Positions 1-64,000 of a DNA stretch of 64,000 nt are shown here, one piece after another. Where the stretch lies: contig CAYQYW010000005.1 in the NCBI GenBank assembly GCA_964421995.1, positions 2,203 through 66,202 of the forward strand. Direction: 5' to 3'. The notes beneath the pieces were generated by a model. The model was given only the letters and a program-made list of their open reading frames with translations, was not told where the DNA came from and searched no databases. The DNA is from an uncultured Candidatus Saccharibacteria bacterium (GTDB lineage Bacteria; Patescibacteriota; Minisyncoccia; Phycocordibacterales; CAYQYW01). A program made the translations under genes and the position numbers. How positions within the stretch are numbered: the first letter of the stretch is position 1; every line of letters starts with the position of its first letter.

Positions 1-319
1 CTCCCATACCACCGGCAAGAAATATCATGTCTGATCCTTTCAGAGAATCCATGATTTCTTCTTGTGTCTCTGCAGCAGCACGTTTTCCAATAGTTGGATC
101 TCCTCCTGCTCCAAGTCCTCGTGTTAGATTTTTACCAATGTGAATTTTCTTTTTTGCATTTGAATTATGTAAATCCTGTGCATCTGTATTAATTACAATA
201 AACTCTACTCCTTTCACTTTAGAGTCGATCATGTGATTTACTGCGTTTTTTCCTGAACCTCCTACTCCAACAACACGTATTCGAGCAAAAGCTTCGACGT
301 CTGGTTTAACCTGCTTCAT
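1..319 (-). CDS. ftsZ: Cell division GTPase FtsZ, N-terminal part; the gene runs off the window start
   Basis: Reverse translation of 1-319 gives MKQVKPDVEAFARIRVVGVGGSGKNAVNHM...GLGAGGDPTIGKRAAAETQEEI, the tubulin/FtsZ GTP-binding signature GGGTGTG-like. Sits downstream of ftsA on the same strand. Confidence 0.88.
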   Translation of the reverse strand, partial: MKQVKPDVEAFARIRVVGVGGSGKNAVNHMIDSKVKGVEFIVINTDAQDLHNSNAKKKIHIGKNLTRGLGAGGDPTIGKRAAAETQEEIMDSLKGSDMIFLAGGMG

Positions 320-405
320 GAAATTTTCCAATTACCTCGTTAATAATCGTGTGTATATAGTATCAATCTGAAGGATAAAAGAAAAGATCTTGACTTTAGT
401 CCTAA

Positions 406-1572
406 CTATGGCAAAAATTGCTTAATAATAGATATGAGCGTGCTTTGTGCACGCCGTGCTACTGACAGACCAGGGGATTCCTGGTCTGCAGAAAACCCAA
501 AAATACATAGGCCATAAGCCACCGCCCATGATGCGTCTTTTACTTTTGGATCCTGCTTCCACTTAAGCCTCGATTTCTTTGATGGAAGTTTTAGAATACC
601 TCTTGCTAAATCCTCGATGGTGGCAATGCCTGAACTTCCTCCGGTAATGATGATTCCGGCGGGAAGCAACCCATTCTTTCCAATTCGTTTTAGATGCGCT
701 TCTATCAAATCAAACATTGTAGACAATCGAGCCATGATTATCTTGTCTAACTTATCATTTGGGTAGCTTCTGCTGCTATATTTCCCAATTTTAATATCCT
801 CAGCCTCACTCAATGAAACTTGAAGACCGAGTGCAATGTCATTTGTAATATTAGTACCGCCAATAGGGAACACCTTCACTGAAATGGGTACGTTGTTTTC
901 AAAGACTGCAATTGATACCGTTTCGGCTCCAATGTTTGCAAGAAGCACACCAGCAGTTTTCTGTGCTTTGGTAAGTGTTACAAATGAGGCAGCGATGGGG
1001 GAGGCCATCACATCAAGTACATCAACCCCAATGCTTTCAATCACTGAAATTAAATCTTGGATATGCTGTTCAATGGCAACAACGAATAGGGTCTCCACTT
1101 CAAGTTTGTTGCCCTTCATTCCCTGAGGTCGTCCGAGTACTTTTTCTCCATCTATTTTGTATTGAATAGGAATGGCATGAATGACTTTTCTATTAATGAT
1201 TTTTGAGACAACTTTTTCTTCGCTATCTTTTACTGCCTTTTCAATATCTAAATTAGTAATCTCGGTATCTGCTCGAGATACAATTGCTTCTCCCTTGGAA
1301 CGAATTTCTTCGAGCCCTACGCCGCCAATCGCTAAGTATGCTTTTCGTATAGAAACACCACTTGATTCTTCTGCTTGGCGTATTGCCTCGGTAATACTCT
1401 TTGTTGCGTCAATGGTGTTGACGATGTATCCATGTCGAAGACCTTTTGAGACTACATACCCCGTTCCGAGAATATTTGGGATACTTGTTTTTATACTCTT
1501 ATTGCGTTCTGAAACAACAATTTTAATTTGATTCGTCCCAACATCTATTCCTACTGTTATATTTTTTGACAT
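406..1572 (-). CDS. ftsA: Cell division protein FtsA (actin-like ATPase)
   Basis: 388 aa. N-terminal GIDVGTNQIKIVV sugar-kinase/actin fold motif. Canonical ftsA-ftsZ gene order. Confidence 0.9.
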   Translation of the reverse strand: MSKNITVGIDVGTNQIKIVVSERNKSIKTSIPNILGTGYVVSKGLRHGYIVNTIDATKSITEAIRQAEESSGVSIRKAYLAIGGVGLEEIRSKGEAIVSRADTEITNLDIEKAVKDSEEKVVSKIINRKVIHAIPIQYKIDGEKVLGRPQGMKGNKLEVETLFVVAIEQHIQDLISVIESIGVDVLDVMASPIAASFVTLTKAQKTAGVLLANIGAETVSIAVFENNVPISVKVFPIGGTNITNDIALGLQVSLSEAEDIKIGKYSSRSYPNDKLDKIIMARLSTMFDLIEAHLKRIGKNGLLPAGIIITGGSSGIATIEDLARGILKLPSKKSRLKWKQDPKVKDASWAVAYGLCIFGFSADQESPGLSVARRAQSTLISIIKQFLP

Positions 1573-1630
1573 ATAGTATTACAAAATTCACAACAACGTT
1601 ATATGTTGTGTTCACCCTTCTCGATTCGTA

Positions 1631-2026
1631 TTATCGGTCTGGATATTTAAAATCAAACAACTTGCAAAGTCGTTTCTCTTCTCTTTCCATTGTACTACCG
1701 TGGTCATGTCCTTTCAAATGGAGTAATCCGTGGATAAACATAAACGCGGTAAGATTTTTAGTATTTAACCCAAATAGTTTTCGTTCCCGCTCAATCGCCC
1801 TTGTGTTAATAAAAAGTTCACCGTTCGCATCATCAAGAGGAAAGCTGAGTACGTCAGTTGGCGTATCCTTACCCCGATACTCTTTATTAAGCCTTCGTGA
1901 TCGCTTGTCTCCAATAAAAGCAACACTCAAAAGGTATTTTTTTCCAAGTACTTCATTTTTCATTAACTGAAAAGGCAAGTTTGGTAACTTGCCTTTTGTG
2001 GTGCTCATTATATCAACGGTGTTCAT
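1631..2026 (-). CDS. ybeY: Endoribonuclease YbeY (rRNA maturation factor)
   Basis: 131 aa with HGLLHLKGHDH zinc-binding motif (HxxxHxxGxxH) typical of UPF0054/YbeY. Confidence 0.85.
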   Translation of the reverse strand: MNTVDIMSTTKGKLPNLPFQLMKNEVLGKKYLLSVAFIGDKRSRRLNKEYRGKDTPTDVLSFPLDDANGELFINTRAIERERKLFGLNTKNLTAFMFIHGLLHLKGHDHGSTMEREEKRLCKLFDFKYPDR

Positions 2027-2268
2027 TATCTCCTTCCGTAAGTTTTTTCAGGTATTTTACCAAGTTTTGCATCTCGTTCGTACTCTACCTTCTTTTGAAG
2101 TGACTGTAATGTCTGTTTTTTCTGAACGTAGGCAGATAGTTTTCGTTGGTGGTATCGAATTGCTCGCACACGACGAAGTACCCCAGAACCTTTCATTCGC
2201 TTGGTAAATCGACGAATCGTGTTCGTTGAACTTTCGTTATTTGTCTTGGTTACTGATGCATTTATCAT
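2026..2268 (-). CDS. rpsU: 30S ribosomal protein S21
   Basis: 80 aa, highly basic. NESSTNTIRRFTKRMKGSGVLRRVRAIRYHQRK aligns with the S21 core NExFExALRRFKR..GIL.EVRRR.HYEKPS. Confidence 0.55.
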   Translation of the reverse strand: MINASVTKTNNESSTNTIRRFTKRMKGSGVLRRVRAIRYHQRKLSAYVQKKQTLQSLQKKVEYERDAKLGKIPEKTYGRR

Positions 2269-2307
2269 AACGAAAGAATAATACCATATATTGTATAGCG
2301 ATACAAA

Positions 2308-3438
2308 CTATTTAAGGTAGTTTGGAAGGTCAGCAATCGGCACAATCTCTTGAGCTCTGGTGTCTATATTTCGAACAATAACAGTTCCCTCATTAGCCTC
2401 TTTTTGTCCCATAATCACAATTCGCTTGATTTTCTGCTCTTCTGCGTGTTCAATTTGCCTTGATAGCTGATCAGTGCCTACCATTTGAGATAGAGGAATA
2501 TGTGCTTTGTGGAGCACTTCAATTACGTTAAGTCCTTTTCTTTTTGCATCGGGTCCGATTGATATAAAAAAGACTTTTGGCTTTCGGTGACGCGGTGTAA
2601 CCATTTTCTCTTCTCGATTCCGGTTAATTATAAAGGTGATGCCCACTGCTGGTGCTGTCACCTTAAATACTTTCCTTGAAAATTCATCATATCGTCCACC
2701 ACGCGCTAACACGGTCTGTTCATCATTATTCTCCCGTATTTCAAATAAAGTATGACGATAACACTCTCGATTCCCCATAACGGTGTTATCAATTTCATAG
2801 GGTGTTTCAAGTGCTTCTAAATATTCTAGTACTTCTCTGAAGTACCGTCGATTATCCTTTGATAGAAACTCAATTGAGCGAGGTGCATCATCAGACAGTT
2901 CAAGTTTTCTCTTCTGGATATACTCTAGCGCACTAATAGGATTGTTTTTGAACGCAACCTGTCCTACTGGAGGAATGTCGTTAATGTTTTTGCGTAGATA
3001 ATTATTGAGTTCCTTATTAAATTTAAATGAAGAATCTGCATCCCCCAAACTATTTACGTGAATACGATAATTGTACATTCCCATTTCATCTAATATTGTC
3101 CCCGCTGTCTTAATGAGTAGTGCCTCGGCAATACTTTGGCGTGTCCCTATGATACCAAGACAAAACGTAAGTGTTTTGTTTGACACATTGGCATGATAAA
3201 GCATTGTTGGATTTTCTTCATTTACGACATTGTACTCCAAACATTTTTTTATCGTCCTAATAAACTCTCCCCCCTGAGAATCAATCTTTCGATATTTTAC
3301 GTTAACGGGGAATTTTCCACCGTTTTTTTTTCTATTAGCCAGCAGTGCTTTGAGCGAAGTAAATCCATAATCATTTGAAACATTGATTGCTTTCCTGTAG
3401 AAGTCTCCCGCTAAAAAAGGTTGTGGTGCTGTTTTCAT
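2308..3438 (-). CDS. hisS: Histidyl-tRNA synthetase-like class II aaRS (divergent N-terminus)
   Basis: 376 aa. LARGGRYDEF matches the HisRS motif 3 GGRYD. IHVNSLGDADS matches the HisRS LELNSLG region. C-terminal anticodon-binding-like domain present. Motifs 1 and 2 are poorly conserved. Confidence 0.5.
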   Translation of the reverse strand: MKTAPQPFLAGDFYRKAINVSNDYGFTSLKALLANRKKNGGKFPVNVKYRKIDSQGGEFIRTIKKCLEYNVVNEENPTMLYHANVSNKTLTFCLGIIGTRQSIAEALLIKTAGTILDEMGMYNYRIHVNSLGDADSSFKFNKELNNYLRKNINDIPPVGQVAFKNNPISALEYIQKRKLELSDDAPRSIEFLSKDNRRYFREVLEYLEALETPYEIDNTVMGNRECYRHTLFEIRENNDEQTVLARGGRYDEFSRKVFKVTAPAVGITFIINRNREEKMVTPRHRKPKVFFISIGPDAKRKGLNVIEVLHKAHIPLSQMVGTDQLSRQIEHAEEQKIKRIVIMGQKEANEGTVIVRNIDTRAQEIVPIADLPNYLK

Positions 3439-3989
3439 ATTTTTCCTGGCAATAATCCTAATTGAGTAACGGGAAGCACTCGGACAAGAGCTCTTCCAAT
3501 GATTAAGTCTTTTTTAAGAGGTCCCCACAGTCGTGAATCTGCACTTGCACGTCGGTTGTCTCCCATGACAAAGTACTCATCGTTTCTAAGGATGACTGTT
3601 ACCGTATCGGGGCGGGCGTTTTCAGGCACTACGTATAGCTCATCTAGAATAATAGCTTCCGTGCTGTCTCTAGTACGTATTGATACGGTAGATCCCTTTA
3701 TTTCCACAATTTCTCCGGGTAATCCAATGATTCGTTTGATGAAAAATTTAGATTCATCTTGTGGAAATTTGAAAATAATTACATCCCCCCGTATCGGTTC
3801 TTCAAATCGATAGGTTACTTGGTCAATGATGAGGTACTGGCCAGTTTCAAAAGTGGGAGACATTGATGCGCCACTCACAACGAATGGTTGCGCAATAAAC
3901 ATTCGAAAGGGAACAACAATTAGTATGGCGATAAGAGCAAACTTTAAAATTTCTTTTACAAAACTTTCTCTATCTTCGTTCATGTGCAT
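3435..3989 (-). CDS. lepB: Signal peptidase I (S26 family)
   Basis: VSGASMSPTF (catalytic Ser box), KRIIGLPGE, GDNRRASADSRLWGP boxes. One N-terminal TM helix. Start moved to internal MHMNE (3989/3983) because the upstream extension in the ORF track looks non-coding. Confidence 0.85.
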   Translation of the reverse strand: MHMNEDRESFVKEILKFALIAILIVVPFRMFIAQPFVVSGASMSPTFETGQYLIIDQVTYRFEEPIRGDVIIFKFPQDESKFFIKRIIGLPGEIVEIKGSTVSIRTRDSTEAIILDELYVVPENARPDTVTVILRNDEYFVMGDNRRASADSRLWGPLKKDLIIGRALVRVLPVTQLGLLPGKI

Positions 3990-4046
3990 ACAGTTTATTA
4001 TAAAAAATCGTTTGACACAATATTTTCTTTCGTGTTGTATCTTGGT

Positions 4047-4748
4047 ATGAAAGAAAAAATTAAAAACAGAGACGGAAAAAATATTTCTGTTGTCATTGAA
4101 GAAAACAAAAATCAAACAGGTCTTGTGTTTTTAGTTCATGGACTTGGTGGGTGTAAGGAGCAAAAGTTTTTAGAAGAATCAAAGAAAAATTTGTACGCGC
4201 TTGGTTACTCGGTCGTGTGCTATGATTCTACCAACACGTTTGGAGAGAGTGATGGAGAATTTGAATGTGCATTAACCACACAGTATCTTCATGATTTAGA
4301 AGATGTGATTCTGTGGAGTAAGGATAAGGAGTGGTATCAACCATTTTTACTTGTTGGACATAGTTTAGGTGGATTGATTATTTCAAGATACGCAGAACAT
4401 AATCAAGTTGAGGAAGTGGTGGTACTCAATCCTGCAATCTTTGGGAGACAAGAAAACAAAAAATGCTTTACTACAATGACAAATCCATTAACCGGTAAGG
4501 TACATTACCTCAATAAAGATTTTGTTGAAGATTACGTACAATATGATCTCGTGCTCTCAATGAACGCACTTGCTATCAGAAAGGTAGTTATTTGTGGAGA
4601 TAAGGACTATTCTAAAAATAAAGAGCGGTATGATGAAATTCAATGCGAGCTTATTATACTAAAAGATTCAGGACATAATTTTAATGGAAAAGAGGAGGAA
4701 GTTGGTCGAAGTGTTGGTTCTTGGGTACAGGAGAACATGATAGAATAG
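4047..4748 (+). CDS. Alpha/beta-fold hydrolase
   Basis: GHSLGG nucleophile-elbow motif and HG oxyanion motif (LVHGLGG). Start taken at internal MKEKIK (4047). Confidence 0.6.
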   Translation: MKEKIKNRDGKNISVVIEENKNQTGLVFLVHGLGGCKEQKFLEESKKNLYALGYSVVCYDSTNTFGESDGEFECALTTQYLHDLEDVILWSKDKEWYQPFLLVGHSLGGLIISRYAEHNQVEEVVVLNPAIFGRQENKKCFTTMTNPLTGKVHYLNKDFVEDYVQYDLVLSMNALAIRKVVICGDKDYSKNKERYDEIQCELIILKDSGHNFNGKEEEVGRSVGSWVQENMIE

Positions 4749-4752
4749 TGAC

Positions 4753-5328
4753 ATGTATTACATTGTAGGACTTGGAAATCCAGGAAAGGAGTATGAAAAT
4801 ACGAGACACAATGCGGGACGCATTATAGTAGAAGATATTGCCAAACATTTCAATTTTCCGCTATTTGAAAAAGATAACTATATGAACGCTGATGTTTCGG
4901 TGGGAGTTATTGAGAAGAAAAAAGTAACACTTATCCTTCCAAATACCTTTATGAACAAATCAGGAAATTCTGTTAAAGGGATTAAGAAAGCTGAGAATAT
5001 AATTGTGGTTTACGACGACATTGATTTACCACTCACTAAATTTAGAATTGCATATAACAGAAGTTCAGGAGGCCACAATGGAATTGAGTCAATAATTAAG
5101 TCTTTAAAAACAAAAGAGTTTGTTCGTGTTCGTGTTGGAATAACTCCAACCACTCCGCTTGGGAAGTTAAGGAAGCCACGTGGGGAGGGTACTGTATTAG
5201 ATTTTTTAATGGGGAACTTCAAGAAATCAGAAATGCTAGTTTTTAAAAAGACGTCAAAAAATCTCAGAGAAGTACTTGCACGTATTTTGACTGACGGAAG
5301 AGTTGTGGCGATGAACGAGTTTAACTAG
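4753..5328 (+). CDS. pth: Peptidyl-tRNA hydrolase
   Basis: 191 aa. N-terminal YIVGLGNPGKEYENTRHNAG is the Pth family signature. Confidence 0.9.
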   Translation: MYYIVGLGNPGKEYENTRHNAGRIIVEDIAKHFNFPLFEKDNYMNADVSVGVIEKKKVTLILPNTFMNKSGNSVKGIKKAENIIVVYDDIDLPLTKFRIAYNRSSGGHNGIESIIKSLKTKEFVRVRVGITPTTPLGKLRKPRGEGTVLDFLMGNFKKSEMLVFKKTSKNLREVLARILTDGRVVAMNEFN

Positions 5329-5570
5329 AAGGAAAAAAGAAAAGAGGAAAGTAAATAAAACCCCCGCATTAATTTGTGTGGGTTGTAACTCTATTGACAA
5401 TTTTTTTTTTAAAGCGTTACTGTTGAATAATTATGAAATTAGTATTAGTAGAAGTGCCACCTAAACGTAAAGTTAATAGCGGTCCACAATTAGCAAAGCT
5501 TAATGGCCAAAGGTCTGCTAGAACCCATGGTGAAAGAAGTAACTTAAATAGAATAAAACCGATCAAAAAG

Positions 5571-5602
5571 AAATCCCGCTCGTAATGCGGGATTTATTCT
5601 TT
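5571..5602. terminator. Bidirectional rho-independent terminator between pth and rpsA
   Basis: Stem ATCCCGC / GCGGGAT with a 7-nt loop, flanked by T-runs on both strands. Confidence 0.6.
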
Positions 5603-6764
5603 AGGACTCTTTTTTAAATGACAGGGTCATTCGCTGTTCTTCTGGTTCAAAGAGGGTAATCTTGAACTTGTAGCTCTTTCCAAGTTCAAGATTTTCTCTA
5701 AGATTTTCTTCGTTTTCAAACTCTGATACATGTACCAGACCTGCAACTCCTTCTTCAATGGATACCAGCGCGCCATGTTTGTTGTACTTGATGACTACTC
5801 CACTTACTTCGTCAGCCTTCTTGTACTTGTTACTTGCTTCCTTCCATGGATTGTCTAACAGTGCTTTGATTGAAAGTGAAATTTTTCCATCTTTTATTTC
5901 AATAATCTTAGCATCTATTTGTGTTCCAATGGGGTAGAGTGATTTGGGATCTTCTACGAGTCCCCAATCAATTTCTGAGATATGAACAAGTCCTTCAAGT
6001 CCCTCTTCAATCTTCATAAATAATCCAAATTCTACTGCTCCGGTTACGGTCCCGTGTACGGTGTCTCCGACATTGTACTTGTCTACCATTACTTCCTTTT
6101 CTTTCTGTTCAGGTCCCTTTTCTGAGAAGATAAGCTTACCTTCCTTTGGATCAGCAGTAATGATGATTACTGATATTCTCTCACCAATGAGACTCTTTAG
6201 TTCTTCTTGAATTCTGTCCTTGTCTCCGTCATTTACTCGAGGGTAGTGTTCTGCTTTGAGTTGAGATGCTGGAAGGAATCCCTGAATTCCTTGCCACTCA
6301 ACGATGAGGCCGCCTTTGTTTGCATCTTTTACTAGAACTTCAAATATGGTTTTTGCAAGAATTGCATGTTCCGCCTCAGACCAGATTAATGCTTGTCGCG
6401 CCTCTCTGAGAGACAACTCAGTGTATCCTTCTTCGTTTTCCACCATTACTACCTTGGCAGCAATCGTGTCCCCAACATTTACTTTTCGAAGTACATCACT
6501 TGCACTTAGGTATTCTCGTCCATAGATAATTCCTACTCCATAGGGAGGAAGATCAATAAATATTTTTTGCTTTCCAATGTTTACAACTTTTCCTTCTACC
6601 AGGTCTCCCACAATTGGAGGATTCGCTTGGTCGTGAATTTGAGTTGAAAATTGAGACATTACACTTGTCTCTTCAATTGTTTTTTCAGTCATTATATTTT
6701 TGATAGAGTGTCCACCACTTGTGGGATTAGTCTCTATACTATGTGTTTTGTTAATAAAACCCAT
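5601..6764 (-). CDS. rpsA: 30S ribosomal protein S1 (short, about four S1 domains)
   Basis: Repeated S1 OB-fold motifs (GDLVEGKVVNI..., VGDTIAAKVV..., GDTVHGTVTGA..., GVVIKYNKHGALV...). True start may be an internal Met. Confidence 0.8.
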   Translation of the reverse strand: MGFINKTHSIETNPTSGGHSIKNIMTEKTIEETSVMSQFSTQIHDQANPPIVGDLVEGKVVNIGKQKIFIDLPPYGVGIIYGREYLSASDVLRKVNVGDTIAAKVVMVENEEGYTELSLREARQALIWSEAEHAILAKTIFEVLVKDANKGGLIVEWQGIQGFLPASQLKAEHYPRVNDGDKDRIQEELKSLIGERISVIIITADPKEGKLIFSEKGPEQKEKEVMVDKYNVGDTVHGTVTGAVEFGLFMKIEEGLEGLVHISEIDWGLVEDPKSLYPIGTQIDAKIIEIKDGKISLSIKALLDNPWKEASNKYKKADEVSGVVIKYNKHGALVSIEEGVAGLVHVSEFENEENLRENLELGKSYKFKITLFEPEEQRMTLSFKKES

Positions 6765-6953
6765 CTACTGATGGGCATTAAAATATACCTTATTTTGCAG
6801 TATTTGACAATGGGAGGTAGAGAGTAGTAGGGTCAGAAGAGCATAAAAGCAAAAAAAGAATTGCTTATACCTACATGTGTAATAGATAGTAGAAATTAAA
6901 AAAGACCGTACTGGTCTCTTTTTTTAACTCTCAAACTCTGTTAGAATTGCCGT

Positions 6954-7565
6954 ATGGTAATAACACACTATGGTACCGAATTCTTCAAAGTGACCTTTGG
7001 AGATATTACGCTTGCCTTTAATCCAGTTTCAAAGAAGTCCAAAAACAAAACAACAAGTTTTGGTTCTAATATTGTACTTTCCACCATTAATCATAGAGAC
7101 ATGAACGGAATCGATCAGGTGAGTAGGAATGATAAAATCCCCATTGTAATAAACGGTCCGGGGGAATATGAGGTAAGTAACGTTTTCATTAAAGGTTTTC
7201 AGTCGGAAGGAATTGATGGAATGATTAATACCATTTACCTCGTTACGCTTGAGGGAATGAGCCTCTGTTTCTTAGGAGCGCTTGCTTCAAAGAAGTTACC
7301 TTCAAAAATAAAAGAAGCGATTGATGTAGTAGATGTTCTCTTTGTTCCAATTGGTGGAGAAAAAATGATCACTCCAAGTGACGCAAATCAAATTGCAACA
7401 GAACTTGGTGCAAACATCATTATTCCAATGCATTATGATAAAAAGACATTGGATAAATTTTTGAAGGAAACAGGAAATGAGAAAATACAGGCAGTTGAGA
7501 AGTTAAGTATTAAGAAGAAAGATGTAGATGAGAAAGAAGGAGAAGTTGTAGTGCTTTTGTCATAA
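6954..7565 (+). CDS. Metallo-beta-lactamase-fold metal-dependent hydrolase (COG2220-like)
   Basis: 203 aa. N-terminal HYGTEFFKV..., central and C-terminal His/Asp-rich motifs (HRDMNG, PMHYD) typical of the MBL-fold UlaG-like family. Confidence 0.5.
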   Translation: MVITHYGTEFFKVTFGDITLAFNPVSKKSKNKTTSFGSNIVLSTINHRDMNGIDQVSRNDKIPIVINGPGEYEVSNVFIKGFQSEGIDGMINTIYLVTLEGMSLCFLGALASKKLPSKIKEAIDVVDVLFVPIGGEKMITPSDANQIATELGANIIIPMHYDKKTLDKFLKETGNEKIQAVEKLSIKKKDVDEKEGEVVVLLS

Positions 7566-7768
7566 TGTTTATTTTTTTAGAAAAGTTGCGAAAAAAGTCA
7601 GAAGCTGAAAGAAAAACGTTTGTTTATCTTGCTTCGTTTACGATTACTGGAATCATCTTCTTTATGTGGATTTCGGCTTTTGTGTTTGATGTGAGTGCTC
7701 CAAATGTCACCGTGCCGAAGATAGATTTTTCTATTTTCTCTGGCGTGTTTGATGTGTTTAGGTGGTAG
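7565..7768 (+). CDS. Hypothetical small membrane protein
   Basis: 67 aa ORF with one predicted TM helix (ITGIIFFMWISAFVF). No recognisable family. Confidence 0.25.
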   Translation: MFIFLEKLRKKSEAERKTFVYLASFTITGIIFFMWISAFVFDVSAPNVTVPKIDFSIFSGVFDVFRW

Positions 7769-7972
7769 TTAAGGAATCTTTACTAGGTGTTTTTTATTGA
7801 CGGAAATAGAACCGCCAATTTTTTGATAGAGCCTAACCATATCACCATTTTGCCGGTCGACAATATAGGTGTTGTTTTGCTGAAATTCTGGAAACAAAGC
7901 ATCTTTGGCTTCTTTTGGTAAGTCTGATTTTAGGCGTACCCTATCATTAGATTGAAAACATTCATTTGACAT
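7769..7972 (-). CDS. Hypothetical small protein
   Basis: 67 aa ORF, convergent with the preceding ORF. No recognisable motif. Confidence 0.25.
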   Translation of the reverse strand: MSNECFQSNDRVRLKSDLPKEAKDALFPEFQQNNTYIVDRQNGDMVRLYQKIGGSISVNKKHLVKIP

Positions 7973-8061
7973 TTAGCAATTATAACAAACTTTGTTAGGC
8001 GTTTCAAATGGAGATTTTTTAATGCAAAACTTCACAAAATATGATAAAATACATCTAATAT

Positions 8062-10518
8062 ATGGCAAAGAAAGACGATAAAGAAGTTCCTGTAGAAAGG
8101 AGTAATATTATTCCACAGAGTATTACGGAAGAGATGAAGACCTCATATCTAGACTATGCTATGACTGTGATCGTCTCAAGAGCGCTTCCTGATGTTCGAG
8201 ATGGGCTAAAACCAGTACACAGAAGAATCCTCTATACCATGCAACAGATGGGATTAAACAGTTCCGCTAAGTTTAGAAAATCAGCTGCGGTAGTTGGAAC
8301 TGTACTAGCTCAATATCATCCACATGGGGACACAGCAGTTTATGAATCAATGGTAAAAATGGCACAGAATTTTTCATTTCGATACCCACTTGTGAAAGGA
8401 CAGGGAAATTTTGGATCAATAGACGGTGACTCAGCTGCGGCGATGCGATATACCGAAGCAAAGATGTCGAAACTTTCTTCTGAGCTTCTTCAAGATTTAG
8501 AAAAGGATACGGTAAATTGGAGTCCAAATTATGACAATACAAGAAAAGAACCACAGGTATTTCCTGCAAAAATTCCTAACGTTCTATTAAATGGAACACT
8601 TGGGATTGCGGTGGGAATGGCAACCAACATTCCACCGAATAATATTTCAGAACTTTGTGGAGCAACTATTCATCTTCTGGAGAATGAGGACGCTACCATG
8701 GAAGATCTATTTGAATATATAAAAGGACCTGACTTTCCAACAGGAGGTATTATTTTTAGTGAAAAGGATATTCACCAGGCCTACTCACATGGGAGAGGAG
8801 GTATTGTCACTCGAGGAGAAGCTGAAATTGTTGAAGACAAGAAGGGGAACTTTACTATTGTGATTACTTCAATTCCATATCGAGTGAATCGGGCAGATAT
8901 GATCATTAAGATCGCAAATCTTGTTCGCGACAAAAAGTTAGAGGGAATTAAAGACCTTCGAGACGAATCAACGGTAGACACGCGAATTGTTATTGAATTA
9001 AAGGGCACCGCACATCCCCAGAACGTATTAAATTATATCTACAAGCACACACAGCTAGAGGATACTTTCCATGTAAACATGGTGGCATTAGTTGACGGTG
9101 TACCACAGACACTCTCCGTGAAGCGGATTCTTGAAGAGTTTATTAAACATCGAAAGACCGTCATTAAACGGCGTACGGAGTTTGACCTCAGGAAAGCAGA
9201 AGACAGAGAGCACATCCTTCTTGGTCTCAAAATTGCACTTGATAAGATTGACCTTATCATCAAAGCTATCCGAGCTTCAAAAGATGCACCTGAAGCGCAC
9301 GCAGTCTTGATGAAGAAGTTTACATTCTCAGATCGACAAGCGACCGCAATCCTCGAAATGAAACTGCAGAAACTTGCTGGACTTGAGCGAAAGAAAATCG
9401 AAGACGAATTAAAAGAAATTCAAAAACTGATTGAATCATTGAAGGCCATTTTGAAGAGCGCTAAAAAAGTAGTTGGTGTCATTGTGAAAGAGTTGCAGGC
9501 AGTTATTACTACCTATGGAGACGAACGAAAGACAAAGGTAATGAAGCGAGGGGTGAAGATGGTTGCTCCGGAGGACCTAATACCCGATGAAGAAAGTATT
9601 CTTGTTCTAACTGAGGGAGGCTATATAAAAAGAACAAATCCAGATGAATACAAGAAGCAGAAGCGTGGGGGTGTTGGTGTTATTGATTTAAATACAAAAG
9701 AAGAGGATGTCGTAACGATGTTTCTGCGAACCAGTTCACACAGTGATCTACTGTTCTTCACGAATAAAGGAAAGGTGTATCAGATCAAAATGTACGACGT
9801 GCCTGAAGCACGCCGTGCAACAAAGGGTAAGTCTATTATGAATTTCCTTTCTTTGTCCTCTGACGAATCGGTAACGTCGGTGCTTGCAATGACGAAGGAG
9901 ATAAAAAAAGAAGATCTTGCTCTCATGATGTTTACCAAACATGGTGTTGCCAAGAAAACAACAGCAGACGCATTCCACGATGTTCGAAGAAGTGGATTAA
10001 TTGCAATCAAATTAAAAGATGGTGATCAGCTCATCAGAGCGCTGTTTGTAGAAAAGGGAGATACAACCATGGTTGCAACAAAGAAGGGACAGTCAATTAG
10101 ATTTAAGGAGGCAGATGTTCGGGAAATGGGACGAGCCGCTTCAGGAGTTACCGCGATTAAACTAAGTGCAGGAGATGAAATTATTGGAGCAGGAGTTTTG
10201 AAGAAGGCACGAAAGAATGAGGAAATTCTTGTTCTTTCAAGTGCTGGATACGGAAAGAAGACAAAATTGAGTGAATACAAAATACAGAATAGAGGAGGTT
10301 CAGGAATTAAGACAATTAATGTAACAGCAAAAACGGGAGATCTTATTGCGATGAGAATTGTGGTAGGAAACGAAGGAGAGTTAGTTGTCGTTTCAAAGAA
10401 AGGACAAGTGATTCGAACTGATCTTTCAGAGATTCCTTCACTTGGTAGATCTACACAAGGGGTAAGGATTATGAAAATGAAAGGAGGGGATAGTATTGCC
10501 TCAACTACACATCTCTAA
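8062..10518 (+). CDS. gyrA: DNA gyrase subunit A
   Basis: 818 aa. [12 protein letters not shown], active-site [16 protein letters not shown]-like beta-pinwheel repeats in the C-terminal domain. Confidence 0.95.
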
Positions 10519-10677
10519 CAGTTAGTCTGAAGAAAAATTTAAATTACCATTTCTTAGAATAGTACCGAAGACAAACAGACTATATACGAATGAAGTTGTT
10601 AATGAAAGAGATAAGCCTAAAACCACTTGGTTGCGTTTGCTGTGGGTTTTTGTCTATGCCAATACACTGGTATACTA

Positions 10678-11985
10678 ATGACATCTATGAATAATATAAA
10701 TCTTTTTCAGATGGTTATACTCGGCGTCTTCGTTTTTCTTGCAGCGGCGGGTGTTTTTGTTTTTGCTACGTTTAGTAATTTTGGAGATAAATCTTTTAAT
10801 AAAGTTATTATTTGGGGCACTATCCAAAATAATACAATGAATTCATATATCAGTGAGCTCAAGCGAGAGAATTCTGGATTAAAGGATGTTGAATATGTAG
10901 AGAAAGATAAGCGGATGTACGTAGAAGAGATCGTAGAAGCACTAGCTGCAGGAACTGGACCTGATCTTTTTATGCTTCCACATGAGTCTCTACTCAGACA
11001 GCAAGATAAGATTGTTCTTATACCCTATGATGCCTATTCAGAGAGAGAGTTCAAAGATACGTTCATAGAAGAAGGAGAGTTGTTCCTCAGTGATGAGGGG
11101 ATCTATGCACTACCATTTCTTGTAGACCCACTTATTATGTATTGGAATAGAGATTTATTTGCGAAAGAAGGACTTTCTAGTCCTCCAAGGTTCTGGGATG
11201 AATTATTTACACTTAGCGAAACGCTTACAAAAAGAGATCAGGCAGGAAATATAGTGCAGAGCACTGTTGCATTTGGAGAATATAGGAACGTTACTAATGC
11301 AAAGGAAATACTGACTGCGCTACTAATGCAGTCGGGAACGCCAATCACCAGCCGCGATGGGGACAAAGTACTCTCACGATTAACTGAGAAATTTGATTTT
11401 GTCACGCCGCCAACGGTTGCAGCGCTTCGCTTCTATACTGAATTTTCTAACCCTGTTAAGTCGGTATATTCCTGGAATAGAGGATTACAGAGCTCTCGAC
11501 AAGAATTTCTTGCGGGAGACCTAGCGATTTACTTCGGATTTGCAAGTGAACTTCAAGATATACGAGAATTAAATCCAAATCTTAACTTTGATATTGCAGA
11601 ATTTCCACAGTCGAGAGATGCATTAAAAAAATTAACCTACGGAAAAATGACCGGTCTTGCTATTTCAAAGCAGTCTCTTAACAAGCAAGGTGCTCTTCAG
11701 ACTGCGATAGCCCTTACGGGAGCATCCGGACTTTCTCTATTTACGGAGTCCACTAATCTTCCTCCGGTTAGAAGAGATTTACTACGTTCTATTCCAAGTG
11801 ACTCATATAATGGTCTTACCTACGTATCAGCGGTATTTTCAAATGCATGGCTTGATCCAAACGTAAAAGAAACCGATCTTCTCTTCAAGGAGATGGTGGA
11901 GTCAGTGACCTCTGGAAAGGAGAACCTAAGCTCTGCAGTTGGAATTGCGGATAAAGAGATGGAAAATCTATTGCGTAGTAGGTAG
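10678..11985 (+). CDS. Extracellular solute-binding protein (ABC transporter substrate-binding protein, family 1-like), membrane anchored
   Basis: N-terminal TM/signal anchor, then GPDLFMLPHE, IPYDAYSE, PFLVDPLIMYWNRDLF motifs typical of sugar-type SBPs. Start moved to MTSMNN (10678) because the upstream part of the ORF overlaps a hairpin and T-run that follow gyrA. Confidence 0.5.
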   Translation: MTSMNNINLFQMVILGVFVFLAAAGVFVFATFSNFGDKSFNKVIIWGTIQNNTMNSYISELKRENSGLKDVEYVEKDKRMYVEEIVEALAAGTGPDLFMLPHESLLRQQDKIVLIPYDAYSEREFKDTFIEEGELFLSDEGIYALPFLVDPLIMYWNRDLFAKEGLSSPPRFWDELFTLSETLTKRDQAGNIVQSTVAFGEYRNVTNAKEILTALLMQSGTPITSRDGDKVLSRLTEKFDFVTPPTVAALRFYTEFSNPVKSVYSWNRGLQSSRQEFLAGDLAIYFGFASELQDIRELNPNLNFDIAEFPQSRDALKKLTYGKMTGLAISKQSLNKQGALQTAIALTGASGLSLFTESTNLPPVRRDLLRSIPSDSYNGLTYVSAVFSNAWLDPNVKETDLLFKEMVESVTSGKENLSSAVGIADKEMENLLRSR

Positions 11986-11995
11986 AATACTATAT

Positions 11996-12331
11996 ATGAG
12001 AATATTACTTTTTAACGCATTATTATTACTTCCCATGATTGCACTCGCGACACATGGAGGTGGAGCTTTTGAGAATCCACTAGGATATAACACCATTGAA
12101 CAATTTCTTACTGCAGTACTTGGTGCAGTGGTAGTGATAGCCTTTCCGTTTATTGTGTTGTTTCTTGTCTATGCTGGATTTCTATTTGTAAGTGCACAGG
12201 GAAATGAGGAAAAGCTTAGTACCGCCAAAAAAGTATTCATGTGGACGATTGTTGGTGGGTTGCTTGTTCTTGGAGCACAAGTACTTTCATATGCGATACA
12301 GGGTACCATACAAGAAATAAGCTATTTCTAA
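11996..12331 (+). CDS. Small secreted two-helix membrane protein, TrbC/VirB2-like (T4SS-pilin-like) paralog 1
   Basis: Signal peptide (MRILLFNALLLLPMIALATHG), then hydrophobic helix, charged loop (SAQGNEEKLSTAKK), second helix. Shares this architecture with the next four genes. Confidence 0.45.
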   Translation: MRILLFNALLLLPMIALATHGGGAFENPLGYNTIEQFLTAVLGAVVVIAFPFIVLFLVYAGFLFVSAQGNEEKLSTAKKVFMWTIVGGLLVLGAQVLSYAIQGTIQEISYF

Positions 12332-12332
12332 T

Positions 12333-12590
12333 ATGAGAATAAGAACATTAGAAGACCTTATCTTTATTCTTACTGATCTAGTAAGTGCTCTAGTACCTGT
12401 GTTGTTTGCTCTTGCATTCCTCGCCTTCTTCTGGGGGTTAGCCACCTTTATCCTAAACGCAGGAAACGAGGAAGGAAGAACGAAAGGAAAAACAACACTT
12501 GTTTGGGGTTCAATTTCTTTGTTTGTAATCTTTAGTATTTGGGGAATATTAACGTTATTAAAGAATACATTCTTCTTGTCGTATGTATAA
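12333..12590 (+). CDS. TrbC/VirB2-like pilin-like small membrane protein, paralog 2
   Basis: Conserved block LAFLAFFWGLATFILNAGNEEGRTKGKTTLVWGSISLFVIFSIWG shared with paralogs 3-5. Confidence 0.5.
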   Translation: MRIRTLEDLIFILTDLVSALVPVLFALAFLAFFWGLATFILNAGNEEGRTKGKTTLVWGSISLFVIFSIWGILTLLKNTFFLSYV

Positions 12591-12861
12591 TTTATATGGA
12601 GTCATTAATCAAGTATTTTATCTAATTAAGAATGCAACATATATCGTTGCTAGCCTTGCACTTCTTTATTTCTTTTGGGGACTTGCAGAATTAATACTAA
12701 AGTCATCTGACGATGAGAAAAGAAAAGAAAGTATACAGAAACTAATATGGGGACTGGTAGCACTGTTCGTGCTACTCAGTATTGCAGGGATTATAAATTT
12801 ACTTCAATTTTCTTTTGGATTAGATGTACATTCTTCATGGCACTTGCTGGAGAGATTGTGA
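12583..12861 (+). CDS. TrbC/VirB2-like pilin-like small membrane protein, paralog 3
   Basis: LALLYFFWGLAELILKSSDDEKRKESIQKLIWGLVALFVLLSIAG. Same two-helix and charged-loop architecture. Confidence 0.5.
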   Translation: MYNLYGVINQVFYLIKNATYIVASLALLYFFWGLAELILKSSDDEKRKESIQKLIWGLVALFVLLSIAGIINLLQFSFGLDVHSSWHLLERL

Positions 12862-12944
12862 TATACTATCATTATCCACAAAGTGTTATTTGCATATAGC
12901 TTCTAGCTCTTTTATTATTAGTACATACATTTAATAATTTTATA

Positions 12945-13289
12945 ATGAACACAATGAAAAAACTAAGTTTTGTCGGCATCCTATCGTTAACCCCATTTCT
13001 TGCATTTGCTCAAACCGCAGGAGATGTATTAACTACGATCGGTGAGTTAATTGGGACTGCTACACCGATTGTCGTTGCACTTGCACTTCTTTATTTCTTT
13101 TGGGGACTTGCGACATTTATTCTTTCGGCCGGAGATGAAGATAATAGAAAAAAAGGAAGAGAAGTTATGATATGGGGCATTATTGCGCTATTCATTATTG
13201 TTTCAGTGTGGGGGCTTATCGGACTTGTACAGCAAACACTTGGTCTTGATACTGATTCAACAATTACTGTTCCCTCAGTAGAACTATAG
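12945..13289 (+). CDS. TrbC/VirB2-like pilin-like small membrane protein with cleavable signal peptide, paralog 4
   Basis: Signal peptide ending LAFA-QT. Then LALLYFFWGLATFILSAGDEDNRKKGREVMIWGIIALFIIVSVWG. Confidence 0.5.
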   Translation: MNTMKKLSFVGILSLTPFLAFAQTAGDVLTTIGELIGTATPIVVALALLYFFWGLATFILSAGDEDNRKKGREVMIWGIIALFIIVSVWGLIGLVQQTLGLDTDSTITVPSVEL

Positions 13290-13292
13290 TAT

Positions 13293-13568
13293 ATGAATCA
13301 AGTGGGTCAGTTAATGCACAGGATTAATGATGTAATTATTAATCCACTTATTGGTTTATTGTTTACCGTAGCGTTTGTGATCTTTCTGTGGGGGGCAGTG
13401 AGTTTCATTTTTAATGCTTCAGATGCTGAGGCTCAAAAAAAAGGAAAAAAAAACATGGTATGGGGAATCCTTGGAATGTTTATCATGGTGTCCGTCATTG
13501 CAATATTAAGTATTGTACTCCGAACCTTTGGTGTTGATACGTTGAATACTGGTAGAGGATTTTTCTAG
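13293..13568 (+). CDS. TrbC/VirB2-like pilin-like small membrane protein, paralog 5
   Basis: VAFVIFLWGAVSFIFNASDAEAQKKGKKNMVWGILGMFIMVSV. Same family block. Confidence 0.5.
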   Translation: MNQVGQLMHRINDVIINPLIGLLFTVAFVIFLWGAVSFIFNASDAEAQKKGKKNMVWGILGMFIMVSVIAILSIVLRTFGVDTLNTGRGFF

Positions 13569-13609
13569 AACAAAACCCGCAAGAGCGGGCTTACTTTTTA
13601 TCCACCATA

Positions 13610-13695
13610 CTTGGTGGGCGAGAGAGGACTCGAACCTCCACGCCTTGCGGCACTAGTTCCTAAGACTAGCGTGTCTACCATTTCACCACTCGCCC
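13610..13695 (-). tRNA. tRNA-Leu (anticodon TAG), CCA encoded
   Basis: Reverse complement GGGCGAGTGGTGAAATGGTAGACACGCTAGTCTTAGGAACTAG...GGTTCGAGTCCTCTCTCGCCCACCA. Anticodon loop CTTAGGA. Long variable arm (class II). Confidence 0.85.
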
Positions 13696-13711
13696 AAAGT
13701 AAAGAACAATG

Positions 13712-13784
13712 TCCGCCCGGTAGGACTTGAACCTACGACCTTATGGTTAAGAGCCATCTGCTCTACCAACTGAGCTACGGGCGG
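13712..13784 (-). tRNA. tRNA-Lys (anticodon CTT)
   Basis: Reverse complement CCGCCCGTAGCTCAGTTGGTAGAGCAGATGGCTCTTAACCATAAGGTCGTAGGTTCAAGTCCTACCGGGCGGA. Anticodon loop CTCTTAA. No encoded CCA. Confidence 0.8.
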
Positions 13785-13835
13785 ATTGCGTTACATAAAT
13801 GTACACTAAAACTACATATAATTCAATACTTTTTG

Positions 13836-13919
13836 TGCCGGGAGCGGGGATCGAACCCGCACAAGCTTTCGCTTACAACATTTTAAGTGTTGCGTGTCTA
13901 CCATTTCACCACCCCGGCA
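13836..13919 (-). tRNA. tRNA-Leu (anticodon TAA)
   Basis: Reverse complement GCCGGGGTGGTGAAATGGTAGACACGCAACACTTAAAATGTTG...GGTTCGATCCCCGCTCCCGGCA. Loop CTTAAAA. Long variable arm. Confidence 0.85.
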
Positions 13920-13920
13920 T

Positions 13921-13995
13921 GGAGGCCTGAGCCGGAGTCGAACCGGCGCATAGAAGTTTTGCAAACTCCTGCCTTAACCACTTGGCTATCAGGCC
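13921..13995 (-). tRNA. tRNA-Cys (anticodon GCA), CCA encoded
   Basis: Reverse complement GGCCTGATAGCCAAGTGGTTAAGGCAGGAGTTTGCAAAACTTCTATGCGCCGGTTCGACTCCGGCTCAGGCCTCCA. Loop TTGCAAA. Confidence 0.85.
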
Positions 13996-14316
13996 TTAAA
14001 CTTGTAAAAGTTCATCAATCCTCCTTCTGTTTTTGTCTCCTTCATCTATCTTGAAGTCAAAGTAGGGAACTCGTTTCATATTTGTTTTTGACATAACAAA
14101 TGTTCGAAAGTCTCTACCTCTTCTCATCAAGAAGTGAATTACCTCTTGCTCTTTTTCCTCAGGCATGACCGTAATATAGATAGTTGCATTGCTGAAGTTT
14201 GGTGATACATCAGCATCAGTCACGGTAACAAGAGATTCTCTATTAGATTCTTGGCTAATAAAGTCTCCTGCAAACTGCAGCAACTGTCCTTTTACTTGTT
14301 CTTGCCTCTGCGTCAT
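13996..14316 (-). CDS. rbfA: Ribosome-binding factor A
   Basis: 106 aa. KH-like RbfA pattern (ESNRESLVTVTDADVSPNFSNATIYITV). Located downstream of infB, the canonical infB-rbfA order. Confidence 0.8.
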   Translation of the reverse strand: MTQRQEQVKGQLLQFAGDFISQESNRESLVTVTDADVSPNFSNATIYITVMPEEKEQEVIHFLMRRGRDFRTFVMSKTNMKRVPYFDFKIDEGDKNRRRIDELLQV

Positions 14317-14324
14317 ACTCTATA

Positions 14325-15794
14325 TTATTTTATCGCAATAATAAAGGTCTCGAGGATATCTCCCTCTGCAACATCAAACGGCGAGGTGACTTCTGATCCA
14401 AACTCACCTTCCTCAACTTTATTTGTTTGAGCTTTTTGCTGTTGCAACCCCTCTATTGTACCATTTGCAATGGCCTCCTCTTTTCTCACTATCGTGAACG
14501 TATCACCAACCGAAATTGATCCTGTTTCAATTCTTCCCCCAATTACTTGCTTGTTTTTTGTCTTATTAAATATCTTTAATACTTTCATTTTGCCAGTCAC
14601 CTCTTTCACCTCCATCCTTGGGGTACGTTTCTTGATTGCCTCTTCTAACCATTCAGTGAGCTTGTAGATAATATCAAACCGAGCTACCTCAATTTCCGTT
14701 CTTCTAGCCAATTCTTCAGCTGGTGCATCGATGGATACATTAAATCCTGCAACGATTGCGTGATCAGACCCTCCTGCAGTTTTAATATCATTTTCGGTAA
14801 TTGTACCGACGCCGCTGTGGATTATTTTACTATGCACTCGATCACTTTTCATTTTATTGATTTCATGGAGTACTGCGTCTAGTGTCCCAAGTGCATCTGC
14901 CTTCACGATAATCGGGATGGTATGTTGGTCGCCAACAGTTTTGTTTACCACTTGCTTTTCCTTCTTGAATGTTGCTGTTAGTCGTTCAGCTTCTTTTTTA
15001 CTTGTTACGGTAGTGAATGCAGACCCCACATCAGGAATTGTATTGAACCCAATGAGGGTTACTGGACTTGAGAAGGTTGCTTCTTTAATGCTGTCTCCAA
15101 GAAAATTCTGCATGATTCGTGTAGGGGAGTAACTATTTCCTGATACCACAAACGATCCAGATGAAAGCGTTCCATCTTTAATAATTAATGTTGCTGAAAT
15201 TCCTTTCTTTGGGTCACGGTGTGACTCAATAATAATACCTTCTGCATACTTCTCTTTGTCTCCTTTAAGCTCCTCAACTTCGGAAACCAGAAGCATCATG
15301 TTCAACAGATCAGGAATTCCTTCTCCTGTTTTTGAAGAGATCGCAACATAGGGAACGTCACCCCCGAGCCCCTCAAGATATATTTCGTGCTCAAGAAGAC
15401 TGTTTTTTACTTTCTCAACATTTGCACGTTCTTTGTCTATTTTGGTGAGTGCAACAATGTAGGGGATTCCAGCGTCCGTAATTGATTGAAGGGCTTCTAT
15501 TGTCTGCGTCTTTGGTCCTTCTTCAGCTGATATAATGAGGATAGCAATATCTGCCACCTTACTCCCCCGAGCACGCATTTTTTGGAATGCCTCGTGTCCA
15601 GGTGTATCAAGGAAGGTTATTAACTTTCCCTTGTGCTTTACTTCGTACGCTGAAAGGTGCTGGGTGATTCCTCCCGCTTCACTTTCTACAACTTTGGTGC
15701 TTCTAATGTAATCGAGTAGTGCAGACTTACCATGGTCGATATGTCCCATTATCGCAATTACGGGCGGTCGTTCTTTTTCTTTGATATCTTTCAT
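14325..15794 (-). CDS. infB: Translation initiation factor IF-2 (short form lacking the N-terminal extension)
   Basis: G domain motifs GHIDHGKS, DTPGHEAF, LTKIDK. C-terminal beta-barrel domains. Confidence 0.9.
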   Translation of the reverse strand: MKDIKEKERPPVIAIMGHIDHGKSALLDYIRSTKVVESEAGGITQHLSAYEVKHKGKLITFLDTPGHEAFQKMRARGSKVADIAILIISAEEGPKTQTIEALQSITDAGIPYIVALTKIDKERANVEKVKNSLLEHEIYLEGLGGDVPYVAISSKTGEGIPDLLNMMLLVSEVEELKGDKEKYAEGIIIESHRDPKKGISATLIIKDGTLSSGSFVVSGNSYSPTRIMQNFLGDSIKEATFSSPVTLIGFNTIPDVGSAFTTVTSKKEAERLTATFKKEKQVVNKTVGDQHTIPIIVKADALGTLDAVLHEINKMKSDRVHSKIIHSGVGTITENDIKTAGGSDHAIVAGFNVSIDAPAEELARRTEIEVARFDIIYKLTEWLEEAIKKRTPRMEVKEVTGKMKVLKIFNKTKNKQVIGGRIETGSISVGDTFTIVRKEEAIANGTIEGLQQQKAQTNKVEEGEFGSEVTSPFDVAEGDILETFIIAIK

Positions 15795-15805
15795 AATTCA
15801 TGTAG

Positions 15806-16279
15806 TTATTGCATTTTTGCTTTTGCCTTTTTGAGTGCTGCCTTTTCCTCATTAGAAAGATCAAAAGGTGAAGTAAACCCATCAAGGGGCTTTGCGAAGA
15901 CACTCATTCGGTCTCTTGAGTAGATACTTGAAAGTATTACCCCAGTACCTTCCTCATTAATAAACGCAGTGGCAAAGCTTTGATTTCCACCACCTGCACC
16001 CTTAAATGGATTAAATCGTATGGTATCAACTCCACGAACGCTCTTTTTGAGTCGTTTTTCTACCTTTTCAAGGTATGATTCCATCTCAGTTCTAAACTGA
16101 TTCATGTCCTTTTGATTTTCAATCAACGAAAGAATTGAACCCTCGAGACTTTTTCCATTTTTCCCTCGAAGGAGTTGCCCCATCTTTAGTTCAAGGCGCA
16201 CAATCCAAACAACAAGCAAAAAAATACCAGTTGATAGTACTACAATAGTAGGGTTTATATACATTAGTAGGTCTGTCAT
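15806..16279 (-). CDS. DUF4446-family membrane protein
   Basis: N-terminal TM helix, coiled-coil region, then RFNPFKGAGGGNQSFATAFINEEGTGVILSSIYSRDRMSVFAKPL, matching the DUF4446 core (G-x-GG-x-QSF ... VLSS). Confidence 0.5.
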   Translation of the reverse strand: MTDLLMYINPTIVVLSTGIFLLVVWIVRLELKMGQLLRGKNGKSLEGSILSLIENQKDMNQFRTEMESYLEKVEKRLKKSVRGVDTIRFNPFKGAGGGNQSFATAFINEEGTGVILSSIYSRDRMSVFAKPLDGFTSPFDLSNEEKAALKKAKAKMQ

Positions 16280-16359
16280 AGAAAGGTTTGCTTAATTAAC
16301 CTATTATACACACGGTTACCTCTTTTGCAAAAAGTGAAATTACTTGTACAATCATGTGA

Positions 16360-17511
16360 ATGAATAGAGTTTATTTAGATAATGCTGCTTCCACCTCGGT
16401 AGATAAGCGAGTGGTGAAGGCAATGATGCCATACTGGAGTGAACAATACGGTAATGCGGGAGGTATTCTTCATGATGAGGGAATGGAAGGAAGAACCGCA
16501 ATCGACACTGCTCGGCAAGAATTGGCAGGGTACATCAACGCACAAGAAACTGAGATTGTTTTTACTTCAGGAGGAACTGAAGCGAATAACTTAGCTATTT
16601 TAGGCGTAGTGCGAAGGCTTGAGGATGAGGGTACTCCACTTACAGACATGCATATCATTACCACCGAGATTGAGCACTCTTCGGTACTAGATATTTTCAA
16701 ATTTCTTGAAAAAAAAGGAGTACAGATGTCCTATGTACAAGTAGATATTGATGGACTAATTCTCATTGAAGACGTACAGAACGCACTACAGGACAATACT
16801 GTACTGGTATCAGTTATGATGAGTAATAATGAAATTGGAACGGTGATGCCCGTTTTCGAGATTGGAAGAATGATTTTGGCAAAAAAGAAGGGAAGAGCGT
16901 TACCGCTTTATTTTCATGTAGACGCAAGCCAGGCTGCACTTTTCTTCAAGATAAATGTGTTGACCTTACACGCTGACCTCATCACTTTTGATGCGCAGAA
17001 AATGTATGGACCGAAGGGGGTTGGGTTTTTGTACAAAAATCAGAAGGTAGAGTTGCAACCACTAATGCTTGGTGGTAATCAGGAATTTGGATTGCGTCCC
17101 GGAACACCAAACACTCCATTAATTGTTGGATACCATAAGGCATTTGAACTAGTTGAGGAGAGTAGAGAAAAGCATAACAAGCAGATGACAGAGCTTCGTA
17201 ATTATTTTATTGCTGAAGTAGAAGCACGAGGGGCGACTCTAAACGGAAGTCGTGAGAAGCGTGTACCCAGCAATATTAATGTGTCCTTCGAAGGATACGA
17301 TGCTGAGTTTTTTGTGATTTCATTAAATAAAAAAGGAGTAGCTTGTTCGGCAAAAAGTGCCTGTCTTGGATCAAACAAAGATGGCTCATATGTAGTGAGA
17401 GCTCTCGGTGGAAAAGGTACGAGCTCGGTTAGGTTTTCACTCTCAAAATATACGACAAAAAAAGAGTTAGATTTTACCTTAAGGATGATAGAAGAAATAT
17501 TGAAAAAATAA
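16360..17511 (+). CDS. iscS: Cysteine desulfurase (class V aminotransferase, IscS/NifS family)
   Basis: VYLDNAASTSVD, FTSGGTEANNLAILG, SxHK-type PLP-lysine region, C-terminal SAKSACLGS active-site Cys loop. Confidence 0.85.
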   Translation: MNRVYLDNAASTSVDKRVVKAMMPYWSEQYGNAGGILHDEGMEGRTAIDTARQELAGYINAQETEIVFTSGGTEANNLAILGVVRRLEDEGTPLTDMHIITTEIEHSSVLDIFKFLEKKGVQMSYVQVDIDGLILIEDVQNALQDNTVLVSVMMSNNEIGTVMPVFEIGRMILAKKKGRALPLYFHVDASQAALFFKINVLTLHADLITFDAQKMYGPKGVGFLYKNQKVELQPLMLGGNQEFGLRPGTPNTPLIVGYHKAFELVEESREKHNKQMTELRNYFIAEVEARGATLNGSREKRVPSNINVSFEGYDAEFFVISLNKKGVACSAKSACLGSNKDGSYVVRALGGKGTSSVRFSLSKYTTKKELDFTLRMIEEILKK

Positions 17512-17535
17512 TAAAATGTACTATAATATGTATAT

Positions 17536-18333
17536 ATGGATGTTGAAGAACTAACAAAATCACAAATTATTCTTTTAACCCTTCTAATCAGCTTTGTTAC
17601 CTCAATTGCAACAGGTATTGTGACGGTGAGCCTACTTGATCAAGCGCCTCCTGCAATTACCCAGACGATAAACAGGGTGGTAGAGCGGACAATCGAGCGA
17701 GTGGTTCCTGACACCACGCAAGGAGCAGTAGTAACGAAGACGATTGTTGTAAAGGAAGAAGATTTAATTACTGAATCAATTGAACGAAATTCAAGGAGTC
17801 TTGTGCGAATCTACAATACTGAAGAAGTATTTCTTGGACTTGGGTTCTTTGTTGATGGTAGAGGGGTTATTGCAACTGATGCATCAATCATTGGTCTTGA
17901 CGAAGAATATTCTGTGGTGACGCATGACGGAAATACATATACTGCAGGTTTACTTGAAGATTCATTTCTCAGTATTTCCGAAGCGCAGGAAGTTTCATTT
18001 GAATCAGTGACGTACGCAGACCTTACTTCTTTGAAACTAGGTCAAACGGTAATTGCATTAAGTGGAAAAGAGCGCACCGGTGTATCAATGGGAATTGTTT
18101 CAGGATTTCTTGAAACACAAGAAGTAATTGAAGCGACAGAAGAAAAAGAAGAATATACCGTCAGTGTGCTTGCTGAAATTGAAACTTCAGTTAATTTACA
18201 AAAAGTAATCTTTGGAAGTCCGCTCGTGAATATGTTCGGTGAAGTTGTTGGTATTCATACAACAGCGTCAAATGGGTACGTTCCACTACCACCTACCCCT
18301 GTTATAGAAGAGGAGGAAGTGATCACTGAATAG
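17536..18333 (+). CDS. Membrane-anchored trypsin-like (HtrA/S1C-like) peptidase-domain protein, probably catalytically degenerate
   Basis: N-terminal TM helix. LGLGFFVDGRGVIATDASII aligns with the HtrA GSGFII..GYILTNNHVV block but the catalytic His is replaced. FGSPLVNMFGEVVGIHT resembles the GDSGGPL box. Confidence 0.4.
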   Translation: MDVEELTKSQIILLTLLISFVTSIATGIVTVSLLDQAPPAITQTINRVVERTIERVVPDTTQGAVVTKTIVVKEEDLITESIERNSRSLVRIYNTEEVFLGLGFFVDGRGVIATDASIIGLDEEYSVVTHDGNTYTAGLLEDSFLSISEAQEVSFESVTYADLTSLKLGQTVIALSGKERTGVSMGIVSGFLETQEVIEATEEKEEYTVSVLAEIETSVNLQKVIFGSPLVNMFGEVVGIHTTASNGYVPLPPTPVIEEEEVITE

Positions 18334-18337
18334 AGTT

Positions 18338-21013
18338 ATGGCACCGTTTAACAACTTCACTACAAAAGCAAAAGAGGCAATACGAAAGGCTCATGAGTTG
18401 GCTATTGAGCGTGGTCAAAATCATGTGAATCCATTGCATTTACTTACCGCACTCGTGCTTCAAGAAGAAAGCACCGTATATTCAATTTTAGAGAAACTAG
18501 ACGCAGATACCATCTTCCTAACCGATTCACTCATGGACTTACTTGAAACTCCTGAGACTGCACCGGTTATGTCGCAGTCATATCAGCTCTACCTTACTCC
18601 TGAATTAGCACAGGTACTCGAAGGTGCTACAAAGCTTGCACAGCAAATGGGCGATCAGTTTGTTTCGACAGAACATTTATTTATTGCTATTTTTGACTAT
18701 CCAGGTCCTGCACAAGAGATTTTGGTGCAGTTTCAATTTGATCGACAGACTGTCCTGGATATCGTTGAGGAGCTACGAGAGAATAATATTTCAGACATTA
18801 AGCAACCAAAAGGAAATCGATCAATTCAAAAGTACACACGAAGTCTTACAGAACTTGCACGAGATAATAAGTTAGATCCCGTCATTGGACGTGAAATGGA
18901 AATTGGTAGAGCAATACAAATACTTTCTCGTCGTACGAAGAATAACCCAATCTTCATTGGAGAGGCAGGAGTTGGAAAAACTGCAATTGCAGAAGGGTTG
19001 GCGCAGCGCATGGCAACGGGTGATGTTCCAGAATCTCTAAAAGAAAAAGACTTAGTAATGCTCGATCTCGGTCTTTTGATTGCAGGAACAAAATATCGAG
19101 GAGAATTCGAAGAACGATTGAAGGGTATTATGAAAGAAGTTGAACGGTCTGAAGGACAGATTATTCTCTTTATTGATGAGATTCATACCATTGTTGGAGC
19201 TGGAGCTGTTGAGGGACAAATGGATGCATCTAATATGCTAAAACCTGCTCTCGCAAGAGGAGAATTACGGGTAATTGGTGCTACTACGCTTAAGGAATAC
19301 CAAAAGCACATTGAGCGTGATCCTGCGCTCACACGCCGATTTCAACCTATCCACGTACAAGAACCATCACTTGATGATGCTATTGCGATTCTTCGAGGAC
19401 TTCGAGAAAAGTATGAGTTATTCCATGGGGTTAGAATTACCGATGATTCTATTGTTGCCGCAGTTACGTTAAGTAGTAGGTATATTACTGATCGTTTCTT
19501 GCCGGACAAGGCAGTTGACCTTATTGACGAAGCTGCTTCTGCGCTTCGAATTTCACTTGAGAACAAACCACCTGAACTTGAAGATGCACATCGAAAGATA
19601 CTACGTCTTGAGATTGAGAAGCGGGCAGTTTCAAAGGATGATAACAAGAAGGCAAAGGCACGAGTACGAAAAATAGAAAAAGATATTGCAGACTTAAAAG
19701 AAAAAACGTCTGAACTTGAGTTAAAATGGGGAAATGAGAAAGAGACGTTAGTTGATATTAAAAACATTAAAGAGGATCTTGAATCAATTCGTCTTGAGGC
19801 TGAGGCAGCTGAGGCAATCGCTGACTTAACGAAAGCTGCGGAGCTTCGATATAGCACGATACCAACATTGGAAAAAAACCTTGAAGTAAAGATAAAACGA
19901 TTAAAGAAACTACAAAAATCTCGGCGTATTTTGAAAGAGGAAGTTACCGAAGAAGATATTGCTGCGGTTGTTGCAGGGTGGACGAACATACCTGTCTCAC
20001 GAATGCTTGAGGAAGAAGCAGAGAAGCTTTCACGAATGGAGGCAACATTACGTAAACGTGTGGTTGGTCAGGAGGATGCCATTTCCATGGTGTCCGACGC
20101 GGTGAAGCGATCACGTGCCGGAGTGTCTGACCCCAATAGACCAATTGGCTCATTCCTTTTCTTGGGTCCGAGTGGAGTAGGAAAAACAGAACTTACTAAA
20201 GCGCTTGCCGAGTTTATGTTTGATGATGAGAAGGCATTACTACGAGTAGATATGTCTGAGTACATGGAGAGACATTCAGTGTCAAAAATTATTGGTTCGC
20301 CTCCCGGATACGTAGGACACGAGGAAGGAGGAAATCTTACCGAGTTAGTTCGTCACCGGCCGTACTCAGTGATTCTCTTTGATGAAATTGAGAAGGCTCA
20401 CCCTGAAGTATTTAATATATTACTCCAGGTATTAGATGACGGTCACCTAACGGATGCAAAAGGAAGAAAGGTTAATTTCAAAAATACGATTATTATTCTT
20501 ACCTCAAACATTGGTTCAGAGCATATTGACAAAATGACGAACCTTGGATTTGCACAGGATAATAAAAATGACGAAGCCCAGTACGTTCAAACAAAGGAGA
20601 AGGTCATGGATTCTCTTAAGGAATTTTTCCGGCCTGAGTTCTTGAATCGATTGGATGACAATATTATCTTTGATATTTTGAAGCCCGAGGTTATTAAGGA
20701 TATTGTAAAGATTCAAATTGGCATTGTTATTAACCGACTGAAAGAAAAGGAAATTAGACTGAACGTATCTCATACTGTTTTGGATTACATGGCAAAAGAG
20801 GGATACAATCCACAGTATGGAGCTCGTCCACTAAAGCGATTGATTCAGAATAAAATTCTTACCAAAGTAGCATCGCTCATGGTATCACGTGGTGTGATGG
20901 AAGGAGGGTCTGTCTCTGTAGGAATGAAGGGAGACGAGTTTACCTTTGCAGTTACTAAGAAAAGAGTACCTATTAAAAAAGCTTCAAAAAAGAGAGAAAA
21001 AGTGTTAGTCTAG
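18338..21013 (+). CDS. clpB: ATP-dependent chaperone ClpB
   Basis: 891 aa. Clp N-domain, two AAA+ modules ([30 protein letters not shown]), long coiled-coil middle domain, [18 protein letters not shown]. Confidence 0.95.
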
Positions 21014-21020
21014 GCTCTAT

Positions 21021-21106
21021 GCGTCGGTGGCAGAGCGGTCAAATGCACGAGGCTGTAAACTTCGCGACTTCGGTCTACGCAGGTTCGAATCCTGCCCGGC
21101 GCACCA
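21021..21106 (+). tRNA. tRNA-Tyr (anticodon GTA), CCA encoded
   Basis: GCGTCGGTGGCAGAGCGGTCAAATGCACGAGGCTGTAAACTTCG...GCAGGTTCGAATCCTGCCCGGCGCACCA. Loop CTGTAAA. Long variable arm. Confidence 0.8.
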
Positions 21107-21118
21107 AAATTAGCTACC

Positions 21119-21991
21119 ATGAAAATTCTTATCACTGGAGATGCAGGCTTTCTTGCTTCAAGGGTCATGGACGCTTTATTCAAGGCAGGATATGATGTTG
21201 TGGGTTATGATAAAGTTCGTGGGGATGACTTGCTTGATCTAGCACACGTTGAAGACGTGGTAAGCAGTGTTGATGTTGTTTTTCATATTGCCGGGGAAGC
21301 AGATTCAGTAAAAATGAGTAACTCACTTCCTGCTGGCAGAGCGGGTGTTTTAAATAATGTTGATGCGACACACAATATAGCATATGCATGTGCAAAACAT
21401 AGAAAGTGGATTATTTTTTCATCAACCATATGTGTCTATGGTAATTCTACAAAATATGTTGAAATCCCGAGCCCTGTTGGACTATATGCATGTTCGAAGT
21501 ATGTGGCAGAATTACTTATTAAAGGATACGGAAGTAGTCATGGATTGCCTTGGACGATTCAAAGATATTCAACTGTGTATGGTCCTGGTATAAATACTGC
21601 CCTCACACTCCACAAATTTTTTAAGCAGGCCATAAATAATGAACCAATTATGCTTTATGGCGATGGTAATCAGGAAAAAACAATGGTGTATGTTGATGAT
21701 ATGATTCAAGGAATTATTTCAGTTCTTGAGCATCCTGAAGACGCAAAAAATGAAATTTTTAATCTATCAAATACGGTAGCAATTCCAGTTCGACAAATTG
21801 TAGAAGATATTATTGCTATATCCGAGTCCTCTTCAGAAATAGTAATGTCATTAGAACAGGGAAAACAAACTACACATGGAGGATTTACTACTAAAAAGAC
21901 AAAGGATCTTTTACACTGGGAAGCTACTACCTCATGGGAGTATGGTCTCAAAGAAACTTATCATTGGATGAAATCGCACTATGGTAGATAA
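21119..21991 (+). CDS. NAD-dependent epimerase/dehydratase (extended SDR family)
   Basis: N-terminal Rossmann ILITGDAGFLAS. Catalytic YACSKYVAE (YxxxK). S-T-Y-K geometry consistent with UDP-sugar epimerases. Confidence 0.7.
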   Translation: MKILITGDAGFLASRVMDALFKAGYDVVGYDKVRGDDLLDLAHVEDVVSSVDVVFHIAGEADSVKMSNSLPAGRAGVLNNVDATHNIAYACAKHRKWIIFSSTICVYGNSTKYVEIPSPVGLYACSKYVAELLIKGYGSSHGLPWTIQRYSTVYGPGINTALTLHKFFKQAINNEPIMLYGDGNQEKTMVYVDDMIQGIISVLEHPEDAKNEIFNLSNTVAIPVRQIVEDIIAISESSSEIVMSLEQGKQTTHGGFTTKKTKDLLHWEATTSWEYGLKETYHWMKSHYGR

Positions 21992-23084
21992 ACTATTACT
22001 CAAAGATATACTTGTTAACAAAAAGAAGATTCAGCTTCTTAGTGTTGTATTAAAGAAAGCATACCCAACGTTAGACCAGAAGAAATTTGAAAAAGATATC
22101 GTAAAGAAATTTCCTCAACTTGAACTGAAGGAACGTATTCATTGGATTACCAAAAATATTAAAGAATATTTACCGAATGATTATGAGGTTACGTTACAAA
22201 TACTTATACATTCACTAAAAGATGAAGAACAAACTGATATGTTTGTGTATGCTTCGTATTCAGATTATGTAGAGATGTATGGTAGTGACAAGAAGTATTT
22301 AAAAAAGTCACTAACAGCTCTTGGTGAATTCACGAAACATTTTTCGGCTGAGTTTGCCATTAGACTATTCATCAATAAATTTCCAAAAGAAACATTTGAG
22401 AAAATGCAAAAGTGGTCCATGAGTAAAAATGTTCACCAAAGAAGATTAGCATCAGAAGGATTGCGTCCAAAGCTTCCGTGGGCAGTTGGAATTACATTTG
22501 ATTACAAAAAAGGAGTCAGTGTTCTTGATAATCTCTTCTATGATGCAGAGCGATATGTTACAAGATCAGTTGCAAATCACTTAAATGATATTTCAAAATT
22601 TGATCCTGATTTTGTTGTTCAGATATTAAAGAAATGGAAAAAGTCTAAAAAGCAAAATGATGTTGAAATGAAATACATTATTCAGCATTCTTTGCGAACT
22701 TCTATTAAAAAGGGTCACACGAGTACACTTGCGTTTTTGGGATATAACTCAGATTGTAGTGTTGTGGTAAACAAACTAAAGCTAAAAGAAAAAGAAATTA
22801 AGATAAATGAATCCGTTGAATTTTCGTTTGAAATTGAGGGAAAAAAAGAAGAGAATTTAATTATTGATTATAAGATAATTTACCCCAATCCAACAAATAG
22901 ACACTCAGAGAAAGTTTTTAAGATCAAAACAGCTACGATAAAGAAGGGAGAAAGGTTGGTAGTAGTTAAAAAACACGCATTTAAGGTAATGACTACCAAA
23001 AAATTATACTCAGGTGAATATACGCTAGAAGTACAAATTAATGGTAGGACCTTGGCATCGACTATGTTTAGCCTAGAGGTGTAA
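21981..23084 (+). CDS. HEAT-like-repeat DNA alkylation repair glycosylase (AlkC/AlkD family) with C-terminal Ig-like domain
   Basis: RRLASEGLRP and TRSVANHLND motifs of the DNA_alkylation (PF08713-like) family. About 100-aa beta-rich C-terminal extension (EFSFEIEGKKEEN...YTLEVQINGRT) like the Ig-like domain described for AlkC. Confidence 0.5.
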   Translation: MVDKLLLKDILVNKKKIQLLSVVLKKAYPTLDQKKFEKDIVKKFPQLELKERIHWITKNIKEYLPNDYEVTLQILIHSLKDEEQTDMFVYASYSDYVEMYGSDKKYLKKSLTALGEFTKHFSAEFAIRLFINKFPKETFEKMQKWSMSKNVHQRRLASEGLRPKLPWAVGITFDYKKGVSVLDNLFYDAERYVTRSVANHLNDISKFDPDFVVQILKKWKKSKKQNDVEMKYIIQHSLRTSIKKGHTSTLAFLGYNSDCSVVVNKLKLKEKEIKINESVEFSFEIEGKKEENLIIDYKIIYPNPTNRHSEKVFKIKTATIKKGERLVVVKKHAFKVMTTKKLYSGEYTLEVQINGRTLASTMFSLEV

Positions 23085-23100
23085 CCCTCTTCTTTGGAAG

Positions 23101-23472
23101 ATGTTTTCCGTATACAATAAACAAATGAGAACTGCACTACTTATCATTCTTTTTGTACCTGTTGTTGCTTCAGCGCAAGTTATGCAGTGCGACAGTATAC
23201 AGCTAATAGATAACATTATTAAATTTCTTGTAGGGTTAGCTGTTGTGATTGCAACACTTTTCTTTGCTTTTGTTGCTATTAAATATATTACGTCTGGCAC
23301 GAAGCCAGATAAAGTTAGTGAAGCTCATAAAATATTCTTTGATATACTATTTGCTTTAGTAATTGTTCTTATACTATGGTTTACTGCTGATGTGATTCTT
23401 CGGGTGATTCCTATAGAAAATATAGAACGGAGCGGGATAACCCCGTGGTCAGAAGTGATTTGTATAGATTGA
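23101..23472 (+). CDS. TrbC/VirB2-like pilin-like small membrane protein, diverged sixth paralog
   Basis: Signal peptide (VVASA-QV). Helix LVGLAVVIATLFFAFVAI, charged loop SGTKPDKVSEAHK, helix FFDILFALVIVLILWF. Same architecture as the 12-13.5 kb array. Confidence 0.4.
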   Translation: MFSVYNKQMRTALLIILFVPVVASAQVMQCDSIQLIDNIIKFLVGLAVVIATLFFAFVAIKYITSGTKPDKVSEAHKIFFDILFALVIVLILWFTADVILRVIPIENIERSGITPWSEVICID

Positions 23473-23504
23473 CTAATATTCCCAAAACCCTTATAGTAGT
23501 ACCC

Positions 23505-23672
23505 ATGTCACAGGACAATTTAGTAAAAATGAAATCTACAAAATCAAAGCATATTCTTTGGACCAGTAGAAAGAAGAACGCTGCCAGCGTGCAGTGGCGA
23601 GAGAAGCTTGAATTTATCAAATTTGACCCGACCATACGAAAAAGGGTTTTATTCAAGCAAACAAAGAAATAG
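23505..23672 (+). CDS. rpmG: 50S ribosomal protein L33
   Basis: SKHILWTSRKKNAASVQWREKLEFIKFDPTIRKRVLFKQTKK aligns with L33 ([31 protein letters not shown].K). Start at MSQDN (23505); alternative start at MKST (23529). Confidence 0.65.
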   Translation: MSQDNLVKMKSTKSKHILWTSRKKNAASVQWREKLEFIKFDPTIRKRVLFKQTKK

Positions 23673-23712
23673 TCTCACAAGGGACTATTTTTTTGATATA
23701 CTAGAGATTCAC

Positions 23713-23787
23713 GGGCCCATAGTTCAATGGTTAGAATTACGGTTTCCAAAACCGCCGATCGAGGTTCGAATCCTCGTGGGCCCGCCA
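23713..23787 (+). tRNA. tRNA-Trp (anticodon CCA), CCA encoded
   Basis: GGGCCCATAGTTCAATGGTTAGAATTACGGTTTCCAAAACCGCCGATCGAGGTTCGAATCCTCGTGGGCCCGCCA. Loop TTCCAAA. Confidence 0.85.
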
Positions 23788-23868
23788 AGAATACTTATTA
23801 TCGGAAGACCCTAAGGCCTTGATATATAAAGTAGCTGGGTCTATATAGACAATTTTTCTATAACTATT

Positions 23869-24216
23869 TTATTTCTTAACCTTATACAACATTCCAAACT
23901 TCTCCAGCTCATCAATCGCAGGTTTTAAGTGAAGCCCTCTTTTTGTAAGTTTGTATTCCACTTTTGGAGGAACAACAGGATATACTTTTCGCTCTATCAG
24001 TCCATCACTCTCAAGTTCTCGAAGAGACTGAATAAGCATTTTATCGGTCACTTTTGAAACTTCATTAATCCCTTTTTTTATCTCTCCATATCGAGCAACT
24101 TTTGCGTCATAGAGAAGCATCCAAACAATAATTCCTTTCCATTTCCCCATAAGCACACTCAAGGTGAGCTGTAGTGGACACACATATTCTTTTTTATTTA
24201 TTCCGTACAGAGTCAT
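23869..24216 (-). CDS. HxlR-family winged-helix transcriptional regulator
   Basis: CPLQLTLSVLMGKWKGIIVWML...RYGEIKKGINEVSKVTDKMLIQSLRELESDGLIERKVYPVVPPKVEYKLT is the HxlR (DUF24) signature. Confidence 0.75.
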   Translation of the reverse strand: MTLYGINKKEYVCPLQLTLSVLMGKWKGIIVWMLLYDAKVARYGEIKKGINEVSKVTDKMLIQSLRELESDGLIERKVYPVVPPKVEYKLTKRGLHLKPAIDELEKFGMLYKVKK

Positions 24217-24317
24217 ACTGTCATTATAGTGAGTAGTATACTTTTTTGTGTATATTGCACAATAGATAGGAAATATTTATACTTAGTTATATTAATTACT
24301 CATTAACTAAATGTATT

Positions 24318-24710
24318 ATGCAAAAAACAATCACCGCCTTTGAGATTCCTTCAATAGATTTCGATCGTGCAGTCAAATTTTATAGTGCTGTCTTAGGAGG
24401 AGAGGTTAACATCGTAGACTTTGTAGGTCACGAAGGTCTTAAAAAAGGTATCTTACCCCATGCAGAGGGCGGAATAGCAGGAGCTATTGTTTGCGTACCA
24501 GAATATACAAAGCCAAGCGATCAAGGAGTTAATGTCTATTTATATGTATCTGATCTTGATACTGCACTACAAGAAACTGAAAAGATGGGTGGAAAAATCG
24601 TGGTTCCAAAAACAGATGCTGGAGAGACGGCTACGGGTGAAAAAGCTGGTGAATTTGCATGGATTATAGATAGTGAGGGTAATCGAGTAGCGTTAAATCA
24701 ACCTGAATAA
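24318..24710 (+). CDS. VOC-family (glyoxalase/bleomycin-resistance-fold) protein
   Basis: 130 aa, divergent from the HxlR regulator (a typical pairing). beta-alpha-beta-beta-beta pattern with GGKIVVPKTDAGE...WIIDSEGNRVAL. Confidence 0.6.
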   Translation: MQKTITAFEIPSIDFDRAVKFYSAVLGGEVNIVDFVGHEGLKKGILPHAEGGIAGAIVCVPEYTKPSDQGVNVYLYVSDLDTALQETEKMGGKIVVPKTDAGETATGEKAGEFAWIIDSEGNRVALNQPE

Positions 24711-24738
24711 ATAAGTAGATGTGTATAAGAAATTTTTA

Positions 24739-24879
24739 TGGCAGGATTGAGTTCTGAAAATAAACTGCGAGATATTTACAATATACGTATTGTAAAAATC
24801 TTTGCAAAAAGAATTAAAAAGACATACCCCGCTTTCAATGAGCGTGGTTTTGTTATGGCTATTCAGGCAACATTATAAT
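24739..24879 (+). pseudogene. Possible remnant of an AlkC/AlkD-like gene N-terminus
   Basis: 47-codon ORF ...IVKIFAKRIKKTYPAFNERGF... resembles VVLKKAYPTLDQKKF of the 21981 gene. Followed by out-of-frame further similarity. Sits in a 300-bp otherwise noncoding gap. Confidence 0.2.
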
Positions 24880-25021
24880 CACTTAGTTTTGGTGATCGTT
24901 CAAAGGTTGCTATCGGTGAACCACATAAGTGTGATGAACTACGGTAGGTAAAAATAGATGAGCTGCCAGAACCAATGTACTCACAGTTTCCATTGTTTTT
25001 GGAGCGGTATAGAGAGAAGTT

Positions 25022-25888
25022 TTAAACAAACCTCTCAACCAAAGCATCAATCTCACCAGTCTGATCAACGTAAAACCAGTTAATTAATGGATCTCTCTTG
25101 AACCACGTCTTCTGTCTTTTCGAGAATTGAACGATCTTTGTTTCCAATTCTTCTATCATTTCTTCTTTAGTTATCTTTCCTTGTAGGAATCTAGAAACAT
25201 AGCGGTACTCAAGTCCTAATTGTTCCAGTCTTTCTAGTGATAGGTGGAGACCTTCAACTTCCTCGATCATTCCGTCGTCTATTCTTTTTAGTAGGCGATC
25301 GTGGATTTTTGCTCGTAGGTCATCTGTTTTAATTCCAATTTGAAGTACGTTGTACTTTTTATTTATTGTAAGACTAGGAACCTTACCAAGCGTCTCAACG
25401 ATTTCAAGCGCCCGTATTAATCGTGGCTTGTTATCTCTATCTACAGTCTCTGCTCTATCAGGGTCTTTTTCTTCCAATTCTTCTAACAGTTCATTGATTG
25501 ATTTTTTTTCAAGTTTTTTTCGTAATTTTTTATTTGGCGGAACTTCAGGAATAGACATGTTGTGTATGAGTGCATCTACATAGAAACCAGTACCTCCTGC
25601 GATGATGGGTATATTTCCTCTTTTAGTAATTTCTTCTATTTTTTGCTCTGCAAGTTCCTTGAAGTTGGCTACCGTAAATACATTTTTGGGGTCCTCCACA
25701 TCCAGGAGGTGATGCGGAATACCTCCCATTTCCTTTTTGGTGATTTTTCCGCTTCCAATATCAAGTCCTCGATAGACTTGCCGGGAGTCTGCTGAAATCA
25801 CCTCTCCGTTGAATTTTTTTGCAATATGCACTGCTAGATCACTTTTGCCAGAAGAAGTAGGTCCAATAATTGTAATTATTTTACGCAT
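25022..25888 (-). CDS. miaA: tRNA dimethylallyltransferase
   Basis: 288 aa. N-terminal P-loop IIGPTSSGKSDLA, ADSRQVYRGLDIGSGK. Confidence 0.9.
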   Translation of the reverse strand: MRKIITIIGPTSSGKSDLAVHIAKKFNGEVISADSRQVYRGLDIGSGKITKKEMGGIPHHLLDVEDPKNVFTVANFKELAEQKIEEITKRGNIPIIAGGTGFYVDALIHNMSIPEVPPNKKLRKKLEKKSINELLEELEEKDPDRAETVDRDNKPRLIRALEIVETLGKVPSLTINKKYNVLQIGIKTDDLRAKIHDRLLKRIDDGMIEEVEGLHLSLERLEQLGLEYRYVSRFLQGKITKEEMIEELETKIVQFSKRQKTWFKRDPLINWFYVDQTGEIDALVERFV

Positions 25889-25920
25889 AGTGATACTATA
25901 TACAGGATTAGTAAATAAAC
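25856..25920. repeat. 65-bp perfect direct repeat, copy 1 (miaA first 11 codons plus 32 bp upstream)
   Basis: AGTAGGTCCAATAATTGTAATTATTTTACGCATAGTGATACTATATACAGGATTAGTAAATAAAC, identical to 26728-26792. Confidence 0.9.
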
Positions 25921-25940
25921 AATATTTTACTTCCTCCAGA

Positions 25941-26636
25941 ATGAAGATTTATGATATGGATTTACAAGAATTTAAAACTCAATTTATAAAAAATGAACTG
26001 GAGATTACCAATAAATATGGAAAAATATTTTCTTTTATTGATTTTTCAAATGTAAATAATTGGTTTGAAAATGATACACAAGATTGGAATAATAAGCTTA
26101 TAGAAAAAAATGAAAAAATTGGAATTGATATTGCTAAATTAAAAAGATTTTCAGATATTTTTAGTCATAGAGTTAGGACCTACTATGGAGAAGATCCAAA
26201 AAATCCTAAATCTCTTGGTTTTACTCATGTTACAAGAAAGATTTTTAATAGAAGAAACGTTGTCACTAAAGATTTACAAAAAATTAAGCATTATATAGAG
26301 ATTGACAATAAAAAGGAGGAAAAATTTATTACTACAGATAGTGATGGCAATAATTACATAGAAATTCGTAAGTGTAATTTTGACGTTGAGATTTCAGTTG
26401 ACGCAATTAAAATGCTCAATCACTATGATACTTTTTGTATTTTTTCTGGAGATGCAGACTTTGTATACTTGAATAATTTTTTAAAGAAAAAAGGTAAAAA
26501 AGTGATTATTATAAAAGGAGGTTATATAATGACAAAATTAAGAAAATCTGCAAATTTAGTAATTAATGCTCAAAATATTAAAAAACATATAGCAAAAATA
26601 GAAAAAAGACCTGACAAGTCAGGTCTTTTCGGATAG
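25941..26636 (+). CDS. NYN-domain (LabA-like, PIN-like nuclease fold) protein
   Basis: FIDFSNVNNW near the N-terminus and FCIFSGDADFVYLNNFLKKKGKKVIII near the C-terminus are NYN/LabA hallmarks. Extremely AT-rich. Start set at MKIYDM (25941), so the gene no longer overlaps miaA. Confidence 0.6.
   Translation: MKIYDMDLQEFKTQFIKNELEITNKYGKIFSFIDFSNVNNWFENDTQDWNNKLIEKNEKIGIDIAKLKRFSDIFSHRVRTYYGEDPKNPKSLGFTHVTRKIFNRRNVVTKDLQKIKHYIEIDNKKEEKFITTDSDGNNYIEIRKCNFDVEISVDAIKMLNHYDTFCIFSGDADFVYLNNFLKKKGKKVIIIKGGYIMTKLRKSANLVINAQNIKKHIAKIEKRPDKSGLFG
26608..26629 (+). terminator. Rho-independent terminator overlapping the end of the NYN gene
   Basis: GACCTGAC-AA-GTCAGGTC hairpin followed by TTTT. Confidence 0.5.
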
Positions 26637-26727
26637 TTCTCCCGAATTAACCTCGGGCAGGTATGTGCATAATATATCATGTTTAACTTAGAGAATCAAT
26701 TGTATTCAACAACTTATTACCCTGTGT

Positions 26728-26792
26728 AGTAGGTCCAATAATTGTAATTATTTTACGCATAGTGATACTATATACAGGATTAGTAAATAAAC
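26728..26792. repeat. 65-bp perfect direct repeat, copy 2 (a non-functional duplicate of the miaA start and upstream region, now directly upstream of the peroxiredoxin gene)
   Basis: Identical to 25856-25920. Confidence 0.9.
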
Positions 26793-26804
26793 GATAAAAA
26801 TAAT

Positions 26805-27425
26805 ATGGACGATTATGAAGAAGATTTAATGATGTACCCGCTTCGTGTTGGAGAGATAGTTCCAGACATGGAGTTTGAGGTGTATCACAAGAATGATAGT
26901 AAAAAAATGAGATTCTCAGACTTTGATGGAAAGTGGCTGATTGTCTTTTTCTATCCTGCAGACTTTACCTTTATTTGTCCAACTGAATTAGGAGAAATGG
27001 CAGCTATGTACAAGGATTTTATTAAGGAAGGCGCTGAGGTACTGTCAGTGAGTACTGATACGGTGTACACCCATAAAGCATGGCATGACACTTCAAACAC
27101 AATTAAAAAGATTGAGTTTCCAATGATGGCTGATCCAAGTGGAAAAATTTCACGATTGTTTGGAACATACGTAGAAGAATTTGGAGAAGAACTTGTCGAT
27201 GATGAAGGATTGTCACTTCGAGGGAGTTTTATAATAAGTCCAGAAGGAGTAGTACAATCACTTGAAATTAATGCCAATAATATTGGGAGGAGTGCAAAGG
27301 AATTGTTAAGAAGGCTTCAGGCTGCTAAGTTTGCTGCAGAACATGATGGTCAAGTTTGTCCAGCGGAGTGGCAACCGGGAGATGATACGTTAGAGCCTGG
27401 AATGGATCTCGTAGGAAAGATTTAG
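26805..27425 (+). CDS. Typical 2-Cys peroxiredoxin (AhpC/TSA family)
   Basis: Peroxidatic Cys motif DFTFICPTE and resolving Cys GQVCPAEW. Confidence 0.9.
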   Translation: MDDYEEDLMMYPLRVGEIVPDMEFEVYHKNDSKKMRFSDFDGKWLIVFFYPADFTFICPTELGEMAAMYKDFIKEGAEVLSVSTDTVYTHKAWHDTSNTIKKIEFPMMADPSGKISRLFGTYVEEFGEELVDDEGLSLRGSFIISPEGVVQSLEINANNIGRSAKELLRRLQAAKFAAEHDGQVCPAEWQPGDDTLEPGMDLVGKI

Positions 27426-27447
27426 AAAAAACACCCCTTACGGGGTG

Positions 27448-27529
27448 TTTTACTTTGTGCCGCGAGAGAGAATCGAACTCTCACTCCCGAAGGAACACGA
27501 TTTTGAGTCGTGCGCGTCTACCAATTCCG
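27448..27529 (-). tRNA. tRNA-Leu (anticodon CAA)
   Basis: Reverse complement GCCGCGGTGGCGGAATTGGTAGACGCGCACGACTCAAAATCGTG...GAGAGTTCGATTCTCTCTCGCGGCA. Loop CTCAAAA. Long variable arm. Confidence 0.85.
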
Positions 27530-27579
27530 CCACCGCGGCATACCTGCTAGTTTAGCAAATATGTTATAATAATTCCAAC

Positions 27580-28494
27580 ATGCCACAGCCAAGTCAATTT
27601 CATAGTGATTCAATATTTTGGATTGATGTCGAAAAGATAGCACCTAACCCATATCAGCCACGTCGTGATTTTGATGAGAGCAAACTCCAGAGTCTTTCTG
27701 AATCAATACGACAATACGGCGTTTTACAGCCTATTGTGGTTACTCGTCATGAGACCTTGAGAGATGACGGAAGTCTTGTGGTTGATTATGAGCTTGTTGC
27801 AGGAGAGCGGAGGCACCGTGCATCAAAGTTGGCTGGGATCAGTCAAATTCCTGCAGTGATTAGAAATCCAGACGAATCTGACCAGATGAAACTTGAACTG
27901 GCGATTATTGAAAACATCCAACGAGAAGATTTAAACGCAATTGATCGAGGAAAAGCCTTTGATCAATTAGCAAAGGAGTTTGGATTTAAGCACACACAAA
28001 TTGCAACAAAGGTGGGGAAGAGTAGGGAGTATGTTTCCAACAGCATTAGACTCCTTGCGCTTCCTGAAGAGATACAGCAGTCAGTGGTGGATCAGCAAAT
28101 TTCAGAAGGGCACGCTCGTTCACTTCTCATGTTGGTTGGTAGAGAAGCAGAGCAAACAACATTGTACAAAGAAATTAAATTAAAGAAGTTAACGGTACGA
28201 GAAACAGAGCAAGTTGCACGAAGACTAGCACTTGATAAAGTTAGAAAAAATGATTTATCTGATCCTCGAATACTCCAGTTGGAAGGTGAGTTAACTGAGA
28301 CATTAGGAACTCGAGTACAAATTCAACAAAAGCAAGTTGGAGGACGGGTGGTGATTGAATATTTCTCCCAGGAAGATTTAAAGAATTTGCTAGAGCAAAT
28401 ACAGAAAAGAGATTTATCTGAAGAGATAACCGTGGAGAAAGTAGTGGAAGACTCTGAAGAAGATATGTACTCTATTAAAAACTTCTCTATCTAG
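27580..28494 (+). CDS. parB: Chromosome partitioning protein ParB/Spo0J
   Basis: ParB N-terminal box LQPIVV..., GERRHRA arginine patch, HTH, C-terminal dimerisation region. No parA adjacent. Confidence 0.85.
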   Translation: MPQPSQFHSDSIFWIDVEKIAPNPYQPRRDFDESKLQSLSESIRQYGVLQPIVVTRHETLRDDGSLVVDYELVAGERRHRASKLAGISQIPAVIRNPDESDQMKLELAIIENIQREDLNAIDRGKAFDQLAKEFGFKHTQIATKVGKSREYVSNSIRLLALPEEIQQSVVDQQISEGHARSLLMLVGREAEQTTLYKEIKLKKLTVRETEQVARRLALDKVRKNDLSDPRILQLEGELTETLGTRVQIQQKQVGGRVVIEYFSQEDLKNLLEQIQKRDLSEEITVEKVVEDSEEDMYSIKNFSI

Positions 28495-29956
28495 CTTTGT
28501 TTAGGTACGCGTTTATCTTTCGCTGTGCTACTGATGATTTTGCATAGTCGAGCCACTTCACTGTTGGATGGCTAGATTCTTTTGTAGTGATTTCTACTAT
28601 GTCGCCGTTTTTTAATTTAGTACTAAGGGATACTAATTTACCTCCAATTTTTGCACCACTTAAATGATCTCCAATGGCGGTATGTACTGCATAAGCAAAA
28701 TCAATTGGTGTTGAGTTAATAGGAAGGTCAATGGCATCTCCTGCTGGAGTGAATACAAAGATTCTAAAGTTGAAGAAGTCTGATTTAAGATTTTCAAAAA
28801 ATTCATTAGTGCCAACTTGTTCAAGTGCAGCAATGTCATGTAGCCATGCCGGTGCTTCTGTTGTATCTTCTTTCCGACTCTTTTTTGGAAGAAATTGTTC
28901 AAACCAATTTTGTTGGTCTGGCCGAAGTTCCCTTTTGTATGACATATGAGATGCAATACCATACTGTGCAATCTGATCCATTTCTTCGGTTCGTATTTGA
29001 ATTTCAACTAGTGAGCCATCTCCGATAAAGACGGTAGTATGCAGGCTTTGGTATCCATTAAGTTTTTCGTTTCCAATATAGTCTTTAATCCTTCCTGGAA
29101 GTGGTTTCCAGAGATTATGAACTACACGGAGGACTTTGTAGCAGTCATCTATTGATTGCACAACAATTCTAATTGCAGAAATGTCATAGATTTTATTAAT
29201 GTCATTTCCTTTTCTTTGTAATTTTTTAAATAAACTATAGAGCCCTTTTACTCTAATTTCAGTTCTAAACTTGGTAATATTTACTCGTGCAAGTTCCTTT
29301 TTGACAGACTTAAGTGCCCTATCAAGATGTCGCTCATTTTCCTTACTTTTTTGTTTTCGAAGGAGTAGCACCTCCTTATATTTTATAGGGTGTACATACG
29401 GGAAGGCTAAGTCCTCTAGCTCTTTCCGAAGTGTTCCAATACCAAGTCGCCCCGCAATGGGAGCGTATACCTGAAGTGTTTCAAGAGCGATTCGTTTTCG
29501 TTTATCTTTTCGAACATGCTCAAGTGTTTTCATATTGTGGAGACGGTCTGCAAATTTAATAATGAGAACGCGAACATCTTGTGAAGTTGCAACAAGAAGT
29601 TTTCGAAGACTCTCAATGTGTCGTTCCATACCTCGGTACTTTACTCTTCCAAGCTTCGTAACTCCATTTACAAGAAATAACACCTCGTCCCCAAATAATT
29701 CTTTCACCTCTTCTTCTAGTGCAACTGCATCTTCTACAGAATCGTGAAGTAATCCTGCAACAATAACTTTGCTACTCATTCCGAGTTGTGCCAAGGTTTT
29801 TGCAACTTCTATGGGATGTACAAAATAGGGTTCTCCAGATTTTCGAAAATGTTTATCGTGTGCCCTTTTTCCAAAGTCATATCCACGTGTCACAAATTCC
29901 CTTTCTTTTTTGGTAGGGAAGCTCATCAAATCAATTATCTCGCTGACTGGTGACAT
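28487..29956 (-). CDS. rel: Bifunctional (p)ppGpp synthetase/hydrolase, short Rel/SpoT homolog (HD, synthetase and TGS domains; no ACT)
   Basis: HD motif HPIEVAKTL...LHDSVED. Synthetase RIKDYIGNEKLNGYQSLHTTV. C-terminal TGS domain. Confidence 0.85.
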   Translation of the reverse strand: MSPVSEIIDLMSFPTKKEREFVTRGYDFGKRAHDKHFRKSGEPYFVHPIEVAKTLAQLGMSSKVIVAGLLHDSVEDAVALEEEVKELFGDEVLFLVNGVTKLGRVKYRGMERHIESLRKLLVATSQDVRVLIIKFADRLHNMKTLEHVRKDKRKRIALETLQVYAPIAGRLGIGTLRKELEDLAFPYVHPIKYKEVLLLRKQKSKENERHLDRALKSVKKELARVNITKFRTEIRVKGLYSLFKKLQRKGNDINKIYDISAIRIVVQSIDDCYKVLRVVHNLWKPLPGRIKDYIGNEKLNGYQSLHTTVFIGDGSLVEIQIRTEEMDQIAQYGIASHMSYKRELRPDQQNWFEQFLPKKSRKEDTTEAPAWLHDIAALEQVGTNEFFENLKSDFFNFRIFVFTPAGDAIDLPINSTPIDFAYAVHTAIGDHLSGAKIGGKLVSLSTKLKNGDIVEITTKESSHPTVKWLDYAKSSVAQRKINAYLNKAR

Positions 29957-29981
29957 ATATACCCATTCTACTGTAAAGGTT

Positions 29982-32297
29982 TTATTTGTCTAATAGATTT
30001 ACTGCGTCCTCTAGGGTAAACGTAGTAAGCTTAATTTCTTCACCAAGGTAAATGTTTCTTCTTCCTTTTTTAATAAATAACCCAGACTTATTTTCAAATA
30101 CATTGATCTGTTTTTTTTCATGTTTTCCTAACCTCATTGCAATTTTCGCACCGTGTGGGATTTTCTCTTCCGCAAGTAGTTCAACTGCACGTTCTAGTGT
30201 AATCTCGTACACATCATCCGGTGCTTTGATAGATCTAAATTCTCCGTCGTGAACAACGTATGGACCGAAGCGTCCAATACTTGCTTTTATTTCTTTATTT
30301 GTTTCAGGGTGCTTTCCTAGTGTTCGTGGAATGCTTAGATATTTAACTGCCATCGCTTCCGTAATGTTTTCCAGATCAACTTCCTTCGGAACACTTCCTC
30401 GCTTTGGCTTTGGGTTCTCTTTTGTTTTTTCTCCAAGTTGTACGTAGGGACCGAATCGTCCGTGGAGGAGGTAAATGTGGTCACCTGTTTCTGGGTCCTT
30501 TGCTATTGGTTCGTCTGGCTGTAACTCTAACCCTTCAATAGTTCGAGCGCCGTCGCAATCAGGGAAGGTAGAGCAACTTATAAACTTACCACCTCTTCCG
30601 AGCTTGATAATCATATTCTTACCACATTTAGGACAGGTAAACTCTTCTGGAGCGTCTCCCAGATTGGTGATTTTTTCAATGTCTTCCTTTGATTGCACTT
30701 GCTTGAGGAATGGTCCATAGAAGTCAGTTAAGGTTTTTTTGTATGTTCTCTTTCCTTCTGCAATCTCATCCAATTCCTCCTCCATTTCTGCGGTAAAATC
30801 ATCACTCACATATTTAGTAAAGTGTTCTTCGAGGAAGCTGCTTACTACATCTCCAGTGTCCGTTGGGATCAGTGTTTTTCCTTCTTTATCTACGTAGCCG
30901 CGTTCAATAATGGTACGCATGATTGAAGCGTAGGTTGAGGGACGTCCAATACCTCTTTTTTCAAGTTCCTTAATAAGGCTAGCTTCAGAGTATCTGTTTG
31001 GTGGTTGTGTTTGTTTTGCTTCCGAATTAATCTCTAGGAGTGTAAGTTCATCATTAATAGAAACGTTTGGTACCTCAGTATCTTCTCCTGAAGCAGCGGG
31101 ATCTGCTTTTAACCATCCTAGAAAGACCACCCGTGAACCATTTACCGCAAAGTCTGGAATCGTTCCATCTCCTACGGTCACGAGCAGTTTTGTCTTTTTT
31201 AGTTTTGCATCCGTCATTTGTGAAGCTACCGTTCGCGACCAGATTAGATTATAGAGTTGTTTCTGTTCGTTAGTTGTTCCCGCTACCTCCTTAGAACTAT
31301 TAGTTGGTCGTATTGCTTCGTGTGCTTCTTGTGCACCTTTACTCTTTTTTTTGAAGGTACGAAATTCTAAGTATTCCTTTCCATAGTTTTTTTCAACAAC
31401 GGTCTTTATCTGAACCAGTGCTTGACTTCCAAGCGTAGTACTATCGGTACGCATGTAGGTAATGTGTCCTGCTTCATATAGTTTCTGTGCAATACCCATG
31501 GTTTTACTTGGTGCAAATCCAAGTCGTGAACTTGCAGTTTGTTGAAGTGTTGACGTGATGAAGGGGGCTTTTGGAGTTCGCTTCATTTCAGATTCTTTTA
31601 TAGTACTCACTATCCACGAATTAGTCTTTCCGTACTCAAGGATTTTCTCTACTAATTTTTTGTCACGTGGTTCTTCTACGCAGCCAATTTGGAAATTTCC
31701 ATCTGCATTAGAAACATTCGCAATGATCGTCCAGTAGTCTTCTGGGACGAAGGCGCGTATCTCTCGCTCCTTTTCCATGATGATTCGAAGTGCTGGTGAT
31801 TGTACGCGACCGGCTGAAAGTCCATACCGAACCTTTTTCCAGATGAGTCCTGACAGATCGTATCCTACCAGCCTATCGAGTACTCGACGCGCCTCCTGGG
31901 CACTTTTTAGATTGTCGTCAATTTCACGCGGGTGGTTAATCGCTTCTTTGACCGCATCTTCGGTAATTTCATGGAAAACGATTCGTTTCGGGTTCTTGAG
32001 CTTCAGAATTTCCTTTAGATGCCATGCAATAGCTTCTCCCTCACGATCGGCATCCATTGCGAGGACTACCTCTTCTGATTTTTTCGCTAGTTTCGCTAGT
32101 TCATCAATAACATTCTCTTTTCCCTTTGAGATTTCATAGTGGGGGATAAATCCTCCAGGGATATCAATCGCTTTCTTATTACTCTTCGGGAGGTCACGAA
32201 CATGACCAACAGAAGCTTTCACGATATACCTATCGTCCAGATATTTTGATATGGTCTTCGCTTTCGCGGGAGATTCTACGATCAATAATTTACTCAT
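29982..32297 (-). CDS. topA: DNA topoisomerase I
   Basis: 771 aa. Toprim LLIVESPAKAKTI, active-site Tyr region, C-terminal zinc ribbon CPKCGKNMIIKLGRGGKFISCSTFPDC. Confidence 0.95.
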   Translation of the reverse strand: MSKLLIVESPAKAKTISKYLDDRYIVKASVGHVRDLPKSNKKAIDIPGGFIPHYEISKGKENVIDELAKLAKKSEEVVLAMDADREGEAIAWHLKEILKLKNPKRIVFHEITEDAVKEAINHPREIDDNLKSAQEARRVLDRLVGYDLSGLIWKKVRYGLSAGRVQSPALRIIMEKEREIRAFVPEDYWTIIANVSNADGNFQIGCVEEPRDKKLVEKILEYGKTNSWIVSTIKESEMKRTPKAPFITSTLQQTASSRLGFAPSKTMGIAQKLYEAGHITYMRTDSTTLGSQALVQIKTVVEKNYGKEYLEFRTFKKKSKGAQEAHEAIRPTNSSKEVAGTTNEQKQLYNLIWSRTVASQMTDAKLKKTKLLVTVGDGTIPDFAVNGSRVVFLGWLKADPAASGEDTEVPNVSINDELTLLEINSEAKQTQPPNRYSEASLIKELEKRGIGRPSTYASIMRTIIERGYVDKEGKTLIPTDTGDVVSSFLEEHFTKYVSDDFTAEMEEELDEIAEGKRTYKKTLTDFYGPFLKQVQSKEDIEKITNLGDAPEEFTCPKCGKNMIIKLGRGGKFISCSTFPDCDGARTIEGLELQPDEPIAKDPETGDHIYLLHGRFGPYVQLGEKTKENPKPKRGSVPKEVDLENITEAMAVKYLSIPRTLGKHPETNKEIKASIGRFGPYVVHDGEFRSIKAPDDVYEITLERAVELLAEEKIPHGAKIAMRLGKHEKKQINVFENKSGLFIKKGRRNIYLGEEIKLTTFTLEDAVNLLDK

Positions 32298-32515
32298 TCA
32301 CTACAATAAATACTTCAAAAACTAATTCTTGTCAAATTTCTTGCAGAATACTTCATTTTATTTTTGAATATTATATTTTTTTTAAAATTTTATATCAAAA
32401 TAATATTGAAAATACATGGTTATTCTCTGTACATTATTGACACCCATTTTTTTATAATTCGTTATATCTTATCCACCTCTCTAGATCAGAACTCGGCGCT
32501 ATACTAGACTTAACG

Positions 32516-32543
32516 AGGCAGTCCACTTGGTGAGGGACTGCCT
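32516..32543 (+). promoter_or_regulatory. Perfect 9-bp-stem hairpin in the topA/nrdA divergent intergenic region (possible nrd leader structure or operator)
   Basis: AGGCAGTCC-(10 nt)-GGACTGCCT. Not followed by a T-run. Confidence 0.25.
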
Positions 32544-32613
32544 TAAGTAACTCTCATGATGTCACCCTGACGCTTTATACTTTAGAAACCTTATCCGCAT
32601 AATATAGATACAT

Positions 32614-35406
32614 ATGCCTACCATAGAGAAAATTAAGAAACGGAACGGACAGATTGTTGATTTTTCTGTAGAAAAGATTACCAAAGCGATTGAGAATGCC
32701 TTTATTGATGAATTCCAAGACCCACGTACTACTGAAGCACACTCAATAACTGATCAGGTGGTTCGGAAGCTTGAGGAGGGTGAAAGCGTTCCTTCAGTTG
32801 AACTCATTCAAGATCTCGTAGAACAGGCACTTATGGAGCGTGGTTTCTATATCGTGGCAAAGAATTACATCATTTATCGTTACCAACACGAAAAAGTACG
32901 AGAAGAGAAGAAAGAAGAAATGCTACAGAAAATTGATAAGAATGTGCTCATGATTACGAAGAGTGATGGATCATGTGTTGCATTCAGTACCAACAAGATC
33001 AAAAAGACACTTGGATTTGCTGCTATTGGCTACGAAGCTGATATCGATCAAGATGCAATTGTTGCGCAGGTAAAAAATGAGGTGTATGAAGGAATGACCA
33101 CTCATGAAGTTTCTCAAATTCTCATTATGGTTGTGCGATCATTTATCGAACGAGACAGTGTATATACAAAAGTTGCTGCACAACTTTTGTTGTTCACGAT
33201 CTATGAAGAGGTTCTTGGAGAAGTTGACTATACAAAACTTGAGGAACTTCATGCAGAAGCGTTTATGAAGAATATTAAACAAGAAGTTGAGAACGGGAAA
33301 CTAGATAGTCGAATGCTGGAGTTTAATTTAGAAAAGTTAGGGAAAGCAATGAAGCTTTCGTTTGATAAGGAGTTCAAGTATCTAGGACTTCAAACGCTCT
33401 ATGATCGTTATTTCCTACGAAGAGATAAGTTGGTAGTGGAGACACCGCAGATGTTCTGGATGCGTATCGCAATGGGAACTGCACTTAAGGAAGTTGATAA
33501 GGAAAAGTGGGCGCTTGAGTTCTACAACATCATGGCGACCATGTTGTATACTCCATCAACACCAACACTCTTTCATGCAGGAACATCGAAGCCACAGCTT
33601 TCATCATGTTACTTGAGTACTGTTGGTGACTCACTTGATCAGATTTTTAAGAACTACTCAGACAGCGCACAGCTTTCAAAGTGGTCAGGAGGTCTTGGAA
33701 TTGATTGGACAAGCGTTCGCGCAACTGGGTCTAACATTAAAGGAACCGGAGTTGAGAGCCAGGGAGTGATTCCGTTCTTGAAGATTGCAAATGATGTAAC
33801 GGCAGCCATTAATCGCAGCGGACGACGACGTGGTGCAGCGTGTGTGTATCTTGAAACATGGCACTTTGATATTCTTGATTTTATTGAACTCAGGAAGAAT
33901 ACCGGAGACGAGAGAAGAAGGACACATGATCTGAACACGGCGAACTGGATTCCTGATCTATTCATGAAGCGTGTTGAGGAAGGAGGGAATTGGACACTTT
34001 TTAGTCCAAGTGATGTTCCTGAACTCCATGAGATATATGGAAGGGAATTTGAAAAAAAGTATGAAGAATACGAGGCGATGGCGGAACGAGGGGAGTTAAA
34101 GAGTGATACAAAGAAGATAAAGGCGGAAGAGCTTTGGAGGAAGATGATGGCAATGTTGTTTGAAACAGGCCATGCATGGATTACCTTTAAGGATCCATCA
34201 AATATTCGGTCCCCTCAAGACCATGCTGGTGTAGTACATAGCTCAAATCTTTGTACAGAGATTACCCTTAACACCTCAAGAAACGAAACTGCGGTATGTA
34301 ACCTTGGATCATTGAATCTTGCGAAGTTTGTAAAAAACGGTGTCTTTGATAAAGGATTGGCAGCAGAGGTGGTGCCAACTGCAATGCGTATGCTCGATAA
34401 TGTGATTAATCTAAACTTTTATCCTACCAAGGATGCAAAGCGATCAAACATGAAGCACCGACCAGTAGGGCTCGGAGTCCGAGGACTACAAGACGCTCTC
34501 TATCAACTTGGCATTAACTTTGATTCTGATGCAGCAGTACAATTTTCCGATGAGAGTACTGAAGTGATTGCTTACTATGCAATTCTTGCGTCTAGTCTTC
34601 TTTCAAAAGAACGAGGAGCGTATGAAAGTTTTAAGGGAAGCAAGTGGGATCGAGGTATTTTACCACAAGACACCTTAGCACTGCTTGAAGCAGAACGAGG
34701 TATGACAATTGATGTACCACGAAATGAACGAATGGATTGGAGTGTGGTGCGTGACTCAATCAAAGAACACGGCATGCGAAACTCAAACACCATGGCAATT
34801 GCACCTACCGCAACTACCGCAAACATCGTGGGCTGTTTTCCAACAGTTGAACCGATTTACAAAAATCTTTACGTGAAGAGTAATCAAGCAGGTGATTTTA
34901 TTGTAACGAACGACTATCTCATCAATGATCTAAAAAAGCTAAACCTTTGGAATAAAAAGATGCTTGACCAGATTAAATTTCATGATGGAAAACTACATAC
35001 TATCGCTAGTATTCCTCAGGAAATGAAGGATAGGTATAAGGAAGTGTTTGAGATTGAACCAATGTGGTTGGTAAAAGCAGCAGCGTATCGCGGACGATGG
35101 ATTGACCAGAGTCAGTCACTCAATATCTACTTCAATGGAACATCAGGAAAGGTTTTAACCGAAGTGTACTTCTACGCATGGAAGATGGGATTGAAGACGA
35201 CGTACTATTTGCGCAGTGAGGCAGCAACACAAGTTGAGAAGTCTACCGTGAATGCAGCAGAATACGGATCAACACATACACGAAATGAATTTAGTAATAC
35301 GGTTGGAGTTCCTGCAACTGTGGGCGAAGTGACTCCACCAGTTCCTGCACCAGTTGTTGTTTCTCGAGAATCAGATGGAGGAGTTTGTGAATCATGCGAA
35401 GCGTAA
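32614..35406 (+). CDS. nrdA: Ribonucleoside-diphosphate reductase alpha subunit (class I) with N-terminal ATP-cone
   Basis: 930 aa. ATP-cone at N-terminus. Catalytic NLCTEI and C-terminal Cys pair (CESCEA). Confidence 0.9.
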   Translation: MPTIEKIKKRNGQIVDFSVEKITKAIENAFIDEFQDPRTTEAHSITDQVVRKLEEGESVPSVELIQDLVEQALMERGFYIVAKNYIIYRYQHEKVREEKKEEMLQKIDKNVLMITKSDGSCVAFSTNKIKKTLGFAAIGYEADIDQDAIVAQVKNEVYEGMTTHEVSQILIMVVRSFIERDSVYTKVAAQLLLFTIYEEVLGEVDYTKLEELHAEAFMKNIKQEVENGKLDSRMLEFNLEKLGKAMKLSFDKEFKYLGLQTLYDRYFLRRDKLVVETPQMFWMRIAMGTALKEVDKEKWALEFYNIMATMLYTPSTPTLFHAGTSKPQLSSCYLSTVGDSLDQIFKNYSDSAQLSKWSGGLGIDWTSVRATGSNIKGTGVESQGVIPFLKIANDVTAAINRSGRRRGAACVYLETWHFDILDFIELRKNTGDERRRTHDLNTANWIPDLFMKRVEEGGNWTLFSPSDVPELHEIYGREFEKKYEEYEAMAERGELKSDTKKIKAEELWRKMMAMLFETGHAWITFKDPSNIRSPQDHAGVVHSSNLCTEITLNTSRNETAVCNLGSLNLAKFVKNGVFDKGLAAEVVPTAMRMLDNVINLNFYPTKDAKRSNMKHRPVGLGVRGLQDALYQLGINFDSDAAVQFSDESTEVIAYYAILASSLLSKERGAYESFKGSKWDRGILPQDTLALLEAERGMTIDVPRNERMDWSVVRDSIKEHGMRNSNTMAIAPTATTANIVGCFPTVEPIYKNLYVKSNQAGDFIVTNDYLINDLKKLNLWNKKMLDQIKFHDGKLHTIASIPQEMKDRYKEVFEIEPMWLVKAAAYRGRWIDQSQSLNIYFNGTSGKVLTEVYFYAWKMGLKTTYYLRSEAATQVEKSTVNAAEYGSTHTRNEFSNTVGVPATVGEVTPPVPAPVVVSRESDGGVCESCEA

Positions 35407-35407
35407 T

Positions 35408-36445
35408 ATGTCATCAATTAAAAAAACAACAGAACGAACTAATGTTAATAATCGAAGGATTATTAACGGAAAAGATGCAGATGTAATTCAGCTCTATCCA
35501 ATACGACATACCTTTGCGTGGGACGCGTACTTGGCTGCCAACGCAAATCACTGGCTGCCAACGGAAATAAATATGCAGAAGGATGTTGAGCAATGGAGAT
35601 CTTCTTCAGTGCTTACCGATGACGAGCGACAAGCATTTGAGACCGTGTTGGGATTTTTCTCGACAGCTGACTCTATTGCAGCAAATAATGTGGTAATGGC
35701 CACCTACCCCCATATTACGTCTCCTGAGTGTCGTATGTACCTCCTTCGACAGGCATATGAGGAGGCAATTCATACCCATGCATATCAACACATTGTAGAG
35801 ACGCTTTCATTAGACGAAGGAAAGATCTTTAACATGTATCGAGAAGTTGAAGCAATTTATGCAAAGGATGATTTTGCACTTACCTTTAATGAAGGTATCT
35901 TTAATCCTGCTTTCAAAACAGGAACTTTCGATGCTGACCAATTATTCCTTGAAAACATGTGTGTTTTTTCACTTGTCCTCGAGGGAATCTATTTCTATAC
36001 TTCATTTGCCGTAGTCTTTGGATTTCAACGACAGAATAAGATGGTTGGTTCTGCTGAACAGATTCAGTACATCATGCGGGATGAATCAATGCATCTTAAC
36101 TTTGGCATTGATATCATTAATACGATTAAAGACGAGCAGCCTGAACTATGGACACCAGGATTCCAGGAACGAATTATTACGCTGGTGAAGAAGGCAACTG
36201 AACTTGAATATACGTACGCGAGGGAAGTATTCCCTCGAGGAATTTTCGGCATGAATGCGGATGGATTCAAGCAGTACATTGAAAATATTGCAGACAGACG
36301 TTTGAACCGAGTAGGACTTCCTTCTCAGTTTAATGTAGAAAACCCATTTCCATGGATGTCTGAGGCAATTGATCTTTCAAAGGAGAAGAACTTCTTTGAA
36401 ACAAGAGTTACTGAGTACAAGATAGGAGGTACGCTTGATTGGTAG
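35408..36445 (+). CDS. nrdB: Ribonucleoside-diphosphate reductase beta subunit
   Basis: Ferritin-like diiron motifs EEAIHTHAY and MRDESMHLNF. Start placed at MSSIKK (35408), immediately after the nrdA stop. Confidence 0.9.
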   Translation: MSSIKKTTERTNVNNRRIINGKDADVIQLYPIRHTFAWDAYLAANANHWLPTEINMQKDVEQWRSSSVLTDDERQAFETVLGFFSTADSIAANNVVMATYPHITSPECRMYLLRQAYEEAIHTHAYQHIVETLSLDEGKIFNMYREVEAIYAKDDFALTFNEGIFNPAFKTGTFDADQLFLENMCVFSLVLEGIYFYTSFAVVFGFQRQNKMVGSAEQIQYIMRDESMHLNFGIDIINTIKDEQPELWTPGFQERIITLVKKATELEYTYAREVFPRGIFGMNADGFKQYIENIADRRLNRVGLPSQFNVENPFPWMSEAIDLSKEKNFFETRVTEYKIGGTLDW

Positions 36446-36446
36446 T

Positions 36447-36626
36447 ATGCCTAAAAGTATTGAATCATCAGGTGATGAAATACGAGAGAAGAAGCGTGTT
36501 GAACGTATTCGTGAACTTGACGCTCTTTCTTACAAAATTTTGCGTACCGGAAAAAACAAAACTGAGCGTGAAAATATCTGGGAAAAAATAAAAGACTTTA
36601 GAGATCAAGTTGATAAGCTTGTGTAG
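36447..36626 (+). CDS. Hypothetical small charged/coiled-coil protein
   Basis: About 60-aa ORF directly after nrdB. No family recognised. Confidence 0.2.
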   Translation: MPKSIESSGDEIREKKRVERIRELDALSYKILRTGKNKTERENIWEKIKDFRDQVDKLV

Positions 36627-36631
36627 TGTTG

Positions 36632-37480
36632 TTATACCCGCTTCATCTTTCCAAGTCTCTCCTGAATTAATCCTTTAATACTCATTGTGTGAAGCATTAT
36701 TTTCGCTTCTCTCTCTGACATATCCATTTGATTGATGAGTCCTTCTTTTGACATAGGTTCTCGCAATAGCCAGAGAACCTTTTTTTCTTTTTCAGTAGGT
36801 ATGGGGAGTTCGTGTTGAATGGTTCCAAGGTGTAGTGCTTCAATAATATCCTCACTTTTGGTAATGGGTGTAGCACCAAGTCGTATTAACATGTGTGGTC
36901 CGTAGGAGGTTGTATGGAAAATTGAACCAGGAATCGTTAGTACATCTCTGTTATAATCCAGCGCGAGTCGTGAGGTAATGAGTGTCCCCGATTTGTTCGT
37001 TGCTTCGACTACGAGTGTTGCATGACTCATTCCTGCCATGATTCTATTTCTTTCTGCAAAACTTCTCGGCATCGCTCGAAACTCAGGATCAAACTCAGAA
37101 AGCAGTGCGCCTCCTGACTCCATAATCATGTGTGCGAGTGGCTGATTTGTTTTTGGATACAGTACAGAGTCATCGAGCCCTGAACCTGGAACGGCTACCG
37201 TGTGAAGTCCTGCGGCTAATGCTGAACGGTGTGCAATTGCATCAATACCGAGCGCAAGTCCGGAGACGATTGAAATGTTGTGTCCTTTGAGCCCTGAAAG
37301 CAGTTTTTCACAACAATATTGCCCGTATGCTGAATATTTCCGAGAACCCACCACACAAAGTAATTTAGTAGTTAAACTCGGGAGCTCTCCTCGGACAAAG
37401 AGTTGTTTGGGTGGATCGGGGATCTCCTTCAGCAATTCTGGGAAGGAGTTTTCCGAAAGTTGTCTGATTGCACGTGTCAT
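36632..37480 (-). CDS. dprA: DNA processing protein DprA (Smf)
   Basis: Rossmann-like core VVGSRKYSAYGQ...IVSGLALGIDAIAHRSAL...VAVPGSGLD. Confidence 0.85.
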   Translation of the reverse strand: MTRAIRQLSENSFPELLKEIPDPPKQLFVRGELPSLTTKLLCVVGSRKYSAYGQYCCEKLLSGLKGHNISIVSGLALGIDAIAHRSALAAGLHTVAVPGSGLDDSVLYPKTNQPLAHMIMESGGALLSEFDPEFRAMPRSFAERNRIMAGMSHATLVVEATNKSGTLITSRLALDYNRDVLTIPGSIFHTTSYGPHMLIRLGATPITKSEDIIEALHLGTIQHELPIPTEKEKKVLWLLREPMSKEGLINQMDMSEREAKIMLHTMSIKGLIQERLGKMKRV

Positions 37481-37524
37481 TGTACTATAATAATATTGTA
37501 TATTAGAATAGTGTCTATAAAGTT

Positions 37525-38790
37525 ATGCTAGATATTAAATTTATTCGAGAAAACCTAGATTTAGTCAAAGAGGGGGCTAACAAGAAGTACATTAATGTTG
37601 ATATTGATGGACTGTTAGTAGTGGATGATGAGCGGAAAAAATTGATTGGGTCGCTTGAAGCAAAGCGGGCAGAGCAGAATTCTTTTACTGCAAAAATTGC
37701 ACAGGAGCAGGATCCCGAAATAAAGAAGAAAATGATTGAACAGATGCGGACTCTAAAGGATGGAATGCAGGAAGAAGAGGAAAAATTAAAGGAAGTGATG
37801 CGAGAGTGGCAAACACTCATGATTCAAGTTCCTAATGTTCCTGACATGACAGTTCCTGAGGGAAAGGATGATGCTGATAATCAGCAAATTCGAGTTTGGG
37901 GAGACAAATCAGAATTTCCATTTGAACCAAAAGGTCATATTGAGCTCATGGAAAAGCATGACATGCTAGATCTTGAACGAGGCATCAAGGTTTCAGGATT
38001 TAGAGGATATTTCTTGAAAAATGACGGTGTACTCTTGAACTTTGCACTATGGCAATTTGCTGTTGAACACTTTACGAAACATGATTTTACTCCACTTCTA
38101 GCACCTTCACTGGTTCGAAGAGAGACACTTCTTGGTACGGGATATCTTCCTCAGGGAGAAGATGATCTATATAAGACACAAGATGATGAGTATCTAGCGG
38201 GGACTTCAGAAGTTGCAGTGATGAATTACTATTCTGGAGAAGTGTTGAACAAGAAAGACTTGCCAATAAAATTTTTTGCTTTTTCTCCATGCTTCCGAAG
38301 AGAAGCGGGAAGTCATGGAAAAGATACAAAAGGGATTATGCGAGTGCATGAGTTCTTTAAATTTGAGCAGGTGGTGCTTTGTGAGGCAAGTCATGAAGCG
38401 TCAGTAGCGCTTCATGAAGAGATCAATAGTAATACTGAAGCATTACTGCAGAAGTTAGGAATTCCATATCAAGTCGTGGTAAATTGCGGAGGAGATTTAG
38501 GACTTGGACAAGTAAAGAAATATGACATTGAGCTATGGGTTCCTTCAGAAAAAAACTATAGAGAAATTAGTTCAGCTTCTTACTTCCATGATTTTCAATC
38601 AAGAAGACTTAATATTCGGTATAAAGATACGGATGGCAAATTAAAGTTTGTTCATTCATTAAACGCAACAGCACTTCCGACACCGCGGTCACTCATTGCG
38701 GTAATTGAAAACAATCAACAAGCAGATGGAACCATTAAAGTACCAGAAGTACTACAAAAATACATGGGTAAGGAGGTGATTGGTAGATAG
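37525..38790 (+). CDS. serS: Seryl-tRNA synthetase
   Basis: N-terminal coiled-coil arm, class II motifs (FRRE-type, GSHGKDTKGIMRVHEF), C-terminal GTxxA. Confidence 0.9.
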   Translation: MLDIKFIRENLDLVKEGANKKYINVDIDGLLVVDDERKKLIGSLEAKRAEQNSFTAKIAQEQDPEIKKKMIEQMRTLKDGMQEEEEKLKEVMREWQTLMIQVPNVPDMTVPEGKDDADNQQIRVWGDKSEFPFEPKGHIELMEKHDMLDLERGIKVSGFRGYFLKNDGVLLNFALWQFAVEHFTKHDFTPLLAPSLVRRETLLGTGYLPQGEDDLYKTQDDEYLAGTSEVAVMNYYSGEVLNKKDLPIKFFAFSPCFRREAGSHGKDTKGIMRVHEFFKFEQVVLCEASHEASVALHEEINSNTEALLQKLGIPYQVVVNCGGDLGLGQVKKYDIELWVPSEKNYREISSASYFHDFQSRRLNIRYKDTDGKLKFVHSLNATALPTPRSLIAVIENNQQADGTIKVPEVLQKYMGKEVIGR

Positions 38791-39568
38791 TATGAAGAGA
38801 GGGCTTCGATCTAGAGCACTCGTGCAAAAAAAACGTAAGATTCTATTACAGAAATTTACGGCTCTTTCTTTTATTATTGTTTTTATTTTGAGCTCGTACT
38901 CCGTTTTGTCTCAACTTAAGAGTATCACCATTTCAACAATTGAGGTGCAGGGGAATAACGTAGTATCAGTTCAGGAGCTCACCACAATTGCAGAGAATGA
39001 GTTAGCGGGAAATTATTGGTATTTATTTTCTAAATCAAACATAGCACTGTATTCAGAAAAGAACATCACTGCTTCTGTGTATGATTTGTACAAGAGGATA
39101 AAAAAGATTGATGTGGGAAGGAGAAACCTACAGACTATCTATATGAGAGTTGAGGAGCGGGAGCCATACGCACTATGGTGTACGGATGTTTGTTACTTCT
39201 TAGATGATCGAGGGTACATTTTTGCAGAAGCTCCTGAGTTTACCAGCATGGTGTACTTTACGTATGAAATTCCGCTATCGTCTGACCCCATTGGAACACA
39301 ATTATTTACAGAAAAAGAATTTAGTGAAATAGAGTTGTTATTAAAATCACTTAGAGATTTAGGATTAGTTCCGATAAAGATTTCATTAATTGACGAAATT
39401 GATTTTGAGGTTCAGTTGAAAGATGAAAGCGCCATTATGTTTAGTAGGAATCAAGATTTTGCTGAGGTGTTTGATAATCTTGAATCGGTATACAATGAAA
39501 TTGATGGACTACTAGAATATATTGATTTTAGGTTTGGTAGCAAAGTATATTACCGATATGTGGAATAA
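38780..39568 (+). CDS. ftsQ: Cell division protein FtsQ/DivIB-like (TM plus POTRA)
   Basis: Basic N-terminus, one TM helix, POTRA-like IEVQGNNVVSVQEL region. Start may be the downstream MKRGL. Confidence 0.55.
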   Translation: MVDSMKRGLRSRALVQKKRKILLQKFTALSFIIVFILSSYSVLSQLKSITISTIEVQGNNVVSVQELTTIAENELAGNYWYLFSKSNIALYSEKNITASVYDLYKRIKKIDVGRRNLQTIYMRVEEREPYALWCTDVCYFLDDRGYIFAEAPEFTSMVYFTYEIPLSSDPIGTQLFTEKEFSEIELLLKSLRDLGLVPIKISLIDEIDFEVQLKDESAIMFSRNQDFAEVFDNLESVYNEIDGLLEYIDFRFGSKVYYRYVE

Positions 39569-39610
39569 TTTAAAAAAGCCGTTTTTTGTGATGGCGCCGA
39601 TGGCAGATGT
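39522..39610. repeat. Source copy of an 89-bp segment (ftsQ 3' end / dus 5' end) duplicated in inverted orientation at 42767-42855
   Basis: Appears to be a perfect reverse-complement match to 42767-42855. Confidence 0.8.
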
Positions 39611-40499
39611 AACTGACGCTGCATTTAGGCAGATTATCAATACGTACGGAAAGCCAGATGTTTTCTATACCGAGTTTGTCTCAGCGGACGGACTTTTCCT
39701 CGGTGGCTATGACGCCTTAATTAAAGATCTTTCATTCACTGAAGCTGAACGACCGATTGTTGCACAATTTTTTACCTCAAAGCCTGAATTAATGGAGAAG
39801 GCTGCAACGTTAGCAAAGGAATTAGGGTTTGATGGAGTTGATATAAATATGGGGTGCCCTGATAAATCAATTGAGAAACAAGGAGCTGGTGCATCACTTA
39901 TGAAAAATCCCGCTTTAGCTCAAAAGTTACTGTATGCTGCCAAGAAAGGAGGGCTTCCTGTGTCGGTCAAAATTCGTATTGGATATAATACAAATGAGTT
40001 GCATACCTGGCTTCCTACTATATTAGAAACAGAACCAGAAGCAGTGATTGTACATGCCCGCACTAGAAAGGAAATGTCAAACGTTCCCGCAGACTGGACC
40101 CAAATTAAAAGAGCAGTGGAACTACGAGACGAATGTAATTCTAAATCACTCATTGTTGGAAATGGAGATGTTCTGTCAGTAGAAGATGGTAGACAGAAAA
40201 TAAAAGAAACAGGATGTGATGGAGTGATGATTGGCCGGGGCATATTTGGCAATCCATGGTTGTTCTCTGAAAAGCATGTTTCGATTAAAGAAAAACTAAG
40301 CGTGATGGTGGAACATACCAAATTGTTTGAAGAACTACTTGGAGATGTAAAGAATTTTGCAATCATGAAAAAACATTATAAAGCATACGTTTCTGACTTT
40401 GCTGGAGCAAAAGAACTGCGAATAGAACTAATGAAAGCAAAGAGTGCTGAGGAGGTAGGAGTACGTGTGAATAACTTTATTGAACAGAATCTCGTTTGA
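39558..40499 (+). CDS. dus: tRNA-dihydrouridine synthase
   Basis: FVMAPMADVTDAAFR, TIM-barrel FMN motifs, catalytic Cys region NMGCPDK. Confidence 0.85.
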   Translation: MWNNLKKPFFVMAPMADVTDAAFRQIINTYGKPDVFYTEFVSADGLFLGGYDALIKDLSFTEAERPIVAQFFTSKPELMEKAATLAKELGFDGVDINMGCPDKSIEKQGAGASLMKNPALAQKLLYAAKKGGLPVSVKIRIGYNTNELHTWLPTILETEPEAVIVHARTRKEMSNVPADWTQIKRAVELRDECNSKSLIVGNGDVLSVEDGRQKIKETGCDGVMIGRGIFGNPWLFSEKHVSIKEKLSVMVEHTKLFEELLGDVKNFAIMKKHYKAYVSDFAGAKELRIELMKAKSAEEVGVRVNNFIEQNLV

Positions 40500-40573
40500 T
40501 GTAGAATAGGAAAGATTATGAATATAGGCAAGCAAAAAACTAAACGCAACTCTATATCATTATTTTGTATTTA

Positions 40574-40597
40574 AACCCTCCGTTGGAGGGTTTTTTA
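40574..40597 (+). terminator. Rho-independent terminator after dus
   Basis: CCCTCC-GTT-GGAGGG followed by TTTTTT. Confidence 0.65.
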
Positions 40598-40615
40598 TTA
40601 GCTAACTAAATAACT

Positions 40616-41440
40616 ATGATACATAATCACATACCAATCAAAGACACCAGGAGCTATAGCTTTGCAATTAATAAGCTACGATCGTTTTTCTTGGAAAAAG
40701 GATTTTTTGAGGTGCACACGCAGGATAGGCTGAGTATATTAGCGGCGTGCGAAGACCCTGATACCGTGGCAACCTACGAATATGGTGGTCAAGTATGGCC
40801 GCTTCCACAAACGGGTCAAATGTGGCTTGAGTATGAGCTACTTTCTAATCCAGATCTTAATGGGGTGTTCTGTGTTAGCACAAGCTACCGGAATGAACCG
40901 AATCCAATTCCTGGAAGACACGAAACAATTTTCCCTATGTTTGAATTTGAGTCAAAGGGAACGCTCGATGATCTACGGCAGTTAGAAATTGATCTTTGTA
41001 CATATCTGGGGTTTGGAGACTCCTTTGTACATAAAACATATGATGAGCTCTCTAAAAAATATGGCACCGATGACTTAACTTCAGAAAATGAATTTGAAAT
41101 GGAGAAAGAGTATGGAAAGGTAGTATTTTTAGAACACTTTCCTGAAACATCCTCACCCTTCTGGAATATGAAAAGAAATGGAAAACTTGCAAACAAGATA
41201 GATGTCATCATGCATGGTATGGAAACGATTGGATCTGCGGAACGAAGTTGTGATCGAGATGAAATGAGAGAGCGATTCAACACCATTAGTAATGGAGGGT
41301 ACGCACAGTTACTCTTCGACAAGTTTGGTAAAGAACGAGTAGAGAACGAACTAGATGATTTTCTTACCTTAGAGCTCTTTCCTCGATATGGAGGTGGAAT
41401 TGGAATGACACGGATGGTTCGCGCGCTTCAAAGTTTGTAA
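40616..41440 (+). CDS. Class II aaRS catalytic-core paralog without anticodon-binding domain (AsnRS/AspRS-like; candidate archaeal-type asparagine synthetase AsnA, or an amino-acid ligase)
   Basis: 274 aa. Motif-1-like KLRSFFLEKGFFEVHT, motif-2-like STSYRNEPNPIPGRHETIFPMFEFE, motif-3-like GGGIGMTRMV. Confidence 0.5.
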   Translation: MIHNHIPIKDTRSYSFAINKLRSFFLEKGFFEVHTQDRLSILAACEDPDTVATYEYGGQVWPLPQTGQMWLEYELLSNPDLNGVFCVSTSYRNEPNPIPGRHETIFPMFEFESKGTLDDLRQLEIDLCTYLGFGDSFVHKTYDELSKKYGTDDLTSENEFEMEKEYGKVVFLEHFPETSSPFWNMKRNGKLANKIDVIMHGMETIGSAERSCDRDEMRERFNTISNGGYAQLLFDKFGKERVENELDDFLTLELFPRYGGGIGMTRMVRALQSL

Positions 41441-41501
41441 TCTGTACCAGTTTGGTATATAGTCAAAAACGGATGTAGGGAAACCTACAGCTATAATTCC
41501 T

Positions 41502-41530
41502 AGACCCCCTTTGCCGAGGGGGTCTTTTTA
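41502..41530 (+). terminator. Rho-independent terminator
   Basis: AGACCCCCT-TTGCCG-AGGGGGTCT followed by TTTTT. Confidence 0.7.
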
Positions 41531-41553
41531 GTGCGTGTGGTATACTACGTTAC

Positions 41554-42567
41554 ATGAATGAAGTTGCATTATATAGAAAATATAGGCCGGGATCTTTTAA
41601 AGAAACGTTGGGCCAGGATGATATCGTATCTGTCTTGGAGGGAGCAATACGTCGTGGAAATATATCACATGCCTACCTCTTCTCAGGGTCACGTGGCACC
41701 GGAAAGACAACCTTTGCTCGTATTTTTGCCAAGGCAATTGGCACAACCACTAATGACCTCTATGAAATTGATGCCGCCTCAAATAGAGGAATTGATGATA
41801 TTAGGGAATTACGAGATGCAGTGAATGTACTACCGCTTGAGTCTAAGCGAAAAGTATACATTATTGATGAGGTACATATGCTTACCAAAGAAGCATTTAA
41901 TGCGCTTCTCAAAACGCTTGAAGAGCCACCACGACATGTGATGTTTATTCTTGCAACGACTGAATTTGAAAAACTACCTGAAACCATCATATCTCGTTGT
42001 CAGTCATTTACGTTCAAAAAACCTTCTACTCATGTATTGCGTAAGATGATCACCTCGGTAGCAAAGAAGGAAGGGGTAAAAATTGACGCTGCGGGTGCGG
42101 AATTAATAGCACTTCTTGCAGATGGATCTTTTCGTGATGCTCATGGCGTCTTGCAGAAAGTGCTTGCTTCAGCGGAGTGTGAAATTACAGTAGCAGACGT
42201 AGAGAAAATTACGGGAGCGCCTAAGGGATCATTAGTAAATGATTTAGCTTTAGCACTCGGAAATAAAGATGTAGCAAAGGCGTTGAATTCCGTACATTGT
42301 GCAGTTGAAGGGAATGTTGATATGAAAGTATTTATAAAATTGTTGCTACATAAGCTGCGTGCCGTGTTGCTACTTCGATATGCGCCTGACATTAATCAAA
42401 AAAGTCATTTTTCAGATGAAGACTACATGTTCTTAACTTCATTAAGTAAGGAGAAGGGAATTGATGCTTCTCTCTTAAAAGAATTTCTAGAAGCATATAG
42501 TGGGATAGGTTCTGCAAGTGTTCCTCAGTTACCGATTGAATTGGCTATTGTGAATATTATAAAATAG
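41554..42567 (+). CDS. dnaX: DNA polymerase III subunit gamma/tau (short form)
   Basis: YRKYRPGSFKETLGQDDIV, P-loop GSRGTGKTT, box VYIIDEVHMLT, sensor region SRCQSF. Confidence 0.85.
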   Translation: MNEVALYRKYRPGSFKETLGQDDIVSVLEGAIRRGNISHAYLFSGSRGTGKTTFARIFAKAIGTTTNDLYEIDAASNRGIDDIRELRDAVNVLPLESKRKVYIIDEVHMLTKEAFNALLKTLEEPPRHVMFILATTEFEKLPETIISRCQSFTFKKPSTHVLRKMITSVAKKEGVKIDAAGAELIALLADGSFRDAHGVLQKVLASAECEITVADVEKITGAPKGSLVNDLALALGNKDVAKALNSVHCAVEGNVDMKVFIKLLLHKLRAVLLLRYAPDINQKSHFSDEDYMFLTSLSKEKGIDASLLKEFLEAYSGIGSASVPQLPIELAIVNIIK

Positions 42568-42585
42568 TGTTTCAATACGTCTATT

Positions 42586-42656
42586 ACCGGATCGTCTAAT
42601 GGTAGGACGCTTGGTTTTGGTCCAAGAAATCGGGGTTCGAGCCCCTGTCCGGTAGC
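42586..42656 (+). tRNA. tRNA-Gln (anticodon TTG)
   Basis: TACCGGATCGTCTAATGGTAGGACGCTTGGTTTTGGTCCAAGAAATCGGGGTTCGAGCCCCTGTCCGGTAG. U1-A72 pair as in bacterial tRNA-Gln. Loop TTTTGGT. Confidence 0.75.
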
Positions 42657-42766
42657 CGTTTGAATATTTGAACCGATTTGCAAGCTCCGCATACGGAGTA
42701 TTGGCTTTCTTCCCTCTACGACACAGTTCGAGGTAATAATTTTCAGCAATCTGCGCTTTCCAAGCA

Positions 42767-42855
42767 CATCTGCCATCGGCGCCATCACAAAAAACGGCTT
42801 TTTTAAATTATTCCACATATCGGTAATATACTTTGCTACCAAACCTAAAATCAAC
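42767..42855. repeat. Inverted perfect 89-bp copy of the ftsQ/dus junction (39522-39610), lying in noncoding DNA downstream of tRNA-Gln
   Basis: Reverse complement reads TTGATTTTAGGTTTGGTAGCAAAGTATATTACCGATATGTGGAATAATTTAAAAAAGCCGTTTTTTGTGATGGCGCCGATGGCAGATGT. Confidence 0.8.
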
Positions 42856-43050
42856 ACATTCCATTGGTCCAAATGTTCAGCCAACAAATCATTACTATGC
42901 AGAAAGCGTCGAATAATTTGTTTAGTGAATATCCTCACGCAGATTTGTGGTGATTCTTTTATCAAATTACACTGTCGTGTTTAAGATTTGTTTCTGATAT
43001 ACACTTAACTATCTCAAATGCTTCAAAAGTTGAGACACTAAGTCTCCAAA

Positions 43051-43083
43051 AGAAGTTCGAGGTGCGTCCCGTTGCGGGTAGCA
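43051..43083 (+). repeat. Degenerate copy of the tRNA-Gln 3' end (att-like scar A)
   Basis: AAGAAGTTCGAGGTGCGTCCCGTTGCGGGTAGC versus tRNA 3' end GGTTCGAGCCCCTGTCCGGTAGC. A shorter GTTCGAGGT fragment also occurs at 42727-42735. Confidence 0.45.
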
Positions 43084-43184
43084 TCAGTCATTAATGTACT
43101 ATTACTGTGTCATGTATAAATAGGAGTGACATGTTCTATTAGTTGTAGAGTTGTACGCATACTGATAATGCAAGATCTCATGAT

Positions 43185-43685
43185 ATGCTGTATTTTATGA
43201 AGTCCAATTATGCATTTATTGATGCACAAAATCTTTATCTCGGTTCGAAGCAAGCTAACATTAATCTCAGTTATCGGAAGTTTCGTGTTTACTTAAAGGA
43301 AAAATATAATGTAGAGCGTGCATATATTTTTATTGGATACTTGCCAGAAAATCGAGAGCTGTATGATTATCTGCAAGACAGAGATTATCTCTTAAAATTT
43401 AAGCCAGTACTTCCAGCTGGAAACGGTCAAAAACAAAAAGGTGATGTTGATGCTGACATGGCATTTAATACAATGCGCTATTATCAGGAGTATGGTAAAG
43501 CAATTTTGGTAACGAGTGACGGAGACTTTGATACGTTGGCGAGTTTTCTACGAACAAAAGACAAATTGGGTGGTGTGATCAGTCCTAATAGAGATAAGTG
43601 TTCTTCTCTTCTGCAAAAAGCAGCAAAAGGTAAAATGTTTTATCTTGAGGATGTTGGAAAGAAAATAATGAAAAAGCACCGCTAG
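43185..43685 (+). CDS. NYN-domain (LabA-like) protein, second copy
   Basis: AFIDAQNLY near the N-terminus. KGDVDADMAF and LVTSDGDFDTLASFL are NYN acidic-residue motifs. Confidence 0.6.
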   Translation: MLYFMKSNYAFIDAQNLYLGSKQANINLSYRKFRVYLKEKYNVERAYIFIGYLPENRELYDYLQDRDYLLKFKPVLPAGNGQKQKGDVDADMAFNTMRYYQEYGKAILVTSDGDFDTLASFLRTKDKLGGVISPNRDKCSSLLQKAAKGKMFYLEDVGKKIMKKHR

Positions 43686-43803
43686 AGGACGGAACCTATA
43701 GCAGTGCTTTTTCCTGATGATACATATATCATTACACAGATGAATAATAGAAGCAAGTGTGGTCCTACTATAAGGAAAGCATTACATGATATAATATATC
43801 CTG

Positions 43804-43834
43804 AAAAGTTCGAGGTACGCCCCTGTCCGGTAGC
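43804..43834 (+). repeat. Degenerate copy of the tRNA-Gln 3' end (att-like scar B)
   Basis: AAAAGTTCGAGGTACGCCCCTGTCCGGTAGC, that is the tRNA-Gln 3' end with a 5-nt insertion. Ends 6 nt before the next start codon. Confidence 0.5.
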
Positions 43835-43840
43835 AATTAT

Positions 43841-44977
43841 ATGATCAATATGATAAAACAGAAATTTCTTGATTATCATCGTTCGCATGGATTTAAAATT
43901 TATGACTCATTTCCACTGGTGATTGATGACCCTACTGTTCTTTTTACTAATGCGACCATAACACCTTTTAAGTCTATGTTTACAGGAGAAGTAAAAATGG
44001 AAAACTATGCTCTCTCACAAAAATGTTTACGTTTGGGTGGTACGGCAGGAAATCTTGAGACGTCTCGATCTGATATAAATTATACATCTTTGTTTGATAT
44101 GCTTGGCAGTGGTTTTTTTAATGTGAGCATGAATGAAGCAGTACATTATTTTGTAGAGCTACTCTCAGAAATAGGTTTTTCACAGGATCGTCTCATATTT
44201 TCAACCCTATCGGGCGTCGGTTTTGATGAAGCACTTAAATGTGCAGGCGTTGCTTCTCATCAAATATTTTTATTTGATCCCTCTGATAAGACTTTTCTTC
44301 ATGAATGGAGTTTTGGAGAAGGAGATTTACACGGACACGGTATAGTAGTTCGAGTTATTCCTGAGGAAGAGGTAACTCTTTCTAAAGACAACATAGTCGA
44401 TAAGTTTTCAGAGTATATTCAAATTGGAAGAATAGTTCATATTAATGGTATATCACATGAAAATAAAACTGTTGAAGAATTTCCATATATGGCTTTTGAT
44501 GTGGGACTTGGTTTAAGTAGAGTTGAATGTGCCCTTTTAGGAAATTCTGAATCATCAATGCGCCCATGGAGAGAAATTTCATATAATCTTCAAGGTGTGA
44601 TTCCTGGATTATCTAAAGGTGATGCTCATTATATTGCAAATTTATATTATGTAGCTAAAAGTCTTATAAGCGAGAAACTAGTACCTGGGAAAAAGAAACA
44701 TTCCTATGTTCTGCGGAAAATTATACGATTATTTATTGAAGAACTTTGGGTTAAGTCAAAAAAACTTGTAGATATTGTTGAACTTATTAGTCAACCACAG
44801 AGGTTATCAGATAATGAACTATTTTTTGAAATTATTTCACAAGAAGAAAAGGCACTTCGTAAGATACTTTCTAAAGCATTGAAAAAAAGACAGGAATACT
44901 CTACTATGAGCCCTGAAGAGTTATGGTCTACTTTTGGCATTAAAGGTAATCTCCTTAATCTTTTGAAACAAGATTAA
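43841..44977 (+). CDS. Mini-AlaRS paralog: alanyl-tRNA synthetase catalytic plus tRNA-recognition domains only (no editing or C-Ala domains)
   Basis: Collinear with E. coli AlaRS residues about 1-440. [36 protein letters not shown] matches [51 protein letters not shown] matches [28 protein letters not shown] matches [24 protein letters not shown] matches RGYVLRRIIR. The conserved FFEMLGNFSFGDYF block is degenerate ([11 protein letters not shown]). Confidence 0.6.
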   Translation: [378 protein letters not shown]

Positions 44978-46443
44978 ATATCGAGCGTAACCAATGGATT
45001 TTCATTTTGATATAGAAGAGCATTTGATTGATAAATTCCACTCATTATTTTTACTGGCATGGTCTGTGAATCTATATTAGATTTCAGATCTTCTTTTTTA
45101 ATATTTCCAAGCATAAAATTAAGATATTCTAAGATTACCCGATCTTTTGCTTTTTCAATGGTTAATTGGCCGTCAATGTTTTTTTCGATATCTTTTCCTG
45201 TAATCTTTTTAAAAGAACTTCCAGACCCAAACATTTTATTATTTCGGAAAATATAGATATCAAAGTGATTGTTGCCACCGATATCAAATTCGTCTGTGTT
45301 ATCAATATCATGCATATCTTCTGACTGATAATTGTGAACATGAATAGACTGGAAAGGTCCTTGTTGAATTATGAACTGTTGATGTTTTACTCGACCATTT
45401 CCTTTATATAAATCTTTGTTTGGAATTGCCCAAGCACGCTTCGAAAAGCTATTGTGTAATAAGTTAATAGACACGTTACAGATATTTTCACCATTTTTTA
45501 AGAATCGTAAAATATTAAATGAGTCAATTTCTCCATATTCTTTAGTTTCCTCTACATATTCTTCTCGAGTTAGATTAGATTCTTGGTATTCTGACTTAAA
45601 ATAGTTACGATAATCTCGTTCAGTTATATTCACCCTAAAGCCACTTGGAAATAACGCAGAAGAAAAAATTTGCATACTATTCGGTTGTTTTTCTTGGACT
45701 ATTCCAGCTTCATATAATTGCCAAACCATATCAAAAATATGATATCCACTGTGCGAGCATTTACCATATCCATCCTGATAGGAGTGTGATTTTTGAAAAA
45801 GTATTTCTTTTGGAAAGACCCACGTTCCATCAGCATGCATTGCTTGAATTGAAGTAACGGGTATGTTAAATTTTTCCTTTGCTTCTATAATTAGTTTTTT
45901 TACTTTTTCAAAACCATAATCGTATCTTCGTTGTATATTTATTGAAAAAATTGTTGATTTTTTATCCTGCACTTTCTTGTATGACTCAAGAAGATCATAA
46001 TAATCCTCCAATACTCCGACAGCTTGAGAGAGTTTTGTATTCTGAAATTTTCTTACAGAAATAGGTTTATCCATAAGAATGTGTAAATTTCGCTTAAGAG
46101 CCCATTCTGCGTATACTTTGTGAGATAAGGGGTCTGTTGAGATAATCACTCCAGTAATATTGAACTTATCTACAAATGCATCAAGTTCACTAATAACATT
46201 CTTCTGAAGACTTAACCCTAGTTCAATGGAATTAGAATCCAAATAATCAGTGTCCAAATAAATCATTTCAAGATCATAATTGTTTTCATGTAAATATTTC
46301 TCTATAACGTCTTTTTGTGAAGTTAGATCTACACCACCAACTAAGGTAATTGGCATAGATTTTGAATATCTTATTAGTGTAGGAATGTATATTCTTCGAG
46401 CATGAAATCCCGCTCCTATGAGCATAATGTTGATTGAAGCCAT
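44974..46443 (-). CDS. Gfo/Idh/MocA-family NAD(P)-dependent oxidoreductase
   Basis: N-terminal Rossmann IMLIGAGFHARRIYIP. MDKPIS resembles the family EKP motif. About 30% GC. Confidence 0.55.
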   Translation of the reverse strand: MASINIMLIGAGFHARRIYIPTLIRYSKSMPITLVGGVDLTSQKDVIEKYLHENNYDLEMIYLDTDYLDSNSIELGLSLQKNVISELDAFVDKFNITGVIISTDPLSHKVYAEWALKRNLHILMDKPISVRKFQNTKLSQAVGVLEDYYDLLESYKKVQDKKSTIFSINIQRRYDYGFEKVKKLIIEAKEKFNIPVTSIQAMHADGTWVFPKEILFQKSHSYQDGYGKCSHSGYHIFDMVWQLYEAGIVQEKQPNSMQIFSSALFPSGFRVNITERDYRNYFKSEYQESNLTREEYVEETKEYGEIDSFNILRFLKNGENICNVSINLLHNSFSKRAWAIPNKDLYKGNGRVKHQQFIIQQGPFQSIHVHNYQSEDMHDIDNTDEFDIGGNNHFDIYIFRNNKMFGSGSSFKKITGKDIEKNIDGQLTIEKAKDRVILEYLNFMLGNIKKEDLKSNIDSQTMPVKIMSGIYQSNALLYQNENPLVTLDI

Positions 46444-46513
46444 TTGATTTACTTAAATTTGATAATAAAATCTATCATAGCATTTTTTTACATTTATTGT
46501 ATAATTGTGATTA

Positions 46514-47322
46514 TGTTAGATACTACTTGGAAAGTCAAAAAAATAGAGTCTAAAAATGATTTTGATCCAGGTATACTACTTCCTCAACTTGCGAACAATG
46601 ACATTCCAGCAATACAAATAGCCAATTTTTATTCACCGGATGTGCTAGATACAATTGTGAAGAATATATTTTCACAGGGGATTCTATGGTATCAAAATTT
46701 TGAATACAAACAGGGTAGAATTGGTGTTTGTGCGACTGAGTATTATTCGAAACTAAATGGAAAAGCAGCTTATTTTGCGCTTGAACCAGAACATTCTCGT
46801 ATTAGAGAAAACATTTTTTCTACTACTCTAGATCCAGTTAACAAACTGATCGAGTTATTTTCTATTAGTTACAAAACAAACATTGCTCGTGAGCCTACTA
46901 TGGGGAATTTAAAATATTTTTCTGGTATTATTCGTGCAATGCAACAAAAAAGTACTGCACATTTTGACTATGCCACTCATCAATTACCAGGGTGGTGGGT
47001 TTCAAACATGGAAGCACAGTTCGGTATTGTTATTTATTTACAAATGCCTGAATTAGGAGGAGAGTTAACTATATATAATCGACCGTGGATACCTGAGGAT
47101 GATAAATATAATCAAGACGTAGAAGAAAAGGGTCCAAAAGGTTTTGATGAAGGACTTTTAAAAAATGTTCCTTCAACAACAATTACTCCTCATGTAGGTG
47201 ATGTAATTATTTTTAGCACAAGAAACTTTCATCAAGTTGATGGTATTAATTCTGATACTATTCGTTTGACTTGTAATTCATTTGTAAGTCTTAAAGACAA
47301 CAAACTTTATTTGTGGAGTTAA
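46514..47322 (+). CDS. 2OG-Fe(II) oxygenase-superfamily-like protein (PhyH-like)
   Basis: Putative facial triad AHFDYA (HxD) ... HVGDVIIFSTRNFHQV, with RLT 11 residues after the distal His (RxS/T 2OG-binding-like). Start moved to MLDTTW (46514). Confidence 0.4.
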
Positions 47323-47334
47323 TAGAATATTTTC

Positions 47335-48171
47335 TTACCACAGGTCTGACAACGTGTAGTCATGGAATTGATTCATAACTGTTTTTGTGATTAATCCAAC
47401 TTTACCATCTCCAACAGGATTATTGTCTATTTTAGTGACGGGAACCACCTCTTTAGCACTTACCGACAAGAACACTTCTGATGCATTCTTAAGATCATCT
47501 ACTGAAAAGTCTTCAACTACAATTGGAATATCAAGTGTTAGGGTTTCAAGTAATACTCCTCGTGTTATTCCATATAAAATGTTATTTTGCGGAGTAAGAA
47601 GCCTGTTGTTTATAACAGCAAAAATATTACTACAAGCACCCTCTCGCACTATATTATCTGAATGGTAAATTAGTTCAGCAATACTTAATGATTCAAAAAG
47701 ATGTATGTTCCGTACTAATTCAATATAGTTATTAGTTTTTGCGTTTGCTTTGTACCGTTCAAATTCAATCAGGTGTACACTTACTCCATCTTCATACATT
47801 TCTTTTGCAAAAACAAAAAACGAATCAACAATAATCATTATGGTCGGTGTTTTTGGTGGAACTAAAGTGTTTGAGGGTCCGCCTGAAATAACAATTCGGA
47901 GAACTTTTTCATCAGCAGTTTTATTTTTAGCAAGCGTATCGAAAACCCACTTAATGATTTGTTTTTTCTCCCATGGAATTGAAAGACTTATACTAGCTGC
48001 CGATTGATAGAGTCGATCAATATGTTTTTTTAGTATAAACGGTTTATGGTGTGGATATGTTCTTATCAATTCAAAAACTGCATATCCTCGAGAATACCCA
48101 AGATCTCGTGGAGAGATAAGAAGTTCTTCCTCAGAAACAAATGATCCATTTAAAAAGTGAATATTAGTCAT
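47335..48171 (-). CDS. Class IV PLP-dependent aminotransferase (D-amino-acid / branched-chain aminotransferase or ADC-lyase family)
   Basis: GYAVFE, TNNYIEL and EGACSNIFAV blocks typical of fold-type IV enzymes. PLP-Lys region present. Confidence 0.65.
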   Translation of the reverse strand: MTNIHFLNGSFVSEEELLISPRDLGYSRGYAVFELIRTYPHHKPFILKKHIDRLYQSAASISLSIPWEKKQIIKWVFDTLAKNKTADEKVLRIVISGGPSNTLVPPKTPTIMIIVDSFFVFAKEMYEDGVSVHLIEFERYKANAKTNNYIELVRNIHLFESLSIAELIYHSDNIVREGACSNIFAVINNRLLTPQNNILYGITRGVLLETLTLDIPIVVEDFSVDDLKNASEVFLSVSAKEVVPVTKIDNNPVGDGKVGLITKTVMNQFHDYTLSDLW

Positions 48172-48283
48172 TGTGTTTTATTATACTGCATTAGTATTAC
48201 ATATGTAAAAATCAGTGCAACAAAGTAATAAAAAGCTTATTTGACATTTTTATAATATTTCTGATATTCTATTATAACTAATT

Positions 48284-50155
48284 ATGGAATACAGTGAGGC
48301 TAGAAAGCGATATCTTAAATTTTTTCAGAAACGAAAACATGCGATTGTTCCATCTGCATCACTTGTACCAATAAATGACCCAACCACTTTATTTACTGGG
48401 TCTGGAATGCAGCCAATGGTACCGTTCCTCTTAGGTGAAGCACATCCTAAAGGATCTAGGATTGTTGATTTACAAAAATGCTTTCGTGCAGAGGATATTG
48501 AAGAAATAGGAGATAATCGTCACACAACATTTTTTGAAATGATGGGGAACTGGTCTTTTGGTGATTATTTTAGAAAAGAACAACTTTCTTGGTATTTTGA
48601 ATTTCTCACAGACGAGATGGATATAGATCCAAAGAAACTTTATGTAACGGTATTTGCAGGAGATAAAGATTTTGATTTAAAAAGAGATGACGAAGCTATT
48701 AGTATTTGGAAGAAACTTTTTGCTGGAAAAGGTATAGAGGCAAAAGATATATACGTAGGAAGCGAAGAGCATGGTGCTAATTTAGATATAGGCGATGCTC
48801 GTATTTTTCAATATACCGCAAAGAAAAACTGGTGGTCTCGAGCCGGGATACCAAAAAATATGCCAGTCGGAGAAATGGGAGGTCCAAATTCTGAAGTATT
48901 TTTTGATTTTGGTACTCCACACGACACCGCTTACGGAAAATATTGTCATCCAAATTGTGACTGCGGAAGGTTTGTAGAGCTTGGAAACTCTGTTTTCATA
49001 ACTCACCTAAAAACAGATGACGGAAATTTTGTATTATTACCAAAAAAGAACGTAGATTTTGGTGGGGGAATAGAACGTCTTGTTGCTATTGCGAATAAGA
49101 ATCCTGATATATTTTCAATCAATATCTTCCAGGGGGTGATTGCAAAGCTTGAAGAACTTTCTGGAAAATCTTACGATCAAGATAAACATGCATTCCGGAT
49201 TATCGTTGATCATATTCGGGGAGCTCTCTTTATGATTGTTGATGGAGTTGTTCCTTCAAACACTGAACAAGGCTATTTCTTACGAAGGCTTCTACGACGA
49301 ATGATAGTACATGCTGATCGACTTACTATTCCTAAATATGGTCTTATAGAACTTCCTGAAATTATTGCTGTTGAGTATAAAGATGTCTACCCAGAATTAG
49401 TTGAGAAGATTTCATATGTACAGAAAATTTTTAGAGAAGAGGAAGAACGTTTCCGTGTCACTCTCACAAAAGGTCTTAAAGAATTTAAAAAGCTTTCTCA
49501 TAACACAAGTTTTATCTCTGGACACGATGCATTTATTCTTTTTTCTACATACGGATTTCCGTTAGAAATTACTATAGAATTTGCTGAAGAATGTGGAATT
49601 ACTGTTGACGAAGAGGCATTCCATGAAGAAATGAAAAAGCATCAAGAGGAATCACGAAAAGGGGTAGGGCAGAAATTTAAAGGAGGTCTTGCAGACAACA
49701 ATGAAAAGATAACTATGCTCCATACCACAACACACCTTATGCTAGCAGGACTTAGAAAATACTTGGGCAAAGATGTACACCAGGCAGGATCGAACATAAC
49801 TGTTGAACGTACTCGTTTTGATTTCACTCATTCTGAAAAAGTTAGTAGAGAAATTCTAAATAAGGTAGAAGAATATGTTAATAGGGCAATTCAAAATAAA
49901 TGTAATGTCATCACTGAACAAATACCAAAAGAAAAAGCAAAGGAACAGGGCGTCGAAGGAAGTTTTTGGGAGAAATATCCTGATACGGTGAATGTGTACA
50001 GCGTTGTTTGTTCAGACGGAACTGTCTATTCAAAAGAATTATGTGGCGGACCACATGTTAAAAACACAAAAGAAATCAAGGGCACCTTTAAAATCAAAAA
50101 AGAAGAGGCTAGTTCTGCAGGGGTAAGAAGAATAAAAGCTATTTTAGAAGAGTGA
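48284..50155 (+). CDS. alaS: Alanyl-tRNA synthetase (catalytic, tRNA-recognition and editing domains; no C-Ala domain)
   Basis: 623 aa. TTLFTGSGMQPMVPF, RHTTFFEMMGNWSFGDYF, GGGIERL. Editing-site HTTTHLM (HxxxH) and CGGPHV (CxxxH). Confidence 0.9.
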   Translation: MEYSEARKRYLKFFQKRKHAIVPSASLVPINDPTTLFTGSGMQPMVPFLLGEAHPKGSRIVDLQKCFRAEDIEEIGDNRHTTFFEMMGNWSFGDYFRKEQLSWYFEFLTDEMDIDPKKLYVTVFAGDKDFDLKRDDEAISIWKKLFAGKGIEAKDIYVGSEEHGANLDIGDARIFQYTAKKNWWSRAGIPKNMPVGEMGGPNSEVFFDFGTPHDTAYGKYCHPNCDCGRFVELGNSVFITHLKTDDGNFVLLPKKNVDFGGGIERLVAIANKNPDIFSINIFQGVIAKLEELSGKSYDQDKHAFRIIVDHIRGALFMIVDGVVPSNTEQGYFLRRLLRRMIVHADRLTIPKYGLIELPEIIAVEYKDVYPELVEKISYVQKIFREEEERFRVTLTKGLKEFKKLSHNTSFISGHDAFILFSTYGFPLEITIEFAEECGITVDEEAFHEEMKKHQEESRKGVGQKFKGGLADNNEKITMLHTTTHLMLAGLRKYLGKDVHQAGSNITVERTRFDFTHSEKVSREILNKVEEYVNRAIQNKCNVITEQIPKEKAKEQGVEGSFWEKYPDTVNVYSVVCSDGTVYSKELCGGPHVKNTKEIKGTFKIKKEEASSAGVRRIKAILEE

Positions 50156-50253
50156 CTTTAATCTCTTCTAAAATAGCTTATAACCTTGATGATTAAGGCA
50201 ATAAAAAGTATTAAGATAAATTCACAATTTTATTGTAGATCATTGAAATAATT

Positions 50254-50610
50254 ATGAAAACATTAAGAACAGTAAAAGGAGAGGCCATCTATTCGAAGCA
50301 TAAAAAGAATCGAAAAGACGATCCTTGTCCTCTGTGTAATGAAGAACTATTACACCATTTTACGTATTGGAAAGTAATTACCAATAGTTTTCCATATGAT
50401 CGTATTGCTCGTGTTCATGATATGGTTGTTCCAATACGACATGTTGTGGAAAATAAACTCACTAAAGATGAATTAGAAGAATATGAAGAATTAAAAAATG
50501 GCTTTTTAAGCGAAAAGTATACATATTTCATTGAGGTTTCAGCAAAAGAAAAAACAATATTAAATCATTTTCATATTCACCTTATAAATCTAAAAACAAG
50601 TTTTTGCTAA
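50254..50610 (+). CDS. HIT-family (histidine triad) nucleotide hydrolase/transferase
   Basis: C-terminal NHFHIHLI histidine-triad motif. N-terminal CPLC. Confidence 0.55.
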   Translation: MKTLRTVKGEAIYSKHKKNRKDDPCPLCNEELLHHFTYWKVITNSFPYDRIARVHDMVVPIRHVVENKLTKDELEEYEELKNGFLSEKYTYFIEVSAKEKTILNHFHIHLINLKTSFC

Positions 50611-50616
50611 CTAATT

Positions 50617-50766
50617 TATATATCATCGTACTCTTTCTCACATTGAGGGCAACACATTCCAGGTAAAATGCACAGCCAACTACAACATTCTTTTCCAGGT
50701 TCAGGTTTGTAGTCCGGATTGTCTCTAAACTCTTCCTCAAGGGGGAATTTTTCTTGAATACTCATT
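50617..50766 (-). CDS. Unannotated 49-aa cysteine-rich mini-protein
   Basis: Hand-translated: MSIQEKFPLEEEFRDNPDYKPEPGKECCSWLCILPGMCCPQCEKEYDDI. Six Cys arranged CC-x3-C-x6-CC-x2-C. ATG to TAA in frame. Fills the gap between the HIT and NUDIX genes. Below the ORF-track length cutoff. Confidence 0.3.
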
Positions 50767-50956
50767 TTAGAATATTACAGAATTATTTTACTAAAATCAA
50801 ACAATGTCTCCGCCCTATGGGGTTACTGGTCCCATATGGATAAGACCATTGTCCATCTAAATATGGACGCTTTTTTGACAGTTCAAAAAACTCACAAAAA
50901 AAGTTACTTAGAATGGTAGGTCTCTGAATTAAGAAACTGGTATAGTATATGAGCAT

Positions 50957-51388
50957 ATGAAAAAGGATCAATCATTGGGAGTGGTAGTAGTTTGCAAGGG
51001 AGCTGTACCTAGATATTTATTGGTACATCACCAAACGGGACATTGGGCTTTCCCTAAAGGTCACCAAAAAGAAGGAGAAACTTCAATTGAGACGGTACAA
51101 AGAGAGCTGTATGAAGAAACGGGACTCAAGAATATTACAATTCTTGAAGATACTAGATTTACTGAAAAATATATTATGAATAATGATACTGAAAAAACAG
51201 TTCATTTCTTTATTGGTTTTTCAAATGAAGTTTGTGGAGGTCCAATTGATAAGTTTAAATATGAAATTTCTGAAGCAAAATGGGTAACGTATGATGAAGC
51301 AAAAGAATTACTTACCTATGTTGAAGCGAGAAATGTACTAGACGAAGTACTTGAGTATTTGAAAAAAAATGAAAGCACTAATCTTTGA
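50957..51388 (+). CDS. NUDIX hydrolase
   Basis: Nudix box GHWAFPKGHQKEGETSIETVQRELYEETGL (Gx5Ex7REUxEExGU). Confidence 0.75.
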   Translation: MKKDQSLGVVVVCKGAVPRYLLVHHQTGHWAFPKGHQKEGETSIETVQRELYEETGLKNITILEDTRFTEKYIMNNDTEKTVHFFIGFSNEVCGGPIDKFKYEISEAKWVTYDEAKELLTYVEARNVLDEVLEYLKKNESTNL

Positions 51389-51971
51389 TTTTGATGGAGT
51401 GATTGTAACAACGTCAGACTTTTCCTATGACATATTACATGAAATAAAACCTAGCTTGTCGAAAGAGAGGTTTTTACGGATGTTTGATGGAAATGTTAAT
51501 CATGGATTACAAAGAGAAAATATAACTAGTAAACTTCTTATCAATTACTTTTTTGGAAAATATTCAACTAAAATAATGAAAGTTGATCCTGTTGCTAAAA
51601 TAGATAGGGTGATCCGGAAAACATCAGAATCGTGTACTTTATTTATTGTGTCAGCTTCTTTGACATTCATCATTAACGAGTATTTAGAGAAAAATAACCT
51701 ACGTCGTTATTTTGAGGACATTCTTGGAAATGATATTGCGTATAGTAAGACAGAAAAAATAAATAGTATTTTGGAAAAATACACCCCAGAAGATTGTTTA
51801 TTTATTACTGATACGCTTGGTGATATTCTTGAAGGTAAGAAAAGTAAAGTGAAAACAATAGGTGTTACTTGGGGATATCATGATAGGGGTTCTATAGAAA
51901 GGGGAAATCCAGATTCTATTGTTACTAATCCCAAGGAACTACTTGAAAAGTTACAAAGTAGCTTTCTTTAG
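51369..51971 (+). CDS. HAD-superfamily hydrolase (subfamily IA-like)
   Basis: Motif I IFDFDGVIV. Downstream motifs consistent with phosphatase and beta-PGM-like HADs. Confidence 0.7.
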   Translation: MKALIFDFDGVIVTTSDFSYDILHEIKPSLSKERFLRMFDGNVNHGLQRENITSKLLINYFFGKYSTKIMKVDPVAKIDRVIRKTSESCTLFIVSASLTFIINEYLEKNNLRRYFEDILGNDIAYSKTEKINSILEKYTPEDCLFITDTLGDILEGKKSKVKTIGVTWGYHDRGSIERGNPDSIVTNPKELLEKLQSSFL

Positions 51972-51995
51972 ACTTTAAGAGTATTATTAGAGTAG

Positions 51996-52409
51996 ATGAC
52001 AGAGTTAGCTACATTTGGTGCAGGATGTTTCTGGGGGCCTCAATTAACCTTTAGCAAGCTTCCTGGTGTTGTTAAGACGGTTGTAGGATTTGCTGGGGGA
52101 GATACTGACAATCCAACCTATGAGGAAGTCAGTCAGGGAACTACGGGGCACAGCGAAGTAGTGAGGGTTGAATATGATCCAGAGAAAATTTCCTATAAAG
52201 CGCTTCTTGAGGCGTTTTTTTCTATGGATGCACCATACGAAGAGGCGATCACACAGTATAAATCTCTTATTTTTTTTCATACAGACGAGCAGGAAAAGAT
52301 TGCACGAGAACTGTTACCAGAGAATATTAAAACAGAAATTCTTCCGGCTGGAATGTTCTATGAAGCAGAAGAATATCACCAGGGTTATTTCAAAAAACAA
52401 GGAAGATGA
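51996..52409 (+). CDS. msrA: Peptide methionine sulfoxide reductase MsrA
   Basis: Active-site GAGCFWG at the N-terminus. About 137 aa. Confidence 0.9.
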   Translation: MTELATFGAGCFWGPQLTFSKLPGVVKTVVGFAGGDTDNPTYEEVSQGTTGHSEVVRVEYDPEKISYKALLEAFFSMDAPYEEAITQYKSLIFFHTDEQEKIARELLPENIKTEILPAGMFYEAEEYHQGYFKKQGR

Positions 52410-52771
52410 AAAGATATATATTACCCATGATGGTCCTTCTCTTGATTGCATTTATTACGTATCAGACCTTTGAGATTCAGGTGCATGATTTTGAATCCTG
52501 TGTAGAGAAAACTGGTACCGTAATGGAATCGTACCCACGACAGTGTATATATAGCGGAATAACGTATATAGAAGATATATCGGTTCTTTGTACTGAGGAG
52601 CAAAGAGACGCTCAATTTTGTACTGCAGATTATGCACCGGTCTGTGCAACAGTTTTGGTTCAGTGTATTACCGAACCATGTGACAGAGTGCAACAAACAT
52701 TTTCTAATTCATGTGGCGCGTGCTCTAATCGATTGGTGGGGTCTTATGTTCCCGGCGAGTGTCCTTCATAG
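52406..52771 (+). CDS. Secreted cysteine-rich protein with Kazal-like domain
   Basis: Signal anchor, then CTADYAPVCATVLVQCITEPCDRVQQTFSNSCGAC. Resembles the Kazal pattern C-x-DY-x-PVC...Y.N.C..C. Confidence 0.35.
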   Translation: MKRYILPMMVLLLIAFITYQTFEIQVHDFESCVEKTGTVMESYPRQCIYSGITYIEDISVLCTEEQRDAQFCTADYAPVCATVLVQCITEPCDRVQQTFSNSCGACSNRLVGSYVPGECPS

Positions 52772-52821
52772 AGGAGATTAAAAAGCTACGATAATTTACC
52801 ATTATAGGGTAGTATATAGAT

Positions 52822-52914
52822 ATGAAAAAAATTACTATAAAACAAGGAGTTGTAATGGGGGTCGCTCTCCTTGTAATATTTATTTTGTTTGGATTTGGAA
52901 ACCCCTTTTCATAG
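52822..52914 (+). CDS. Hypothetical 30-aa membrane mini-ORF
   Basis: MKKITIKQGVVMGVALLVIFILFGFGNPFS. Followed by a terminator hairpin. Confidence 0.15.
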   Translation: MKKITIKQGVVMGVALLVIFILFGFGNPFS

Positions 52915-52937
52915 GAAGCGAAGTTAGTATTGAATTT

Positions 52938-52968
52938 AAACAGCCCGCCTTGTGGGCTGTTTGTGTTT
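52938..52968 (+). terminator. Rho-independent terminator upstream of tgt
   Basis: AAACAGCCC-GCCTTGT-GGGCTGTTT followed by GTGTTT. Confidence 0.6.
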
Positions 52969-52982
52969 AACGTATAGTTTGT

Positions 52983-54152
52983 GTGATGAAATTTAGTATA
53001 CAGAAAAAACTTACTACTACGCTTGGTAGAGCGGGAATTCTTGAAACCCCACATGGGGTAATTAAAACCCCAGCGTTTGTTGCTGTTGGCACCAAGGCAA
53101 CACTCAAGGCAATGACACCAGAACAAATTGATGAATCAGGTGTACAGGCGGTTCTTGCAAACACCTACCATTTATATCTTCAACCGGGAGATGAGGTGGT
53201 GCGCGACGCAGGCGGCTTAAATCAATTCATGAACTATAGTGGCCCTACGATGACTGATTCGGGAGGATTCCAAGTATTTTCACTTGGTGCAGGGTTTGAT
53301 AAGACGGTCTCCAAGTTTACTACTCATACAAAAGAAGAATCCTTAGCGGTATACGACGAAGGAATACGCTCACAACATGGGCAACTTGCTATTGTTGATG
53401 AAGAGGGGGTGAGTTTCACCTCTCATATTGACGGAAGTTTGCATCGGTTCACACCAGAACGGTCAATTGAAATACAACATAACATTGGTGCAGATATGAT
53501 ATTTACTTTTGATGAGTGTACGTCTGCTGACGCACCATACAGCTATCAACAAGAAGCAATGAATCGAACACATCGCTGGGCAGGTCGTTCCCGTAAAGCT
53601 CATCGCCAAGGATTATCAAAACAAGCGTTGTTTGGAATTGTGCAAGGTGGAAGATACGAAGATTTACGAAAGCAGAGTGCGAAAATTATTGGAGGAATGA
53701 ATTTTGATGGATTTGGCATCGGAGGATCATTTTCAAAGGAAGATATAGGAACTGCAGTAAAATGGGTAAACGAAATTCTACCAGCTGATAAACCGAAGCA
53801 CTTGCTTGGTATAGGAGAACCACTTGATCTATTCTTGGGGGTTGAAAATGGTGCTGATTTGTTTGACTGTGTTGCACCCACTAGACTTGGACGAAATGGA
53901 ACCGTATATACAGAACATGGTAGAGTGAATTTATTCAATGAGAAATATATACGAGATATTACTCCGTTTGGGAACTATACATATGCGTATATGTCGCACT
54001 TATTCAGAGCAAAAGAAATGTTAGGTAGCACCCTTGCATCGATGCATAATGTTCGGTTTATTTCAGATTTAGTTAAAAATATTAGACAGTCTATTTTAGA
54101 CGATCGATTTTTTGAGTACAAAGAGGAATTTTTAGGAAAGTATTATGTTTAA
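52983..54152 (+). CDS. tgt: Queuine tRNA-ribosyltransferase (Tgt), variant lacking the zinc-binding Cys/His cluster
   Basis: Conserved TGT blocks (TPAFVAVGTKATLK, MTDSGGFQVF, LFDCVAPTRLGRNG). Where E. coli has CxCxxC...H this protein has GNYTYAYMSHL. Confidence 0.85.
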   Translation: MMKFSIQKKLTTTLGRAGILETPHGVIKTPAFVAVGTKATLKAMTPEQIDESGVQAVLANTYHLYLQPGDEVVRDAGGLNQFMNYSGPTMTDSGGFQVFSLGAGFDKTVSKFTTHTKEESLAVYDEGIRSQHGQLAIVDEEGVSFTSHIDGSLHRFTPERSIEIQHNIGADMIFTFDECTSADAPYSYQQEAMNRTHRWAGRSRKAHRQGLSKQALFGIVQGGRYEDLRKQSAKIIGGMNFDGFGIGGSFSKEDIGTAVKWVNEILPADKPKHLLGIGEPLDLFLGVENGADLFDCVAPTRLGRNGTVYTEHGRVNLFNEKYIRDITPFGNYTYAYMSHLFRAKEMLGSTLASMHNVRFISDLVKNIRQSILDDRFFEYKEEFLGKYYV

Positions 54153-56112
54153 ACTTATATCAGACTACCTACCTGCTGGAGATCAGGTGGAAGCAATAAA
54201 AAAACTCATTGCTGGAATTGATAAACAACATCAGACGCTTTTAGGTGTGACAGGGTCTGGAAAGACGTTTACCATTGCAAACGTAATAGAAAACGTGCAG
54301 AAGCCAACACTTATTATTGCTCATAATAAAACATTGGCTGCGCAGCTTGCGCTTGAGTTTCGAGAGTTTTTTCCAAATAATGCAGTACATTACTTTGTTT
54401 CGTACTATGACTACTACCAACCAGAAGCCTATGTACCCGTAAGTGATACCTATATCGAAAAAGAGGCGCAGATTAATGAAGAGATTGATCGATTACGACA
54501 TGCAAGTACACAAGCGCTCCTTTCTCGGAAAGACGTAATTATTGTTGCTTCTGTTTCGTGCATCTATGGACTTGGTTCACCCCTAGAATACAAGAAAGTA
54601 CATATTGAGTTAAAGGTGGGAGGCATCGTCAATCGTACCGAGTTGATACGAAATCTAGTGCGGGTCTATTTTGAGAGGACAAATGCTGATTTACTGCCAG
54701 GGAAATTCCGATCAATTGGAAACACTGTTGAAATTATGCCTACTGCTGAAAAAGTAATTTACCGAGTTTCATTTTCTGGGCCTTTGATTGTGGCAATTAC
54801 AAAACTAAATGCAGTATCGCGTAGTGTGATCGAAGAAGTTGATTCCTATTTTCTCTTTCCTGCAAAACATTTTATAACTCCTAAAGCAGAGCGAAAAAGG
54901 GCGACTCGAGATATACAAAAAGAATTAGACGCGCGCTTGAAAGTGTTTGATGCTGAGGGAAAGATTCTTGAGGCTGAGCGGCTAAAAAGAAGAACAAACT
55001 ATGACTTGGCACTGATTAAGGAAATTGGATATTGTAATGGCATTGAGAATTACTCACGGCATTTTGATGGAAGGATGGAAGGGGAGCCAGCACATACATT
55101 GCTTTCCTATTTTCCAAAAGATTTCCTAACGGTTATTGATGAATCCCACGTTACGGTGCCGCAGATTGGAGGAATGTATGCAGGAGACCGATCACGAAAA
55201 AATACTTTAGTAGAGCATGGATTTCGTCTTCCTTCTGCGGTAGACAACAGACCCTTAACTTTTGATGAGTTTGAAGAGCGTGTTGGTTCAACCATATATA
55301 CGAGCGCCACGCCAGGTGTCTATGAGTTGGAGCATAGTGGTGAAGTGGTGGAGCAGATCATTCGGCCAACAGGACTTCTTGATCCAAAGATTGAAATTGT
55401 TCCTCTAGAAAATCAAGTGAAGCACTTCATTACTGAAGTAGAAAAAGAAATAAAGAAGGGAGGCAGAATACTGGTAACCACACTAACGAAAAAAATGTCA
55501 GAAGACTTGAGTGAATTCTTTAAGGAGAAGAAAATTAAGTCAGAGTATCTCCACAGTGATGTGAAGACCATTGATAGGATTATTACCTTAACAGATTTCA
55601 GGAAAGGGAAGTTTGATGTGTTGGTTGGGGTGAATTTACTTCGAGAGGGGTTAGATTTACCTGAAGTTACGTTGGTTGGAATACTAGACGCTGACAAAGA
55701 AGGATTCTTACGTTCTGAAACGTCACTCGTTCAAACAATTGGTAGGGCTGCTAGAAATGTCTCTGGTCGTGTGATTCTCTACGCTGACAAGATTACTGGG
55801 TCAATTGAGAGGGCTGTTGCTGAAACGAATAGAAGAAGGAAAATTCAAGAGGTATATAACAAGAAGCATGGCATCACACCCAAGACAATTACCAAAGCAA
55901 TTAAAGATATTACTGATCAAATGCAGTCAGAGCATCAAAGGACAGTGTCTACGTTGCTGATGGTAGATCGTGAGCTATACAAGAAAAACCCTAAGAAGCT
56001 CATTAAGCAAAAAGAACGACAAATGAATGCCGCAGTGAAGATTCTTGATTTTGAAACTGCTGCGATATTACGGGATGAGATTCGAGAGTTGGAAGAAGAA
56101 AGGTATAACTAA
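54145..56112 (+). CDS. uvrB: Excinuclease ABC subunit B
   Basis: 655 aa. GVTGSGKTFT Walker A, helicase motifs, C-terminal UVR domain (ILRDEIRELEEERY). Confidence 0.95.
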   Translation: MFKLISDYLPAGDQVEAIKKLIAGIDKQHQTLLGVTGSGKTFTIANVIENVQKPTLIIAHNKTLAAQLALEFREFFPNNAVHYFVSYYDYYQPEAYVPVSDTYIEKEAQINEEIDRLRHASTQALLSRKDVIIVASVSCIYGLGSPLEYKKVHIELKVGGIVNRTELIRNLVRVYFERTNADLLPGKFRSIGNTVEIMPTAEKVIYRVSFSGPLIVAITKLNAVSRSVIEEVDSYFLFPAKHFITPKAERKRATRDIQKELDARLKVFDAEGKILEAERLKRRTNYDLALIKEIGYCNGIENYSRHFDGRMEGEPAHTLLSYFPKDFLTVIDESHVTVPQIGGMYAGDRSRKNTLVEHGFRLPSAVDNRPLTFDEFEERVGSTIYTSATPGVYELEHSGEVVEQIIRPTGLLDPKIEIVPLENQVKHFITEVEKEIKKGGRILVTTLTKKMSEDLSEFFKEKKIKSEYLHSDVKTIDRIITLTDFRKGKFDVLVGVNLLREGLDLPEVTLVGILDADKEGFLRSETSLVQTIGRAARNVSGRVILYADKITGSIERAVAETNRRRKIQEVYNKKHGITPKTITKAIKDITDQMQSEHQRTVSTLLMVDRELYKKNPKKLIKQKERQMNAAVKILDFETAAILRDEIRELEEERYN

Positions 56113-56306
56113 CGTGAGTGTTTAATAGCTGAAAGCGCTAGGATAAAAGCAGTAGGTACTGCTACCCAACTTACCCAAAAAGGTATGAGAGTTCCATTCA
56201 CCGCAAGCTCCCATCCATTGTATGCTCTCACTCCATGGAGGAGTCCTACAAATGTAAAGATTACTCCACTGACAATTATATAGAATTGTTTACTTATGTG
56301 TATCAT
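56109..56306 (-). CDS. Hypothetical two-TM small membrane protein
   Basis: 65 aa ORF between uvrB and uvrA. Two hydrophobic segments. Confidence 0.25.
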   Translation of the reverse strand: MIHISKQFYIIVSGVIFTFVGLLHGVRAYNGWELAVNGTLIPFWVSWVAVPTAFILALSAIKHSR

Positions 56307-56414
56307 TACTTTAGTATACTACTCTCCAGTAATCTTGTAAGTGGATAGTTCCTTTGCTATAGTGCATACATCCCCACTCACGGGGAGATTTAGCGTATAG
56401 CCATAGGGCACAGG

Positions 56415-58988
56415 ATGGAAAGCAAGAAAATAATAATAAAAGGGGCAAAAACACATAATCTAAAGAATGTGACGGTGGAGATGCCTCGAAATAAAATGAT
56501 TGTATTTACAGGGCTCTCAGGTTCTGGTAAATCTTCATTGGCGTTTGATACGATCTTTGCGGAAGGGCAGAGAAGGTATGTGGAGTCTTTGTCAGCGTAC
56601 GCTCGACAGTTTTTGAATCAGATGCAGAAGCCAGATGTAGAGGAGACGATTGGACTTTCCCCCGCTATTTCAATAGACCAAAAGAGTAGATCAAATAATC
56701 CTCGATCAACGGTTGCGACGATTACGGAAATTTACGACTATCTGCGAATTCTCTACGCGAGAGTTGGGCAGCCCTACTGTTTAAATGATGATGTTATTAT
56801 TAAACGACTCACGAAGGAGGAAATTATTAAGATCATCATTACAAAAATTGAGAAAACTAATCTTACTACAAAAAAAGCGCTCGGTATTGAATATAGTGAT
56901 CAAAAGATTTCAATCTATGCACCTGTGGTAGTTGGAAGAAAAGGTGAATATTATCAGCTTTTGTATGACCTTCTAGGAAAGGGATTTGAGTATGTAATGG
57001 TTGACGGAAAGAAATTTGCACTTCGAGAGAAAATTACGCTTACCAAAACAAAAAAACATGACATCGATGTACTTGTTGATGAGGTGTACGTCAGTGAGTT
57101 TAAAGAGAGTAAAGAAAACACACACGAGAGACTATCAGAGGCGATTGAGTTGTCGCTGGAAGAGGCAGATGGATTGATTAAAATTGTTAATGTTGATGGA
57201 ACTGAAGAGATTCTCTCTGCCAAGTTTATTTGTCCTATTGATGGATCTTCTTTTCCTGAGATAGAACCACGACTGTTTTCCTTTAACTCGCCGTACGGGG
57301 CGTGCCCAGAATGTAATGGTTTAGGAACTGCAGGATTTTTTAACCATGAAATATGTTCGGTGTGCCATGGAGCACGCCTTCGACCTGAGGCACTACGAGT
57401 ATACATTTCAAACGATAACGGAATCGGAAAGAATGTTGTTGATCTCACCAGTCTTTCAATTAAAGATGCAAAAGATTTCATTGATACCATTGAGTTAACT
57501 GAACAACAGAAGGAAATTTCTAACGTAGTGGTGAAAGAAATACAGAATCGTCTTCAGTTTATGATTAATGTTGGAATTGAGTACCTGGCGCTTGATCGAC
57601 GTGCCAACACGCTTTCAGGTGGAGAGGCACAACGAATACGATTGGCCTCTCAACTAGGCTCTGGGTTAGTTGGAGCGATGTATATACTTGATGAGCCAAC
57701 TATTGGATTGCACCAGAAAGACAATGATCGATTAATCAAAACACTAATAACATTAAGAGATTTAGGTAACACCATTATTGTGGTGGAGCACGATGAAGAT
57801 ACTATTTTTGCAGCAGACTACCTAGTAGATATTGGACCGGGTGCAGGAGTGCATGGTGGAGAGATTGTAGTTTCCGGAGATTTAGAAAAACTACTCACTG
57901 CAAAGACAAATCCATCAAAGTCGATAACACTTGATTACCTTCGAGGAGACAAGGTAATTGAAGTTCCGAAAACTCGAAGGAGCTCAAATAAAGGTACCCT
58001 TAAAATCCGTGGCGGAAAGATATTTAATATTAAAAACATGAATATTGATGTACCGCTTGGACGACTGATAATGATTACTGGTGTGTCTGGATCAGGTAAG
58101 TCTACTTTCATGTATGAAATTTTGAATAAGAATCTCCGAGCACGATTCGATCGGAAGTATAGAACAAATAAAGTATTTAACTGCAAGCGTTTTGAGGGAA
58201 GTGAATATGTTGGAAGAACAATTTTGATTGACCAGTCTCCGATTGGAAGAACACCGCGTTCAAACCCAGCTACCTACACGGGCGCGTTTACCCACATTAG
58301 AGATTTGTTCTCTGCTACCGAAGAAGCACGAGCACGAGGGTGGAAGCCAGGCCGATTTTCTTTCAACGTGAAGGGTGGACGGTGTGAAGCATGTCAGGGT
58401 AATGGACTAATTGCAGTAGAGATGCATTTTCTACCGACGGTATACGTAACCTGTGATATTTGTAATGGAAAGCGGTTCATGAAAGAAACGCTGAGCGTGT
58501 TGTACAAAAAGAAAAGCATTCATGATGTGTTAAAGATGACTGCCGAAGAAGGGCTAGAGTTTTTCAAAGATATCCCTGCAATCTATGATCGACTGAAAAC
58601 ATTAAATGATGTTGGTCTTGGATACCTGGAGCTTGGGCAATCTGCAAAGACACTTTCTGGCGGAGAGGCACAGCGAGTGAAGATATCTTCAGAGTTATAC
58701 CGACAGCATACACAAAAAACCATCTATCTTCTTGATGAGCCAACTATTGGACTGCATTATGAGGATGTCAAAAAGTTGATTGAAATTTTACAAGAACTAG
58801 TAAATAGAGGAAATACGGTAATGGTGATTGAGCATAGTATGGACATCATTAAAAGTGCCGATTATGTTATTGATATTGGCCCAGATGGGGGAGTGAATGG
58901 TGGAACTATTGTTGCAAAGGGAACTCCAGAGGAAGTCGCGAGGACGAAGGGGTCTCATACGGCAAAATATCTAAAGAAGGTGTTATAA
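56415..58988 (+). CDS. uvrA: Excinuclease ABC subunit A
   Basis: 857 aa. Two ABC modules ([14 protein letters not shown]..., [14 protein letters not shown]...), LSGGEAQR signatures, zinc-finger Cys clusters. Confidence 0.95.
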
Positions 58989-59084
58989 GCTTATGTAAAT
59001 TGTTTGACAAAAATAATCTATATGTTACATTTAGCTCTTAGTATTTAATTACATAATATGAGTATATTTGAAAGGAAAGGAAAG

Positions 59085-59189
59085 ATGGGAGTTGGGTGTA
59101 CTCCAAAGATGGGGCACTGTGGACGTGGGCTCTATTGCAGCGTAGAAACTAGAACCTGCCAGCCAAAAAATACAAAAAGAGAAAACTAG
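59085..59189 (+). CDS. Unannotated 34-aa cysteine-rich mini-protein
   Basis: MGVGCTPKMGHCGRGLYCSVETRTCQPKNTKREN. Four Cys. Preceded by the purine-rich GGAAAGGAAAG, Shine-Dalgarno-like. Lies in the uvrA-uvrC intergenic region. Alternative upstream start at 59058. Confidence 0.3.
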   Translation: MGVGCTPKMGHCGRGLYCSVETRTCQPKNTKREN

Positions 59190-59264
59190 TATCAAGGAAT
59201 TCTAAAAACTTGATTGATTAACAATACCTGCTCTAACAAGTAGGTTTTGCTATAGTATACAAGT

Positions 59265-60431
59265 ATGAAATTAGATTTACCTGACAGTCCAGGAGTGTAT
59301 TTCTTTATTGGTCCCCACAGTGAAATTCTGTACATTGGCAAGGCTACTTCATTGAAGAGTAGGGTAAAGAGCTACTTTACTACGGACATTGCGGTAAAAC
59401 GAAGCGTGCTTATCGTCCAGATGATAGAGAAGGCGATAAACGTTGAGTATAAAGAAACTGACTCTGTTTTGGAGGCGTTGCTACTAGAAGCAAATTTAAT
59501 AAAGAGACACAAACCTAAATACAATTCAATCCAGAAGGATGACAAGAGTTTTAATTACGTTGTATTCACGAAGGAGAAATACCCAAGAGTTTTAATTGTA
59601 CGAGAAAAAGATTTAGGAAATTTTAATCCAAAGTATTTGTTTGGACCCTTTCCTCATGGGGGGCAATTAAAAGAAGCATTAAAAATAATTAGAAAGATTT
59701 TCCCCTTTTTTGACACAAGAAGACCGCTTGAGGATATGAACGCACAACAACTTACCTTTAATCAGGAGATTGGATTGTATCCTAAGGAAGTGAGTGACTA
59801 CGGAAGGACCATTACTCACTTAAAATTATTCTTCGAGGGGAAAAAGAAAACACTGCTTCGGAGACTTGATAAGATCATGCTGGAGCATGCGAAGAAGCGT
59901 GAGTTTGAAATGGCGATGGTGGTAAGGAAGCAGATTTTTGCATTACATCACATACAAGATGTTTCCTTGATTAAAGAGGAAATGGCTACTCCAAAGGAGT
60001 ACTTTAGAATTGAGGCATATGATGTAGCGCATATGAGCGGGAAGAATACGGTTGGTGTAATGACGGTTGTTGAAGACGGGGAACTGAAAAAGGGAGGATA
60101 TCGGAAGTTTAAAATCTCCATTGATCAAAATAATGATATTGCCTCACTCAAAGAATTATTAGAGAGGAGGCTAAACCACGATGAGTGGGTATACCCCAAG
60201 TTGATTGTTGTAGATGGTGGAGTTGCTCATAAAAGAGTAGCTGAGTCTGTCTTGCGTAACTACGGATTAGAAATTAGTGTTGTTGCAGTAGTTAAAAATG
60301 AAAAACATAAACCAAAAGATATTCTTGGCAGAAAAGAAATAATTAAAAAGTATGATAGAGGAATATTGTTAGCAAATAGCGAGGCACATCGTTTTGCAAT
60401 TTTGTATCATCGGGCATTAAGAAATTATTAA
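59265..60431 (+). CDS. uvrC: Excinuclease ABC subunit C, short form (GIY-YIG plus RNase H-like endonuclease domain, no C-terminal HhH)
   Basis: GIY-YIG GVYFFIG...LYIGKAT. Mid RIEAYDVAHMSG (DxH endonuclease-V-like motif). Confidence 0.8.
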   Translation: MKLDLPDSPGVYFFIGPHSEILYIGKATSLKSRVKSYFTTDIAVKRSVLIVQMIEKAINVEYKETDSVLEALLLEANLIKRHKPKYNSIQKDDKSFNYVVFTKEKYPRVLIVREKDLGNFNPKYLFGPFPHGGQLKEALKIIRKIFPFFDTRRPLEDMNAQQLTFNQEIGLYPKEVSDYGRTITHLKLFFEGKKKTLLRRLDKIMLEHAKKREFEMAMVVRKQIFALHHIQDVSLIKEEMATPKEYFRIEAYDVAHMSGKNTVGVMTVVEDGELKKGGYRKFKISIDQNNDIASLKELLERRLNHDEWVYPKLIVVDGGVAHKRVAESVLRNYGLEISVVAVVKNEKHKPKDILGRKEIIKKYDRGILLANSEAHRFAILYHRALRNY

Positions 60432-60579
60432 TATACATACGTATATAGTTCTTTCTGTGGTTCAGACCAGGGAATCATTAATGGTAGTTTAATAGTAGGG
60501 GTCGTGCCAACATTTAAAAAACAATAATTCGGGGATAACTTCATACACAAACGTATAGCACTCCTGGTATTATTTCACT

Positions 60580-61494
60580 ATGGAAGAAGATATAAATATC
60601 TCGTCGGAACCTGCACAAAAGGAAAGCATGTTCCCGCCATTTATTCTTGTTGCATTAGTTATTGTCGGAATTATTGTAGTGATTTTTATTCTTCTGAGAT
60701 TTGATAATGGTCAATCTTCATCGTTTAATATTCCAACTGATACTAATCACGTCATTCTATATGACAACAATACACTCTATGCGTTTGAGCCTGTCTCTGG
60801 TGAGTTAAAAGAACTTGGAACTTTTTTACTTGAGGGAGGAGAAATAAATGAAGCGGCATTATCCTCTGATTTAGTAAGTATTTTGCTTTCATCAAGCGGT
60901 AGCATTTTACAGTTCACTTCGTTTACAAGTGGTGAAGTTATTGGAACAAGTGCAGGCAAAATAAAAGATATAGCAATTTCAAATAAGTTAGTCTTGTTTT
61001 CTTCAGGAGAATTAAATGATAGAAATGAACGAAGTGTGTACAAGATACAAGACAAAGAAATAGAAATATTTGATCTTGGAAGTACTCCATTTTTCCTTAA
61101 TGATGGAGCGTATGCTGCACTTGGTACCTCTGATGGGTTTAGATTATTTGATTTTGAATTTGGGGACTACCTTGATACCGAAACACCAACCATTCCGGTT
61201 GCCAGTACGATACAGCCATCTAGGTCTGGGAATAAAATTGCACTAGTGAGCACTAATAACTCAGTTCATATATACAGTGTGCTTTCTCTGCGACCACTTA
61301 GCTTACTCGAGGACTTTTTTTTAGTGATCCCAGGTGTGTATGATGCTGCGGTGTCAGATGATGGAAGGATTGCATTATTAAAACGTTTAAATGAAAGAAC
61401 ATATATATCAGTTTGGACTTCAAACAATAAAGAATTATTAAGCAAAGAATTGCCCGTGAGCAAGAATGCAAAAATGTTATTATGGAGTAAATAA
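60580..61494 (+). CDS. Membrane-anchored beta-propeller-like (TolB/WD40-like) protein
   Basis: N-terminal TM helix, then repeated beta-strand-rich about 40-aa segments (LVLFSS..., AALGTSDGFRLFDF..., IALVSTNNSVHIYSV..., IALLKRLNERTYISVW...). Confidence 0.35.
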   Translation: MEEDINISSEPAQKESMFPPFILVALVIVGIIVVIFILLRFDNGQSSSFNIPTDTNHVILYDNNTLYAFEPVSGELKELGTFLLEGGEINEAALSSDLVSILLSSSGSILQFTSFTSGEVIGTSAGKIKDIAISNKLVLFSSGELNDRNERSVYKIQDKEIEIFDLGSTPFFLNDGAYAALGTSDGFRLFDFEFGDYLDTETPTIPVASTIQPSRSGNKIALVSTNNSVHIYSVLSLRPLSLLEDFFLVIPGVYDAAVSDDGRIALLKRLNERTYISVWTSNNKELLSKELPVSKNAKMLLWSK

Positions 61495-61495
61495 T

Positions 61496-63529
61496 ATGAA
61501 TATACGTAAAGGAAAATTTATAATCGCATTGTTTCTACTTCTATCGATGTTTGTTGCGTCCGATGCTGATGCAAGACGATCTATATTTGGTAATGGCGGT
61601 GAACCGATTTTTGCGGGAACTAGTATCACCAATCCAGAAACGACTTGCCCAGCTGGATATGATTTTTTTGAAACAGTTGATAACCCGTATTCGTTGGAGA
61701 GTTCTGGTACGGGTCCACTGTATGTTGGTTCTGGAGTTTTAATGATCTGTGTGAAAAGTGATCTGTGTGATCAATATGGTAATGGGTGGCCTCACATTGG
61801 TATAGACACCGAAGTAGATGCTCGAGTTGCGCCGTGCGGTATTGTTACTAGTACAACCGCGACACTTGTTGCAAATTCTTCGGCGATTAATGTTGGAAAT
61901 GCTTCAACACTTACCTGGGGTAGTTCTGGAGCAACAAGCTGCGCTGGTTCTGGTTTTCTAACAGGAGGAGCGTTGTCTGGAAGCGTTAGTGTTTTGCCAA
62001 ACATTACCACTACGTATTCAGTGACTTGTACTGGCTCATCGGGGTCTGCGATTGCAACTGCTCAGGTTTCGGTTTCAGCATCTCTAGATTTAGTTGCAGG
62101 AAGACCAACTTTGAAAACAGGTAATTTAAATGGAGCGGGTAAACAAGTATCGTTTGAATCAGTTATTTCTAATATGGGGGACGCACGTGCCCTAGGTGAA
62201 ATACTAAATGTATTTGAGTTAGATATTAATAATGACGGAAGCTTTGATGTGCTCCTTACTTCGGATTCTCTTTCTGATCTTGATGGCAAAAATAGCAAAA
62301 AAATATCATCAACAAATTGGACGACCGTTCTTGGCACACATTCCATTCGAGCTGTTGTGGATGTTGGTTCTGCAACAAGAAGAACTGAAGGTGAGTTGAG
62401 GACATATGCATGTCCGGCCACAACTGCGCTTTGTGGTCCATTCTGCATTCCTGAGCTTAATGATGGAGGAGGACCTAGCATAGTATGTAGTGTTCCAACG
62501 ATGATGTTGGTAGCAGACGATAGTTCAATTACTGTTGGTGAATCAACAGATATTTCTATACAGGATCCAAAGAATGAACAGTTGTGTACTGCGGTGCAAA
62601 GGGAATTAAATCCTCTTCTGTCTGGTCAGGGATCAGTAACCGTTTCTCCAATGGTTACTACAACGTATCGATTAGACTGCGAAGATGGATATGGTGGAGT
62701 ATATTCTCCGACAGTTAAGGTTGTTGTTTCTGGTCAAACTACCAGTACCTGGGAGTATTTTGATACCGACTATACAGATTTTTGGTGCCCTATAACTGAT
62801 ATAAACAACGCATATCAAAGTCTGTCGGTATGTCCAGATGATCCAGAAGGAAAGATTTGCTCTGAGCCGAGCCTATGCAAAATTAATAGCATTAATAATA
62901 GTTGTGTAATTAAGACAATACTGTATGTCTGCGACGCGGATGGTAGTACTGGTGGTTCAGGGAGTACCGGAACTACTAATCCCGGAAGTATTGTTGAAGT
63001 AAATGAATTAAATAATACAAGTTCAACATATGTATTTACAGTGGGTGAACCTCAATGTTCTGATGGTATTGATAATGATGGTGACGGAGATATTGATTAT
63101 CCAAATGATGTTTCGTGTTCAGGGGCGAGCGATTTAACTGAAGGTCTACCAACACAGTGTTCTGATGGTATTGATAACGATAGTGATGGAGATATAGATC
63201 TTGCTGATGCTGGATGTAGTTCTGCTGGAGATAATAGTGAAGCTCAATCAGCTATCTTAAATCCAACGGTAGATATTGCAACCGTACCACCTGTTGCACT
63301 GGTTAGAAAAAGAGCTCAAATAACTGTTGTTTGGACAGCACGTGATGTTAGTTCATGTGTGGTAACTGGCCCATCGGTTGCCGAATCATACAGCACGACA
63401 AGAGTTAGTGGTCAGCAACGAGTGGCGATTAATGAAAAAAGCACGTACACCATTACCTGCAATTCAGACACGGGAGTAATTAGTGACAGTGTTACTGTTG
63501 GTATTGCCCCATCATTTAAAGAGGAATAA
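61496..63529 (+). CDS. Large secreted Cys-rich surface protein with Ig-like beta repeats and two TSP3-like calcium-binding repeats
   Basis: Signal peptide (MNIRKGKFIIALFLLLSMFVASDADA). Gly/Ser/Thr-rich beta repeats with TLTWGSSGATSCAGSG and TTTYSVTCTG. Two copies of QCSDGIDNDGDGDID...D...C near the C-terminus. Start set at MNIRK (61496). Confidence 0.45.
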   Translation: MNIRKGKFIIALFLLLSMFVASDADARRSIFGNGGEPIFAGTSITNPETTCPAGYDFFETVDNPYSLESSGTGPLYVGSGVLMICVKSDLCDQYGNGWPHIGIDTEVDARVAPCGIVTSTTATLVANSSAINVGNASTLTWGSSGATSCAGSGFLTGGALSGSVSVLPNITTTYSVTCTGSSGSAIATAQVSVSASLDLVAGRPTLKTGNLNGAGKQVSFESVISNMGDARALGEILNVFELDINNDGSFDVLLTSDSLSDLDGKNSKKISSTNWTTVLGTHSIRAVVDVGSATRRTEGELRTYACPATTALCGPFCIPELNDGGGPSIVCSVPTMMLVADDSSITVGESTDISIQDPKNEQLCTAVQRELNPLLSGQGSVTVSPMVTTTYRLDCEDGYGGVYSPTVKVVVSGQTTSTWEYFDTDYTDFWCPITDINNAYQSLSVCPDDPEGKICSEPSLCKINSINNSCVIKTILYVCDADGSTGGSGSTGTTNPGSIVEVNELNNTSSTYVFTVGEPQCSDGIDNDGDGDIDYPNDVSCSGASDLTEGLPTQCSDGIDNDSDGDIDLADAGCSSAGDNSEAQSAILNPTVDIATVPPVALVRKRAQITVVWTARDVSSCVVTGPSVAESYSTTRVSGQQRVAINEKSTYTITCNSDTGVISDSVTVGIAPSFKEE

Positions 63530-63551
63530 TCAATTGTGATATACTAAACAT

Positions 63552-64000
63552 ATGTCAAAGCATACTGTCGGTGTCTTGCGAGGTGGACCCAGTAATGAAT
63601 ACGATATCTCTCTTATGAGTGGAAGTCGGGTTCTTACTAATCTCTCCTCAGATAAATATAGTGTTCGAGACCTCTTTATTGATAAAGCAGGTGTTTGGCA
63701 CCGAAATGGAAGACCGGTGTCTCCTCAAAAAGCGTTACAGGACATTGATGTTGCTATGATCGCGCTTCATGGTGAGTATGGAGAAGATGGTAAAGTGCAG
63801 CGGCTCCTAGAAAAGTTTGGAGTGCCCTATACGGGATCTAACTCCTTCTCGTCGGTTATTGGAATGAATAAACCACTTGCCAAAGAAAAAGTTTCTATTT
63901 TAACACCACACTACAAGACGCTCGGGGTGACGAACACCTTACACAACGATGTAGTAAATTTATTTAGAAGTTTTCCTATGCCGTGCGTTATTAAACCCAC
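63552..64000 (+). CDS. ddl: D-alanine--D-alanine ligase, N-terminal part; the gene continues past the window end
   Basis: VGVLRGGPSNEYDISLMSG, HGEYGEDGKVQ and PCVIKP (ATP-grasp) blocks. Confidence 0.85.
   Translation, partial: MSKHTVGVLRGGPSNEYDISLMSGSRVLTNLSSDKYSVRDLFIDKAGVWHRNGRPVSPQKALQDIDVAMIALHGEYGEDGKVQRLLEKFGVPYTGSNSFSSVIGMNKPLAKEKVSILTPHYKTLGVTNTLHNDVVNLFRSFPMPCVIKP

Follow-up and report, generated by a model that had tools for sequence, protein, structure and literature searches.

Patescibacteria depend on host cells, and in the one species tested, Southlakia epibionticum, a T4SS with an unusual series of pilins is essential (PMC10633639; PMC12857230). In this group, 441 arrays of VirB2-like genes have been described, which contain 2-11 genes with a mean within-array identity of 25 % and a maximum of 54 %, and virB4 lies near dnaA (dnaA/dnaN) in Paceibacteria (PMC12102498). 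No T4SS pilus of a Patescibacterium has been seen so far, and a FEMS review speaks of it as a 'possibility' (PMC12857230). Tandem divergent VirB2-like pilin arrays are already published for Patescibacteria, a precedent that the earlier note on our locus omitted, and the locus does not represent a new type of system. The array papers place their emphasis on Microgenomatia and Saccharimonadia, and their array figure presents near-virB4 arrays. The Paceibacteria setting reported here, in which the array follows gyrA and a solute-binding-protein (SBP) gene and precedes rbfA, is not described in them, and six related contig accession prefixes are all absent from the supplementary tables of PMC12102498. 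The conserved gyrA-SBP-array-rbfA/infB setting, the order of the gene classes and the positional orthology of the copies are the additions of the present analysis.

Our analysis covered a window of 64 kb, which is the whole stretch of DNA under study. Its ORF listing holds five plus-strand genes at 11996-13568 (P1-P5) and a sixth copy at 23101-23472 (P6). We consider it likely that the locus is an SBP-led operon of five VirB2/TrbC-like pilins with a solitary sixth 10 kb away, and that the products are subunits of a distant VirB4-driven T4SS. The features of the locus are as follows:

10678..11985, + strand: SBP gene, SBP_bac_8/SBP_bac_1 fold, product membrane-anchored and extracellular; its stop lies 10 nt 5' of P1
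11996-12331, + strand: P1, 111 aa from ATG; TrbC-like pilin paralogue, N-terminus resembling a signal peptide
12333-12590, + strand: P2, 85 aa; core-class pilin paralogue without a signal peptide
12583-12861, + strand: P3, 92 aa; core-class paralogue, its first 8 nt shared with P2
12945-13289, + strand: P4, 114 aa; core-class paralogue with a signal-peptide-like N-terminus
13293-13568, + strand: P5, 91 aa; terminal-class paralogue without a signal peptide
13576..13599, + strand: terminator-like GC hairpin and T-run, CCCGCAAGAGCGGG then CTTACTTTTT, which would close the array transcription unit
13612-13995, - strand: four convergent tRNA genes, 3' of the terminator-like hairpin
23101-23472, + strand: P6, 123 aa; diverged TrbC-like paralogue that stands alone, N-terminus resembling a signal peptide, rpmG downstream

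P1 would reach 130 aa only if an upstream TTG at 11939 served as the start, and the orthologues favour the ATG. The upper figure of 130 aa first given for these genes corresponds to that TTG start. The intergenic gaps from the SBP gene through P5 are 10, 1, -8, 83 and 3 nt, and from this spacing and the conserved synteny we predict that the SBP gene and P1-P5 are co-transcribed as a chromosomal operon. Promoter-like hexamers at 11960-11988 and 12889-12918 were dismissed, with six found against 9.3 expected in shuffled sequence. A custom profile built from 126 family members was also used to search every six-frame ORF of 40 aa or more in the window. It recovered the six copies with E values from 3e-51 to 9e-20, which is far beyond chance, and no other of these ORFs fell below E 0.3. 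The five-gene tandem array and its diverged sixth copy are thus real, and all six copies also exceed the gathering score of PF18895.

Membership in this T4SS_pilin family was established for every copy. Against the PF18895 gathering cut-off of 26.6 bits (whole-protein score), the proteins scored 37.1 (P1), 43.2 (P2), 37.7 (P3), 42.7 (P4), 31.5 (P5) and 28.7 (P6), and the match spans both helices and the charged loop over nearly the whole 71-position model. For the TrbC family PF04956 (gathering cut-off 27.9 bits, whole-protein score), P1 reached 24.2 bits (E 3.8e-5) and P6 25.6 bits (E 1.5e-5), both below the cut-off, while P2-P5 gave no match, so that none of the six is a formal member. The TrbC/VirB2-like pilin identity claimed by the earlier note was therefore confirmed through PF18895 and the near-threshold TrbC matches of P1 and P6, and formal TrbC membership was not borne out. 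Among the P1-class homologues, 36 of 56 matched TrbC at E<=1e-3 (best E 4.9e-9), and precomputed PF04956 matches exist for 24 of 68 P1-class members; the relation of P1 and P6 to TrbC is one of family homology.

In NCBIfam, the best match of P1-P5 was NF045849 (Mbov_0395 family, a pilin-like conjugal transfer protein of Mycoplasma ICEs), aligned over nearly the full 80-position model at sub-threshold scores of 26.2-36.0 bits (E 4e-9 to 5e-6). P6 had no match to it, and no window copy reached the 40-bit equivalog cut-off. Profile comparison by hhalign related P2-P5 to the P1/P6 classes with a probability of 96.6 % (E 6.6e-10). Judged by these sequence profiles, P1 and P6 make up a TrbC-like subclass tied to P2-P5 only at the profile level. 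The block WG...AG(D/N)EE..R.KGK...WG, which had been attributed to all five tandem genes, is common to P2-P5 only, and P1 (YAGFLFVSAQGNEEKLSTAKKVFMWT) has diverged from it about as much as P6.

Since spurious profile matches are common for TM-rich proteins, we weighed whether P1-P6 might be small two-TM proteins with no relation to pilins, for instance holins, bacteriocin-immunity proteins or other membrane peptides, whose matches to pilin profiles come only from hydrophobic composition. PDB profile searches with P4-class, P1/P6-class and P1-class alignments returned only spurious TM matches, namely FliL and the beta-2 adrenergic receptor (a GPCR, through TM1-TM2), and fold searches were non-specific as well, so the fold alone does not single out pilins. 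However, six genes each independently exceed a curated PF18895 cut-off in an alignment that takes in the charged loop as well as both helices, and about 12,466 cluster representatives group into one coherent family, in which motifs that are not hydrophobic (WG, AGDEE, KGK and a P-x-V tail) are conserved. PHROGs gave no holin or other relevant match and Pfam no rival family, on which grounds a holin/phage origin or an immunity protein was rejected, and the family has a published linkage to virB4 (PMC12102498). We judge this explanation extremely improbable. The homologues of P4 number 725, and PGAP labels homologues 'pilin'. A comparison by hhalign of the pilin profiles with the A. tumefaciens VirB2 sequence, the query being 100 % identical to annotated virB2 of Ti plasmids, was not significant.

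Quinonero-Coronel et al. (2025) recognise a VirB2-like array by at least two PF18895/PF04956 genes of low mutual identity, in tandem or one gene apart, in a Patescibacterium. The present array has five tandem genes with a pairwise identity of 19-48 %. The homologues and syntenic loci all come from Paceibacteria/Parcubacteria MAGs, and the locus is chromosomal and belongs to a Patescibacterium of the Paceibacteria class (Parcubacteria).

The helical hairpin of a VirB2-type pilin was found in the AlphaFold2 model of P4 (H16-60/H65-98, pLDDT 78, core >90), and hydropathy gave two TM-length stretches in every copy, in agreement with the layout of two helices and a short charged loop that had been proposed. 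Each product is a small inner-membrane hairpin consisting of N-terminal ~20-30 residues, TM1, a short Lys/Arg-rich mixed-charge loop, TM2 and a tail. The inter-helix loop is the most charged segment in P1 and P3-P6, and the N-terminal tail in P2. According to the positive-inside rule, the loop would be cytoplasmic, with both the N-terminal residues and the C-terminal tail external. By hydropathy and AxA heuristics, a third, N-terminal hydrophobic stretch with an AxA-type site is present in P1, P4 and P6 and in none of P2, P3 and P5, so the reported signal-peptide split holds at this level, and cleavage is a prediction. The candidate sites lie between MRILLFNALLLLPMIALA and TH in P1 and between …LTPFLAFA and QT in P4. 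The consensus of the P4-class homologues keeps the signal-peptide-like segment, and P4 ends in a conserved T-I-x-V-P-x-V tail.

The earlier note had passed over the SBP gene, a conserved gene that leads the pilin array. Its product matches PF13416 (2e-20) and PF01547 (9e-17), and its similarity to NCBIfam sugar SBPs is weak and far sub-threshold. Of 80 related loci, 71 have an SBP orthologue 5' of the array, and in 63 of these 71 it adjoins the first pilin frame (<=90 nt). The block of gyrA, SBP, pilin array and rbfA/infB recurs in about 70 Paceibacteria species, and insertions are tolerated at the gyrA-SBP junction (median 846 nt) and at the array-rbfA junction. A VirB4 gene beside the array in relatives was considered and rejected; in other species, the stretch 3' of the array carries variable inserts that encode SPFH/Band 7 proteins, a PrkA kinase and type IV pseudopilins.

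With regard to the T4SS, no VirB4, VirB3, VirB6, VirD4 or TrsD gene was found in the window, and for VirB4, VirD4 and VirB6 this covers every ORF of at least 250 aa. The next 10 kb of the 89 kb source contig on the FtsA side of the window, which contains ftsZ, trxB, gdh, tsaD and a class I aminoacyl-tRNA synthetase (PF00133), had no T4SS gene either, and none occurs within ±10 kb of the array in the 80 related loci. The earlier statement that VirB4, VirD4 and VirB6 are not nearby was thus upheld, and the encoding of a VirB2-type pilin together with a VirB4-containing T4SS is seen neither in the window and the additional 10 kb of contig nor in the 80 loci. Therefore, the link of the array to a T4SS comes from family homology and the literature, not from the local context.

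This context could also be taken to mean that the array and the SBP make up a T4SS-independent surface or membrane device, either a scaffold that displays or arranges the SBP for the capture of host-derived sugars or a hetero-oligomeric membrane channel. The close SBP-pilin junction between flanks that admit insertions would fit such a device, as would the lack of T4SS genes within ±10 kb in the 80 loci and the finding that no ABC permease or ATPase that could partner the SBP lies in the window. The Sulfolobus 'bindosome' supplies a precedent, in which small pilin-like proteins are needed for the surface placement of sugar-binding proteins (PMC3047682). However, bindosome pilins are type IV pilins (class III signal peptide) of a different family, whereas the family here is homologous to TrbC/VirB2 and is found inside essential virB4 clusters of other Patescibacteria classes. 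In addition, no pilin-like signal was detectable in the SBP, and the tight adjacency may reflect mere co-expression of envelope proteins. We regard a T4SS-independent device as unlikely. A particular form of it, drawn by analogy, would make the Paceibacteria array a separate conserved operon far from virB4, whose fixed subunits build a heteropolymer positioning the orphan SBP as a bindosome counterpart; we hold this to be a shade less probable still. If it were true, the SBP-bearing heteropolymer would capture host-derived nutrients or recognise host glycans, unlike a conjugation-type pilus.

P1-P5 and P6 have 1:1 positional orthologues in related genomes. The orthologue of P1 is 75 % identical in the closest genome (L002), 57 % in L003 and 45 % in L005. 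In L002, the orthologue of P2 (9382-9630) is 72 % identical and that of P3 (9632-9910) 54 % (pN 0.275), and the orthologue of P6 (18227-18643) lies 3' of clpB and 5' of L33, with an identity of 47 % by local BLAST and 55 % by global codon alignment. P3 and P6 stand at 54-55 % against 67-78 % for the other copies. P3 is the fastest-evolving copy, its orthologue is found by position only in L002 among four genomes compared, and in the census of 80 loci just 3 array members fall into the best-hit class '3'. The dN/dS values of the paralogues are 0.06-0.19 (P1 0.06, P4 0.14), compared with 0.03-0.10 for neighbouring housekeeping genes, and each paralogue is under purifying selection. The class order is kept across about 80 species, with the P1 class always the first class in the array, then core-class copies, and the P5 class in the last position in most of the 80 loci; a P6-class gene heads the main array in other species. 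Arrays typically have 4-7 copies, and the core-class copy number runs from 1 to 7 among species. The array is ancient and ordered, and its paralogues are individually conserved.

These data bear on the proposal that a five-gene array implies gene dosage, phase or antigenic variation of a surface filament through interchangeable variants. For Bartonella and Anaplasma, arrays of VirB2 paralogues are read in this way, and the Patescibacteria paper suggests adaptation to different host strains (PMC12102498). The varying core-class copy number, the faster change of P3 and P6 and the A8/A9 tracts in P4 and P5 (in P5, A8-GG-A9 at 13435-13453 in loop codons) would agree with it. However, the window paralogues are only 19-48 % identical to one another and the array has no direct DNA repeats common to them that could drive recombination, nor were invertible elements or silent cassettes found. 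Orthologues do not keep the poly-A tracts, and the locus copy of a second metagenome, which is 99.96 % identical, has no indel in them. Together with the positional orthology, fixed order and low dN/dS, this leaves phase variation, cassette-type antigenic variation and simple dosage unsupported, and we think them very improbable. Paralogues this old, ordered and individually conserved probably serve as separate components of a single assembly and not as antigenic variants, and a fixed set of specialised subunits explains the array better than variation or dosage. Within arrays, two or three pilin modules can be fused naturally into a single polypeptide, a hint at co-assembly; the AlphaFold2 model of a natural three-module fusion had a pLDDT of 60, too low to read inter-module packing.

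Under the preferred reading, that of subunits for a distant VirB4-driven T4SS, P1, P4 and P6 would enter the membrane via Sec with cleavage of the signal peptide, and P2, P3 and P5 would insert directly. The six proteins would be non-redundant subunits that co-assemble and do not substitute for one another. From this membrane pool, an MPF-FATA-like T4SS driven by a VirB4 encoded elsewhere in the genome would extract and polymerise them, by analogy with VirB2 in known T4SSs and with the essential S. epibionticum series. We infer both pilus formation and the coupling to the distant VirB4 machine; the product could be a pilus or an envelope-spanning conduit touching the host cell. The adjacent SBP would be co-expressed with the pilins and could function at this surface structure as well.

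The comparison of about 80 species constrains the T4SS/pilus question, as the Paceibacteria arrays are uncoupled from virB4 and tightly joined to an SBP gene. The natural two- and three-module fusions, the ordered paralogues and the SBP linkage are targets for work on episymbiont-host contact.

The closest known systems are the Patescibacteria arrays, such as SEML1_0006-0019 of S. epibionticum ML1 and the 'Sec secreted array' of Nanosynbacter lyticus TM7x. Our locus shares with them the Pfam families PF18895/PF04956, tandem small genes of low identity (19-48 % here, against a mean of 25 % and a maximum of 54 %), and an origin in monoderm, host-dependent, ultrasmall bacteria with no relaxase context. 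Unlike the published ones, it lies neither in nor near a virB4 cluster; it is flanked by gyrA and rbfA/infB and headed by an SBP gene. With A. tumefaciens VirB2 and RP4 TrbC it has in common a signal-peptide-like N-terminus (in P1, P4 and P6), two hydrophobic helices, a short polar loop and ~70-90 mature residues, and P1 and P6 match the TrbC profile at E ~1e-5, with many P1 homologues passing. In contrast to these pilins, no window copy reaches the TrbC gathering score, half of the copies are without a signal peptide, virB3/virB4 are not adjacent, and the organism is monoderm, without an outer-membrane core complex. The Mycoplasma ICE protein Mbov_0395 (NF045849) is likewise a small two-TM protein, from a monoderm MPF-FATA-type conjugation system, but it is single-copy in a mobile element, whereas the genes here are multi-copy, chromosomal and set in a housekeeping neighbourhood. 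Finally, the host-associated Bartonella and Anaplasma phagocytophilum also carry tandemly amplified divergent VirB2 genes; those arrays accompany the virB operon and are read as antigenic or host-range variation, whereas the array described here is anciently fixed, ordered and under purifying selection.

The ORF list gives five tandem pilin-like genes (P1-P5) and a solitary sixth copy (P6), all on the same strand.

Pilin-like genes in the window (ORF list)
11996-12331, + strand, P1, 111 aa
12333-12590, + strand, P2, 85 aa
12583-12861, + strand, P3, 92 aa
12945-13289, + strand, P4, 114 aa
13293-13568, + strand, P5, 91 aa
23101-23472, + strand, P6 (solitary), 123 aa

P1 begins 10 nt after the preceding gene, the spacings from P1 to P5 are 1, -8, 83 and 3 nt, and a GC hairpin with a T-run lies directly 3' of P5. 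All six copies passed the Pfam gathering score of PF18895 (T4SS_pilin), with near-threshold TrbC/VirB2 matches for P1 and P6. When run against the window frames, a custom family profile of 126 sequences picked out exactly P1-P6 (E 3e-51 to 9e-20), the next-best frame reaching only E 0.36. P1 and P6 group apart as a TrbC-like subclass, homologous to P2-P5 at the profile level (hhalign 96.6 %, E 6.6e-10). The tandem array and sixth copy described in the earlier note are thus borne out; the conserved motif quoted there for all five array genes is common to P2-P5 only, being absent from P1.

The TrbC/VirB2-like identity proposed earlier also stands, given the PF18895 matches and the P1 class, in which 36 of 56 homologues matched PF04956 at E<=1e-3 (best 4.9e-9) and 24 of 68 carried precomputed PF04956 matches. 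Through this class the family is tied to bona fide TrbC/VirB2. The closest NCBIfam model for P1-P5 was NF045849, the Mbov_0395 pilin-like conjugal transfer protein of Mycoplasma ICEs, matched at E 4e-9 to 5e-6, all below the cut-off. According to the 2025 Patescibacteria T4SS paper (PMC12102498), VirB2 homologues are missing from MPF-FATA systems; a monoderm ICE relative would fit a pilin inherited along with the rest of the machine. PDB profile searches with the family returned nothing relevant, and hhalign against A. tumefaciens VirB2, whose sequence was checked against Ti plasmids, gave no significance. A holin identity was rejected, as no holin matched in PHROGs. A word-indexed search yielded 725 P4 homologues, all with PF18895, several of them called 'pilin' by PGAP in Patescibacteria, Paceibacterota or Kaiserbacteria MAGs, and an exhaustive profile search returned 12,466 cluster representatives, including 6,991 at E<=1e-10.

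Hydropathy showed two TM-length segments in each copy; a short charged loop joins them. In P1, P4 and P6, the copies previously noted as having signal peptides, a further hydrophobic segment precedes these at the N-terminus and closes with an AxA-type site. AlphaFold2, given a 62-sequence alignment, likewise predicted a helical hairpin for P4 (helices 16-60 and 65-98; mean pLDDT 78, core above 90); fold searches did not distinguish it from other hairpins. By the positive-inside rule the subunits would sit in the membrane N-out/C-out, and the three copies with putative signal peptides may enter it via Sec.

Housekeeping genes of the usual kind make up most of the window, and the genome is low in GC (about 0.39). 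Ahead of the array are ftsA, hisS, lepB, pth, an S1 protein gene, gyrA and a solute-binding protein gene (SBP; 10678-11985, +); beyond four opposite-strand tRNA genes after the array follow rbfA, infB, clpB, topA, nrdAB, dprA, several aminoacyl-tRNA synthetases and uvrABC. No VirB4, VirB6, VirD4, VirB3 or relaxase was found among all window ORFs of at least 250 aa, and a further 10 kb of the 89,453-bp JGI metagenome contig past ftsA held neither T4SS genes nor pilins, in agreement with the earlier reading. Elsewhere in the window, infB (14325-15794, -) encodes an IF2 of only 489 aa without the long N-terminal region, a length shared by relatives, and two NYN-domain (predicted RNase) genes occur at 25809-26636 and 43185-43685. 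A low-GC island (43841-52000; 0.32-0.35 versus about 0.39-0.41 around it) carries genes for a GFO/IDH/MocA-like oxidoreductase, a class IV aminotransferase and a homologue of WelO5-like 2OG-Fe(II) oxygenases/halogenases; flanking it are a 378-aa fragment of the AlaRS catalytic domain (43841-44977) and a 623-aa AlaRS (48284-50155). At the window end, two overlapping genes without a Pfam family (60580-63529) encode likely cell-surface proteins, the first TM-anchored (304 aa), the second secreted (687 aa) with acidic double-disulfide repeats (NF033662, CSDGIDNDGDGDID motifs).

A single pass over GTDB species genomes yielded 80 loci spanning Kaiser-, Campbell-, Zambryski-, Vogel- and Wolfebacteria and other Paceibacteria; identity to the best GTDB match did not exceed 55-63 %, which means that GTDB lacks this species. 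Close and distant relatives share the upstream order hisS-lepB-pth-S1-MBL-gyrA-(methyltransferase)-SBP-pilin array and the downstream order pilin array-(variable)-rbfA-infB-DUF4446-nifS-protease-clpB. The array was present at nearly all loci, the exceptions being short or truncated contigs, and comparing copy number, as suggested earlier, gave typically 4-7 genes per array (range 2-9). In many relatives (L010, L019, L049, L050 and others) the array-rbfA gap, at about position 10.7-13 kb of these loci, is occupied by convergent genes whose products are unassigned TM proteins and SPFH/Band 7 proteins with an N-terminal anchor; in L028 it holds type IV pseudopilin-like genes, and in the window only the four tRNA genes.

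An SBP orthologue lay upstream in 71 of the 80 loci and gyrA in 67; in 63 of those 71 the SBP was within 90 nt of the first pilin frame. SBP and pilins are packed operon-like, and theirs is the tightest junction of the neighbourhood, insertions being accepted at the gyrA-SBP (median 846 nt) and array-rbfA junctions. The SBP has an N-terminal membrane anchor without a lipobox, and appears to be an orphan, since no ABC permease or ATPase partner occurs in the 64 kb window; it is nonetheless kept in about 70 species. Because this junction is so tight while T4SS genes are absent near the array at all 80 loci, we retain, as the leading alternative, a device centred on the SBP that works independently of a T4SS; we consider it improbable. 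We prefer a VirB4-driven MPF-FATA-like machine, encoded elsewhere, which would extract the subunits and co-polymerise different ones into a pilus or conduit at the host contact.

All-against-all comparison with three related arrays (L002, L003, L005) revealed positional orthologues: W1 (the window's P1; W2-W6 likewise) pairs with L2_1, L3_1 and L5_1; W2, L2_2 and L3_2; W4, L2_4, L3_3 and L5_3; W5, L2_5, L3_4 and L5_4; W6 corresponds to L2_6, and W3 to L2_3 only. Best-match class assignment across the 80 arrays showed a kept order, with the P1 class at the head (in some arrays after a P6-class gene or another P1-class gene), 1-7 core-class (P2-P4-like) genes, and the P5 class at the end. Against the closest relative, L002, dN/dS was 0.06 for P1, 0.14 for P4, 0.13 for P5 and 0.19 for P6 (dS was saturated for P2 and P3), compared with 0.03-0.10 for neighbouring housekeeping genes. 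Direct repeats are absent from the array at the DNA level, and the locus in a second metagenome is 99.96 % identical and gap-free. Two poly-A tracts are long enough that they could slip: A8-GG-A9 (13435-13453), which encodes the P5 loop KKKGKK, and A7 (13148-13154), in the P4 loop; both are the same in the second sample and missing from orthologues. The paralogy is therefore ancient, ordered and under purifying selection, and the paralogues make up a long-established, stable series of specialised genes. The one thing that varies, over long periods only, is the core-class copy number. The array is not one that recombines, varies by phase or has simply been amplified, and the dosage, phase or antigenic diversification first proposed is not upheld.

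P6-class genes (23101-23472 in the window; also L019, L029, L044, L066, L077 and others) share a motif in the N-terminal tail, (L/I)-V-P-C-x(4-12)-C-x-F, that is conserved and contains at least two cysteines. Each of the 17 members has two Cys or more, versus a mean of 0.1-1.2 in other classes; window P6 retains only one N-terminal Cys and has one near the C-terminus.

The top matches of the exhaustive search (P0191-P0220; L089 1114-2121, L090 635-1642) are proteins of 200-368 aa with two or three complete pilin modules, Gly/Ser/Pro-rich linkers and an (I/V)-P-x-V tail motif after each module. They look genuine because one fusion gene, P0192, lies inside a pilin array and was seen in two independent metagenomes. 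Such in-array fusions with external linkers support physical co-assembly of paralogues; module packing was not readable from a weak AlphaFold2 model of one fusion.

A literature search on Patescibacteria VirB2 with a substrate-binding protein found no paper. Whether this monoderm T4SS has a pilus was called an open question in a 2025 review (PMC12857230), and in S. epibionticum a pilin series within the T4SS cluster is essential (Wang et al. 2023; PMC10633639). Quinonero-Coronel et al. (2025; PMC12102498) screened 3,035 genomes of Patescibacteria using PF18895 and PF04956, and found VirB2-like pilins in 1,948 virB4-containing assemblies (near virB4 in 1,135), 441 arrays that comprise 2-11 pilin genes and have a mean within-array identity of 25 %, and Paceibacteria virB4 near dnaA/dnaN. 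Those texts mention neither the gyrA-SBP-array setting found across Paceibacteria at a distance from virB4, nor the fixed order of the classes, nor the coupling to the SBP; the window array itself, given these published arrays, belongs to an already described kind.

Follow-up and report, generated by a model that had tools for sequence, protein, structure and literature searches.

An acquired 803-bp cassette with a LabA-type NYN gene and a predicted convergent small RNA gene between miaA and prx, flanked by a 69-bp target duplication

Comparison with a related genome revealed that positions 25925-26727 of the window (the whole 64-kb stretch of DNA that was analysed) are an 803-bp horizontally acquired unit, which was put into the short divergent control region of miaA and prx. 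As judged from the locus alignments, this unit is a cassette of two genes that always travel together, a LabA-type NYN gene and a convergent gene for a predicted structured small RNA of about 65 nt, the latter previously undescribed. Patescibacteria (CPR) have tiny genomes with few recognised mobile elements or defence systems, and our literature searches on NYN proteins in Patescibacteria, NYN proteins in toxin-antitoxin systems and target-site duplication in CPR found no earlier description. With this locus, a clean filled/empty pair is available for a 0.8-kb unit that is found again in many lineages of the phylum and in one phage, and the tie of bacterial LabA-type NYN proteins to a dedicated small RNA gives them a testable toxin-antitoxin or defence role. 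The LabA/NYN family is functionally uncharacterised in bacteria (PMC5499597). The features concerned are as follows.

25022-25888, minus strand: miaA (tRNA isopentenyltransferase), intact; Pfam IPPT 222 bits, E 1e-65; collinear with miaA of the relative L081
25856-25924, no strand: target-site duplication copy 1, 69 nt; 25856-25920 identical to copy 2; single-copy in the L081 empty site
25925-26727, plus strand: inserted cassette, 803 bp; missing in L081; AT-rich; without terminal inverted repeats
25941-26636, plus strand: LabA-type NYN gene; 231 aa from the first ATG; Pfam NYN 53.1 bits against a cutoff of 24.2
26597-26664, minus strand: small RNA gene, ~65 nt, convergent to NYN; ends predicted; 5' hairpin and terminator hairpin, then a T-run
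26653-26657 / 26641-26645 (5' stem) and 26603-26630 (terminator), minus strand: predicted small RNA hairpins
26671-26699, minus strand: sigma-70-type promoter of the small RNA; TTGATT, 17 nt, TATATT, with TG before the -10
26704-26712, plus strand: degenerate 9-mer TATTCAACA; perfect TTATCCACA at the same position in at least 8 other loci
26728-26796, no strand: target-site duplication copy 2; dead miaA start and prx upstream region; junction confirmed in L076
26805-27425, plus strand: prx, peroxiredoxin; Pfam AhpC-TSA 123 bits, E 1e-35; ancestrally the divergent neighbour of miaA
43185-43685, plus strand: second NYN gene; Pfam NYN 56.2 bits; different subfamily, 25% identity over 83 aa

The occupied and the empty miaA-prx region

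The longest direct repeat of the 64-kb window is 65 nt exact (25856-25920 and 26728-26792), and it reaches 69 nt (to 25924 and 26796) with one mismatch, A at 25921 versus G at 26793. As the earlier note on this DNA had described, the two 65-bp copies are identical, consist of the first 11 codons of miaA (33 nt) and 32 nt upstream, and have left the second copy as the upstream region of prx; it ends 12 nt (65-nt repeat) or 8 nt (69-nt repeat) before the prx ATG at 26805. The 69-nt duplication contains miaA codons 1-11 and 36 nt upstream. As a consequence of this duplication of 69 bp of target, the 5' ends of both miaA and prx are still intact, and NYN follows immediately on a copy of the sequence proximal to prx. 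A promoter-like match for prx within the repeat, read by eye, was weak (8/12) and absent from the promoter/terminator scan. The window also carries an inverted 106-nt copy of the 5' end of dus.

In the relative L081, in which miaA is 82% identical at the amino acid level and synteny is conserved, the genes prx and miaA are direct neighbours in divergent orientation, separated by 43 bp; no NYN gene is present, and a single 69-nt segment (4360-4428) aligns with both copies of the window. As the 69-nt segment occurs only once in this empty site, 25925-26727 was acquired by insertion, and 69 bp of target were duplicated in the process. The comparison of miaA-prx intergenic regions in relatives that had been proposed earlier thus yielded an empty site, in agreement with the divergent ancestral arrangement and the target duplication deduced from the window. 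In the more distant relatives L022 and L027, tRNA-Leu adjoins miaA, and neither prx nor NYN is found there. Scanning of metagenomes by miaA gave only relatives of at most 53% identity, which served for synteny and not as an empty site. Exact look-ups of the NYN and miaA proteins of the window gave no record; sibling contigs were reached via prx, the glyoxalase gene and near-identical homologues.

The DNA stems from a metagenome assembly, and the sibling contigs break within or near the region, both of which would suit an assembly artefact, with the repeat collapsed or chimeric, or a long-resident gene beside a local duplication. However, in two contigs from another sample (L080 and L076), 99.2-99.8% identical to the window, the miaA-repeat-NYN and cassette-repeat-prx junctions are present, and the A/G difference is the same. 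Because both junctions recur, with strain-level differences, in another sample's assembly of a ~99% identical strain, the misassembly of which the earlier note had been wary is excluded. The clean empty site in a related genome, the GC content 13 points under that of the flanks, and the divergence of the repeats in other genomes (94-97% identical between copies), which an artefact cannot yield, argue in the same direction. As far as sequence data reach, this reading is already refuted, and we give it next to no credence.

The NYN gene and its small RNA

The GC content of the NYN ORF is 0.25, compared to 0.38 in the flanks, and falls to 0.22 in 200-nt windows, as expected from the earlier description of an AT-rich gene between the repeats. 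Family alignment placed the likely start at M6 (25956), giving a protein of 226 aa. Homologues numbered 582, the best 120 being 66-80% identical. In an alignment of 20 NYN sequences, D34, D148, D154, D171 and D173 were invariant. Pfam NYN aligned with residues 113-206 only, the subfamily having an insertion that separates the first strand from the remainder of the domain. Foldseek searches with a model of moderate confidence (pLDDT 69; residues 43-60 low-confidence) gave 2qip and the MARF1 NYN domain as the best fold matches, and the acidic motif aligned to that of 2qip. Taken together, the invariant acidic residues and the fold match to NYN structures suggest a predicted NYN (PIN-like) nuclease. 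The PADLOC LabA-like NYN model gave a weak match, and the NCBIfam and PHROG scans gave weak NYN-type matches only. In domain, fold and conserved acidic residues the protein agrees with LabA / NYN.COG1432 (PF01936), from which the cassette subfamily differs in its domain insertion and in its tie to a dedicated small RNA.

The earlier note had regarded the cassette as a single gene with its own terminator hairpin. NYN is indeed the one ORF between the repeat copies, but a convergent small RNA gene is also present, making it a two-gene unit; the hairpin at 26603-26630 is real but was scored as a terminator for the minus strand only. This terminator hairpin of the small RNA overlaps the last NYN codons. 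The small RNA, single-copy, downstream of NYN and convergent to it, was present at 26/26 distinct homologous loci, and no intact NYN without it was found among the loci scanned. The gene is supported by 1) a minimum free energy of -24.7 kcal/mol (z -4.7), 2) pairing in 98% of the cells of the covariation analysis, with compensatory changes in 7 of 16 pairs, and 3) 12 G.U wobbles on the small RNA strand versus 2 on the opposite strand. Matches to the covariance model in 535 kb were located solely beside NYN genes. Across columns, the RNA was 85% identical in 25 loci with unrelated targets, and its -35 and -10 hexamers and their spacing were conserved in a 22-locus alignment. Rfam has no family for it, the best match being the rimP leader with 28 bits against a gathering threshold of 47. 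Outside the shared terminator, complementarity between the small RNA and the NYN mRNA was no better than in shuffled controls.

The 9-mer TTATCCACA, of which the window has the degenerate form, is the DnaA-box consensus and would be a candidate binding site; DnaA-box-like 9-mers were not enriched within the window. A dif/Xer-like reading of GGTATGTGCATAATATATCATGTTTAAC was rejected, since only its -10-like part is conserved across loci.

Other loci of the family and the second NYN gene

The context of the NYN family differs in every close relative. Homologues with 77-80% identity follow efp, UDG or an S1 gene, and in L003-L006 and L058-L067 type I R-M operons carry the NYN gene between their hsdM and hsdS genes. 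A more divergent member (44% identity), which has the same RNA, resides on an IMG/VR contig, in which, reading from the sequence without family search, we take two ORFs to be terminase subunits and one to be a ParB-methylase. The typical small-RNA sequence had no exact match in the viral collection, where only the divergent L055 copy was found. At every locus tested, the GC content of NYN was 2-17 points under that of the flanks. Since the cassette occupies many different sites in relatives and one phage, it is mobile, and it is probably a selfish or defensive module.

Flanking duplications of local sequence were identified at three further loci, 26 nt in L013, 95 nt in L016 and 37 nt in L017; with the differing contexts and the low GC, they support the proposal that NYN genes behave like mobile cassettes. 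Clear repeats were present at only 4 of ~20 loci. Such repeats flank 4/20 NYN genes versus 9/200 other ORFs, and several of the nine are Fic genes, DUF3800 genes or the second NYN gene of the window. The presence of similar repeats around Fic and DUF3800 genes of these genomes suggests that accessory genes enter such streamlined genomes by a general route. For an RNA-like sequence upstream of NYN in L007 and L008, Rfam gave no match and ARAGORN no tmRNA. A 223-nt "repeat" in L008, 77% identical and missing at the orthologous L007 locus, was therefore dropped as a target duplication and may be unrelated. The motif GGACGACGTTCGAACCT near NYN in L068 and L070 was rejected as a host-specific intergenic repeat.

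A 1.2-kb stretch following tRNA-Gln (42585-42657) contains the second NYN gene; the 3' end of this tRNA gene has imperfect copies at 43053-43081 and 43806-43834, the second of them with 16 exact nt. This NYN gene had also been considered repeat-bounded; copies of the tRNA-Gln 3' end do flank it, but only loosely, being short and imperfect, and in sequence they look more like those of an att-type island. The arrangement was unchanged in three sibling-strain contigs, and this second family is widespread in Patescibacteria.

Mode of insertion and possible function

Local alignment of both ends of five inserts revealed no terminal inverted repeats above chance, and there is no transposase or recombinase gene in the cassette, NYN being the sole ORF. 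The simple inserts are 803 bp (window), 774 bp (L013) and 789 bp (L017) long, and the ambiguous L008 interval is 805 bp. The length of the duplication is not fixed (26, 37, 69 and 95 bp); wherever the repeats are clear (four loci), the right end is located 26-32 nt past the small RNA -35, and the left end of the unit varies by 3-35 nt. No microhomology was found at either window junction relative to the empty site. In L016 a truncated hydrolase gene came in together with the unit, and this passenger looks more like the capture of a random donor fragment than a defined transposon.

The explanation that in our judgement probably accounts for the whole is an acquired two-gene cassette, a toxin-antitoxin-like or defence module, that entered by a transposition-like insertion, the mode of insertion being our weakest inference. 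Cuts 26-95 nt apart in the two strands of the target, joining of the unit without homology and gap filling would then give the direct repeats; the enzyme could act in trans or could be NYN itself. Compared with such an insertion, site-specific att recombination appears less likely. The earlier statement that 65 bp is beyond any target duplication made by a transposase did not hold, as IS1634 and IS1549 generate insertion repeats of 8-514 bp, variable in length and without a mechanistic model (PMC2266710). The long variable direct repeats of the IS1634 family resemble the 26, 37, 69 and 95 bp observed here; however, that family has a large DDE transposase and terminal inverted repeats, whereas the cassette has neither and its left end is not fixed. 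The signature is one of long variable target duplications without transposase or terminal repeats, and the sole bacterial precedent found is also without a mechanism. A classical IS or MITE was rejected, there being no inverted repeats, no transposase and no duplication of fixed length. Being a small, self-contained unit of deviant GC between genes, with hardly any 5' leader and with structure at its 3' end, the cassette is similar to phage morons and integron cassettes, but has no integron integrase, attI or attC consensus, and we know of neither integron cassettes nor morons that duplicate tens of bp of target. It is very unlikely that NYN and the small RNA form an autonomous mobile element of a new kind, in which NYN itself would nick the target at staggered positions, perhaps where promoter DNA is open, and one fixed end would be set by the structured conserved 3' module; if true, an autonomous NYN element would give insertions without inverted repeats and with long variable target duplications.

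Repeats of varying length built of local sequence would also arise via the circular intermediate proposed in the earlier note, by Campbell-type integration of a circle with the cassette and a copy of the target, via homologous recombination or an integrase acting in trans on a cis-mobilizable, integrase-less element. The repeat restores the miaA 5' end, similar to elements whose integration site is the 5' end of a gene, such as SXT in prfC and the dusA-specific islands; the second NYN gene, behind tRNA-Gln and between copies of the tRNA 3' end, has the classical att signature, and the 65-bp perfect repeat would permit excision of a circle and its re-entry into sibling genomes. Nevertheless, we consider this route unlikely: no integrase is present in the cassette and none was evident by eye among the 53 ORFs of the window, the many unrelated targets each have their own repeat with no common core, and first entry at a new site needs a circle already bearing the sequence of that site. 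With a different target and a different repeat sequence at each locus, the insertions cannot be ascribed to a single integrase specificity. The flanking att-type direct repeats would likewise fit an integrase-mobilised island, but a constant att core or target gene is absent across the cassette loci. It is quite unlikely that transformed or transduced DNA was captured illegitimately by replication template switching or by the slippage that the earlier note had also proposed, with 26-95 nt of the chromosome re-copied: microhomology is absent at both window junctions, and right boundary and unit length are consistent across independent inserts, which is unexpected for random fragments. The variable left boundary and the passenger gene fragment in L016 would fit such capture, and so would the repeats always covering gene starts or upstream regions, as only promoter-proximal duplications would survive because the neighbouring genes stay expressed; the Fic and DUF3800 genes with the same signature would point to a host-general route, and the inverted dus copy in the window is also in its favour.

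With regard to function, the two genes of the acquired cassette may work like a toxin-antitoxin or abortive-infection module, in which NYN would serve as an effector of RNase type and would be restrained by the small RNA, through antisense contact with the 3' end of the NYN mRNA or through binding to the protein. Such a role would explain the retention after transfer, the occurrence in defence islands and phage, and the RNA outliving the nuclease gene. The NYN ORF is broken in L010, L016, L019 and L021, and the small RNA there still scored 76-99 bits, an asymmetry that, with no intact NYN lacking the RNA, would fit a toxin-antitoxin pair; two of these four ORFs are broken by single frameshifts, which could be assembly errors. 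In txpA/RatA and bsrG/SR4 of Bacillus subtilis, which are type I toxin-antitoxin systems, a convergent antisense RNA overlaps the 3' end of the toxin gene. The cassette resembles them in its convergent genes, shared terminator region, RNA with its own strong promoter, location in prophages or islands, and retention of the RNA where the protein gene decayed, and the defining overlap of antisense RNA gene and toxin gene is found in the last NYN codons. It differs in that the protein is a NYN nuclease instead of a small membrane peptide and that the predicted overlap is the terminator hairpin only; classical type I toxins are small peptides, which counts against a 221-aa nuclease as one. A type III (ToxIN-like) system was rejected, as it needs a same-strand upstream tandem-repeat RNA and the cassette RNA is single-copy, downstream and convergent, and so was an RNA-guided element (bridge or omega RNA), no target-varying guide being present in an RNA so uniform over 25 loci. 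PrrC is an anticodon nuclease embedded in the EcoprrI R-M locus, with a fold different from that of NYN; the NYN genes of relatives are similarly placed within type I R-M operons, whereas the window copy lies outside R-M.

Insertion of the NYN cassette between miaA and prx

The earlier note had described an exact 65-nt direct repeat (25856-25920 and 26728-26792) carrying the first 11 codons of miaA plus upstream DNA, with a single NYN gene between its copies, and all of this was borne out. The main features of the site are as follows.

25022-25888, minus strand: miaA (Pfam IPPT, 222 bits)
25941-26636: the one NYN ORF between the copies, likely start 25956 from the family alignment (Pfam NYN, 53 bits)
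26699-26671, minus strand: small RNA promoter, with TG before the -10 (consensus scan)
26630-26603: hairpin, terminator for the minus strand only (consensus scan)

The repeat stretches to 69 nt with one mismatch (A at 25921 in copy 1, on the miaA side, versus G at 26793 in copy 2, on the prx side) and is the longest among the direct repeats of the 64-kb window. Given the position and strand of miaA, it contains the first 11 codons and 32-36 nt upstream of this gene. Copy 2 terminates 8-12 nt ahead of the peroxiredoxin (prx) ATG at 26805, and the GC content of the NYN ORF is 0.25 versus 0.38 in the flanks.

A relative, L081, was reached via its miaA homologue (82% identity) and has approximately 76% nucleotide identity to the window. 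It has the same gene order, relA-parB-prx-miaA, with prx and miaA divergent and separated by 43 bp, and the site is without the NYN gene, which is the ancestral arrangement that the earlier note had proposed. Blastn revealed that a single L081 segment (4360-4428) aligned to both repeat copies, the left arm of the window running on into miaA and the right arm into prx; therefore, the insert spans 803 bp (25925-26727), with 69 bp of target duplicated. At the variable repeat position, L081 has A, as in copy 1. As judged by comparison with this locus, the only clean empty site found, the cassette is an insertion at the miaA-prx site.

Misassembly had also been raised as a concern. The left and right junctions, with the A/G difference, recur in two sibling-strain contigs of a separate sample, L080 and L076, which share 99.2-99.8% identity with the window; this indicates that the structure is not an assembly artefact and is older than the strain split. 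In the more distant L022 and L027 (miaA 53% identical), tRNA-Leu(caa) adjoins miaA, and neither prx nor NYN is present; the miaA junction has been remodelled more than once. A sibling-strain contig from a third sample (L075, JGI sample 3300033048) matches the window at 99.8% identity from 26786 on but departs from it within copy 2, 7 nt from the right end of that copy. Its first 22 nt (1-22, GTGGAGTTTTAATCTTATGATT), which had no match in the comparison sequences, are a third allele at this site or else an error at the end of the contig. It was also observed that, in comparison with L081, an additional segment of about 1.2 kb (23788-25021) separates tRNA-Trp from the miaA 3' end in the window. 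This segment contains genes for an HxlR-type regulator and a glyoxalase-fold protein, and no flanking repeat was detected around it.

A predicted small RNA convergent with the NYN gene

Downstream of the NYN ORF, a conserved non-coding module was found at every homologous locus, consisting, on the strand opposite NYN, of a -35 hexamer (TTGAYW), a 17-nt spacer, a -10 hexamer (TATAMT) and a predicted RNA of about 65 nt (ACCUGCCCGAGGUUAAUUCGGGAUAACUAUCCACAAAGACCUGAC..GUCAGGUCUUUGUUUUU). The hairpin that the earlier note had assigned to NYN as its own terminator is present, but the scan scores it as a terminator solely on the minus strand. The two RNA helices were 98% paired across 22 loci, with compensatory changes in 7 of the 16 pairs, values matched by no shuffle and no slid register. 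G.U wobbles numbered 12 on the RNA strand versus 2 on the other, and the window copy had a fold of -24.7 kcal/mol (z -4.7). A covariance model built from 25 copies and run on both strands of 535 kb matched solely beside NYN-family genes, always antisense to them, and also recovered copies outside the training set in L058, L069, L076 and the IMG/VR contig L055 (57 bits), the last with the 5' hairpin stem kept and a different loop. Helices, wobbles, fold and covariance matches together support the RNA, for which Rfam gave no family match.

Just beyond the -35 of this promoter, at least eight loci have a perfect TTATCCACA, which we take to be the DnaA-box consensus (a candidate site); it lies at the right end of the cassette in L004, L009, L010, L013, L015 and L018, and is inverted in L006 and L016. 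The window has a degenerate copy, TATTCAACA, at 26704-26712, and a related sequence, CTATCCACA, is located inside the small RNA.

Distribution, flanking repeats and mode of insertion

A search with the NYN protein gave 582 matches, of which the best 120 had 66-80% identity and a length of about 221 aa, with source names of Patescibacteria or Paceibacterota; by these matches, the window protein is a member of a tight family. The acidic residues expected of the NYN active site are invariant in the family alignment, the family profile matches the LabA-like structure 2qip, and an AlphaFold model of moderate quality (pLDDT 69) had 2qip and the MARF1 NYN domain as best folds. The protein is a member of the NYN/LabA family, for which a bacterial function is not yet established (PMC5499597).

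At all loci tested, NYN GC content was 2-17 points under that of the flanks. The closest relatives of the window gene (77-80% identity) are found between efp and a Fic gene, behind a UDG gene and behind an S1-domain gene. Other homologues are situated inside type I R-M operons, with hsdM on one side and hsdS on the other, an arrangement stable in one Yonathbacteria population. The unit has this position in L003-L006 and L058-L067; the NYN ATG is 4 nt past the hsdM stop codon in L003, L004, L006 and L058-L067, and in L005 a DUF3800 gene separates hsdM from NYN. L055 (UViG_3300050035_000470) carries at 5-563 a 44%-identical NYN gene together with the convergent small RNA, and two small ORFs come next; from its ORF sequences (small and large terminase subunits, ParB-methylase), it is read as a phage-derived contig.

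Direct repeats of local sequence flanked the unit at three loci beside the window.

L013: 26 nt, 96%; the downstream gene's start codon plus 8 codons
L017: 37 nt, 97%; ends 9 nt before the downstream ATG
L016: 95 nt, 94%; as in the window, the 5' end of a gene on the minus strand

Simple inserts were 774-803 bp (the window, L013 and L017), whereas that of L016 was 1515 bp and brings a serine-hydrolase gene, its 3' end completed by the repeat. Where the repeats are clear (four loci), the insert starts 3-35 nt ahead of the NYN ATG on the left and reaches 26-32 nt past the RNA -35 on the right; no terminal inverted repeats were found in the inserts. In a control run of the repeat test, flanking repeats were detected at 4 of 20 NYN genes versus 9 of 200 other ORFs. 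These nine include the second NYN gene of the window, two Fic genes and a DUF3800 gene, and therefore the signature marks small accessory or selfish genes of these genomes, not NYN alone. The Fic genes are flanked by repeats of 72 nt and 30 nt, the DUF3800 gene by a 42-nt repeat duplicating the hsdM 3' end, and a gene of no known identity by a 24-nt repeat from the tRNA-Thr 3' end. These single accessory genes in Patescibacteria loci, whose direct repeats are again local sequence, are at L003 8858-9988, L068 4861-6000, L005 4922-5755 and L007 4957-5763.

The mechanism of insertion is the weakest part of this account. The reading we favour, itself possible rather than probable, is a transposition-like staggered cut of the target followed by gap repair, in which the enzyme would act in trans or could be NYN itself. 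IS1634/IS1549, with variable target duplications of 8-514 bp and a mechanism not established (PMC2266710), were the sole bacterial precedent found for long variable duplications; however, these elements carry a transposase and inverted repeats, both of which are absent from the unit. A defined element is suggested by the rather constant right end and unit length, whereas the variable left end and the L016 passenger fragment argue against one. Campbell-type entry of a circle is a live rival, although the different targets with different repeats oppose a single site-specific integrase. Replication-coupled capture is another live rival; neither window junction shows microhomology, which speaks against template switching. 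A check of the window by eye for recombinase genes showed no evident integrase.

Possible function and the second NYN gene

We infer that NYN and the RNA form a toxin-antitoxin-like or abortive-infection module, because a predicted PIN-like nuclease, its active site intact, is accompanied by a convergent RNA of its own, because the unit is found in R-M operons, beside Fic genes and on one contig read as phage-derived, and because the RNA is kept where NYN is broken. The ORF is broken at four loci (a stop in L010, frameshifts in L016 and L019, five stops in L021), where the RNA still scored 76-99 bits, and an intact NYN without the RNA was found at no locus. The RNA could work as a 3' antisense partner or bind the protein; outside the shared terminator, no significant pairing with the NYN mRNA was found. 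Its conservation at targets that are unrelated is too high for a programmable guide. The module recalls both type I toxin-antitoxin loci whose antisense RNA overlaps the 3' end and nuclease genes placed inside R-M operons, without fully fitting the definition of either. The literature searched gave no description of the module or its insertion signature, and the small RNA has no Rfam entry.

The second NYN gene belongs to another widespread Patescibacteria subfamily.

42585-42657: tRNA-Gln
43185-43685: second NYN gene, 0.5 kb past tRNA-Gln

The 3' end of tRNA-Gln (GTTCGAG..CCCCTGTCCGGTAGC) is re-copied at 43053-43081, in degenerate form, and at 43806-43834, with 16 nt exact plus a 5-nt insertion; such an insertion follows GTTCGAG in both downstream copies. 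The earlier note had placed this gene in repeat-bounded DNA, and repeats do bound it, but they are short and imperfect. From its sequence, the region looks like two small att-bounded modules in tandem, in which no integrase gene was found, and three sibling-strain contigs have the same arrangement. The first module contains an inverted copy of the dus 5' end (42766-42871 versus 39505-39610, 95% identical). This copy, 106 nt long, comprises the start of the tRNA-dihydrouridine synthase gene with 17 nt of upstream DNA; situated between tRNA-Gln and the second NYN gene, it is the second duplicated gene 5' end beside an NYN gene in the window. Directly after the second NYN module is a 378-aa alanyl-tRNA synthetase paralogue with the catalytic core only (43841-44977), and 3.3 kb further on a 623-aa ORF, AlaRS-like by its N-terminal sequence (48284-50155). 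Elsewhere, a 687-aa ORF contains at 63053-63212 an Asp/Gly-rich repeat, CSDGIDNDGDGDID, encoded by a pair of 58-nt copies that share 81% identity and are separated by 102 nt.

Follow-up and report, generated by a model that had tools for sequence, protein, structure and literature searches.

What lies behind tRNA-Gln in this uncultured Candidatus Saccharibacteria bacterium, and how did it come to be there? In the window, by which we mean the whole stretch of 64,000 nucleotides analysed, a reading made from the sequence alone had taken repeated tRNA 3' ends as the footprint of serial integration at the tRNA gene. Part of this stands, the serial nature of the integration being putative: two internal repeat fragments, A and B (Table 1), fit fossil attachment sites, but no allele separates them. 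On balance we consider it fairly probable that 42657-43818 is the decayed, integrase-less remnant of at least one small element that entered by site-specific integration at the 3' end of tRNA-Gln, in the manner of a cis-mobilizable element (CIME).

Table 1. Positions of the features at the tRNA-Gln locus (window coordinates), with the junctions of its alleles.
Feature	Position	Strand	Remarks
Source ORFs of the inverted copy	POTRA/FtsQ 38780-39568; Dus 39522-40499		
Original ftsQ/dus junction, source of the inverted copy	39505..39610	+	39522-39610 matches 42766-42854 exactly
tRNA-Gln(UUG), intact	42585..42657	+	ARAGORN 42585-42657; Rfam RF00005 42585-42655, 57.7 bits
Left direct repeat, attL-like core GCCCCTGTCCGGTAGC	42641..42656	+	Last 16 bases of tRNA-Gln
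Strain-variable segment, 1,162 bp	42657..43818		Missing in L106; identical in L001 and L002
Terminator-like hairpin GCTCCGCATACGGAGT in tRNA trailer	42684..42699	+	Consensus scan only
Fragment A AGTTCGAGGTA	42725..42735	+	Prefix motif common to B and C, without tRNA tail
Inverted copy of ftsQ 3' end and dus 5' end	42766..42871	-	Perfect over 42766-42854 (89 bp)
Fragment B AAGTTCGAGGTGCGTCCCGTTGCGGGTAGC	43053..43082	+	AAGTTCGAGGTGCG, then degenerate tail TCCCGTTGCGGGTAGC; 80% identical to C
NYN (LabA-like, PIN-fold) predicted nuclease gene	43185..43685	+	Pfam NYN E=7e-15; PADLOC NYN 1.4e-8
Conserved hairpin across NYN stop codon	43671..43712	+	Followed by conserved CCTGATGAT up to 43721
Fragment C AAGTTCGAGGTACGCCCCTGTCCGGTAGC	43806..43834	+	Prefix AAGTTCGAGGTAC (43806-43818), then GCCCCTGTCCGGTAGC (43819-43834)
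Right direct repeat, attR-like core GCCCCTGTCCGGTAGC	43819..43834	+	16/16 nt identical to 42641-42656
Mini-AlaRS gene (catalytic domain only)	43841..44977	+	Pfam tRNA-synt_2c 1.7e-28
Occupied left junction			tRNA|CGTTTGAAT
Occupied right junction			GGTAC|GCCCC...GGTAGC|AATTATATG
Empty junction			tRNA|AATTATATG
Hypothetical excised-circle junction			...GTTCGAGGTAC|GCCCCTGTCCGGTAGC|CGTTTGAATATTTG..., also written ...AAAAGTTCGAGGTAC-GCCCCTGTCCGGTAGC-CGTTTGAATATTTGAACC

A strain-variable segment behind tRNA-Gln

Some strains carry the segment, and at least one lacks precisely this stretch. The empty form was found in L106, a metagenome contig of the same species (99.3% identical) in which the tRNA end runs straight into the start of the mini-AlaRS gene: L106 lacks exactly 42657-43818 and keeps one copy of the 16-nt repeat, its positions 5911-9208 corresponding to window positions 39339-42656 and its positions 9193-9265 to 43819-43891, and the two alignments overlap by exactly that repeat. 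The empty site that the sequence-only reading had proposed to seek in related genomes thus exists, with the tRNA end joined to window 43819 onward, and the discrete repeat-bounded unit that it had described differs between strains (L106 versus L001-L003).

In the occupied form the first base of the segment directly follows the encoded end of tRNA-Gln, and the tRNA is left intact. This form was recovered from the very sample that yielded L106 (3300033048; occupied contig L003) and from two more samples. Contigs L001, L002 and L003, from three samples, are 100% identical to the window wherever they cover 42586-43836: L001 and L002 span all of it, including the inverted copy with both flanks, while L003 holds the segment, identical, from 42836 onward. 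Chimeric assembly had been raised as a concern for the repeats and the inverted copy, and both recur in the independent contigs L001 and L002; because the contigs from three other samples are 100% identical, the occupied region is not an assembly artefact. The empty site rests on one contig, L106, which is chimeric at its other end. The 16-nt repeat is shorter than assembler k-mers, so the L106 junction must rest on reads. The direction of the event behind the empty form, insertion or deletion, is something we infer rather than observe, and repeat-mediated deletion accounts for the empty allele equally well as an integrase does.

The order serS-ftsQ-dus-dnaX-tRNA-Gln is kept in relatives and is lost immediately after the tRNA; 17 nt separate the end of dnaX from tRNA-Gln, as in relatives L004, L005, L009, L010 and L096-L098. 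To the right of tRNA-Gln the relatives carry variable accessory or defence genes, and in the two closest relatives, whose DnaX is 80% and 78% identical, the contig ends one base past the tRNA. Copies of the tRNA-Gln end also lie just downstream of the gene in other relatives: L110 and L108 have a repeat of 19 nt, L113 one of 55 nt and L114 a partial one. In L113 the second copy of the tRNA part is not followed by another copy of the spacer, so the duplication there is no simple tandem one. L110, L114 and L109 carry at tRNA-Gln a conserved, structured non-coding insert of 120-160 nt, which nhmmer found confined to its own three species and which matched no SRP RNA, ribozyme or other RNA family in Rfam. 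Homology of the segment ends to this insert was plausible by eye and statistically not significant.

The mini-AlaRS gene lies outside the variable segment and begins 6 nt past the tRNA end in the empty allele. The suggestion that 42.6-48.2 kb might form one composite island is not supported: L106 keeps mini-AlaRS at the tRNA, and no further repeat copy bounds the mini-AlaRS cluster. Remnants of a Peptidase_S51 gene or of other neighbours in the mini-AlaRS cassette were not found within the segment. The NYN segment being separate from the mini-AlaRS cluster, the latter therefore needs its own explanation.

Repeats, cargo gene and inverted copy

The sequence-only reading had correctly recognized a tRNA-Gln and two degenerate copies of its 3' end, with boundaries that shift by one or two bases: the tRNA spans 42585-42657 by ARAGORN (not 42586-42656), and the copies span 43053-43082 and 43806-43834 (not 43051-43083 and 43804-43834). 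The left repeat (42641-42656) begins with the final two bases of the T-loop, takes in the 3' strands of the T-stem and acceptor stem, and closes with the discriminator and the first C. To the left of the 16-nt repeat, identity falls off sharply (TTCGA versus GGTAC). B and C are more than degenerate tRNA ends, as their common prefix AAGTTCGAGGTRCG is absent from tRNA-Gln; because both fragments hold this prefix and the tRNA does not, B and C are related to each other independently of tRNA-Gln. The prefix amounts to five extra bases between a T-loop-like GTTCGAG and the tail, and these do not fit simple decay of the tRNA end.

A further short fragment had been noted near 42727, and it was recovered as motif GTTCGAGGT at 42726 within the 11-mer AGTTCGAGGTA at 42725, which is identical to 43807-43817 in C. 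Across the 64 kb, GTTCGAGGT occurs only at 42726, 43055 and 43808 (expected count 0.32; three occurrences in 0 of 100 shuffles), and AGTTCGAGGT likewise occurs three times and nowhere else. No significant extra flank homology, as tandem duplication would give, was detected around A, B and C. Two other identities were rejected for the fragments: i) a tRNA pseudogene or minihelix at B or C, since ARAGORN and the Rfam tRNA model (E<=1) match the intact gene only, and by eye, not by folding, there is no complementary 5' strand upstream of either; ii) a group II intron boundary at B (GAG|GUGCG), since no Rfam intron family matches 38000-50000 at E<=1, the flanks of the NYN ORF are too short at 130 nt and 120 nt, and there is no RT.

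The sole gene of the segment is the NYN gene, as had been claimed for its right-hand part. The Pfam NYN score is 56.2 bits (cutoff 24.2), homologues at E<=1e-3 number 832, and residues D13, D89, D91, D112, D114 and D116 are invariant in 17 aligned homologues. The domain score and the conserved acidic residues place the protein in the NYN family, with nuclease function predicted; the true start is likely the ATG at 43197. DNA similarity among homologues continues beyond the stop codon, where the hairpin comprises 17 pairs (89% paired) with compensatory changes in five; none of 500 shuffles was as good, and it had no match in Rfam. Elsewhere the homologues lie away from tRNAs and without such repeats. 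A mobile NYN cassette bringing the repeats along was accordingly rejected: the homologues in L084-L095, L099 and L100 have no nearby tRNA, and the AGTTCGAGGT-type motif in their loci represents chance one-mismatch matches away from NYN.

At the other end of the segment, the ~10-20 nt directly after tRNA-Gln are similar to the trailer in relative L098 (p ~0.01), and the 10-mer TATTTGAACC near the terminator-like hairpin is also found in that trailer (p ~0.01). The resemblance gives a hint of native sequence at the left end of the segment, and of an empty allele that arose secondarily by deletion.

The perfect 89-bp reverse-complement copy of the ftsQ/dus junction, noticed in the sequence-only reading, is exact (39522-39610 versus 42766-42854). 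Weaker similarity lengthens it to 106 nt at 95% (39505-39610 versus 42766-42871), with five mismatches in the outer 17 nt. The copy was made within this lineage, because it matches the organism's own locus at 100% and the corresponding junction of L096 and L097 at just 79-82%. Its presence is confirmed and its origin remains unexplained.

Origin of the segment

On the explanation that we favour, one or more small elements would have entered by site-specific recombination at the tRNA-Gln 3' end, with the last 16 bases of the tRNA serving as attL and the exact copy at 43819-43834 as attR. The integrase gene would have been lost or never carried, and because of this the element would resemble a CIME. 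As cargo it would carry the NYN nuclease gene together with that gene's conserved 3' hairpin; at some point the inverted copy of the host ftsQ/dus junction would also have been gained. Fragment B is a candidate fossil att site, and B and A together may be fossils of earlier or tandem insertions. Loss of the segment could proceed through a recombinase supplied in trans, or through recombination or slippage between the two 16-bp repeats. The perfect core of C beside the decayed internal B is as expected here if recombination keeps only the outer pair identical. On this view an integrase would have made the repeats.

The absence of an integrase, already remarked on in the sequence-only reading, extends to the whole window: Phage_integrase, Resolvase, Recombinase and DDE/transposase domains were absent from every ORF of at least 110 aa in the 64 kb. 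Neither was an integrase, resolvase or transposase found adjoining tRNA-Gln in eight relatives. The att-like pattern had no match in viral contigs, a search for a parent element there gave nothing or random matches only, and the segment and the NYN protein had no match in phage and plasmid collections.

The lack of a recombinase in the window also suits a plain deletion polymorphism, which we regard as possible though rather unlikely: long-resident chromosomal DNA, its repeat the relic of an old local duplication of the tRNA 3' half or an inactive ancient scar, would have been lost in one strain by RecA-independent slippage or recombination at its short repeats, with neither a mobile element nor a recombinase at work today. 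The L098-like trailer is what native sequence would show. On this argument, the perfect ftsQ/dus copy means that the segment has been resident long enough to acquire host DNA, and the differences of the empty haplotype elsewhere (a 20-nt deletion in an aaRS-like gene and a SNP at 41107) make it a separate lineage, not a fresh excision. Against it, an exact 16-nt copy of the tRNA end 1.16 kb downstream needs an origin, and integration is the standard explanation; the two outer repeats match perfectly, whereas the inner B is decayed; the duplicated tRNA part in L113 is no simple tandem duplication; and the same junction is the break point in two other relatives. That last observation also speaks against the empty site being an assembly artefact in a region that is fixed, an immobile relic identical in all strains. 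We hold this to be quite improbable, even though the left end of L106 is clearly chimeric (a foreign uvrA joined in frame, over a short shared stretch, to the 3' end of ftsQ) and the empty junction occurs in L106 alone, the three other contigs being occupied and invariant. A false join by a de Bruijn assembler takes ~20 or more shared bases, and the two sides of the junction have just 16 nt in common. Moreover L106 has private variants in the adjacent 3.3 kb, and therefore represents a real distinct haplotype.

Least probable of all, in our estimate very much so, is that the tRNA-like fragments act as RNA signals on either side of the NYN gene, such as RNase P/RNase Z-type cleavage sites or an antitoxin-like RNA that decoys a tRNA-Gln-targeting nuclease. 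Their placement would suit such a role (B ~130 nt upstream of the NYN gene, C 35 nt upstream of mini-AlaRS), as would the PIN-like nuclease nature of NYN proteins and the significant repetition of AGTTCGAGGT. Yet the fragments lack a 5' acceptor strand, so that by eye no minihelix is possible; neither B nor C gives a hit with the tRNA models; the tail of B is decayed; NYN homologues occur in seven other contexts with neither the motif nor a nearby tRNA; and the empty allele manages without the fragments.

A broader form of the favoured integration reading, namely that miniature integrase-less elements reside at Patescibacteria tRNA-Gln 3' ends and are moved by a recombinase in trans, seems to us unlikely. 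If true, members would range from the 120-160-nt non-coding insert of L110, L114 and L109 to the 1.16-kb NYN version, and tRNA-Gln would be a dedicated hot spot for the exchange of accessory and defence genes in reduced genomes. As it stands, the locus is a clean case of an insertion that varies between strains of an uncultivated Patescibacteria lineage and whose boundaries are exact to the base, and it shows that genes turn over recurrently at the spot behind tRNA-Gln across the group. Were a trans-acting recombinase found, the 16-bp site would offer a ready-made attachment site for this organism group, for which we know of no genetic tools.

Relation to known systems

The feature is of a known kind: repeat-bounded remnants behind tRNA genes are textbook, and therefore no concept is changed. 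As in tRNA islands, there are an intact tRNA, flanking 3'-end repeats and an empty site; an integrase of its own is missing. Sublocation classes for integration in tRNA genes were reportedly set out by Williams in 2002. Mycobacteriophage Ms6, for example, has its attB in the T-loop of tRNA-Ala (PMC1762012). The repeat here likewise begins in the T-loop and extends to the tRNA end, the span that such integrases duplicate; unlike those systems, the locus has neither an integrase nor an attP-bearing parent that we could find, and its right copy has five extra bases between GTTCGAG and the core.

The islands at the ssrA gene of Dehalococcoides are reportedly kilobases long and encode their own recombinases, whereas the partitions here measure 0.1-0.75 kb and have none. 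Those islands stand in tandem at one RNA gene with repeated 3'-end fragments, and, as here, several direct-orientation copies of the RNA 3' end partition the variable region downstream (PMC3146451). Genomic islands specific to dusA use the dus 5' end as integration target and carry a replacement for it (PMC4482086), and our segment too includes a copy of the dus 5' end. That copy is inverted and downstream of dus, while theirs is upstream and in direct orientation; it is perfect over 89 bp, as against 21-bp semi-conserved att sequences (PMC4482086); and no DAI-type integrase is present. The link of the dusA islands to the inverted copy is only a lead.

The closest comparison is with CIMEs, which keep attL and attR and have lost the integration genes (PMC5704250). 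The segment departs from them in its size of only 1.16 kb with a single gene, in a Patescibacteria (CPR) host as opposed to the streptococcus systems, and in that no related ICE, IME or integrase is known for this organism or was found here. As in CIMEs, attL/attR-like repeats are present, and the segment has no recombinase or transfer genes. What it has in common with CIMEs is an intact tRNA 3' end site, direct repeats of the tRNA end, no integrase and a matching empty site, and B, an att-like copy inside it, is similar to the chimeric att sites that tandem accretions have.

Repeats at tRNA-Gln and the two alleles of the locus

The motif GTTCGAGGT was found three times within 1.1 kb behind tRNA-Gln and nowhere else in the 64 kb (0.32 expected; three reached in 0 of 100 shuffles). 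The final 16 bases of copy C (GCCCCTGTCCGGTAGC, 43819-43834) matched tRNA-Gln 42641-42656 at 16 of 16 positions, and the tail of copy B was degenerate. All repeats named by the sequence-only reading were present, at coordinates 1-2 bases away from those it gave. The prefix AAGTTCGAGGTRCG occurs in both B and C but not in tRNA-Gln; therefore the two go back to one common ancestral fragment and not to independent copies of the tRNA end. No further copy of repeat or prefix was found in the rest of the window. Such a pattern of a perfect outer pair (tRNA end and C) and a decayed internal B agrees with recombination between the outer two, at present or in the recent past. We infer that B and the short fragment A are fossil sites, and serial integration at tRNA-Gln is unproven. 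Three other identities were tested and rejected: tRNA pseudogenes, a group II intron boundary and a tandem duplication with extended flanks.

Three further metagenome samples gave contigs (L001, L002 and L003) that were 100% identical to the window across all covered parts of 42586-43836, and L001 and L002 cover this whole region, including the inverted ftsQ/dus copy and both its flanks. Thus the region is not an assembly artefact, a concern raised earlier. Moreover, the empty site that the sequence-only reading had looked to was found in another contig, L106 (same species; sample 3300033048), whose DnaX protein is identical to that of the window: L106 5911-9208 corresponds to window 39339-42656 (99.3% identity) and L106 9193-9265 to window 43819-43891 (100%), the two matches overlapping by exactly the 16-nt repeat. 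Here the tRNA-Gln end runs straight into AATTATATG, the beginning of the mini-AlaRS gene (a catalytic-domain-only AlaRS). L106 is without the 1,162 bp of 42657-43818 (trailer, A, inverted copy, B, NYN gene with its hairpin, and prefix of C) and keeps a single repeat copy. An occupied form (L003) came from the same sample, and L106 has private differences nearby (one SNP and a 20-nt deletion disrupting the aaRS-like gene); therefore it represents a separate strain.

Features of the tRNA-Gln locus and related loci (window positions unless a contig of a relative or metagenome sample is named)
Feature	Location	Remark
dnaX	41554-42567	
tRNA-Gln(UUG)	42585-42657	17 nt past dnaX
Fragment A (short)	42725-42735	
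Copy B	43053-43082	
Copy C	43806-43834	
89-bp inverted duplicate	39522-39610; 42766-42854	exact
NYN/LabA-like nuclease gene	43185-43685	
NYN hairpin	43671-43712 (tail to 43721); L084 about 5490-5545; L088 about 3935-3985; L092 about 4950-5005; L099 788-842	
Longer NYN-domain protein	25809-26636	275 aa; adjoins miaA
mini-AlaRS cassette	43841-48171; L101 4029-9122; L103 4073-9122	
Promoter-like element	43787-43795	extended -10-like
aaRS-like gene	40616-41440	274 aa; between dus and dnaX
aaRS-like gene in L106	L106 7188-7992	broken by 20-nt deletion
Left end of L106	L106 1-5910	uvrA (foreign) in frame with ftsQ 3' end; RND pump gene and Y1 transposase gene of other organism adjoining
Copies of tRNA-Gln end	L110/L108	19-nt direct repeat, 144 nt downstream of tRNA-Gln
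	L113 196-371 (tRNA on plus strand)	55-nt repeat past 49-nt spacer
	L114	partial, downstream
	L109	diverged, downstream
	L111	inverted, downstream
Structured insert	L110 2605-2720 (same as L108); L114 1090-1228 (minus strand); L109 6087-6241	
Right of tRNA-Gln, examples		methyltransferase + MutH-like endonuclease; DUF4145 + Mrr_cat; DUF2726 + AAA_15; zeta toxin
Ribonucleotide reductase stretch	32342-36645	about 4.3 kb
Pilin-like small ORFs	11939-12331; 12945-13289; 23101-23472	T4SS_pilin, TrbC

Contents of the segment and the adjoining mini-AlaRS cassette

The NYN/LabA-like nuclease gene is the sole gene from tRNA-Gln to copy C. Its homologues of 65-78% identity are common in Patescibacteria in many differing neighbourhoods, and none of them adjoins a tRNA or bears these repeats; therefore this cargo gene does not bring the repeats along. 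DNA similarity of the window gene to its homologues continues beyond the stop codon and takes in a hairpin. This hairpin overlaps or trails the stop codons of NYN/LabA-like genes whose genomic contexts are unrelated, and its reading frame differs among homologues (in some it is untranslated). Compensatory changes occur in five of its 17 pairs, pairing holds in 89% of cells (matched in 0 of 500 shuffles), and it is conserved beyond the coding region (89% vs about 70% in L099). It had no Rfam family match; a role in regulating or processing the nuclease mRNA at its 3' end is possible. The window also encodes a second, longer NYN-domain protein.

The inverted duplicate of the ftsQ/dus junction was exact over 89 bp, as had been read from the sequence, and weaker similarity lengthens the match to 106 nt. 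It is 100% identical to the window's own junction and 79-82% to that of the closest relatives; therefore it was copied within the window's lineage. The two repeats flank a 3.1-kb block (dus, the aaRS-like gene, dnaX and tRNA-Gln), and an inversion between them would spare all genes because the repeat holds the end of ftsQ together with the first part of dus. The block had one orientation only in all contigs seen; in one relative (L008) dus is inverted relative to ftsQ and dnaX.

To the right lies a cluster which is an accessory cassette: class IV aminotransferase, WelO5-like 2OG/Fe(II) oxygenase, GFO/IDH/MocA oxidoreductase, Peptidase_S51 and mini-AlaRS recur together elsewhere in Patescibacteria (L101, L103), where the surroundings are unrelated. 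The cassette is represented in about 100 protein clusters, most of them from Patescibacteria. The window version is rearranged, with mini-AlaRS inverted relative to the other genes and S51 absent, and its G+C is 0.30-0.33 vs about 0.40 upstream. A possible function is aminoacyl-tRNA-dependent biosynthesis. Remnants of the neighbouring cassette genes inside the segment were tested for and rejected. Furthermore, the variable segment holds a promoter-like element (TGATATAAT), and the start codon of mini-AlaRS follows ~45 nt downstream of it, while in the empty allele that gene starts 6 nt past tRNA-Gln and would have to be served by transcription continuing from dnaX and the tRNA; therefore the alleles may differ in expression of the cluster.

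The tRNA-Gln neighbourhood in relatives

The window's organism was placed in the Paceibacterota/Parcubacteria group of Patescibacteria. The order serS-ftsQ-dus-dnaX-tRNA-Gln is kept in L004, L006, L007, L009, L010, L096 and L097, none of which has anything in common with the window right of tRNA-Gln. Contigs of the two closest relatives (DnaX 80% and 78% identical) both stop 1 base past tRNA-Gln; in the third (72%) an unrelated AIRS-family gene follows, and more distant relatives carry variable accessory or defence genes there, with no integrase among them.

Metagenome contigs scanned with the tRNA-Gln tail yielded eight loci, at several of which the tRNA-Gln end is copied shortly downstream; thus recombination recurs at the 3' end of tRNA-Gln in the group. 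In L113 an intact tRNA-Gln, the spacer, an exact copy of the 3' part from the D-loop and a terminator follow one another. The spacer is present once, therefore this is not a tandem duplication, and the locus looks like an integrated element that was almost wholly deleted.

Three species have a conserved structured insert of ~120-160 nt between tRNA-Gln and the downstream copy (nhmmer E 1e-28 to 1e-30 among them), with two internal hairpins and a long closing stem paired with the tRNA-end copy. It occurs at tRNA-Gln(CUG) and tRNA-Gln(UUG) genes alike, in differing contexts, had no Rfam match, and was absent from the window and about 120 other loci; candidate identities are a small RNA of unknown kind and a miniature element reduced to its att sites. 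Homology of the window segment to it was tested and rejected.

Elsewhere in the window, the class II aaRS-like gene (catalytic core only; AsnA/EpmA/AsnRS-like) is shared with L096 and L098 and missing in L097 and more distant relatives. The window also exceeds L096 and L097 by the ribonucleotide reductase stretch, which lies between dprA and the topoisomerase I gene; the operon there is of class I and encodes a small subunit and a large one with ATP-cone domains. Three small ORFs match type IV secretion system pilin families.

Nature of the variable segment

We consider 42657-43818 probably an integration remnant at tRNA-Gln. The segment fits a small integrated element because of i) the intact tRNA; ii) the exact T-loop-to-end repeat; iii) the matching empty site; and iv) gene order that breaks off at the tRNA. 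If the segment was lost, excision by a recombinase supplied in trans and simple deletion across the 16-bp repeats would account for the empty allele equally well. The main rival is a polymorphism by deletion alone, with mobile elements playing no part at present, which we regard as unlikely though the strongest of the alternatives. A 10-mer in the tRNA trailer is common to the window and relative L098 (p about 0.01) and hints that the left end of the segment may be native sequence. A parent element in viral, phage and plasmid collections was tested for and rejected.

That the empty site is an artefact is improbable. The far left end of L106 is indeed chimeric, a foreign uvrA being joined to the ftsQ 3' end over a short shared stretch, but the two sides of its tRNA/mini-AlaRS junction have just 16 nt in common, which is too short for a false join by de Bruijn assemblers. 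L001 is chimeric too, its first 91 nt (1-91) coming from a different dnaX, and such ends call for caution with evidence from one contig. A functional RNA role of the tRNA-like fragments is very hard to credit.

For the integration remnant, the core of the sequence-only reading holds: an insertion scar at tRNA-Gln that has repeats at its bounds, varies between strains and lacks an integrase, none having been found among window ORFs of at least 110 aa. The single composite island of 42.6-48.2 kb that it considered is unsupported, as the empty allele keeps mini-AlaRS joined to the tRNA and the window has no additional repeat or prefix copy elsewhere. Resolvase and transposase domains were likewise absent from these ORFs. 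The feature is of an already known kind and of modest interest: T-loop att sites have precedent (PMC1762012), and cis-mobilizable elements (CIMEs) keep attL and attR, the left and right flanking repeats, and have lost the integration genes (PMC5704250). With att-like repeats kept and a recombinase absent, the CIME is therefore the closest known category.
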